Shown here: in pieces, positions 1-32,753 of the stretch
Layout of the letters: the number at the start of each line of letters is the position of its first letter
Numbering within the stretch: the stretch's first letter is position 1
Notes under the pieces: model-generated
The model's input: only the letters and a program-made list of their open reading frames with translations
What the model was told of the DNA's origin: nothing
Databases searched by the model: none
Source: an uncultured Veillonellaceae bacterium
GTDB taxonomy: Bacteria; Bacillota; Negativicutes; UBA1444
Assembly (NCBI GenBank): GCA_964609115.1
Contig: CAZSRN010000003.1
Span: forward strand, 1 to 32,753
DNA length: 32,753 nucleotides
Direction of reading: 5' to 3'
Position numbers and translations under genes: made by a program

Positions 1-2
1 GC

Positions 3-131
3 ATTACGGTCAGCATTGGCGTAACCCAGGCTCGTCCCGATGATGAAAATTTTGATGAAGTTCTGGCCCGGGCGGATGAAACCTTGTACCGGGCAAAAAA
101 CAATGGACGGGATCGCGTAGAAGTGGCATAG
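3..131 (+). CDS. C-terminal fragment of a GGDEF-domain protein (diguanylate cyclase family); the 5' end lies outside the window
   Basis: Frame 3 reads ITVSIGVTQARPDDENFDEVLARADETLYRAKNNGRDRVEVA, then TAG at 129-131. The SIGV...AD.ALY.AK..GR.R pattern is the conserved C-terminal end of GGDEF domains. Confidence 0.8.
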   Translation: MTVSIGVTQARPDDENFDEVLARADETLYRAKNNGRDRVEVA

Positions 132-140
132 CTTTAAACA

Positions 141-208
141 ATCCGGGTCTTGCGAAGTAGCCTGGTGCGTTATCAAACGCACAGCTCTTGCAGCCCGGAT
201 TTTTTTTG
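141..208. terminator. Compound hairpin plus T-run between the convergent GGDEF gene and the end of the nif operon; probable intrinsic terminator
   Basis: An outer 7-bp stem ATCCGGG/CCCGGAT (141-147 / 194-200) encloses an inner 7-bp hairpin GTGCGTT/AACGCAC (165-171 / 176-182). T7 follows at 201-207 on the plus strand. The minus-strand side is followed by TTGTTTAAA. Confidence 0.5.
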
Positions 209-222
209 CGCCCAACGGCTCT

Positions 223-255
223 TAGGCAATACACAGGGTATTGCCTATTTATTTT
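223..255 (+). terminator. Second hairpin followed by a T-rich tail, abutting the stop codon of the minus-strand ORF
   Basis: Perfect 9-bp stem TAGGCAATA/TATTGCCTA (223-231 / 239-247) with loop CACAGGG, then TTTATTTT on the plus strand. There is no U-tract on the minus strand. Confidence 0.35.
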
Positions 256-872
256 CCCGTCGCCAAAATCGTCACAAGAATCTGCTGCTCCTGCGTTTTT
301 TGAACAGTGCATTGCCAATCGCGTTTGATTGCCTCCGCTTCCAACCATGGAGGAACGTGTCTGCACAGGATTTCAAGCTCTTTAAAGGAACCTTGCCGGA
401 TTACCGGCAGCAAAACCTGTTTGGAAGTGAGTCCGCCTCCGCTTTTCTGGACCTCAACAATAGACAGAAACACTCGTCCCTCTCCCTTGTTTTCAAGAAC
501 GGGAAAAGGGATTTTTGTCTGCACCCCAGTTTCTTGCGCGGCAGTCTCTTCCTCGGCCAAAATGGAATCCAACAAGCATTCCGGCGGGCCGGAAACTTCC
601 CACATCCCGATATCGGCTTTTTCGAATTCATGCAAAGCCACTCCCTGAAAAGCTTCTGCCATAACAGTATGGCATGAATCCAGAAACTCAACGACTTCGG
701 CCACACGGCCCCGCATTTCCGCCAAGCTGCCAGCCTCGCCCAGATTTACAGGCATCTCCCGGTTTTTGCACCAAATCCCCTGCTGCTTGCGGAAAACGTA
801 CAGAAAGCAGGGCTGCGTCAATAATTCGGTCATCCCCTTTTCATTTACAAAAGCCCCGATTTCTTTTGCCAT
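249..872 (-). CDS. Last ORF of the nif operon, 207 aa; possibly AnfO-like (nitrogenase accessory family). Family assignment is from memory only.
   Basis: Intact ORF with AAGGAGGA 8 nt upstream of the ATG and 24 nt downstream of the ferredoxin gene. The N-terminus MAKEIGAFVNEKGMTELLTQPCFLYVFRKQQGIWCKNREMPV resembles the AnfO-type pattern as I recall it (short IAVF strand, E.G.T, then VY.K..G.W). Confidence 0.5.
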   Translation of the reverse strand: MAKEIGAFVNEKGMTELLTQPCFLYVFRKQQGIWCKNREMPVNLGEAGSLAEMRGRVAEVVEFLDSCHTVMAEAFQGVALHEFEKADIGMWEVSGPPECLLDSILAEEETAAQETGVQTKIPFPVLENKGEGRVFLSIVEVQKSGGGLTSKQVLLPVIRQGSFKELEILCRHVPPWLEAEAIKRDWQCTVQKTQEQQILVTILATGK

Positions 873-896
873 AAATTTCGTCCTCCTTGAGTACTG

Positions 897-1208
897 CTAA
901 CCGATCTGCAGATTCGTTACGATCTTGCCGCCTTCAATGTGTTCATCCATAATGTGTTCCACATCATCCGGAGTTACATTGCCATACCACACGTTATCCG
1001 GATATACCACCACAACCGGGCCCTTTTCGCATAGTCCGAAACATCCGGTGTTGGATACCATCACATCGCCTGATAATCCCCGTTCCTCCAGCTCCTCCAG
1101 AAATTTCCCGACGACGGCAACGCCTTCCTTTGTATGGCAAAAACCTTTTTGCTGCCCATTGGCCCGCGAACTGGTGCAAACAAAAATATGGCGCGTCGGT
1201 TTATTCAT
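897..1208 (-). CDS. Thioredoxin-like [2Fe-2S] ferredoxin (Clostridium pasteurianum 2Fe-2S ferredoxin type)
   Basis: 103 aa. HIFVCTSSRANGQQKGFCH...NTGCFGLCEKGPVVVVYPDNVWYGNVTPDDVEHI gives four Cys at positions 11, 24, 56 and 60, as in the clostridial 2Fe-2S ferredoxin family. AGGAGGA lies 6 nt upstream of the ATG. Confidence 0.85.
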   Translation of the reverse strand: MNKPTRHIFVCTSSRANGQQKGFCHTKEGVAVVGKFLEELEERGLSGDVMVSNTGCFGLCEKGPVVVVYPDNVWYGNVTPDDVEHIMDEHIEGGKIVTNLQIG

Positions 1209-1226
1209 AACCGTTCCTCCTATCGT

Positions 1227-2495
1227 TTATCCTGCTCTTTTCAGCAATAACTTTTGTACAGTCGTTTCCAGCCCGTCGGCGATCCCGCTACAAAACTCCA
1301 CTGCCAGAATTCCATGTGCCATAAGTCTTTCCTTCGCATGCGCACCAATGCGCAAGGTCAGAACCGCATCGCAATCGGACAATTTTTTGACGGTCTCCTG
1401 TTTGAGATCATCTTCACTTTCACAGTAATCATTGCCGCTGCAATATTGGGGGGCAACGCGACGTTCGACCAACGAACCGCCGGTCCCGTCCGTTTCATAG
1501 ATGAGAAAACGTTCTGCATGGCCGAAATGCTGGTCTACCAGCTTCTCATATTTTGACGTAACCGCCACACGAAATAATTTTTTCCCCGTTTCCGGGGCAG
1601 TGTCCGTCTTCTTGGCGCTACAGACGCCATCCGGACAAGCCGGCAACTCCCGGAATTCGGCCGACCGGTCCTGGGTCAGCAGCCCGATCGCATCGGCGCG
1701 GCACTGCTGACAATGACGCATCTGCGGCAAATACGCCTGGCAATTCTCGCGCATGGACGAAACATCTTTATTACTGGTCTGCGGCAAATGAGCAAATGCA
1801 CTGCCGGAAGCCGGAATCAGCGGCATAATATTAGTCAGGGAAGCTCCAGCCTCCTTGACGGCTTTGACGACTTCCGGTATATGGGCCTCATTGACACCGG
1901 GAATCATGACGATGTTAACCTTTATCAAAACACCCCGGCAAGACAAAAGCCGGATTCCTTCCATTTGGTTGTCAAGCAGTTTTTTCATGGCCGCCTGACC
2001 ATGGGAACGAACTCCTTCCCACTCGATATGGGAATATATTTTTTCACTCAGTATTGGATCAATGGAATTGACAGTAACCGTCACATGCCTGACGCCAAGA
2101 TCTACCAGTTCTTGAGCATACTGCGGCAGCATCAGTCCGTTCGTTGACAGGCAGGGAATAAGATCCGGGTACCGCTCCCGGATTCCAACCAGGGTCGCTC
2201 GTGTTTTTTTCCAATTAGCCAACGCATCTCCGGGACCGGCAATCCCGATTACCGCCAGATTATCAAGGCGGGAGTTTACAACGCCTATTTTCGCCAAGGC
2301 TTGATCCGGCGTCAGAATTTCGCTGGTAACGCCGGGACGACTTTCATTTACGCAATCATACAGCCGATTGCAGTAATTGCACTGAATGTTGCAGGCAGGC
2401 GCCACAGGCAGATGCATCCGTGCATATTTGTGCTGCGACTCTGCCGAATAACAGGGATGTTTCGATGCAAGCAGTTCATTTTCATCATAGGGCAT
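1227..2495 (-). CDS. nifB: NifB, radical-SAM FeMo-cofactor biosynthesis protein with a C-terminal NifX-like domain
   Basis: Contains the CNIQCNYCNR radical-SAM CxxxCxxC motif. The C-terminal FRVAVTSKYEKLVDQHFGHAERFLIYE is a NifX/NafY-like domain. I prefer the ATG at 2495 (MPYDENEL), which has GAGGAGGTG 7 nt upstream, over the ORF-track start at 2531. It overlaps the nifN end by 11 nt. Confidence 0.93.
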   Translation of the reverse strand: MPYDENELLASKHPCYSAESQHKYARMHLPVAPACNIQCNYCNRLYDCVNESRPGVTSEILTPDQALAKIGVVNSRLDNLAVIGIAGPGDALANWKKTRATLVGIRERYPDLIPCLSTNGLMLPQYAQELVDLGVRHVTVTVNSIDPILSEKIYSHIEWEGVRSHGQAAMKKLLDNQMEGIRLLSCRGVLIKVNIVMIPGVNEAHIPEVVKAVKEAGASLTNIMPLIPASGSAFAHLPQTSNKDVSSMRENCQAYLPQMRHCQQCRADAIGLLTQDRSAEFRELPACPDGVCSAKKTDTAPETGKKLFRVAVTSKYEKLVDQHFGHAERFLIYETDGTGGSLVERRVAPQYCSGNDYCESEDDLKQETVKKLSDCDAVLTLRIGAHAKERLMAHGILAVEFCSGIADGLETTVQKLLLKRAG

Positions 2496-3867
2496 GGCGC
2501 GCCACCTCCTCTTCATCAAAATAAGCTTCATACAGATCTTCCCGATACGTTTTGTGCCTGCGTTCCAAAAACGTATTGACGCACTTGTCCAGCAGCAGAG
2601 CCGTTCCTGTGTAGCCCACCGACAAAATCCGTTGTGCGCCCAGACGATCCTGTATTGGAAACCCGATTCGCACCAAAGGAATATCGGCCTGTTCTTCCAG
2701 ATACTTTCCGGCCGACGGTCCCATGGCCAGATTGGCGCCTGCGCTTAGACTCTGCGACAGGATTTCCGCCATATCCGTTTCTTCCATCACCCACGTCGGT
2801 TCCAAACTGGCTGACAACAATTTTCGAATACTTTCCCGCCAAATTTCACTGCCGCCGCCAGTCGCCACCACGCTCGGAAACATACCGTTTTCAGCGCATA
2901 ATCCGCTTAACGCATGAACCATTTCCGGATCACCGAACAGCACCGGTCGAAGCTGGAACGAAAGTTTATGGGCGTCGATCATCGCGTCCATCAACAGGCC
3001 GCGCTCCCGTTGCAACGGCAAGGGAATGTCTTTCCCTGTAGCAATCGTCAGTGCCTGAATAAATTTGTCAACATTGGCTAAGCCTATAGGGATTGGCAGT
3101 TTTACCACCGGAACATCATACGTATCTTTCAGCCAAATACCCGGAGACATTTTGTCATCCACAGGACCACCCAGCTCCAACGTCACCACTGCTCCGGACA
3201 TCTGCCGAATGGAGTTCAGCGAAGTTCCCCCTTCGGCAATTTTTCCGTAGGAGGGCTCATACGGTCGATCCATAGTTTCGCTGATATCCGGCAGCATAGT
3301 ATATTTCGCGCCAAACAGGTCCAACCAACGCTTTATTTCGCGCAAATCCGCCGGACTAAGCGCCGCCGGAACAATGACGTTAATTCCGGTATGCATCGGC
3401 GTAGGCGCCGTCAACTGGGAAACCAATTCCCGCAGTGTACTCCAATACCCCTCGGTATGTGTTCCTCCATAGCCCGGCGTCGCAGCTGTGACAATTTTAC
3501 ATTCACACTTGGTTTCCCGCTGATATTCATGGGCAATCCTCCGAATATCTTCGCCTATGGTTTCAGCCAGACAAGTGGTCAAAATGCCTATGATTTCCGG
3601 CTTGTACACACGTCGCACATTATCCATCGCTTTTTTCAGATTCGCTTGTCCGCCGTACACGGTACCTTTTTCATTCAGCGAAGAGGAGGCCACATCGACC
3701 GGTTCATTAAAATGTTCGGCAATGTGCCTGCGCATATAAGTACTACAACCTTGGGAGCCATGCAACAAGGCCATGGAGCCTTCTACGCCCTTCATCGCCA
3801 AAATACCACCCATCGGCATGCACATATGGCAAGGGTTCCGGGATAAATCCCGACTATGTTTAGGCAT
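2485..3867 (-). CDS. nifN: NifN, nitrogenase cofactor scaffold subunit
   Basis: Carries NifK/NifN-family motifs (LLHGSQGCSTYMRRH, GILTTCLAETIGEDI) and sits directly after nifE. The ATG at 3867 (MPKHSRD) has AAGGGGG 8 nt upstream and overlaps nifE by 8 nt. Confidence 0.88.
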   Translation of the reverse strand: MPKHSRDLSRNPCHMCMPMGGILAMKGVEGSMALLHGSQGCSTYMRRHIAEHFNEPVDVASSSLNEKGTVYGGQANLKKAMDNVRRVYKPEIIGILTTCLAETIGEDIRRIAHEYQRETKCECKIVTAATPGYGGTHTEGYWSTLRELVSQLTAPTPMHTGINVIVPAALSPADLREIKRWLDLFGAKYTMLPDISETMDRPYEPSYGKIAEGGTSLNSIRQMSGAVVTLELGGPVDDKMSPGIWLKDTYDVPVVKLPIPIGLANVDKFIQALTIATGKDIPLPLQRERGLLMDAMIDAHKLSFQLRPVLFGDPEMVHALSGLCAENGMFPSVVATGGGSEIWRESIRKLLSASLEPTWVMEETDMAEILSQSLSAGANLAMGPSAGKYLEEQADIPLVRIGFPIQDRLGAQRILSVGYTGTALLLDKCVNTFLERRHKTYREDLYEAYFDEEEVARHAL

Positions 3868-5218
3868 GCGCCACACCCCCTTTCACAGCGTTCCACACCG
3901 GAGACCCCAACGTTGAATATACTTCTGCGGCAAAATTCACAGCGCCGGCATATCCACTGAGCGGATGTTTGCGGTCATGGTTGTGGTCTACAAACGCAAC
4001 GCCCAATTTATAGGCCAACGGACGTTCCTTGACGCCGCCGACGAGAAGGTCAGCGCCCTGTTCCAGCATAAACCGCTCCAACTCCGCCGGATTCGCGTCA
4101 TCCATGATTACCGCGCCTTCCTCCACCAAGGTATCCATCTTTTCATACTCTTCTTTTCGTCCGGTTTGCGTTCCGATCATGACGACTTCCATCCCGATTT
4201 CACGGAACTGTTTGATGAGGGATATCGCCTTGAACCCTCCGCCGACGTATACAGCCGCCCGCTTCCCCTGTAAGCGCTCCCTGTATTTGAGAATCTGAGG
4301 CATCACCCGCGCACTTTCTTCTGCAATCAATTTTTCCACTCGGCTGCTGATTTCTTCATCATCAAAGTGTTTGGCAATGGCTCGCAACGATTCGGCCGTA
4401 TCGGCAAGGCCCAGGAAAGAAACCGACAGACAGGGAATCCCATAAGCTTCCTCAAGTTTCCCCGCCAGATAATGCATGGACCCGGCGCACTGAATGATAT
4501 TCAAGTTGGCCTTGGCTGCGCCGCGTATAGCTTCATATCGGGAATCGCCGGTGAAAACCACATTGACTTCCACTCCGATTCGTTTCAGGTAGCCTCGGAT
4601 AATCCACGCTTCTCCGGCAAGATTGAAGTCGCCGAGATAATTCAGGCACGGTCGTGAATCGGGTTTCCATCCATGCCGGGGAGCATCAATGAGCCGAAAC
4701 AAAACATCACAGGCAGCGCGATAGCCTGCCGACTTGCTGCCGATGAACCCACTGGACTGAACAGGCAGCACCGGAATGTCATATTTTCTGGAAGCCGCTT
4801 TGCAGACGGCTTCCAAATCATCGCCGATTACCCCGACGACACAGGTAGAATAAACAAACACCAAGGGGGGCTTAAATTGGGGAATCAGTTCATCCAATGC
4901 GGCGCTCAGTTTTTTCTCACCGCCGAAAATAATGTCTTTTTCCTTGAGATCTGTGCAAAAACTATTGCGATATAAATCGGCGCCGCTGTTCAGGCTGCCC
5001 CGAATGTCCCACGTATAGCTGGCGCATCCTATCGGGCCATGTACGAGATGCAGGGCGTCAGCCACTGGGTTGAGCACCACCCGCGCACCGCAATATACGC
5101 AGGCGCGCTGGCTTACGCAGCCGGCCTCGCTGTCGGCCTCACATTGAATGGTCTGTTTCTTGCGGCCTTTTTGAATGATGGATTTTTGCCGGGTGTCGAG
5201 AATCGGCTGACTGCCCAT
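3860..5218 (-). CDS. nifE: NifE, nitrogenase cofactor scaffold subunit
   Basis: Carries NifD/NifE-family motifs (HLVHGPIGCASYTWDIRGS, IIFGGEKKL, STCVVGVIGDDLEAV) and lies between nifK and nifN. I prefer the ATG at 5218 (MGSQPIL), with GGAGGTG 8 nt upstream, over the GTG at 5227. Confidence 0.9.
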   Translation of the reverse strand: MGSQPILDTRQKSIIQKGRKKQTIQCEADSEAGCVSQRACVYCGARVVLNPVADALHLVHGPIGCASYTWDIRGSLNSGADLYRNSFCTDLKEKDIIFGGEKKLSAALDELIPQFKPPLVFVYSTCVVGVIGDDLEAVCKAASRKYDIPVLPVQSSGFIGSKSAGYRAACDVLFRLIDAPRHGWKPDSRPCLNYLGDFNLAGEAWIIRGYLKRIGVEVNVVFTGDSRYEAIRGAAKANLNIIQCAGSMHYLAGKLEEAYGIPCLSVSFLGLADTAESLRAIAKHFDDEEISSRVEKLIAEESARVMPQILKYRERLQGKRAAVYVGGGFKAISLIKQFREIGMEVVMIGTQTGRKEEYEKMDTLVEEGAVIMDDANPAELERFMLEQGADLLVGGVKERPLAYKLGVAFVDHNHDRKHPLSGYAGAVNFAAEVYSTLGSPVWNAVKGGVAHA

Positions 5219-5241
5219 GACTTTCACCTCCCATTTATCTT

Positions 5242-6630
5242 TTACATTACCAGTTCGAAGTCTTCATCCGCCGCATCCCGATCCTGTCGGTCCAACAGCG
5301 CTCCGCTGATCATCTCAATCAAACGCATTGCGCCTCGATACCCCACGACCGGCAGATAGGAATGGACGCTTCGGTCCAGAATCGGGAACCCCAACCGCAC
5401 AAAAGGCAAATCTTCCGCCTTTGCAATAAATTTTCCATAGGTATTGCCGATGAGCAAATCCACCGGTTCATTTTTGATCCATTGATGCAAGGTGAAAAGA
5501 TCACCGGCGGATTTTACATTAGCCTGGATTCCAGCGGTATCGAGCATTTCTTTTATTTCGCCTTCGAAGCCTGCCATGCCGGACCCCAGTGCGCCACCCG
5601 GCGTACCCGTAAGCACATGGACCGGTTTCATTCCAAGGCTGAGCAAGAACTCCACCATCGACGCCACAATATCCGGATCACCAAACACTGCAACCGTCTT
5701 TCCATGAAAATGGAAATGCGTATCTGTCATGATGTCCACCAACTGACCCCGTTCTTCTTCCAGCTCCCATGGCGCCTCCTTGGCGAACGCGCCACGCAAG
5801 GCCATGATAAAGGCATCTGTCGCTTTTACGCCAATGGGTGTTTTCAGCGTAACTGCCGGCACTTTGCACTTCTTTTCCAGAGTTTCCGCCGCATCGGAAG
5901 AGGCGAAACGTCCCAGCGCCAGACTCAGTTTGGAATCCCCTGTCTTTTTCAACTCGGCCAGTGTCACTCCTCCGCGGGGATACATCTGAAACGATCCGGT
6001 CATTGGTGAATCGACAACACCTGACGTATCCGGGAACATAATAGAGTCGATTCCCATTGCTCCTGTAATTCGTTTGATCTCGCGCATATCGCCTGGATTT
6101 ACAAAACCGGGGATGATATTGACCCTGTCTTCTTTCTCCGGCAAACAGGCCTCGGAAAAATAGGTAACCATGGCCTTGGTCATATTGGAAAAGCCGGTAA
6201 TGTGAGACCCCTGATAACTTGGAGTGTTGGCGTGAAATACCACTTTCCCTTCCGGAACTTCCGCCTGCTTTATGATGGTCGGCACATCGTCGCCGATAGT
6301 CTCGGACAGGCAGGTAGTATGGACGGCCATCACCTCGGGATTATAAATCTCAAAAACATTTTTGATGGCGGTTTTCAAATTGGCCCCTCCGCCAAATACG
6401 GATGCGCCTTCTGTAAAGCTGCTCGTCGATGCCATGATCGGATCTCTGAAGTGCCGGGTAAGATGCATTCGATGGTAGGAGCAGCATCCCTGGGACCCAT
6501 GACTATGCGGCAAACAACCGTGAATCCCAAGTGCAGCATACATGGCCCCGATAGGTTGACAGGTTTTTGCGGGATTGATCATGCCGCCGCTTGTTCGTTC
6601 AATGATTTTTTTGGGCGTTGCATCCAGCAT
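5242..6630 (-). CDS. nifK: NifK, Mo-nitrogenase MoFe protein beta chain (short N-terminus type)
   Basis: Contains CQPIGAMYAALGIHGCLPHSHGSQGCCSYHR and HTTCLSETIGDD. The start ATG shares one base with the nifD TGA (TGATG junction at 6628-6632). Confidence 0.93.
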   Translation of the reverse strand: MLDATPKKIIERTSGGMINPAKTCQPIGAMYAALGIHGCLPHSHGSQGCCSYHRMHLTRHFRDPIMASTSSFTEGASVFGGGANLKTAIKNVFEIYNPEVMAVHTTCLSETIGDDVPTIIKQAEVPEGKVVFHANTPSYQGSHITGFSNMTKAMVTYFSEACLPEKEDRVNIIPGFVNPGDMREIKRITGAMGIDSIMFPDTSGVVDSPMTGSFQMYPRGGVTLAELKKTGDSKLSLALGRFASSDAAETLEKKCKVPAVTLKTPIGVKATDAFIMALRGAFAKEAPWELEEERGQLVDIMTDTHFHFHGKTVAVFGDPDIVASMVEFLLSLGMKPVHVLTGTPGGALGSGMAGFEGEIKEMLDTAGIQANVKSAGDLFTLHQWIKNEPVDLLIGNTYGKFIAKAEDLPFVRLGFPILDRSVHSYLPVVGYRGAMRLIEMISGALLDRQDRDAADEDFELVM

Positions 6631-8243
6631 CAGGCCTCGCCTCCCTCATTCAATTGCCCATCCAATAAGGGCTGACCCTTCCACGGCGGGGTAATGAAAT
6701 TCCATGTGGGAGAAGCAAAGGCCATACTTATATCCCGGGCAAAGTTCACCGCGCCTTTGAACCCGGCATAGGGGCCGCTGTAATCGTAGGAATGGATCTG
6801 TTTTGCCGGAATGCCCATTTTTTGCACCACATACTTGTCCTTGATGCCTGATGCGAAAATATCCGGTTTCAACAATCGAATGAATTCTTCCGTCTCATAA
6901 TGATTCAAGTCATCCACAATAATACTGCCGTCTTTCATATCTACATTCAGTCCTTTGTAATTACTCAATGGAATTTTCGCCCGCAATTCTTCCGCGATTT
7001 CCGGCGTCAATTTGACGCAATACCTTTCAGTATCCCGCTCCACATGAAGTTCGGGAATGTTTTTGCTGTCCGAATCGGTTTTAATGGTCGGAATGACATG
7101 ACGCCCTTCATAATCGTCGCGGTGGGCAAATTCATAACCCGCCAACACCGTTTCCACCCCAAGTTCTGCAAACAGACCTTGGTAATGATGCCCACGGGAA
7201 CCGCCAACAAAACAAAAAGCTCTTTTCCCGTCGCAGATTTTCCGGTATTGATCCATGCTGGGCTGAATATTGGCCAGTTCGCGCATAATCACTTCCTCTG
7301 TCTTGCGGGTCAGTGTTTCATCGTTAAAATATTGAGCCATGTTCCGCAAGGATTCAACGGTGGAATGAATGCCGATGAAATTAACTTTCAACCAGGGAGT
7401 CCCGTATTTGGTTTCCAACATATCGGCGATGTAATTGATGGATCGGTGACATTGAACCAAATTCAGCTCAGCCGTATGCGCCTGTCTCAGTTCGTCGTAC
7501 GAACCATCTCCTGTCATTACGGATACCACGTGGTATCCGATCTCTTTCAGTACGCGCTCGACCTCCCAACCATCGCCGCCGATGTTGTACTCACCAAGAA
7601 TATTGATGGCGAAAGGCTTCGGTGATTTTTCTTCCGTGGAGTTCCCGATGACCTTGTCCATCAGAATATTATTGGCAATGTGATGCCCGGCGGATTGACT
7701 CACGCCTTTATATCCCTCACAGTTAAACGCCAGCACCTGAATCCCGTGTTTAGCCTCCGCCGCTTTGGCCACCGCCTGTATATCGTCGCCGATCAGCCCG
7801 ACCGGACAGGTGGCCGAAATTGTGATGGCTTTGGGATTAAAAATTTTCAGTACCTCATCGATAGTTGCCGTCAACTTCTTTTCCCCGCCGAATACAATGT
7901 CTTTTTCCTGCATATCGGTGGAAAAGCAGTAGTTTAGAAAATTCTCGCCGGGATCTTCCGTTTTCCCCTTATTGCGCCGGGTTCCCCAGGCATAATAACT
8001 GCAGCCGATCGGCCCATGAACAATATGAATCATATCCTTAATGGGTCCCAGAACCACGCCCTTGCATCCGGCATACGCGCAACCCCGGTTTGTAATGATC
8101 CCCGGTATCGTTCGAGTATTCGCTTCGATTTCCTGATCCGGTTGCGAACAATCTTTAACCAAAATATGCTTGCTGCGATTTTTCTGCACCTTGCCGGGAA
8201 GCTTCCCCAGTATTTCAGTCAATTGATTCTCCGTCATCGCCAT
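6630..8243 (-). CDS. nifD: NifD, Mo-nitrogenase MoFe protein alpha chain, with the long insertion typical of anaerobe-type NifD
   Basis: Contains HIVHGPIGCSYYAWGTRR, IVFGGEKKL, LVQCHRSINY (candidate FeMo-co Cys265) and IHSYDYSGPYAGF (candidate His484). No delta-subunit gene lies between D and K, so this is Mo-type rather than Vnf/Anf. AGAGGAGGTG is 6 nt upstream of the ATG. Confidence 0.95.
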   Translation of the reverse strand: MAMTENQLTEILGKLPGKVQKNRSKHILVKDCSQPDQEIEANTRTIPGIITNRGCAYAGCKGVVLGPIKDMIHIVHGPIGCSYYAWGTRRNKGKTEDPGENFLNYCFSTDMQEKDIVFGGEKKLTATIDEVLKIFNPKAITISATCPVGLIGDDIQAVAKAAEAKHGIQVLAFNCEGYKGVSQSAGHHIANNILMDKVIGNSTEEKSPKPFAINILGEYNIGGDGWEVERVLKEIGYHVVSVMTGDGSYDELRQAHTAELNLVQCHRSINYIADMLETKYGTPWLKVNFIGIHSTVESLRNMAQYFNDETLTRKTEEVIMRELANIQPSMDQYRKICDGKRAFCFVGGSRGHHYQGLFAELGVETVLAGYEFAHRDDYEGRHVIPTIKTDSDSKNIPELHVERDTERYCVKLTPEIAEELRAKIPLSNYKGLNVDMKDGSIIVDDLNHYETEEFIRLLKPDIFASGIKDKYVVQKMGIPAKQIHSYDYSGPYAGFKGAVNFARDISMAFASPTWNFITPPWKGQPLLDGQLNEGGEA

Positions 8244-8260
8244 GGAAACACCTCCTCTTT

Positions 8261-8671
8261 TTACAGTGCCAACTCTCCGCGCTCCGCAGTTCGCACGCGC
8301 ACCACATCCGATATCGGCAAAATAAATATTTTACCGTCGCCCACATTGTTCTCCGTCCGATTGGCGCCGATAATCGCCTGCACGATGGATTCCACTTCGT
8401 TATCTTTGGCGATGATATGAAACATCCGCCGGGGAATCAACCGCGCCCCGTCCAGGAATCCGTCAATCAGCATTTCCGCTTCCTTGGAATCTTCGCCGAT
8501 CGCCATTTCCATCATGTTCGCCTTGCGGGCTGCAATAACGCTTTTATCCGTTACCAGCCGACCCCTTCCCAGCACTTTCAATGCGGTAAATCCGGCAGCA
8601 CCGGAGTCAATCAGGGCTTTTTTCGTTGCATTGGTTTTATTCATTCTCACAACGGCTATTATCTCTTTCAT
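8261..8671 (-). CDS. nifI2: NifI2, PII-family nitrogenase switch-off regulator
   Basis: 136 aa PII-like protein (IIAVVR...LKVLGRGR...GDGKIFILPISDVVRVRT) with an extended T-loop region. It is the second of two PII genes between nifH and nifD. Confidence 0.85.
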   Translation of the reverse strand: MKEIIAVVRMNKTNATKKALIDSGAAGFTALKVLGRGRLVTDKSVIAARKANMMEMAIGEDSKEAEMLIDGFLDGARLIPRRMFHIIAKDNEVESIVQAIIGANRTENNVGDGKIFILPISDVVRVRTAERGELAL

Positions 8672-8680
8672 AGCACCCTC

Positions 8681-9007
8681 CTACAGCTCTTTGGCGCCAG
8701 TGGATACCGTGTAAGCTTCTTCCATGGGACTGACAAAAATCTTGCCGTCACCGAATGCTCCCTTTTCGCTGGTCTTGGCCGAACGCAGGATTACGCTGAC
8801 AATATCGTCCTTGTCGGCATCCTTGACGGCCATAATAATCATCACTTTAGGAATTTCGTCGTACACAATGTTACCGATTTTAATCCCTTTTTGTTTGCCC
8901 CGGCCTACAACTTCCACAACAGTAGCTGCGTTAAATCCTGCAGAGGTTAGCTCATAAAGGACCTCATCCCGCTTTTCCGGTCGGACTACGGCTTTAATCA
9001 GATACAT
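8681..9007 (-). CDS. nifI1: NifI1, PII-family nitrogenase switch-off regulator
   Basis: 108 aa PII-like protein (LIKAVVRPEK...VVGRGKQKG...GDGKIFVSPMEEAYTVSTG), immediately downstream of nifH. Confidence 0.85.
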   Translation of the reverse strand: MYLIKAVVRPEKRDEVLYELTSAGFNAATVVEVVGRGKQKGIKIGNIVYDEIPKVMIIMAVKDADKDDIVSVILRSAKTSEKGAFGDGKIFVSPMEEAYTVSTGAKEL

Positions 9008-9028
9008 CCTTCTTATCCTCCTTCGCTA

Positions 9029-9931
<903 letters not shown>

Positions 9932-9963
9932 TTAAGCCCGCCCAGGGTTTATTGACCACCCTC

Positions 9964-9994
9964 GCTGAATGAGTACTTGCACTACTCATTCAGC
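9964..9994. repeat. Perfect 12-bp inverted repeat GCTGAATGAGTA-N7-TACTCATTCAGC in the nifH upstream region; candidate operator or leader hairpin
   Basis: Read directly from the sequence. The centre lies about 130 nt upstream of the nifH ATG. T-rich sequence flanks it only on the plus strand (TTTAATTTTTTA); the minus-strand side is followed by GAGGGTGG. Confidence 0.6.
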
Positions 9995-10052
9995 TTTAAT
10001 TTTTTATCTACTTGCGTCGCCCCCTTTGCTTCGTTTTATATCATGGATATTG

Positions 10053-10095
10053 CCGAAAAGAAAAAGCTTAAGACAACTATTTTTGTCTTAAGCTT
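10053..10095 (-). terminator. Intrinsic terminator (second of two) downstream of the GltD-like gene, upstream of the nifH promoter region
   Basis: Perfect 11-bp stem AAGCTTAAGAC/GTCTTAAGCTT (10064-10074 / 10085-10095). On the minus strand it is followed by TTTTTCTTTTC. Confidence 0.7.
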
Positions 10096-10111
10096 CTCTG
10101 CTCAAAATCCG

Positions 10112-10156
10112 GCTAAAACAAAATCAAGGCTTGCGAATAAAACGATTCGCAAGCCT
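10112..10156 (-). terminator. Intrinsic terminator (first of two) downstream of the GltD-like gene
   Basis: Perfect 12-bp stem AGGCTTGCGAAT/ATTCGCAAGCCT (10127-10138 / 10145-10156) with a 6-nt loop. The minus strand continues TTGATTTTGTTTTA; the plus strand continues CTTTGCTTTTT. Confidence 0.7.
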
Positions 10157-10254
10157 CTTTGCTTTTTAACATCCTATGATATTTGTAAACAATATAGCAT
10201 AAATGTTTTTCTCGTGCAAGCATTTGTTAAAAGTCGGAAAATTTAAATGCCTCG

Positions 10255-11622
10255 TTAACAGTTTTCCATTAGTTTCTTCGCTTCGACATACTGGGCAATC
10301 CCGGCGGCCACTTTCTTTGCTTCCTTCATTGCCAGTACTACAGTCGCCGGTTCATGCACGACATCACCGCCGGCAAAAACTCCCCGGCGCGTTGTCATGC
10401 CATAAGGGCGATCCCTTGTAATCACATACCCGTTTTTGTCCACGTCGATTCCCCGAGTTGTCGAAACGATTCGAGCCGCCGGGCGTTGTCCAATGGCCAA
10501 CAGCAAGACATCCGCCGGAATCGTTTCCCGCTGCCCCGTGGGTTGCAACTCATTATTTGCCGAAAGTGTCTGCGCCTCGCACTCCAACGCCGTCACTTTA
10601 TTGCCGCCGATAATTGCAACCGGACTGACCAGCCAATGAAACTCTACTCCTTCATTCCGCGCCGCTTCGAACTCAGCTCGTTCCGCAGCGATTTCTTTTT
10701 CCGTCCGCCGGTAAACGACGGTCACTTTGGCCGCACCCAGACGCAATGCGGTTCGCGCCGCGTCCATGGCCACATTCCCGGCCCCTACGATTACGACACG
10801 ATCCCGAGCCGCCACCGGTATTTCCTTGGGGTCCAAGTTTCCTGAACGTGTGAGCGCCACCATCCCCAAAAAATAAGTCGCCTGAACAACACCCGGCAAA
10901 TCTTCGCCGGGAAGATTCAATGTCTTGGCCAATGCGGTTCCCGTACCGATAAAGATCGCGTCGAATTCGTCTTCGAACAAGGCGTCCACCGTGATATCCG
11001 GACCCACCAGAACATGAGTCCGGATATCAACACCCAATTCCTGTATCCGGCGAATTTCTCGCCGAACAATATCTTTGCCCAAACGGAATTCAGGAATTCC
11101 ATATATCAGTACGCCGCCCGGTTCTGACTGCGCCTCAAAAATCGTCACCGCAAAACCAAGCTTGGCCAAGTCGCCGGCCACCGTCAATCCAGCCGGACCC
11201 GAACCGATTACCGCAACTTTTCCCTGTGGCGGAAGTTCATTCTTATGAATATGAATCCCCATCTCAGCATCAAAATCCGCAATAAACCGTTCCAATTTTC
11301 CGACCTGAATGCCGCAATTTTTCCGGGTTAGCACGCAGGAGCCTTCACATTGCCGTTCATGCGGACATACCCGACCGCACACTGCCGGCAGACTGCTGCG
11401 CTTGGCAATGATTGCGCTGGCTTCGCCGATATTGCCATTTGCCAGAGCATGAATGAAGTTGGGGATATCGTTGCCGATTGGACAGCCCTTGCGGCAAAGC
11501 GGCGTTGCACAATTCAAACAGCGTTTCGCTTCAGAAATTGCTTCTTTGGTCGTAAAACCGGCGTCAATTTCGTCAAATGACAACTCAGGCTGCGAAAAAT
11601 CAGTTTTTTTGTCGATCAGCAA
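10255..11622 (-). CDS. Glutamate synthase small-subunit-like (GltD / homotetrameric GltA-type) NAD(P)H-dependent FAD/Fe-S oxidoreductase
   Basis: 455 aa. N-terminal Cys clusters CLNCATPLCRKGCP and CGRVCPHERQCEGSC, then VAVIGSGPAGLTVAGDL (dinucleotide fold) and a second VVIVGAGNVAMDAART. TTG start at 11622 with AAAGGAG 8 nt upstream, overlapping the GNAT stop. Confidence 0.85.
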   Translation of the reverse strand: MLIDKKTDFSQPELSFDEIDAGFTTKEAISEAKRCLNCATPLCRKGCPIGNDIPNFIHALANGNIGEASAIIAKRSSLPAVCGRVCPHERQCEGSCVLTRKNCGIQVGKLERFIADFDAEMGIHIHKNELPPQGKVAVIGSGPAGLTVAGDLAKLGFAVTIFEAQSEPGGVLIYGIPEFRLGKDIVRREIRRIQELGVDIRTHVLVGPDITVDALFEDEFDAIFIGTGTALAKTLNLPGEDLPGVVQATYFLGMVALTRSGNLDPKEIPVAARDRVVIVGAGNVAMDAARTALRLGAAKVTVVYRRTEKEIAAERAEFEAARNEGVEFHWLVSPVAIIGGNKVTALECEAQTLSANNELQPTGQRETIPADVLLLAIGQRPAARIVSTTRGIDVDKNGYVITRDRPYGMTTRRGVFAGGDVVHEPATVVLAMKEAKKVAAGIAQYVEAKKLMENC

Positions 11623-11635
11623 CAGCGTTTCTCCT

Positions 11636-12088
11636 TTATAATTCCATTGTCATTGCAGTTTCGTCACAATTGGGGAACTTACTGCAATTGATACAGTCGC
11701 GCCAAACTTTGTGGGGCAGTTCTTCCTTGCTGATTTCTTTAAATCCGGATGCCGTAAAAAATTCGGGATGATAGGTCAACACAAACAATTTGCGAATCCC
11801 CAGTTGCCGCGCTTCTGCAATAATCGACGCAACAATCTTCAAGCCGACGCCACTGCGCAAATGTTGGGGAGATACCGTCAATGCCCTCACTTCCGCCAAT
11901 CCGTCCCACGCTAAAGTCAAAGCTCCCGTTCCCACAATTTTTCCGCTCTGCTCGGCCACTGTAAAATCTCGCAGCGTTTCAAAAATCGAATGGCGGGACC
12001 GTGGCAAAACCAGCTCCCGCTCCGCATAATAATCAACCAAATTATATATTTCTTCAATATCCGCCAATACTGCTTTTCGAATTTTCAC
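11636..12088 (-). CDS. GNAT-family N-acetyltransferase (amino-acid / N-acetylglutamate-synthase-like)
   Basis: 150 aa. The acetyl-CoA motif region is LTVSPQHLRSGVGLKIVASIIAEARQLG. The C-terminal HKVWRDCINCSKFPNCDE tail is seen in short ArgA-like GNATs. GTG start with GGGGGTG upstream. Confidence 0.8.
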   Translation of the reverse strand: MKIRKAVLADIEEIYNLVDYYAERELVLPRSRHSIFETLRDFTVAEQSGKIVGTGALTLAWDGLAEVRALTVSPQHLRSGVGLKIVASIIAEARQLGIRKLFVLTYHPEFFTASGFKEISKEELPHKVWRDCINCSKFPNCDETAMTMEL

Positions 12089-12109
12089 TTACGCACCCCC
12101 GCACATTCA

Positions 12110-12138
12110 ATTAAATTGATTCGTATTAAGTTCGACAA
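12110..12138 (-). promoter_or_regulatory. Candidate sigma-A-type promoter for the GNAT/GltD-like operon
   Basis: On the minus strand, TTGTCG-N17-TTTAAT (-35 at 12133-12138, -10 at 12110-12115), about 20 nt upstream of the GTG. Confidence 0.3.
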
Positions 12139-12178
12139 TTTCAGTGTTTTTCCTTTTGCCTGTCTGCATTTTTCCGCA

Positions 12179-13498
12179 TTACTCCAAGATTTTTTTCAAT
12201 ACAATTCGATACATTTTGCGGGGTCGGCCGGCTCCCCGATATTCCTCGCCTGTTTCGACCGCCATTCCATTTGCCGCCAATGTTCCCAGCAGGCGTCTTG
12301 CATTGCGTTCGGTCATGGAAAGATACTGCGCCAACGTTTCGGCGCCCAATATTTCCCCGTCAATTTTCGCAAAAACCGATATCAGCCGATTCAACGTCGT
12401 CCCACTTACATTCAGTTGTTTTGCCAAGGCCAGGGTTTCGGCATTGTCACTCCGGATGGAATATCGCAATTGAAGTTCCGAATTCAAAGGGCCGACGACC
12501 ATCTTATCATCCAGTACCACCATCCATTTTCCCTTTCCTTTTCGTTTCGCCAATCCAAGCGCGATCATGGCGTTTTCATTGGCATTGTATGCGGTATCGC
12601 CAAACCCGATTCCTCCGCTGATCGTGATGGCCAGGCGCTTACCGGCCTCATCCATAATCGGCATACGGGTAAATCCCTGGGTAATTTCTTCCATGGCTCC
12701 CCGAGTCGAATAAATAATAAACCGGCCGTTTCCCTGCATCACAATCGCGCCCTTTACCTTCTCGGCAAAATTCAGCAGAATTTCATGCAATTGCAATTCG
12801 ACTTTCAGTACGGCATAGCCGGAAACCGCCTCGCGGCTGAAATCGTCATACCCATCCATTGCGATATGCAAGATGGCAATTTGTCCCGCTTTGGACAATA
12901 ATGCATCCGCTTTGCTCACGGCCAGATCCAACATCGAGCGAATATTGCTCTTGGTCGGCCAAATTCTAAAAGCCACGACACCATGACGCTTCAATTCTTG
13001 ATAAGTAGCATAAAAACAGGTCACTGCCACTTTTGTTTTTCCCGCGTTCCACAAATCAAGATGAAACTTGGTGAGTTCACTGGCGGAAACGACATTGTCA
13101 TAATCATTTACATAGATTTGCGGCAGCGCCGTCTGCGCATCTTCAAAATTTTCAATGATTTCCTGTCGGCTAAATGTATCAAAGCTCATACTGCCGACCG
13201 GTCGGTTTTCCCTTGCCAAATAGAGCAGCACCCGGTAAATGCTGGTTCCCGTATGCGGCATAAACAACTTGGGGGTAATGCTGTCTTTCACCGCAATCGC
13301 ATAACGATAGGGTACCTTGCCGGAAAACATCCACATGTCGACATCTCCGTCATGGCGACGGATAATATCCGGAACCTCGGATGCATCTTCATATATATAC
13401 CCTGCAACAATCATTTTTTCCAGGTAATCGGCAGCGACTTCCTCAATAAGTTTTACCGAATCACCAGGACCAACGACGCCAATTCTAATTTTTCGCAT
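12179..13498 (-). CDS. Putative transcriptional regulator: N-terminal sensor-like region, GGDEF-like (degenerate) domain and C-terminal helix-turn-helix
   Basis: ITISGGIGFGDTAYNANENAMIALGLAKRKGKGK resembles a GGDEF-like fold lacking GGDEF/GGEEF. The C-terminal LSMTERNARRLLGTLAANGMAVETGEE..GRPRKMYRI looks like a winged HTH. I prefer the ATG at 13498 (MRKIRIGVVGPG), which has GAGG upstream, over 13519. The gene is divergent from the M20/AbgT pair. Confidence 0.65.
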   Translation of the reverse strand: MRKIRIGVVGPGDSVKLIEEVAADYLEKMIVAGYIYEDASEVPDIIRRHDGDVDMWMFSGKVPYRYAIAVKDSITPKLFMPHTGTSIYRVLLYLARENRPVGSMSFDTFSRQEIIENFEDAQTALPQIYVNDYDNVVSASELTKFHLDLWNAGKTKVAVTCFYATYQELKRHGVVAFRIWPTKSNIRSMLDLAVSKADALLSKAGQIAILHIAMDGYDDFSREAVSGYAVLKVELQLHEILLNFAEKVKGAIVMQGNGRFIIYSTRGAMEEITQGFTRMPIMDEAGKRLAITISGGIGFGDTAYNANENAMIALGLAKRKGKGKWMVVLDDKMVVGPLNSELQLRYSIRSDNAETLALAKQLNVSGTTLNRLISVFAKIDGEILGAETLAQYLSMTERNARRLLGTLAANGMAVETGEEYRGAGRPRKMYRIVLKKILE

Positions 13499-13588
13499 GG
13501 TATTCCTCGCTTTCTCCATTGGAGTATAGCATTTTTGACCATTTTTGTATTGTCTTCACTCAATCGCTGTATTTCTAAAAAACATTTT

Positions 13589-13613
13589 CATTTTATAAAC
13601 ATTGCATAAAATG
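13589..13613. promoter_or_regulatory. 8-bp inverted repeat CATTTTAT-N9-ATAAAATG in the divergent intergenic region; candidate operator
   Basis: Read directly. It lies in the AT-rich 257-bp spacer between the regulator (start 13498) and the amidohydrolase (start 13756). Confidence 0.3.
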
Positions 13614-13755
13614 TGTATATTCATGAATTATACGGAAATGTCTTTTATTTGTCCGTAATGTGTGATAGTATTTTTTCAAATAAATCATAGCATTAAAGGC
13701 ACAAAACAACAATTGATTTTTGGACACTATGCATAAGAAGTGGAGGATACACCCG

Positions 13756-14970
13756 ATGACGGCGGCACCCATTTTACCCAAAGAACTCGGGCAGATGATC
13801 GAATGGCGGCGAGCGTTGCATGCCAATCCCGAACTGAGCGGCAAGGAATACCAGACGCGGAACTTCATACTCCAGCAGCTTCACGCATTGGACATCCCAA
13901 CCCAAACATTTGAAAACCATGCAGGAATATTGGCGACCCTCCAGGGAAAAGGCCCCGGCGGCGTAGTTGCCTTACGGGCCGATATGGATGCGTTGCCCAT
14001 CAACGAAATCAACGACCTTCCTTATTGTTCCCGTAACGCAGATGTCATGCACGCCTGTGGACACGACGGACATATGGCCATGTTGCTGGGTGCGGCAACC
14101 GCCTTGAAAGAAAACCGCGATGCCTGGCGCGGAACCATCAAACTGGTGTTTCAACCCGCCGAAGAAGCTGCGCCGCATGGCGGATCTCCCTGGATGATCG
14201 CCGACGGAGTACTCGAAAACCCAAAAGTCGACATGATGTTCGGGATGCACCTGTGGCCCGACATCCATTATGGCGACATCGGTATTTGCAGAGGGACAAT
14301 GATGGCCTCTTCCGACCGGTTTACCCTCAAGTTGCTTGGCGCCGGGGCCCACGCCGGGGCGCCTCATCAAGGAATCGACTCAATAATGATGACCTCTGAC
14401 GTCTTGACCGCGCTCAGCCGGATCATTCACAGGCAAACCGACCCGCGCGAAACCGCGACGATCAATATCGGAACGATCCACGGCGGCGAACGTTATAATG
14501 TAGTTGCCAAAGAAGTTATTCTCGAAGGTACCGTCAGAACCCTGAACGAAACCGTTCGCAAGGAAATCCCCGAACGGATGCAGCGGATGATTCAGGGCAT
14601 TTGTGACGGATATGGCGGAAAATACGAACTGAATTATCAATTTGGTTATCCCAGTCTGCAAAACGCACCCGATGAAACAGGCTTTGTTGTTTTGGCCGCC
14701 AGTCGCTTTCTGGGAACCGACCATGTTCTGTCTGATCACAAACCGGTTCTAGGCGCAGAAGATTTTGCCTTTTTTGCTGAAAAAGTTCCTTCCGCTTATT
14801 TCTTTGTCGGCTGCGGTACCCCAAATGTTCCGATCCGTCCATTACACAGCGGCAATTTCAATTTTGACGAACGGGCATTATTTGTCGGAGCGCAAGTCAT
14901 GGAGGAAACCGCCCTTGCGGCGTTAACTTTCCTGGAAAGAAAAAACAAGAATAATGAAGGAGGAATTTAA
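13756..14970 (+). CDS. Peptidase M20D-family amidohydrolase (N-acyl-amino-acid / hippurate hydrolase, AbgA/AbgB-like)
   Basis: Contains RRALHANPELSGKEYQT, ALRADMDALP, MHACGHDGH and FQPAEE metal-ligand motifs. I prefer the ATG at 13756, with GGAGG 9 nt upstream, over the ORF-track start at 13720. Confidence 0.88.
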   Translation: MTAAPILPKELGQMIEWRRALHANPELSGKEYQTRNFILQQLHALDIPTQTFENHAGILATLQGKGPGGVVALRADMDALPINEINDLPYCSRNADVMHACGHDGHMAMLLGAATALKENRDAWRGTIKLVFQPAEEAAPHGGSPWMIADGVLENPKVDMMFGMHLWPDIHYGDIGICRGTMMASSDRFTLKLLGAGAHAGAPHQGIDSIMMTSDVLTALSRIIHRQTDPRETATINIGTIHGGERYNVVAKEVILEGTVRTLNETVRKEIPERMQRMIQGICDGYGGKYELNYQFGYPSLQNAPDETGFVVLAASRFLGTDHVLSDHKPVLGAEDFAFFAEKVPSAYFFVGCGTPNVPIRPLHSGNFNFDERALFVGAQVMEETALAALTFLERKNKNNEGGI

Positions 14971-16551
14971 GTGAGTCGTCCAAATCCTGATTCGTCGACC
15001 GCAGGAGAAGGGACTTCAAGCGTCCTGCAACGTTTTCTGGATGTTTTGGAGTATGTCGGAAACAAATTTCCATCCCCTTTCACCCTCTTTATCAGTCTTG
15101 CCTTTGGAGTCCTTGCGCTATCATTTATTTTCGAAGGGGCCTCCGCTACCTACATGGGAGCAGGCAACAAAATGATTACCGTCAAAGTCATAAATCTGAT
15201 CAACGTGTCTTCGTTCCAGTCCTTTCTGGCGGATATGGTGAAAAATTTTGTTTCCTTCCCGCCGCTCGGCTTGGTCGTCGTTATGATGATGGCCATGGGC
15301 ATCGCTGAAAGCACCGGGCTGGTTACAGCGCTGGTTCGGCGTGTTTTGCTCAACGTTCCTTCCTGGGGAGTCACCGCCGCCATTATGTGTCTGGGCATCA
15401 ACGGAAACTTGGCTTCCGATGCAGCCACCGTATTTATGCCGGCCGTCGCGGCTGCCGTATTCGCAGGCATGGGACGTAATCCATTGGTTGGCATGTCCGT
15501 TGCCTTCGCCGGCACCCAAGCCGGATTCAGCGCCAACTTCCTTCCTGCAGGAACCGACGCATTGATCGCCGGAATCACGGCCACCGCCACAAAAATACTG
15601 CCGCAAACCATGAACTCTCCCGTACATGTCCTGATTAATTATTATTTCATGTCTTCGTCGGTTATCATTCTGACCATCGTTGGAACATTGGTTGCCGAAA
15701 AAATAGTAGCGCCTCGGCTTGATCGATTTATGCCCTACATGGATCTCTCCGCTGTTACACAATCACATGAGTTGACCGCAGAAGAAAAGCGCGGATTAAA
15801 GTATGCCGGATGGACCACCGTCATCTATATTCTGATTCTGCTTGCCATGTGCATGCCGGAAAACGGCTGGCTGCGAGACCCAAAAACTCATGCTCTAGTT
15901 CCAAAATCGCCGTTGCTGTCCGGCATTATCCCCTTGATCTTCATTTTCTTTGTATCTGTCGGAATGGCTTTTGGCATTGGCAAAGGCGTTATCAAAAGCG
16001 AAGCGGATATCCCAAAATTGATGGCCAACGGTGTTAGCGGTTCGGTCAGCTTCATTGTGCTTGCCATGGCCGCCTCACAGTTTATCGCTTGGTTCACCAA
16101 AAGCAACTTGGCTACTGTCATCGCAATACAAGGAGCGCACTTTTTGCAGTCCGTCAATTTTACAGGAATTCCTTTGGTCATCGGGTTCATGTTTCTGTCC
16201 GGCCTTGCCGACTTCCTGTTAATCAGCGGCTCAGCCAAATGGGTTTTCTTTGCCCCAATTTTTGTTCCCATGTTCGGCCTCTTGGGTTATGAACCGGCTG
16301 TCGTTCAGGCGGCCTACCGCGTAGGCGAAAGCATCACCAACCCAATCAGCCCCCTTAATTACTACATTCCGGTTATGTTGGGAATTATCACCCACTATGT
16401 AAAAACCGGCGAAAAGAAAATTGGCTATGGAACCATTATTGCCGCCCAACTTCCGTTTGCATTCTGGTTTGCCATCGCCTGGGGCGGCTGGCTGGTTATG
16501 TTTATGCTGTTCGATTGGCCCTTGGGTCCCGGCGCAAAAATCTATCTATAG
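14971..16551 (+). CDS. AbgT-family (p-aminobenzoyl-glutamate type) transporter
   Basis: 526 aa polytopic membrane protein. The N-terminal RFLDVLEYVGNKFPSPFTLF pattern is typical of AbgT/MtrF. The GTG start directly abuts the upstream TAA, with GGAGG upstream. Confidence 0.85.
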   Translation: MSRPNPDSSTAGEGTSSVLQRFLDVLEYVGNKFPSPFTLFISLAFGVLALSFIFEGASATYMGAGNKMITVKVINLINVSSFQSFLADMVKNFVSFPPLGLVVVMMMAMGIAESTGLVTALVRRVLLNVPSWGVTAAIMCLGINGNLASDAATVFMPAVAAAVFAGMGRNPLVGMSVAFAGTQAGFSANFLPAGTDALIAGITATATKILPQTMNSPVHVLINYYFMSSSVIILTIVGTLVAEKIVAPRLDRFMPYMDLSAVTQSHELTAEEKRGLKYAGWTTVIYILILLAMCMPENGWLRDPKTHALVPKSPLLSGIIPLIFIFFVSVGMAFGIGKGVIKSEADIPKLMANGVSGSVSFIVLAMAASQFIAWFTKSNLATVIAIQGAHFLQSVNFTGIPLVIGFMFLSGLADFLLISGSAKWVFFAPIFVPMFGLLGYEPAVVQAAYRVGESITNPISPLNYYIPVMLGIITHYVKTGEKKIGYGTIIAAQLPFAFWFAIAWGGWLVMFMLFDWPLGPGAKIYL

Positions 16552-16570
16552 TTGCAAAAACAACTCAAAC

Positions 16571-16612
16571 AAAAGAGAACGGCAGGCAATCATTTGTCCG
16601 CCGTTCTCTTTT
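16571..16612. terminator. Bidirectional intrinsic terminator between convergent abgT-like and feoB
   Basis: 12-bp stem AAAGAGAACGGC/GCCGTTCTCTTT, with A-rich sequence on the 5' side and T-rich sequence (TGTTATTATT) on the 3' side. Confidence 0.7.
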
Positions 16613-16671
16613 GTTATTATTGCTGATCAACAATACCGAACCTTGTTCAGGTGCTTTTCCTGTATCATCCG

Positions 16672-18804
16672 TCAAAATCCCAGTGCGGTTCCCCCCTGAT
16701 ATACAATAAATGCCATGCCCCACGCCAGCGCAGTTGAATAAGCGAAACTAAACGCAGGCCACTTCCACGAATTCGTTTCCCGTCTTATCACCGCCAACAC
16801 CGCCAGACACGGAGAATACAACAGCGTAAACACCATCAAACTTAATGCAACCAGTGGACTAAAAGTCGGGTCAGCTGCCAGCGCCTCCTGCAGAGAGCGG
16901 GAATCTTCCTCCACATCCCCCACACTGTAAATCGTCGCTAATGAACTCACCAGCACTTCTTTTGCCGCGACAGCCGAGACGAGGCCCACTCCCATTTTCC
17001 AGTCGAAACCAAGCGGTTTGATTACCGGCTCAATCGCATGGCCGAATTGTCCTGCGTAGCTGAGCGCAATCTTTTCCGAAGCCTGTTCTTTGTCCAGCTG
17101 TTCCAACAAGGGTTTCGCCGCTTCATCGTCATATTTTTCCGTCACCGCCGTCTTTGCAGCCTCATAGTCTTTACTGTATTGAACTTCCGCCGGATAATTC
17201 GTGAGAAACCAAATCAAGATCGAGGCCGCCAAAATCAACGTGCCTGCTTTCTTCACATATAATACGCTGCGTTCCCACATATGAAGCAAAATGCTTCGCG
17301 GGGTCGGGAAATGATACGACGGCATCTCCATGATAAAAGGTTCCGTGTTCCCTGGAAACAGCAATTTGCGAAAAATCAGTGACATCAAAATCGCCAGCAC
17401 AATTCCCAGAAAATAAATCGAGAACAGCACACTGCCGGCCATATGCTCCGGAAAGAAAGCCGCGATCAGCAATGTATAAACCGGCAACCTCGCACTGCAG
17501 CTCATTAACGGAGAGACTAAAATCGTCACCATGCGGTCGCCCTTATTTTCCAGCGTCCGGGTCCCCATGACCGCCGGTACGCTGCAACCAAACCCAAGCA
17601 ACAGCGGGATAAAAGATTTTCCATGAAGCCCTACCGCCCGCATGATCCGATCCATAACAAAAGCCGCCCGCGCCATATAGCCGGTATCTTCCAACAGAGC
17701 AATTCCAAAAAACAGTAGCAATATACTGGGCAGAAAAGTAATAACACTGCCCACTCCGCCAATAATACCGTCCACAAGCAGCGATCGCAATTCGCCTTCG
17801 GCCATGGTTGAGCCTACCGCGCCTCCCAGCCAGGTCACTCCCTCTTCGATCCAACCCTGAGGAATTTCGCCCACTGTAAACACAATATTAAAGAGCAGCC
17901 ACATGATGCCGAAAAAAATCGGCAACCCCAGCACGCGGTGCGTTAGAATCTTGTCAATCTTGTCCGATGGCGTTTCCGAATTCTGCGCCCGGAAATCAAC
18001 AAATTCCCTGTATACTTCCGCAACATGGCAATATCGCCGTTCCGCAATGGCTATTTCAAGATCTTCGCCCATGACTACGCTTGTTTTATTGCGAATAGCT
18101 TCAATGACCGGCAGCACTTTGCTTCCGCCCGGCGTATCAGCAACCGATTGCCGAATCTCCGCATCATTTTCCAAAAGCTTTAGCGCCAGCCACCGGCTCG
18201 GATATTTAAGATTTCGCAGAGGCGCCAACACATCCATGGTTTGCTCGATTGCCGTTTCGATTTTATTACCGTAATGAATTGCAAACGGTTTAAAATTATG
18301 CTTTGCAGAAGCCTCCGCAACAGCTTTTAACAATGCTTCAGTTCCCTGATTTCGGTTGCCGACCAATCCGACCACCGGAATCTCAAAATGTTTTTGCAAA
18401 GCTTTCTCATCTAACTTGATTCCAGCTTGCGCCGCCACATCCGTCATATTTAGAGCCAATACCATGGGTCGTTCCAGTTCCAGCAGTTGCACGGCCAAAT
18501 AAAGATTTCGCTCCAAGTTGGAAGCATCCAAAATATTGACAATCAGGTCAGGCTTTTCATCAATAATAACATTACGCGCCACGACCTCATCCATCGAATT
18601 TGCCGTTAGACTGTAAGTCCCCGGCAAATCAATCACAACCATATCCTGTCCTTGGAAGCGCCGGAATCCCTCTCTCCGTTCCACGGTTACTCCCGGATAA
18701 TTTCCCACATGTTGCCGCGCTCCCGTAATATTGTTAAAAATCGTGGTTTTGCCGGAATTTGGGTTTCCAGCCAGTGCTATTGTCATGCAGGCTGCTGCCA
18801 TCAT
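16672..18804 (-). CDS. feoB: FeoB, ferrous iron transporter (GTPase plus permease)
   Basis: TIALAGNPNSGKTTIFN G1 motif and VIDLPGTYSL G3 motif, followed by a long polytopic C-terminal region. ATGA overlap with the feoA stop at 18801-18804. Confidence 0.93.
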   Translation of the reverse strand: MMAAACMTIALAGNPNSGKTTIFNNITGARQHVGNYPGVTVERREGFRRFQGQDMVVIDLPGTYSLTANSMDEVVARNVIIDEKPDLIVNILDASNLERNLYLAVQLLELERPMVLALNMTDVAAQAGIKLDEKALQKHFEIPVVGLVGNRNQGTEALLKAVAEASAKHNFKPFAIHYGNKIETAIEQTMDVLAPLRNLKYPSRWLALKLLENDAEIRQSVADTPGGSKVLPVIEAIRNKTSVVMGEDLEIAIAERRYCHVAEVYREFVDFRAQNSETPSDKIDKILTHRVLGLPIFFGIMWLLFNIVFTVGEIPQGWIEEGVTWLGGAVGSTMAEGELRSLLVDGIIGGVGSVITFLPSILLLFFGIALLEDTGYMARAAFVMDRIMRAVGLHGKSFIPLLLGFGCSVPAVMGTRTLENKGDRMVTILVSPLMSCSARLPVYTLLIAAFFPEHMAGSVLFSIYFLGIVLAILMSLIFRKLLFPGNTEPFIMEMPSYHFPTPRSILLHMWERSVLYVKKAGTLILAASILIWFLTNYPAEVQYSKDYEAAKTAVTEKYDDEAAKPLLEQLDKEQASEKIALSYAGQFGHAIEPVIKPLGFDWKMGVGLVSAVAAKEVLVSSLATIYSVGDVEEDSRSLQEALAADPTFSPLVALSLMVFTLLYSPCLAVLAVIRRETNSWKWPAFSFAYSTALAWGMAFIVYQGGTALGF

Positions 18805-19043
18805 GCCTTCCCTCCCGTCAAATTCACTTCAATCGTAGCCGCCTCCGCCTTGCGCAGCGACAAGTTAAAGTTTTTCACTTTAATCTCCATGGGATCACCC
18901 AGCGGAGCCAACTTCAAAACATGTACCTGTGTACCGGCAACCACTCCCATATCGACAATGCGCCGTTTGATCGGTCCGGCTCCAGTTACCCTGCTGATAA
19001 CGCCAATTTCACCAGTTTGCATCCGGTCCAGCGTTTTTTTCAT
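18801..19043 (-). CDS. feoA: FeoA, small ferrous iron transport protein
   Basis: 80 aa with an SH3-like FeoA pattern (GEIGVISRV...RRIVDMGVVAGTQVHVLKLAPLGDPMEI). It is translationally coupled to feoB. Confidence 0.88.
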   Translation of the reverse strand: MKKTLDRMQTGEIGVISRVTGAGPIKRRIVDMGVVAGTQVHVLKLAPLGDPMEIKVKNFNLSLRKAEAATIEVNLTGGKA

Positions 19044-19066
19044 GCAACCACTTCCGTTTCATTTAT

Positions 19067-19081
19067 TGATAATATTTTTCA
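19067..19081. promoter_or_regulatory. Candidate Fur box 1 upstream of feoA
   Basis: TGATAATATTTTTCA matches 12 of 14 specified positions of the 7-1-7 Fur consensus TGATAATNATTATCA. It lies 24-38 nt upstream of the feoA ATG. Confidence 0.45.
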
Positions 19082-19090
19082 TTTGTATTT

Positions 19091-19119
19091 ATCGTATGTC
19101 AGTGCGCCTGTTCTGTCAA
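19091..19119 (-). promoter_or_regulatory. Candidate feoAB promoter
   Basis: On the minus strand, TTGACA (19114-19119) - N17 - TACGAT (19091-19096). It is bracketed by the two Fur-box candidates. Confidence 0.4.
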
Positions 19120-19127
19120 TAGTATTA

Positions 19128-19142
19128 TGAAAATTTTTCTCA
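19128..19142. promoter_or_regulatory. Candidate Fur box 2 upstream of feoA
   Basis: TGAAAATTTTTCTCA matches 11 of 14 specified positions of TGATAATNATTATCA. It lies just upstream of the candidate -35. Confidence 0.35.
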
Positions 19143-19188
19143 TTTATTTATTTCTTATATCCCTTATTTTATTTAATACTTACACCGA

Positions 19189-19244
19189 TTTTGCAAGAAG
19201 AAGAGCCTGCACAATATTCTGTGCAGGCTCTTCTTCTTGCAAAA
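19189..19244. repeat. Perfect 25-bp inverted repeat with a 6-nt loop between eamA and the feoAB promoter; probable terminator or insulator hairpin
   Basis: TTTTGCAAGAAGAAGAGCCTGCACA - ATATTC - TGTGCAGGCTCTTCTTCTTGCAAAA, read directly. The A/T ends are themselves part of the stem, so neither strand has a free U-tract. Confidence 0.6.
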
Positions 19245-19291
19245 TTAATGGGTCTATACATGATAATACCTTTCACGCACAATCCATGCAC

Positions 19292-20173
19292 TCACTCACG
19301 AATCACCAACAATACACCGGCGAATATCAGCGCCGCTCCCATCCCAAAACTCCATCCCACCTGTTCTCCCAGAAACAACCACCCCAACAAGGTTCCCACG
19401 ATGGGTTGAAAGAAAAAGTACAGTCCGCCGCTTCCGGCATCCACCAGCTGTAATCCTCTATTCCAAAAATAAAAGGCTCCTGCAGTGGAAACCGTGCCGA
19501 TATACAGAATCCCCAGCAAAATTTTCGGTTGAGTCATCATCTGCAAGTGCTCCGGTTGCATCTGCGCCAGCGCCAATGGCGTCATTGCCGCCGCAGCCGC
19601 CAACATCGCATAAGTGGTGACTACAATCATGGAACATTGAGCTGGAATCTTTTTCACGAGTACCGACATGAACGCCCAAGTTATTGCCGCCAACCCCAAA
19701 ATAAAGCCACCCATTTGGGTCTCTTTTCCCATATCTCCAATACCCACGATACACAACACCCCACTCGTTGCAAGACAAAGCGAGATTGCTTTTTTAACCG
19801 TAATCGCCTCATCCAACAGCAAGCGGGCAAAAATTACCATGAAGGCCGGCGTGGCCGCCGTAATCACAGCCCCCATCTGCGCCGATGATAATTGGGTTCC
19901 TGCAAACTGCGCCCAAATTGAAATGAAATACCCTACAATCCCAACCATCACCACTGTCGGCCATGCTTGTTTCGGTATTTTCCAAGATTCTCCCCTGATC
20001 CAGGCAAAAATCGTCAAGGCCGCCAAGGCCACCAAATAGCGAATCCAAACAAGTTCCAAGGCCGGCAGCACTTCCAGCACCACCTTGCTGACTACATAGA
20101 GTCCTCCCCAGATGCTTGCCGCCAGTGTCAAATACAAGGGTCCCAAATATTTTTTCATGCTTCCTTTTCCCAT
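19292..20173 (-). CDS. EamA/DMT-family transporter
   Basis: 293 aa with about 10 hydrophobic segments in two repeated halves, typical of EamA domains. The start shares one base with the marR stop (TAATG). The alternative ATG at 20158 has a better SD. Confidence 0.8.
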   Translation of the reverse strand: MGKGSMKKYLGPLYLTLAASIWGGLYVVSKVVLEVLPALELVWIRYLVALAALTIFAWIRGESWKIPKQAWPTVVMVGIVGYFISIWAQFAGTQLSSAQMGAVITAATPAFMVIFARLLLDEAITVKKAISLCLATSGVLCIVGIGDMGKETQMGGFILGLAAITWAFMSVLVKKIPAQCSMIVVTTYAMLAAAAAMTPLALAQMQPEHLQMMTQPKILLGILYIGTVSTAGAFYFWNRGLQLVDAGSGGLYFFFQPIVGTLLGWLFLGEQVGWSFGMGAALIFAGVLLVIRE

Positions 20174-20637
20174 TACAGTTTGATGAAAATATTATGGAGT
20201 ACCTTATGAAAAGTTTTGATTTCTGCGGCGCTGCATCCCGACAACATGACGCCGGCAACAGTATTCATCACATCGATCAGTCGTTCACGAACGGCAACGG
20301 CCTTCGCCGTCAGAAAAATTGAAAAAGCCCGCCGATCGCCCGGAACATCGACGCGTGAAACCAAATTTTGCCGTTCCAATCGGTCAATCAATCCAGTCAA
20401 TGTGGAATTGTCCAAAAAACATCGTTTCCCCAAATCCGTAATGGATTCACCGTCTTTTTTGTACAACGCATACAAAACAATCAATTGTCCGGGAGTAATT
20501 CCCAGACCCCTTTCGTCCAGTACCTTCTTTGTGTATTGAAAATGCTTTTGTTCCGCTTTTGCCAACAAGATGCATACGCTGTCAAAAATCTCCAGCATCG
20601 CCATTCCCACTTTCATTCCGGTTTTATTGGGTAGCAA
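20173..20637 (-). CDS. MarR-family transcriptional regulator (start codon uncertain: 20637 TTG, 20616 or 20598 ATG)
   Basis: Contains a winged-HTH core, ITPGQLIVLYALYKKDGESITDLGKRCFLDNSTLTGLIDRLERQNLVSRVDVPGDRRA. Confidence 0.85.
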   Translation of the reverse strand: MLPNKTGMKVGMAMLEIFDSVCILLAKAEQKHFQYTKKVLDERGLGITPGQLIVLYALYKKDGESITDLGKRCFLDNSTLTGLIDRLERQNLVSRVDVPGDRRAFSIFLTAKAVAVRERLIDVMNTVAGVMLSGCSAAEIKTFHKVLHNIFIKL

Positions 20638-20656
20638 ATAATGTTTGCGCTCTTAT

Positions 20657-20684
20657 TTTATATTTATCCTGCCATTTATTGCAA
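20657..20684 (-). promoter_or_regulatory. Candidate marR-eamA promoter
   Basis: On the minus strand, TTGCAA (20679-20684) - N16 - TATAAA (20657-20662). Confidence 0.3.
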
Positions 20685-20721
20685 CGTGAAACTCATTGAT
20701 AAAAAACATTTTTCAGGGATC

Positions 20722-20749
20722 TTGACAAATACTTTGCAGCAATTATAAT
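20722..20749 (+). promoter_or_regulatory. Consensus sigma-A-type promoter driving the microgene
   Basis: TTGACA (20722-20727) - 16 nt - TATAAT (20744-20749). Both hexamers are perfect. Confidence 0.7.
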
Positions 20750-20757
20750 TTAGTTAA

Positions 20758-20793
20758 GCAAATAGTTTGCATGCAAATAATTATATTGCAAAT
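20758..20793 (+). repeat. Three direct GCAAAT(A/T) repeats at exact 15-bp spacing plus the 12-bp palindrome TTTGCATGCAAA; candidate operator array in the microgene leader
   Basis: GCAAAT starts at 20758, 20773 and 20788. The palindrome is at 20766-20777. All lie between the -10 hexamer and the SD. Confidence 0.6.
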
Positions 20794-20812
20794 TATCGAA
20801 GGAGGTTTTTAT

Positions 20813-20953
20813 ATGAACGGTGTATATGTTTATAGTGCAGGTTGGTTGTTGGATCAGGTCAGTCGTTACATTCAATCCCCGGAATCCATGATCCATGATC
20901 AAGCCGACGATAGCGCCCGGTCAATCGCCCGTCTTTATTTTTCTTTCCGATAG
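20813..20953 (+). CDS. 46-aa microprotein of unknown function (MNGVYVYSAGWLLDQVSRYIQSPESMIHDQADDSARSIARLYFSFR)
   Basis: AAGGAGG lies 7 nt upstream of the ATG at 20813. It has a dedicated consensus promoter upstream and a dedicated terminator downstream. The ORF-track start at 20771 lacks an SD. Confidence 0.5.
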   Translation: MNGVYVYSAGWLLDQVSRYIQSPESMIHDQADDSARSIARLYFSFR

Positions 20954-20986
20954 TCTTTGTTCCGTCTTTCGTTGATCATTGTCTTT

Positions 20987-21034
20987 CAGGGTTGCGTAGC
21001 TGCATGCATTGCAGGAGCGTTACCCTGTTTTTTT
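20987..21034 (+). terminator. Intrinsic terminator of the microgene
   Basis: Stem CAGGGTTGCG...CGTTACCCTG contains an inner CTGCA/TGCAG helix and is followed by T7 (21028-21034). Confidence 0.7.
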
Positions 21035-21054
21035 ATTTTTCTCTCTTTCTTATA

Positions 21055-21083
21055 TTGATTATAGAAAACCGAAATACTATAAT
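21055..21083 (+). promoter_or_regulatory. Candidate promoter of the tetR-efflux operon
   Basis: TTGATT (21055-21060) - N17 - TATAAT (21078-21083), 27 nt upstream of the tetR ATG. Confidence 0.55.
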
Positions 21084-21109
21084 AGTTTTTGAGTGCAGGA
21101 AAGGAATGA

Positions 21110-21700
21110 ATGCGCATGGAAGATGTGAAAAATTTTATTCTTGACCATGCCCAAAGTCGGTTTGATCGATTTGGTTTTCAAAAAACGACAATGGACGAAA
21201 TCAGTCGCGACTGTAAAATGTCGAAACGGACATTATATGAACACTTTCGCGACAAAGAGCACCTGTTCGACTGCCTGATTGAACGGGAAGGGCATCGGGA
21301 TCTGGAAACTATTTTTGCGCGCATGGGAACCGTCGAAGACCCTTTGGAACGACTGGTTATCCTTTTGCGCACAGCCATTGCCTATTTTAGTGAAGACATT
21401 TTTCTGACGCGCTTGCTGAAAAACGATAATGCGTTATTCTCATCATTGCTCAACGGCAAGTCTCATGTTCTCATCACCGAGCATCTGATCAATCTGATCG
21501 ACGGCATTGTCGCCGAAGGAAAGGAAAAAGGCCGAATCCGCCCGGAAGTGGATGGGCAAGTTGCCGGATACATCGGCTTCCGTCTCTTTCAGGCGTTTAG
21601 TTATATGCGGACCATACCGTTTACTGCGGAAAAAGAACAACAGGGATTTTATACCGATGCGTTGGTTGATTTTTTCTACAACGCTTTAGTAAAGAGATAG
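21110..21700 (+). CDS. TetR/AcrR-family transcriptional repressor
   Basis: The N-terminal HTH FGFQKTTMDEISRDCKMSKRTLYEHFRDKEHLF is a classic TetR_N signature. Confidence 0.9.
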   Translation: MRMEDVKNFILDHAQSRFDRFGFQKTTMDEISRDCKMSKRTLYEHFRDKEHLFDCLIEREGHRDLETIFARMGTVEDPLERLVILLRTAIAYFSEDIFLTRLLKNDNALFSSLLNGKSHVLITEHLINLIDGIVAEGKEKGRIRPEVDGQVAGYIGFRLFQAFSYMRTIPFTAEKEQQGFYTDALVDFFYNALVKR

Positions 21701-21717
21701 TGGAGGGAACAAATCAG

Positions 21718-22830
21718 ATGATAACGAAAGAATGGCTTATCGCTCACAAAACTCCTCTTGCCGCAGCCTTGGCAGTTGTATTGATCGCAGTCGCCGCTTC
21801 ACTATTGTTCTGTTTTTCTGCAAAAAAACAAGTGGCGGAGCAGCCGCCGTTAGTTCGTTCCATGGTAGTTAAAGTAAATGGAGCCGACCGAAATGCCACC
21901 TATTCCGGCGAAGTCCGCGGACGGTATGAAAGATTGCTTGCCTTTCAAGTCGGCGGCAAAATCATGCGCCGTAACGTGGAATTGGGCAATACCGTTTCTG
22001 CCGGCGACATCCTAATGGAAATTGACCCCAAGGATGTTCAGCAAACCGTGAACATTACCGCAGCCCAAGTCGCTGCCGCACAGTCGCAATTGGCGCTGGC
22101 CGAAACAAACTTGAAACGGTACAAGGAATTATATGAGCAAGAGGCCGTCGGTCGCGCCGTATATGATCAGTACGTCAATGCTCACGCAGCCGCCGCAGCG
22201 GCCGCCCGCCAAGCCGCCGCGCAATATTCCCAGGGTTCGAACCAACTCGGATATACTGCGTTGCGCGCTGCCAGCAGCGGTGTGATTTCCAGTATTTCAG
22301 TCGAAGCCGGTCAGGTAGTTGCCGCCGGACAAACTGTTCTGACTCTGGTACAGGATGGCGAACGTGAAATCGAAATGGAAGTCCCGGAAAATCGCTATGA
22401 AGAAATCCGCAATGCCCGGGAAATCAAAGTCACATTCTGGGCGTTGCCCAACCGGGTCGTGGATGGCACTGTCCGCGAGATTGCTCCGATTGCCGACAAA
22501 ACATCCCGCACCTATAAAGTTCGAATTCATCTTACCAATCCGCCGCCGGAACTCAAACTGGGTATGACCGCCAGCGTCAGCACCGCCGTCAATGCTCAGC
22601 AGAAATCGGCGGAGGTTCCCCTTTCGGCCATTTACCAGACCGGTTCAACTCCCGCCGTATGGGTCGTCAGCAACGAAACTGCGACGCTTCGCCCGGTCAA
22701 GCTGGGAGCGTTCGGCGATGGAAGCGTACAGGTGCTGGAAGGACTCAACAATAACGACACCGTCATTACGGCAGGCGTTCACAAACTTAAGGAAGGCCAA
22801 AAAGTCCGCTTGGCAGGTGAAGGCAAGTGA
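21718..22830 (+). CDS. Efflux RND periplasmic adaptor (membrane fusion protein, HlyD/AcrA family)
   Basis: N-terminal membrane anchor LAAALAVVLIAVAASLLF, a coiled-coil segment (AQVAAAQSQLALAETNLKRYKELYEQEAV) and beta-barrel / membrane-proximal regions. I prefer the ATG at 21718, with GGAGG 10 nt upstream, over the GTG at 21700. Confidence 0.88.
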   Translation: MITKEWLIAHKTPLAAALAVVLIAVAASLLFCFSAKKQVAEQPPLVRSMVVKVNGADRNATYSGEVRGRYERLLAFQVGGKIMRRNVELGNTVSAGDILMEIDPKDVQQTVNITAAQVAAAQSQLALAETNLKRYKELYEQEAVGRAVYDQYVNAHAAAAAAARQAAAQYSQGSNQLGYTALRAASSGVISSISVEAGQVVAAGQTVLTLVQDGEREIEMEVPENRYEEIRNAREIKVTFWALPNRVVDGTVREIAPIADKTSRTYKVRIHLTNPPPELKLGMTASVSTAVNAQQKSAEVPLSAIYQTGSTPAVWVVSNETATLRPVKLGAFGDGSVQVLEGLNNNDTVITAGVHKLKEGQKVRLAGEGK

Positions 22831-25800
22831 AAAACTTCAACCTGACCGAACTTGCCTTTCGGCACAAGGAATTTGTTTACTTCACCATTGCCATGATCTT
22901 TTTGGCCGGCATTTTTTCCTACCGGCAACTGGGACGAATGGAAGATCCCGACTTTGTCATCCGACAAATGGTTGTTTCCGTCGCTTGGCCCGGCGCCAGC
23001 GCTCGTGAAATTGAAGAACAAGTCACTGATAAAATTGAAAAGAAATTGCAGGATACTCCGGGCGTCGATTACCTCAGAAGCTTTTCCAGGCCGGGGCAAG
23101 CCGTCATTTATGTAATATTGAAGGAAAGCACCCCCGAAAAAGATGTGCGTCCTACCTGGCTGGAAGTCCGCAATATGGTCAATGATATCAAAATCACCTT
23201 CCCCAGCGGAGTCATGGGGCCTTACTTCAATGACCGTTTTGACGACGTTTTCGGCTCCATCTACGCCCTGACCGGGGATGGATTCAATTATGAAGAACTG
23301 CGTGAACGCGCCGAAACCATCCGCCGAACATTGCTTGGCGTACCCAATGTGAAAAAAGTACAGCTTGTCGGTGTCCAACCGGAAAAAATATTCATCGAAA
23401 TGGAAAGCAGCAAACTATCGCAAATGGGGATCGACCCCAATCTGCTGATTGCCGCAATCAAAACACAAAATGCGATGAACGCCTCCGGCATGGTCGAAAC
23501 CTCTTCCGACAACGTCTATCTGCGAGTCAGCGGCATGTTCGAAAGTATCGAAAATGTCCGAAAAATTCCGGTCCGGGCTGCAGGGCGAACTTTTCGCCTC
23601 GCCGACATCGCCAAGGTAACACGGGGATTTATTGACCCACCGGACCCCCTGATGTATTTCAACGGCAAACCCGCAATTGGAATTGCTTTGTCCATGGATA
23701 AAGGCGGCAACATTCTCAAACTCGGCGATGATCTTGATAAAACAATAGACCAAATTAAGACGGAACTTCCGCTGGGATTGGAAATCGGCCAGGTATCGAA
23801 CCAGCCGGATATTGTCGACGAATCCATCGGCGAATTTGTTAAATCTTTGATTGAAGCAGTAATAATCGTTCTGATCGTCAGTTTTGTCAGTCTGGGACTA
23901 CGGACAGGCATCGTCGTGGCTCTCTGCATCCCCTTGGTGCTGGCCGGCGTCTTCGCCTGCATGAAGGTTCTCGGCATTGATCTCCATAAAGTGTCGCTGG
24001 GCGCATTGATTATTGCGCTGGGTTTGCTGGTAGATGATGCCATCATCGCCATCGAAATGATGTCGGTCAAGTTGGAGCAGGGCTGGAACCGTTACGACGC
24101 CGCTTGCTACGCTTATACCGCCACGGCTTTTCCCATGCTGACCGGAACTTTGATCACTTGCGCCGGTTTCATTCCCATCGGCTTCGCCAAAGGAAATGCG
24201 GCGGAATTTTCCAGCAGCCTATTCACCGTAATTACCATTGCACTAGTCCTCTCCTGGTTTACATCCGTCATTGTAACGCCTCTGCTGGGCTATAAACTGA
24301 TCAAACCCAAGGAAAATCACGACCCTTCACACAATGTATACGACTCAAAATTTTATCGCATATTCCGTCGGGTACTGACCTGGTGTCTGGAGCGGCGCAA
24401 ACTGGTACTGGCCATTACGGTCGCCAGCTTTATCGGGTCCCTGTTCCTGTTCCAGCTCATCCGGCAGGAATTTTTTCCGCCTTCCCTGCGCAAGGAAATC
24501 ATTGTAGAAATGACGTTGCCGGAAGGATCGACGATCCGTGCAACCGAAGCACAGGCGGCTCGTTTCGCCAAGGAATTTGAAAATGACCCGGACCTCGCCA
24601 GTTACAGCTATCATGTCGGTGAAGGCGCTCCGCGCTTTGTGCTGACTGTCGAGCCGACTCTGCCGCACAGCAGCTACGCTCAATTCGTTTTTGTCGCCAA
24701 AGACCTGGCGGCCCGCAACCGGTTGAGTGACAAAGCCAATCTGATTCTGGCGGAAAAATTTTCCGACGTGCTGAGTCACGTTAAACTGCTGCAAACGGGT
24801 CCTCCTTCCGCTTATCCGGTCATGCTGCGGGTCAGCGGCATCGATCATGACAAAACAAAGGAAATCGCCCACAAAATTGGCGCGCTAATGAATTCCAAGC
24901 CTTATCTTTCCGCTATCAATTATGACTGGAATGAAAAAAACAAGGTCATGCGGCTCATCATCGATCAAGACAAGGCCCGCATGCTTGGCATTGACAACCA
25001 GACTCTGGCCACCAGCCTGCAGATGCAGCTCTCCGGCGCAGCAATCGCCGAATTCCGGCAAGAAGATAAAACGGTTGCCATTGTATTCCGGATGAATCCG
25101 CAGGACCGCACAAACCTTGGCCGGGTCAAGGACTTACCCATTCACATCGGCAGCGGTAAATTTGTCCCGCTGGGTCAGATCGCCAAAATCAGCTATGACA
25201 GCGAAGACGGCTTAATCTGGCGGCGAAACCTGAAACCGACCCTCACAGTCCAGGCTGAAATCAAAAATGGTATAACCGGTAATGACGCCACCAAAAAAAT
25301 CTATGACGAGCTGGCTTCATTGCGTCAATCCCTCCCTGCCGGGTATCGCATCGATGTCGGCGGCTCCCTGGAGAACAGTGCAAAATCCATTGGTTTTCTA
25401 CTGCAGCCCGTACCCATCATGGTTTTAATTATCGTGTTCCTGTTGATGCTGCAACTGCAAAGAGTCTCCCTGATGCTGCTGACCCTGCTGACCGCTCCGC
25501 TTGGAATTATCGGAGTATCCCTACTCATGCTGGCTACCTTCAAACCTCTCGGCTTTGTCGCCGAACTGGGCATTCTGGCTCTGGGCGGCATGATTATCCG
25601 TAATTCCGTCATTTTGATCGATCAGATTGAAAAGCACATTGCGGATGGCCAAGCCCCATGGAATGCCATCATTGACTCTGCCATACTGCGTTTCCGTCCC
25701 ATCATGCTGACGGCAGCCGCTGCAATTCTCGGCATGGTTCCACTAATCCCCAGCACTTTTTGGGGTCCCATGGCCATCGCCATCGCGGGCGGACTGTTTG

Positions 25801-25892
25801 GAGCCACCATTCTGACACTGTTGGTGCTGCCCGTCATGTATGCAGCCTGGTTTAGAATTCATCCCGACACGCCTCCCAAAAGTGCGGAATAA
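22827..25892 (+). CDS. RND-family efflux permease (AcrB/AcrD/AcrF type)
   Basis: 1021 aa in a 12-TM architecture with two large loops. N-terminus FRHKEFVYFTIAMIFLAGIFSYRQLGRMEDPDF. Conserved GLLVDDAIIAIE in TM4. GTGA overlap with the adaptor gene stop. Confidence 0.92.
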   Translation: MKNFNLTELAFRHKEFVYFTIAMIFLAGIFSYRQLGRMEDPDFVIRQMVVSVAWPGASAREIEEQVTDKIEKKLQDTPGVDYLRSFSRPGQAVIYVILKESTPEKDVRPTWLEVRNMVNDIKITFPSGVMGPYFNDRFDDVFGSIYALTGDGFNYEELRERAETIRRTLLGVPNVKKVQLVGVQPEKIFIEMESSKLSQMGIDPNLLIAAIKTQNAMNASGMVETSSDNVYLRVSGMFESIENVRKIPVRAAGRTFRLADIAKVTRGFIDPPDPLMYFNGKPAIGIALSMDKGGNILKLGDDLDKTIDQIKTELPLGLEIGQVSNQPDIVDESIGEFVKSLIEAVIIVLIVSFVSLGLRTGIVVALCIPLVLAGVFACMKVLGIDLHKVSLGALIIALGLLVDDAIIAIEMMSVKLEQGWNRYDAACYAYTATAFPMLTGTLITCAGFIPIGFAKGNAAEFSSSLFTVITIALVLSWFTSVIVTPLLGYKLIKPKENHDPSHNVYDSKFYRIFRRVLTWCLERRKLVLAITVASFIGSLFLFQLIRQEFFPPSLRKEIIVEMTLPEGSTIRATEAQAARFAKEFENDPDLASYSYHVGEGAPRFVLTVEPTLPHSSYAQFVFVAKDLAARNRLSDKANLILAEKFSDVLSHVKLLQTGPPSAYPVMLRVSGIDHDKTKEIAHKIGALMNSKPYLSAINYDWNEKNKVMRLIIDQDKARMLGIDNQTLATSLQMQLSGAAIAEFRQEDKTVAIVFRMNPQDRTNLGRVKDLPIHIGSGKFVPLGQIAKISYDSEDGLIWRRNLKPTLTVQAEIKNGITGNDATKKIYDELASLRQSLPAGYRIDVGGSLENSAKSIGFLLQPVPIMVLIIVFLLMLQLQRVSLMLLTLLTAPLGIIGVSLLMLATFKPLGFVAELGILALGGMIIRNSVILIDQIEKHIADGQAPWNAIIDSAILRFRPIMLTAAAAILGMVPLIPSTFWGPMAIAIAGGLFGATILTLLVLPVMYAAWFRIHPDTPPKSAE

Positions 25893-25964
25893 AAAGAGGA
25901 ATTCCTGCAAGGGGCACGAATTGAAACACTATAAGAAACAATCGTAATATTGCGGGAGGTTGCT

Positions 25965-26867
25965 ATGGACGACAATAAAGGCATTTTGCTTGAATCCGGC
26001 ACCAATGAATTTGAGATTATTGAGTTTTCTGTCGGCGGCATCTTCTATGGGCTGAATGTTGCCAAAGTTCGTGAAGTCATAAATGCCGTGCCTGTAACCT
26101 TTATTGCCAAATCTCACCCCAATCTGGATGGAGTTTTCACTCTTCGTTCCCGCGTCATGCCGCTGGTCAACCTGGCCCGCAGCCTGAACGCCAAACCGGA
26201 ATCGGACGAATTTAAGATCATCGTCTGTGAAATCAACAACTTCTATGTTGGGTTCAAGGTCGACGCCGTATACCGAATCCACCGGATTTCCTGGACTCAG
26301 ATGGAGCCCGCGCCCCATGTGGCCGGTTCGGATTTGGTCGTCGGAATTGTCAAGATGCAGGAACGAATGATCATCCTCTTGGATTTTGAAAAAATTCTGG
26401 CGGATGTCAATCCGGAGATGAACAAAAAGATGATGGCCGTGCCGCTTTCTACTCCGGATCTTGTCAAACTTCGCCAAACCAAGACAATCTTGATCGCGGA
26501 AGATTCCCGGATGTTGCGGGATTTGCTGCTCGGCACGCTAAACAGCGCCGGTTACAATACCATCAGCAACGAAAACGGACAGGAGGCCTGGGACAAACTT
26601 GAGGCCATCGCCGAAAAAGATGCGCCGGTTACCGACAGCCTTCAACTGATCATCACCGATATTGAAATGCCGAAAATGGACGGTCATCATCTCACCAAGC
26701 GCATCAAAAGCAATCCACGGCTCAAAGAGTTGCCTGTCGTTATTTTCTCTTCCCTCATCAATGAGGAAATGCGATTAAAGGGACAAGCGTTGGGTGCTTT
26801 TGCCCAAATTACCAAGCCTGAAATCGAACAACTCATTGGCATTGTCGACCAAAAAATCGCATTCTAG
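25965..26867 (+). CDS. cheV: CheV, chemotaxis coupling protein (CheW domain fused to a receiver domain)
   Basis: CheW-like GTNEFEIIEFSVGGIFYGLNVAKVREVI, then a REC domain ILIAEDSRMLRDLL...IITDIEMPKMDGHHLTKRIK. GGGAGG lies upstream of the ATG at 25965. Confidence 0.9.
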   Translation: MDDNKGILLESGTNEFEIIEFSVGGIFYGLNVAKVREVINAVPVTFIAKSHPNLDGVFTLRSRVMPLVNLARSLNAKPESDEFKIIVCEINNFYVGFKVDAVYRIHRISWTQMEPAPHVAGSDLVVGIVKMQERMIILLDFEKILADVNPEMNKKMMAVPLSTPDLVKLRQTKTILIAEDSRMLRDLLLGTLNSAGYNTISNENGQEAWDKLEAIAEKDAPVTDSLQLIITDIEMPKMDGHHLTKRIKSNPRLKELPVVIFSSLINEEMRLKGQALGAFAQITKPEIEQLIGIVDQKIAF

Positions 26868-26906
26868 GCATCCATCCGGACGCATCGATCTTCCAGACAA
26901 TAGCAA

Positions 26907-26940
26907 AAGCCGTCAGACTGTAAGTCTGGCGGCTTATTTC
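26907..26940. terminator. Hairpin terminator between convergent cheV and the SprA-related gene
   Basis: 12-bp stem AAGCCGTCAGAC/GTCTGGCGGCTT (one G-U pair) with loop TGTAA, then ATTTC. Confidence 0.55.
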
Positions 26941-26960
26941 ATGTTGAGTTTCACACCCGG

Positions 26961-27491
26961 TCAGGCAATCATGTCCACTTTTTGTCCCAGCGCCTCATTA
27001 TTCTGCTGCGCCTTGGAATCCGAAGCAGTAGTGGTGCGGGTTTCCCCGCCGGATACATACACTTTGCCGCATTCGGGGCAAACCGCTGTAAATAGACGGA
27101 CACTCTGCGAAACTACGCGTCGCCCGTCCTTTTGCGCATTGGCCTGTTCATTGCCGACGTGCTCCTGCTCATGAGACATTACGACGGCAGCGGAACTCGC
27201 CGGGTCAATATGTCCCGGCGCCTTGAAGGATACTCCCGGATCATTGGATCCATCCTGATACGTGCGTTCCTTGCATGTCTGGCATTCAATCTGCCCGGTT
27301 CGTTTTAGCCGCTGCGTTTCAGGAGTGGTTTTATCCTTGTTTTTTGTAAGGTCCAGCAGATAAGCCGGAGATTGCGCAGCAGATGCCCCGGCATTTTCAG
27401 CGGTATTTCCCCCACCCGCCTGACCTGCCTGGTACATCTTCGGTTCCATGCCCATTCGGGAAAAAGCAACCCCGGTCAATCCTGCCACCAC
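26961..27491 (-). CDS. SprA-related / putative zinc metalloprotease-like family protein (function uncharacterised)
   Basis: 176 aa with a low-complexity Gly/Ala/Gln N-terminus. It then reads ECQTCKERTYQDGSNDPGVSFKAPGHIDP...SHEQEHVGNEQANAQKDGRRVVSQSVRLFTAVCPECGKVYVSGGETR. The HExxH-like motif followed by a GGE strand matches the SprA-related family pattern as I recall it. GTG start with GAGAGG upstream. Confidence 0.5.
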   Translation of the reverse strand: MVAGLTGVAFSRMGMEPKMYQAGQAGGGNTAENAGASAAQSPAYLLDLTKNKDKTTPETQRLKRTGQIECQTCKERTYQDGSNDPGVSFKAPGHIDPASSAAVVMSHEQEHVGNEQANAQKDGRRVVSQSVRLFTAVCPECGKVYVSGGETRTTTASDSKAQQNNEALGQKVDMIA

Positions 27492-27582
27492 AATTTCGCC
27501 TCTCTTCGCCTGCGAAGATTATGCCTCATTTCCTTACGGGTTTCTTGGAAAATCCTTTATTTTTATTATAAACCCTGTCGTA

Positions 27583-27759
27583 CTATTTCGTATAGATATT
27601 CAAGCCAATTTTAATTTCTTCGTTTTCCGGCACCGGTTGATTGCCTTCCGTGCTGGCAATGATCGTCGATTTTCCACTGCTGGACTTGCCGAAGCGCTGG
27701 CTCAAATCCACCTTGATGGTTAGAATATTGCCTTCCGTTGTCATTTCAATATTTTTCAT
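27583..27759 (-). CDS. 58-aa conserved-looking small protein (not in the ORF track, which lists no ORF shorter than 60 aa): MKNIEMTTEGNILTIKVDLSQRFGKSSSGKSTIIASTEGNQPVPENEEIKIGLNIYTK
   Basis: I translated it by hand from the minus strand. GGAGG lies 9 nt upstream of the ATG at 27759 and TAG is at 27583-27585. The pattern G..L.I.(I/V)DL....G.S.SGKS..(I/V)AST.GN......(I/V)K(I/L)GLN.Y.K resembles a widespread small hypothetical-protein family whose name I cannot recall. Confidence 0.55.
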   Translation of the reverse strand: MKNIEMTTEGNILTIKVDLSQRFGKSSSGKSTIIASTEGNQPVPENEEIKIGLNIYTK

Positions 27760-27934
27760 ACTCCATATCCTCCTACTATCTCTTTGAATTGTTCAGGCTC
27801 ATTCAAATTCTCCTCTTGTTTGCCAAATTCCTTCCCAAGGGACTGGGTTTCTGCAGCCGCCCACAGCAGCCGCAGGAATTTTTCGGAAACAGCGCGAAAT
27901 AGGAAAAGCAACCTACTATGGGGGACTGATCATC

Positions 27935-30781
27935 ATGTCCAAGCGTACCCTCAATCGCAGAACTTTTCTCCAAACGGCATCCGTACTGGGAGCTGCGGCT
28001 TTTCTCCCCGTTTCATGGCCGCTTCCCGCAACCGCAGAAGACGCGCCTCCATCTTTGCAGTTCACCGGGCAGGCTAAGAGTACTCTGGGCGAATGGTCGG
28101 CAACATTGGACCTTTCCAAAGGAGCTCTGCATCCAGGAACCCTTCTGTCCATACAAGCGGAACTGACGTTGTCCCCGGCGTGGCGTACTGCCGTCACTCA
28201 GGCCGAGGGCTTGCCCGGCGAATATTTGCTGCTGATTACTACAGAACGCCTGATTGATTCTCAAGGCTGGATGCGGTTTCCCGCTGACGAGCGTATGTCA
28301 ACGTTGCTCACCCCTACAGGTCTTGCCGTCGAAGGCGGCTCTTCCAGCGCCGTGAGCCGATATGCGGGGAGCCGATATAAAAATCCCGTGGATGAATTGG
28401 TGAAAGTTCCGGTTCAACAAATGCAACTCAGCGGCAACAACGGCAAGCTCATTTTTTCAGCCAAACCTTTAGTCCCTCCGGACATTCCGCCGGGCATCTA
28501 TCGGCTGCGTTTTGATTTTGGTTTCATTCTCAACAAAAAATGGCGTAGCTTGAACAATGAAGGGTTCGCCAACCGTCCAAGAGATGCAGCCGATTTATCT
28601 TTGCTGTATTCACCGCCCCTGCTATGCAGCAATCGGGACTTCCGCGGAAAATTCGTCGATGCGGCTTCCATTGTTCCCCGAATATACTGGATTTTACTGG
28701 ATCGTTACAATTCCAACGGCTATCAGGGCGTGGTCGCCGATGAGGACAAAAAACATTTTGCCCTATCCGGTCGCAATATTATCCCGGACGAAGTAATCTT
28801 ACCCATGCTTCACGGCAACGGAAGCAAGCTCGCATATAATCTGGAGCCGACTTTCCCCGCCAATTTGATGGACAAGCAACGAATCTTGCCGCTGAATCCG
28901 GCATCGGGAGAGTTGTCTTTGCAGATGATTGATCCTGCCGGTAAAAAAATTGATCTCGGCACTGCGCCGTTCATTAAGGAACTAAATGGCCGGCCTACAA
29001 CCGGAAATCTTGCTTTTACCGCCTGGAAACCGGAAACCTATGGCCGCTACACGGTCATAGCCAAAGGTTGGATCGCCGATACTTGGAATACTCGTTATTA
29101 TGGCGGCGGAACCTATCATTTTTGGATTGCCAAACGCATGACAATGGGGACTGCAACATTTCAAGGCATGTCATTTCCCGTAGGCGCCCGTTTGGGACAA
29201 GCCATCGGCTTCTCACCGGCCGTTCCGGCTGATGTAGTCGCCAAGGCAGATTTGTATCCCGCTTCCGATCCCGCCAGACAAAAGACTCTCTCCTATCGCG
29301 GCAAAGCCTCTGTCGGAGGGATATTCGGACCGGCGCAGGGAATGAAGCCGTTCGTGCTGGAAGCACCGGGAGAATATCACAGTCATGTATTGGCAACTTA
29401 CACCGACGGCGACGGCCATCTGTGGGTCTGCAGCATGCGTCACGCAGGCGTAGTCTACCCAGTCGATTCGCCACTGGAAGCCCACGGCAAAAAATTGAAA
29501 ATTGACAATCAATATCTGGACCGGGGGGAAACGCACCGTGAAGGCTATGTGGAACCCGGCGACAATTTCCGGTTTCTGGATCATATCAATTTTCCCTACC
29601 AGCAGGGAGATTGTCTGCTGATCGCCAGTGAAGGACAAGGCGCCAACAAGATCGAACCCGTCTTGACCTATGTGCTGTCCCCCGACACAGCGCCTTACGA
29701 AAAAAGCCTGAACTCCATCGGCGCTACCAATGCGCGCATTCTTACAACCAATGGATTGTCGCCTCATCTCTATCCGGAGTACATCTCGGATTGGGCCTAT
29801 TATTATGCGGCGGCTCCCCGCCCCGGCCTTTCTTCGCGTTTCCTTGTAGGAGAAAATGGTGTGCGCGCTCCCTACTGGCCCACCAGCACTTCCAGTTTCG
29901 GCGGTCAGATCGGTGCATCCGGCAATGGAGATTTTCCGGGCGATATTTACCGTCTGTTGGGCGGCGTTGTGTTGCGACGCAGCGGTCAGTCTCCCCTTTA
30001 TGCCGGTTATATGGCCAGCGCGTTTATTTTGCCGCACGGCAGCAACAACAACCGGATCATTGCCCCCGGTTCCGAAGAGTTAATCGGTGCAGACGGCACG
30101 CCCGCCCGTTTTTTTCTGGTACCGGTCCGCCCCGGCATGGTATATGAGCAAGGCGCCCTGTTCACGCCGGTTTTGCAAATCGATCCGATAGTTCCGGCGC
30201 AAATACAGTTTACCTTGCACTATCCTGACGGAACACGCAAAACTTCCAGTGGCGTCGGCGATGCGTTCGGTTACTTTGTCGGCGCAGACAAATGGCAACT
30301 CAGTCAGCCCGGAGTTTACCGCTACGCAGTTCAGGCTACGTGGCAGGGTTTTACCGGCCGGGTCCCCGGCCTTACTCCCAGGGTGGGATCCATCTTTGTA
30401 CTTGAAAAAAACAGACCCGTCGGCAAAGGGCTTCGATTATCCTTAAAAAATCAACAAACTTTCCCCATCATTGAGGGCCTGTTAATTGAAGGAACCACTA
30501 CCGCAGAATCGGTCGAATATACCATGATCACGCCGGGAGCCGTCATCGAGCAAGGTGCCTTACCCGTTGTAAACGGCCGCTTTTTTTACCGATTTGAACC
30601 GGCGCGGGTCAATCAGAAAATCCCCATCTACGACATTGAAAACCGTAGAACCCACCGCAAGGAAATCGGCCGGATCATTCACTTCACTTTTTTTGCCGCG
30701 GAAAAAGACGCAACCGGCGCGGTGCATCATTCCTATGCACGTGTTATCATGCGGGGAAATACCGCAATTTACGCACAATAA
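27935..30781 (+). CDS. Tat-signal-bearing 948-aa exported protein of unknown family
   Basis: The N-terminus MSKRTLNRRTFLQTASVLGAAAFLPVSWPLPATAEDA has a twin-arginine motif (RRTFL), a hydrophobic core and an A-x-A cleavage context. I recognise no catalytic or cofactor motif in the mature part. Confidence 0.85.
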   Translation: MSKRTLNRRTFLQTASVLGAAAFLPVSWPLPATAEDAPPSLQFTGQAKSTLGEWSATLDLSKGALHPGTLLSIQAELTLSPAWRTAVTQAEGLPGEYLLLITTERLIDSQGWMRFPADERMSTLLTPTGLAVEGGSSSAVSRYAGSRYKNPVDELVKVPVQQMQLSGNNGKLIFSAKPLVPPDIPPGIYRLRFDFGFILNKKWRSLNNEGFANRPRDAADLSLLYSPPLLCSNRDFRGKFVDAASIVPRIYWILLDRYNSNGYQGVVADEDKKHFALSGRNIIPDEVILPMLHGNGSKLAYNLEPTFPANLMDKQRILPLNPASGELSLQMIDPAGKKIDLGTAPFIKELNGRPTTGNLAFTAWKPETYGRYTVIAKGWIADTWNTRYYGGGTYHFWIAKRMTMGTATFQGMSFPVGARLGQAIGFSPAVPADVVAKADLYPASDPARQKTLSYRGKASVGGIFGPAQGMKPFVLEAPGEYHSHVLATYTDGDGHLWVCSMRHAGVVYPVDSPLEAHGKKLKIDNQYLDRGETHREGYVEPGDNFRFLDHINFPYQQGDCLLIASEGQGANKIEPVLTYVLSPDTAPYEKSLNSIGATNARILTTNGLSPHLYPEYISDWAYYYAAAPRPGLSSRFLVGENGVRAPYWPTSTSSFGGQIGASGNGDFPGDIYRLLGGVVLRRSGQSPLYAGYMASAFILPHGSNNNRIIAPGSEELIGADGTPARFFLVPVRPGMVYEQGALFTPVLQIDPIVPAQIQFTLHYPDGTRKTSSGVGDAFGYFVGADKWQLSQPGVYRYAVQATWQGFTGRVPGLTPRVGSIFVLEKNRPVGKGLRLSLKNQQTFPIIEGLLIEGTTTAESVEYTMITPGAVIEQGALPVVNGRFFYRFEPARVNQKIPIYDIENRRTHRKEIGRIIHFTFFAAEKDATGAVHHSYARVIMRGNTAIYAQ

Positions 30782-30819
30782 TAGAACGCATTCCAGACTT
30801 TTGAAGGGGAGGGATACAA

Positions 30820-32244
30820 ATGAGTACATATGACCTGCTGATAAAAAACGGGTACGTTATCGATCCCGGCAGTGACCTGCAAGGCTGTTACGATGTTGCA
30901 ATTCTCAATGGGAAAATTGAAAAAATCGCCGCCTCGATGGACCCCACGCAAGCAGAAGAATTTGTCGATGCGGAAGGAAATTGCGTTATCCCCGGCATTA
31001 TTGACTTGCACACCCACATGAGCGGAGATTTCGGCGGCCGCTATGCCCACAAAATGGCTGCCGAAGTTGGTGTGACGACCACTCTGGATATGGCGGGGCC
31101 CATCGAAAGTTCGGTCGAAATGGCCGCAAAATGCGGTACCGGCATCAACGTGGCCTGCATTCATATGGTGCGAGGAAATGTAACCATCGAAGGAGAAGAC
31201 CCCGACAACAAGGCCATTGGAGCCTTTCTCGATAAAGCCATGAAGGCTGGGGCTATTGGCTGCAAAATTCTTGGCGGACATTATCCGTTGACTCCTGAAG
31301 CTTCAGCCCGGATCATTGAGCTGGCGAATGAACGCCAAGCCTATGTCGCATTTCATGCAGGCACCCAAAATACCGGTTCGAACATCCAGGGTTTTCTGGA
31401 AGCAGTAGAGTTGGCCCAGGGAAAAGCTTTGCATATCGCCCACATAAATTCCTACTGCCGCGGGCAGGTTCAAAACGCTGCCGCAGAGGCAGCCGAAGCA
31501 ATCAAATCCCTCGTCAACCATCCCAACATTACGTCTGAATCGTATATTTCACCCTATAACGGCACAAGCGGCAAATGTGCAAATGGACGCCCCGAAAGCA
31601 ATGTCACAAAAACCTGTCTTACGACAGGCGGTTTTGAACCTACGGAGGAAGGCATGGTCCAGTCCATTCTGAAAGGTTGGACTCATGTGAATGTTCCCGA
31701 AGGGGGACGTGTCGTCTTAAAAGTTGGCGAAGCCGCTCTTGCCTATTGGCGTTCCCAAAATACGGACGCCAATGTAAGTTTCGCAATCAATCCGTTTGAA
31801 CCGCGCGTCTGTCTCGCATCCGCAAAACGTCCCGATGGAAGTTTTGTCGTGGATTGCATCAGCACGGACGGAGGCGGCATTCCCCGAAATGTCATCATCG
31901 ACACCGGACTTTCACTTGTAAAATTAAATGCACTCAGTCTGCGGGAGTTTGCAGTCAAAACCAGTTTCAATCCGGCTCGTATTCTGGGGCTTTCGCATAA
32001 AGGCCATTTAGGCTTGGGCATGGATGCAGATATTACCCTAATGAATACCCAAACCCAACAGGCTGTCATGAGTTTTGTCGCAGGAAAACCGGTCATGCAC
32101 AAAGGAATGGTCATAGGCAAAGGTGCAAACTTTATTACAACAGCCGCCGGTAAAGCAGCCATTCAAAATGCCGGACTCCATCCCATCGTTGCCGATCTTG
32201 CAGAAAGTGCTTTTTACACGCGGATAAAAAACAGGGCAATTTAA
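30820..32244 (+). CDS. Amidohydrolase-superfamily metallohydrolase (dihydroorotase / D-aminoacylase-like fold), no signal peptide
   Basis: The N-terminal beta-sandwich lead-in YDLLIKNGYVIDP...AILNGKIEKI is followed by PGIIDLHTHM (HxH metal site). Later FHAG, HIAHINSY and a C-terminal STDGGG Asp follow. GGGGAGGG lies 6 nt upstream of the ATG, 38 nt after the upstream stop. Confidence 0.85.
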   Translation: MSTYDLLIKNGYVIDPGSDLQGCYDVAILNGKIEKIAASMDPTQAEEFVDAEGNCVIPGIIDLHTHMSGDFGGRYAHKMAAEVGVTTTLDMAGPIESSVEMAAKCGTGINVACIHMVRGNVTIEGEDPDNKAIGAFLDKAMKAGAIGCKILGGHYPLTPEASARIIELANERQAYVAFHAGTQNTGSNIQGFLEAVELAQGKALHIAHINSYCRGQVQNAAAEAAEAIKSLVNHPNITSESYISPYNGTSGKCANGRPESNVTKTCLTTGGFEPTEEGMVQSILKGWTHVNVPEGGRVVLKVGEAALAYWRSQNTDANVSFAINPFEPRVCLASAKRPDGSFVVDCISTDGGGIPRNVIIDTGLSLVKLNALSLREFAVKTSFNPARILGLSHKGHLGLGMDADITLMNTQTQQAVMSFVAGKPVMHKGMVIGKGANFITTAAGKAAIQNAGLHPIVADLAESAFYTRIKNRAI

Positions 32245-32260
32245 AAAGGAGAAATTTATT

Positions 32261-32753
32261 TTGCAACAAAAAATTGATGCGCCGGCCATGTTGGAGGACG
32301 AACAGGAATCAGCCTATCTGTATGGTATTCTGAGTGAGCTGGAAGCTCAACCGAAATTAGCCGAACTTTATCAGCGTCTGGCCGCCGCCGAAACCCGTCA
32401 TGCACAGTTCTGGCAAAATGAACTTATCGGGGAACAACAGCCCCTTAAAGCGTATCGGCCCTCTTTGCGGATAAAGTTCATGGTATGGATGGCGCGACGA
32501 TTTGGCGCGAATTCAATCCTTCCCATGCTGGGCTCCGCAGAAAGCCGCAGTTCCACCGCTTATCAATCAGTCAGCATGGATATGGCGGCAGAAGAACGTT
32601 CCCATTCCACTCTGCTTGGGCAAATGCAAAAAATATCAAAAGGCGCAGGGCTGCCCGGACCGGCGGTCGCCCGTTTGGAAGGCCGACATCGCTCCGCCGG
32701 AGGCAATGCACTCAGAGCCGCCGTATTAGGCGCAAGCGATGGACTCGTCTCCA
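32261..32753 (+). CDS. Erythrin (ferritin-like di-iron) domain fused to a VIT1/CCC1 iron transporter domain (MbfA-like); 3' end outside the window
   Basis: The frame is open to the window edge and is absent from the ORF track. TTG at 32261 has AAAGGAG 9 nt upstream; there is an alternative in-frame ATG at 32288. Two ExxH motifs (AAAETRHAQFW, AAEERSHSTL) are followed by GGNALRAAVLGASDGLVS, the VIT1 signature. Confidence 0.8.
   Translation, partial: MQQKIDAPAMLEDEQESAYLYGILSELEAQPKLAELYQRLAAAETRHAQFWQNELIGEQQPLKAYRPSLRIKFMVWMARRFGANSILPMLGSAESRSSTAYQSVSMDMAAEERSHSTLLGQMQKISKGAGLPGPAVARLEGRHRSAGGNALRAAVLGASDGLVS

Follow-up and report, generated by a model that had tools for sequence, protein, structure and literature searches.

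An exported all-beta protein encoded beside an amidohydrolase gene in an uncultured Veillonellaceae bacterium belongs to a widespread, so far undescribed family

The analysed window, a stretch of 32,753 nucleotides from an uncultured Veillonellaceae bacterium (contig CAZSRN010000003.1 of assembly GCA_964609115.1), ends with three genes, here called g1, g2 and g3, with the following features:

27920..27925, + strand: Shine-Dalgarno sequence GGGGGA of g1, 9 nt before the ATG, read from the sequence
27935..30781, + strand: g1, 948 aa, ATG start, from the list of open reading frames
27935..28036, + strand: Tat signal peptide of g1, residues 1-34, with NRRTFLQ, a hydrophobic core and an ATA/E cleavage site
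29375..29767, + strand: "His patch" segment of g1, residues 481-611, from conservation counts
29867..29944, + strand: Gly-rich loop of g1, residues 645-670 (W648..Q658..G665-D666-x-P-x-D670), of low confidence in the model
30820..32244, + strand: g2, 474 aa
32261..32753, + strand: g3, 5' part only, TTG start, running past the window end

The three genes lie on one strand, with a gap of 38 nt between g1 and g2, which contains GGGGAGGG, and a gap of 16 nt between g2 and g3, in which AAGGAG precedes the TTG of g3. No terminator-like hairpin was found in either gap, and the first-pass annotation was therefore correct in describing short gaps, a Shine-Dalgarno sequence for each gene and no hairpin in between. 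As the genes upstream sit on the opposite strand, g1 begins its own transcription unit. Judged from the spacing, co-transcription of g1 and g2 is plausible; gaps of this size without a terminator-like site are compatible with it and say no more than that. It may be that g2 has a transcript in common with g1, and not a function.

The product of g2 matches the Pfam models Amidohydro_3 (score 48.7, gathering threshold 29.7) and Amidohydro_1 (44.4, gathering threshold 25), has the HxH motif as HTH at residues 64-66 and shows no hydrophobic N-terminus, in agreement with its initial description as an HxH amidohydrolase without an export signal. Its nearest PDB relatives are dihydroorotase, hydantoinase, allantoinase and FwdA. 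Thus, g2 is like the cyclic amidohydrolases in its HxH motif, Pfam match and PDB relatives, but unlike them in its scores against the NCBIfam equivalogs, all of which were far below the cut-offs (at best 100 bits versus 340 for PRK09061 and 93 versus 371, with 74 versus 393 for FwdA and 73 versus 576 for dihydroorotase). The g2 family has more than 1000 homologues, which are found in cytoplasmic catabolic contexts without g1. A 74%-identical homologue lies beside a gene of the Asp/Glu racemase family and a transporter gene, with no g1 nearby, and this set is located just downstream of a divergently transcribed LysR regulator gene. From these comparisons, g2 is probably a cytoplasmic cyclic-amidase-type amidohydrolase that is functionally unrelated to g1.

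The window holds the first 164 codons of g3, and the VIT1 part lies almost wholly beyond its end. The encoded portion appears to comprise a rubrerythrin-like helical N-domain followed by the start of a VIT1 motif, GASDGLVS. It scored 18.7 bits with Pfam Rubrerythrin (E 0.0023), below the cut-off of 22.8. A 370-aa product that carries PF01988 VIT1 shares 63% identity with it along 117 aa. It is likely that g3 encodes the ferritin/rubrerythrin-like N-domain of a VIT1/CCC1-type iron transporter, the VIT1 assignment being made via the 63%-identical homologue. The association of a ferritin-like N-domain with a VIT1/CCC1 transporter is an architecture described before.

At first pass, g1, the amidohydrolase and VIT1 had been taken as one unit, a view that found no support when the neighbourhoods of relatives were compared: synteny is lost, the outcome that the first pass had itself named as refuting it. 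The survey covered about 80-85 homologous g1 loci, of which 65 extend 1.5 kb or more beyond the g1 homologue on its downstream side. In 2 of these 65 (L001 and L008), both from Negativicutes relatives about 80% identical, the g1 homologue is followed by a g2 orthologue, and a VIT1 gene was found beside a g1 homologue in no other locus, being absent from the loci beyond the closest relative (L001). In that relative, about 8 kb and four other genes separate VIT1 from the g2 orthologue upstream of it. There, g1 and g2 likewise stand 38-39 nt apart, and because of this a lineage-specific functional link between g1 and g2 may exist. The survey gave no conserved neighbour of g1, the largest neighbour cluster being present in 8 of about 80 loci. 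Elsewhere, the genes downstream of g1 homologues encode various hydrolases, among them GH5, GH29 fucosidase, sulfatase, metallophosphoesterase and Amidohydro_3 proteins, and several of these hydrolases have signal or lipoprotein-type N-termini. In one distant locus (L009), a distinct Amidohydro_3-type amidohydrolase with its own lipoprotein-type signal comes directly after the g1 homologue.

The N-terminus of g1 has the motif N-R-R-T-F-L-Q, followed by a hydrophobic core and, at residues 32-35, by A-T-A/E; in the AlphaFold2 model, residues 8-23 are helical and lead into a linker of low confidence. It scored 18.1 bits with TIGR01409 (cut-off 16.7) and 20.3 bits with Pfam TAT_signal (E 5e-4), slightly below the cut-off of 22.7. 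Since TIGR01409 is above its cut-off and the RRxF[LI] motif is retained in 22 of the 22 aligned homologues at least 55% identical to g1, the textbook twin-arginine signal seen at first pass is genuine. Tat signals are confined to the clade of g1. In Chloroflexota and Acidobacteriota, orthologues that share more than 50% identity with g1 carry lipobox or Sec signals and would therefore be exported unfolded and alone, so that neither cytoplasmic cofactor loading nor hitch-hiking is a requirement of the family. A crude signal-motif count gave 43 Tat-like, 38 lipobox-like and 128 other N-termini among 209 near-full members, defined as those whose family core starts no more than 150 residues from the N-terminus.

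As a Tat substrate loaded with a cofactor or a partner, g1 finds little correspondence: neither a Tat dependence conserved across orthologues, nor a cofactor motif, nor a co-conserved neighbour was found. The Sec and lipobox orthologues and the absence of such a motif speak against the proposal, made at first pass, that Tat export betrays a hidden cofactor or metal site or a folded complex, and the Tat route of g1 appears to be a lineage preference and not a cofactor need. Tat substrates without cofactors exist, as E. coli AmiA/AmiC and SufI, Bacillus PhoD and many Streptomyces hydrolases. Like them, g1 has a twin-arginine signal and no recognisable redox cofactor, but in neither sequence nor fold is it related to any of them.

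The mature part of g1 gave no further Pfam or NCBIfam match at E<=1 and no match to PDB sequences. Searches with profiles built from 53 close or from 38 divergent members likewise gave no curated family and no PDB entry. Its description as a protein of no recognisable family thus holds. A motif scan of the mature part found no HExxH, CxxCH, P-loop or GxSxG, and none of the 3 Cys of g1 is invariant in the core alignment (A1), as expected from the earlier reading that Cys clusters, HExxH, P-loop and heme signatures are lacking. The His-rich central patch stands as a local feature, with 7 His within residues 482-550, but the overall content is low (18 of 948 residues) and the sole invariant His are H503 and H611, these in the close family alone. 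Together with M501, they are invariant solely among members more than 50% identical and not in the wider family, while E480, D491, H517 and D559 are more widely conserved.

Conservation across the whole superfamily is found for D382, E480, D559, R629, W648, D666 and D670. Within the Gly-rich loop, residues 645-660 have a pLDDT below 50, and W648, D666 and D670 are 96-97% conserved, divergent members included; alignment and model point to residues 645-670 as a candidate functional or Ca-binding loop. E480 is part of a "PGEY" strand motif, of a type common in beta-sandwich domains. The residues conserved superfamily-wide could be structural or Ca-binding instead of catalytic.

At least 563 homologues of g1 were found, and the family comprises at least 776 representative clusters at 50% identity. 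Identity to g1 is 45-56% over about 900 aa in many bacterial phyla and in Bathyarchaeia, the bacterial groups named being Negativicutes, Acidobacteriota, Chloroflexota and Verrucomicrobiota, and the mean column identity across the family is 58%. Some MAGs contain several g1-type copies. The 80 genome loci found all belong to uncultured MAGs, from soil, peat, groundwater and digesters. The family is widespread, so far undescribed and apparently spread horizontally.

Several members are fused to other domains. At least 33 clusters have a C-terminal FTP/PepSY/M4 protease in which the HExxH...ESGALNEA motif is intact; among the 80 genome loci, M4 fusions were seen in Acidobacteriota loci alone, and in 6 Acidobacteriota loci the M4 domain is fused to the g1 homologue or encoded directly 3' of it. 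N-terminal fusions to an NPP phosphodiesterase also occur. Many proteins from Acidobacteriota and Chloroflexota combine the g1-type module with an M4 protease or NPP in one polypeptide, whereas g1 itself has neither domain and no such gene is nearby in the window, which leaves fusion in relatives as its one link to them. Of 38 long divergent members, 17 contain CarboxypepD_reg; other domains in divergent members are PKD, TIG, FG-GAP, F5/8-C and multihaem cytochrome c. Fusions to tri- or tetra-haem cytochrome c concern three divergent members, one of which also has an MtrC-like domain, and CxxCH motifs occur in 3 of 148 listed representative proteins (P0121-P0268).

The AlphaFold2 model of g1 is compact and all-beta (pLDDT 86, pTM 0.85), with five short helices in all by DSSP, signal peptide excluded. 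The beta-sandwich-like strands noticed in the sequence are in this way supported, but not their recurrence, since hhalign found no sequence repeats in g1. When the core was modelled by itself the pLDDT fell to 66, which suggests that the domains are interdigitated, and the protein is predicted to consist of about seven interlocked MG/Ig-like beta-sandwich domains. Foldseek matched it to the MG arrays of C3b, C4b, C5, CD109, TEP1 and A2M (probability 0.98-1.0, E 7e-12 to 1e-7, 680-1100 aligned columns) with identity of 8-10% and TM scores of 0.1-0.16, values at which the domain arrangements do not superpose. No catalytic fold was among the Foldseek matches, which were MG/Ig arrays alone. The 640-aa beta chain of C3b, a string of MG domains, is one of these matches.

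Both g1 and the A2M/C3/CD109/TEP superfamily are extracytoplasmic all-beta multi-domain bodies. No A2M or MG Pfam model matched g1 at E<=1, and the thioester motif CGEQ or CxEQ is absent from it. Unlike A2M/TEP proteins, the model has neither a helical thioester domain nor a CUB domain, and unlike A2M it shows no variable bait region, its one long low-confidence loop (645-660) being highly conserved. Bacterial A2Ms have 1500-1650 aa, and g1, with about 950 aa, is shorter. Weaker Foldseek matches were obtained with surface arrays of Ig-like, CarboxypepD_reg or PKD domains (the S-layer protein 7ptp, RbmA and FrhA). These are beads on a string, whereas g1 is predicted as a single compact interdigitated body, and its conservation is far above that usual for bacterial or archaeal surface-array proteins.

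We give about even chances to the reading that the three genes are functionally independent and that g1 is a self-sufficient exported beta protein with a role on extracellular macromolecules. The genes would then be chance neighbours, adjacent in this Negativicutes lineage alone. That they form one functional operon, with the signal-less g2 perhaps hitch-hiking through Tat on g1, is suggested by the tight gaps with their own Shine-Dalgarno sequences and no terminator, by the g1-g2 pair retained in the two closest relatives and by the amidohydrolase right after the g1 homologue in L009. However, we find this very improbable, as the g2 orthologue is adjacent in just those two informative loci and VIT1 in none, VIT1 is four genes away in the closest relative, the g2 family is found independently in cytoplasmic operons and the L009 enzyme bears its own signal. 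Moreover, the Sec or lipoprotein export of many g1 orthologues is incompatible with the co-export of a folded partner, and this, with the rare pairing, speaks against the hitch-hiking proposed at first pass. The Tat signal of the clade would also suit an unrecognised metallo- or redox enzyme loaded with metal or cofactor in the cytoplasm through the ligands H503, H611 and M501, which are invariant in the close members, and the haem cytochrome c fusions of three divergent members point the same way. Such an enzyme is unlikely, given that orthologues above 50% identity with the same invariant His use Sec or lipoprotein signals, that the three ligands are not conserved in the wider family, that CxxCH is scarce among the listed proteins, and that neither a metal-site motif nor a match to a cupredoxin-like fold was found.

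As a self-sufficient protein, g1 would act beyond the cytoplasmic membrane, in the periplasm of this diderm and lipid-anchored or secreted in other phyla. Its mature part of about 900 aa would fold as one compact body with no cytoplasmic cofactor and no partner protein, and in its clade Tat would simply be the way out for a large beta protein that folds tightly. As the same module is fused in many genomes to an active thermolysin-like (M4) protease or an NPP phosphodiesterase, its most likely job would be to capture or cleave macromolecules outside the cell (protein, necromass, phosphodiester polymers) beside secreted hydrolases. No catalytic site, ligand or activity of g1 was identified. We tentatively propose that the family represents extracellular enzymes or substrate-capture machines of a new class, with an interface site at the interlocked domains and a part in polymer turnover with secreted hydrolases. 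The site may lie around D382, E480, D559, R629, W648 and the GDxPxD loop, the partners may be proteases and phosphodiesterases, and the polymer may be necromass or another ubiquitous one of soils and sediments. Since the fusion partners are heterogeneous, a generic scaffold role fits them equally. Indeed, g1 could be a non-catalytic macroglobulin-like scaffold, working as a protease trap or shield, a surface coat or an adhesin, with acidic residues that bind inter-domain Ca2+. In structure it significantly resembles nothing but MG arrays of protease-trapping or opsonin proteins, an archaeal S-layer protein and adhesins; the motif and fold searches gave nothing catalytic, conserved Asp are placed in hairpin turns and in the GDxPxD loop, and the M4 protease fusions would suit an inhibitor or chaperone role. 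Nevertheless, we hold this scaffold to be somewhat doubtful: g1 has no thioester motif, helical TED domain or variable bait region, and its TM scores to MG proteins are very low. Moreover, A2M-like, S-layer and adhesin proteins are expected to show far lower identity across phyla and domains than the 45-56% over 900 aa kept by this family.

If the three genes are chance neighbours, the operon story is of no import. What matters is the g1 family, an exported module of about 900 aa that is 45-56% identical across phyla and lacks a name, a Pfam model and any PDB relative by sequence. If the module is catalytic or captures substrates, it would be a widespread, so far unrecognised part of the machinery that processes extracellular organic matter; if g1 is a macroglobulin-like shield, prokaryotes would have a new branch of that architecture, minimal and thioester-less.

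The last three genes of the window lie on one strand with tight gaps between them, as the first-pass annotation had described, and the ORF calls and the sequence agree with it also on their separate ribosome-binding sites and on the lack of hairpins between them.

27935-30781, plus strand: g1, ORF of 948 aa with an ATG start, gene for the exported protein
30820-32244, plus strand: g2, ORF of 474 aa, amidohydrolase gene
32261 (TTG start) and past the window end at 32753, plus strand: g3, predicted ferritin-like/VIT1 gene, 164 codons visible

The gaps of 38 nt (g1-g2) and 16 nt (g2-g3) hold purine-rich ribosome-binding sites (GGGGAGGG ahead of g2, AAGGAG ahead of g3) and no terminator-like hairpin, and GGGGGA is found 9 nt upstream of the g1 ATG. 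The 58-aa and 176-aa ORFs just upstream run on the other strand, which makes g1 the first gene of its transcription unit; Rfam gave no match over the whole window, and thus there is no riboswitch or leader. Both small ORFs are orphans and divergent from g1: the 58-aa one (27583-27759, minus strand) matched nothing, and the 176-aa one (26961-27491, minus strand) has two CxxC pairs (CQTC...CPEC) with zinc-ribbon-like matches that are sub-threshold only. At their position the closest relative (locus L001) carries nitroreductase and flavodoxin-like genes.

It had been proposed that the three genes work together as an operon. In L001, whose g1 homologue is 78% identical, a g2 orthologue follows after 39 nt, then genes for a P-type ATPase, a PAS-SpoIIE protein, a phosphate-binding-like protein and a GGDEF-EAL protein, with the VIT1 gene not reached until about 8 kb downstream of that orthologue; an RND pump and CheV lie upstream, as in the window. 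Relatives with 56-68% identity have unrelated neighbours, including ferredoxin/TauE, MntP/ABC, CobT/citrate lyase and LuxCE/Agr genes. By tblastn with g2 and g3 over all 87 loci (65 with at least 1.5 kb of downstream sequence), L001 and L008 alone have g2 orthologues, and L001 alone has g3; g3 adjoins this group of genes in the window only. All-versus-all clustering of 945 neighbour ORFs from about 85 loci found no conserved partner gene in more than eight loci. The close same-strand followers vary (Amidohydro_3 lipoprotein, metallophosphoesterase, GH5, GH29 fucosidase, nitroreductase, B12-binding protein), and five loci have a sulfatase within a few kb downstream. In an Eubacteriales MAG (L009) the g1 homologue is followed 43 nt on by a non-orthologous Amidohydro_3-type amidohydrolase (4643-6355) with its own lipoprotein-like signal, an echo of the g1-g2 pairing that is probably a coincidence. 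The adjacency of g1 and g2 is lineage-specific, and the loss of synteny is what the annotation itself had named as refuting its proposal.

The remainder of the window includes iron and nitrogen genes, which are unlinked to g1 in other genomes.

249-9931, minus strand: nif cluster, in the order nifH, nifI1, nifI2, nifD, nifK, nifE, nifN, nifB, AnfO-like gene
9029-9931, minus strand: nifH
8681-9007 and 8261-8671, minus strand: nifI1 and nifI2, two P-II genes
249-872, minus strand: AnfO-like gene
12179-13519, minus strand: 446-aa ORF, no Pfam match at 1e-5
16672-18804, minus strand: FeoB, iron importer

The nif cluster is complete and in anaerobe-type order, with a NifB-type radical-SAM/NifX fusion as nifB; for an apparently Mo-type cluster to close with an AnfO family gene is slightly unusual. 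The cluster shares these 32 kb with both the FeoB importer and the predicted ferritin-like/VIT1 exporter (32261-32753, plus strand). An iron- or nif-related role for g1, considered from the nif, FeoB and VIT1 genes, was ruled out, as they are not syntenic in relatives. The 446-aa ORF has a weak GdpP-type GGDEF-like match (E 1e-4, under the cut-off) and a possible C-terminal HTH, and may be a degenerate cyclase-like regulator. Further genes encode a GltD-like oxidoreductase, a GNAT acetyltransferase, an M20 peptidase with an AbgT transporter, EamA, MarR, a TetR-regulated RND efflux pump and CheV.

The description of g2 as an HxH amidohydrolase lacking an export signal was borne out: it passed the Pfam Amidohydro_1/3 gathering scores, HTH occupies residues 64-66, and the N-terminus is not hydrophobic. 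All NCBIfam equivalogs scored far under their cut-offs, and g2 is an ordinary amidohydrolase-superfamily member, in a family of more than 1000 members at 55% identity or above. One homologue, 74% identical, lies just downstream of a divergently transcribed LysR regulator, together with an Asp/Glu-racemase-family gene and a DcuC-type transporter; the Anaerosporomusa homologue stands alone, and neither has a g1 homologue nearby. As to the erythrin-VIT1 fusion claimed for g3, a known architecture, the VIT1 part is predicted by homology, since the visible 164 codons share 63% identity with the beginning of a 370-aa VIT1 (PF01988) protein of the closest relative, and the Rubrerythrin match of the visible part is sub-threshold.

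The g1 N-terminus, MSKRTLNRRTFLQTASVLGAAAFLPVSWPLPATA/ED, is a Tat signal as first described, passing the NCBIfam twin-arginine model (18.1 bits, cut-off 16.7) and narrowly missing the Pfam Tat model (20.3, cut-off 22.7). RRxF[LI]K is present in 22/22 aligned homologues with at least 55% identity and also in the Riflebacteria copies. Chloroflexota orthologues (52-54% identity) have lipobox signals followed by Pro/Thr-rich linkers, and those of Acidobacteriota have ordinary Sec-type signals. A crude motif count among 209 near-full members whose family core begins at most 150 residues from the N-terminus gave 43 Tat-like, 38 lipobox-like and 128 other signals. As the invariant residues are retained in the Sec and lipoprotein versions, the family requires no cofactor inserted in the cytoplasm and no folded partner. 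The supposition that Tat export points to a hidden cofactor is thus not supported, and the related idea that g2 leaves the cytoplasm by hitch-hiking on g1 is effectively excluded. Judging from these signals, the Tat route is a clade preference, something already known for cofactor-less Tat substrates, which g1 resembles in export logic.

The mature part of g1 had been placed in no recognisable family, and our searches agree. Pfam and NCBIfam recognized the Tat signal only, with no model at E<=1 for the mature part; searches of PDB sequences gave no match with g1 alone, a 53-member profile or a 38-member divergent profile; and the literature search returned no relevant description of a family of this kind. 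Catalytic and cofactor motifs, reported absent on first reading, were not found by a motif scan either (HExxH, CxxCH, P-loop), nor were GxSxG and thioester motifs, and none of the three Cys is invariant in the core alignment.

The suspected beta-sandwich nature of g1 was borne out by a confident AlphaFold2 model (53-sequence alignment; pLDDT 86, pTM 0.85). Outside the signal helix the model is nearly all beta, and long 'PGxY...' hairpins mark about seven sandwich-type domains. Foldseek found 49 PDB matches at E <1e-3, none of them a catalytic fold. The top ones are the macroglobulin (MG) arrays of C4b, CD109, C3b, C5, TEP1 and alpha-2-macroglobulin (A2M) (E 7e-12 to 1e-7, probability 0.98-1.0), followed by an archaeal S-layer protein, arrestins and transglutaminase beta-barrels. 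TM scores to the MG proteins are 0.1-0.16, and therefore the domain string alone matches, not the domain arrangement. When the most conserved core (residues 424-760) was modelled by itself in search of a concealed catalytic fold, the model was poor (pLDDT down to 66) and Foldseek matched nothing at E <1e-3, which suggests that the domains are interdigitated into one body. Since no internal repeats came to light when the family alignment was cut into eleven segments and these were compared by hhalign (best pair 57% probability), the 'recurring strands' noted earlier hold as a structural motif of the model but not as sequence repeats. At the fold level only, g1 appears to be like the MG-domain part of the A2M/C3 family; the thioester, the thioester domain (TED) and the bait region that define that family are absent. 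With Ig-array surface proteins it shares the type of domain but neither the compactness nor the conservation. We class the family with the MG/Ig-type extracytoplasmic multi-domain proteins. A thioester A2M was ruled out by the lack of thioester motif and TED domain, and a cupredoxin, multicopper oxidase, beta-propeller or jelly-roll glycosidase by the lack of fold match.

The close family has 125 invariant columns, among them E104, R105, E133, R190, D382, E480, D491, M501, H503, E536, D559, H611, E615, R635, D666, R673 and D750. In divergent members (about 25% identity) only D382, E480, D559, R629, W648, D666 and D670 are more than 90% conserved, with H517 at about 80%. The 'His patch' pointed out earlier is therefore for the most part not shared across the family: H503 and H611 are invariant in the close family only, and both, like M501, are replaced in divergent members. 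A highly conserved Gly-rich loop (residues 645-660; 29867-29914), followed by GDxPxD, has pLDDT <50 in an otherwise confident model and is a candidate mobile functional loop.

With a word-indexed search at least 563 homologues were found; the best 120 have at least 77% query coverage (all but five at least 95%), 51-78% identity, and names that are 'hypothetical' or taken from a fused domain only. An exhaustive profile search of 1.84 billion representatives gave 776 clusters at 50% identity with E<=1e-3, 387 of these with E<=1e-30. Scanning one genome per species yielded 80 loci, every one from MAGs, some of which have two or three copies; tblastn with g1 against 72,556 plasmids gave no match. 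The loci belong to Acidobacteriota (Bryobacteraceae, Solibacter, Vicinamibacteria, Holophagaceae, Thermoanaerobaculia), Chloroflexota, Verrucomicrobiota, Bacillota, Riflebacteria, Spirochaetota, Planctomycetota, proteobacterial lineages and several Bathyarchaeia, and over about 900 residues they still match g1 at 44-56% identity. Because this identity is so uniform across phyla and the bacterial-archaeal divide, strong constraint plus horizontal spread would account for it. The Bathyarchaeia copies (L048, L057, L058, L060, L084; on MAG contigs as long as 1.1 Mb) share about 50% identity with the Negativicutes protein. At three of the loci the next gene, 19-30 nt on, is a conserved ORF of 186-190 aa that is membrane-anchored and has no Pfam match, and an AIR-synthase-related gene comes after it.

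Domain fusion gives the best functional clue. In dozens of 90%-identity clusters a module about 54% identical to g1 precedes an FTP/PepSY propeptide and an M4 thermolysin-like protease with its catalytic motif (HExxH...ESGALNEA) intact; such fusions make up 46/120 of the best matches, 33 with HExxH were counted in a second set, and in six Acidobacteriota loci (L019, L028, L032, L038, L040, L053) the M4 domain is fused or directly adjacent. In this large subclade (Acidobacteriota loci and P0389-P0436) the module gives a thermolysin-like precursor an N-terminal extension of unusual size. Other members have an NPP-type phosphodiesterase at the N-terminus, CarboxypepD_reg is present in 17/38 divergent members, and PKD, FG-GAP, F5/8-C or TIG domains are also added. 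Three divergent members (P0146, P0184, P0192) carry tri- or tetra-haem cytochrome c, with 3-4 CxxCH motifs outside the core, so that the otherwise cofactor-less module acquires cytochromes; among the members scanned, one gives an MtrC/MtrF-like domain match.

No support was obtained for reading the locus as an operon with a hidden cofactor or a hitch-hiker: the tight gaps fit a three-gene or hitch-hiker model, but with synteny lost and Sec orthologues at hand it is hardly credible. That g1 is a metallo- or redox enzyme, as the haem fusions might hint, is quite improbable. A shield or scaffold of macroglobulin type, non-catalytic and binding Ca at acidic sites, is closer to the MG-type matches but seems to us rather unlikely. 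That g1 is an extracellular enzyme or capture device of a truly new type is conceivable, if doubtful. From the fusions we tentatively favour, at somewhat less than an even chance, a module that would take part in the capture or cleavage of extracellular macromolecules beside secreted hydrolases. The structural and genomic part of the account we hold with high confidence: g1 is extracytoplasmic, self-contained, compact and all-beta, without conserved partners. The durable result is that g1 represents an uncurated, widespread and unusually conserved family of exported beta-sandwich proteins.
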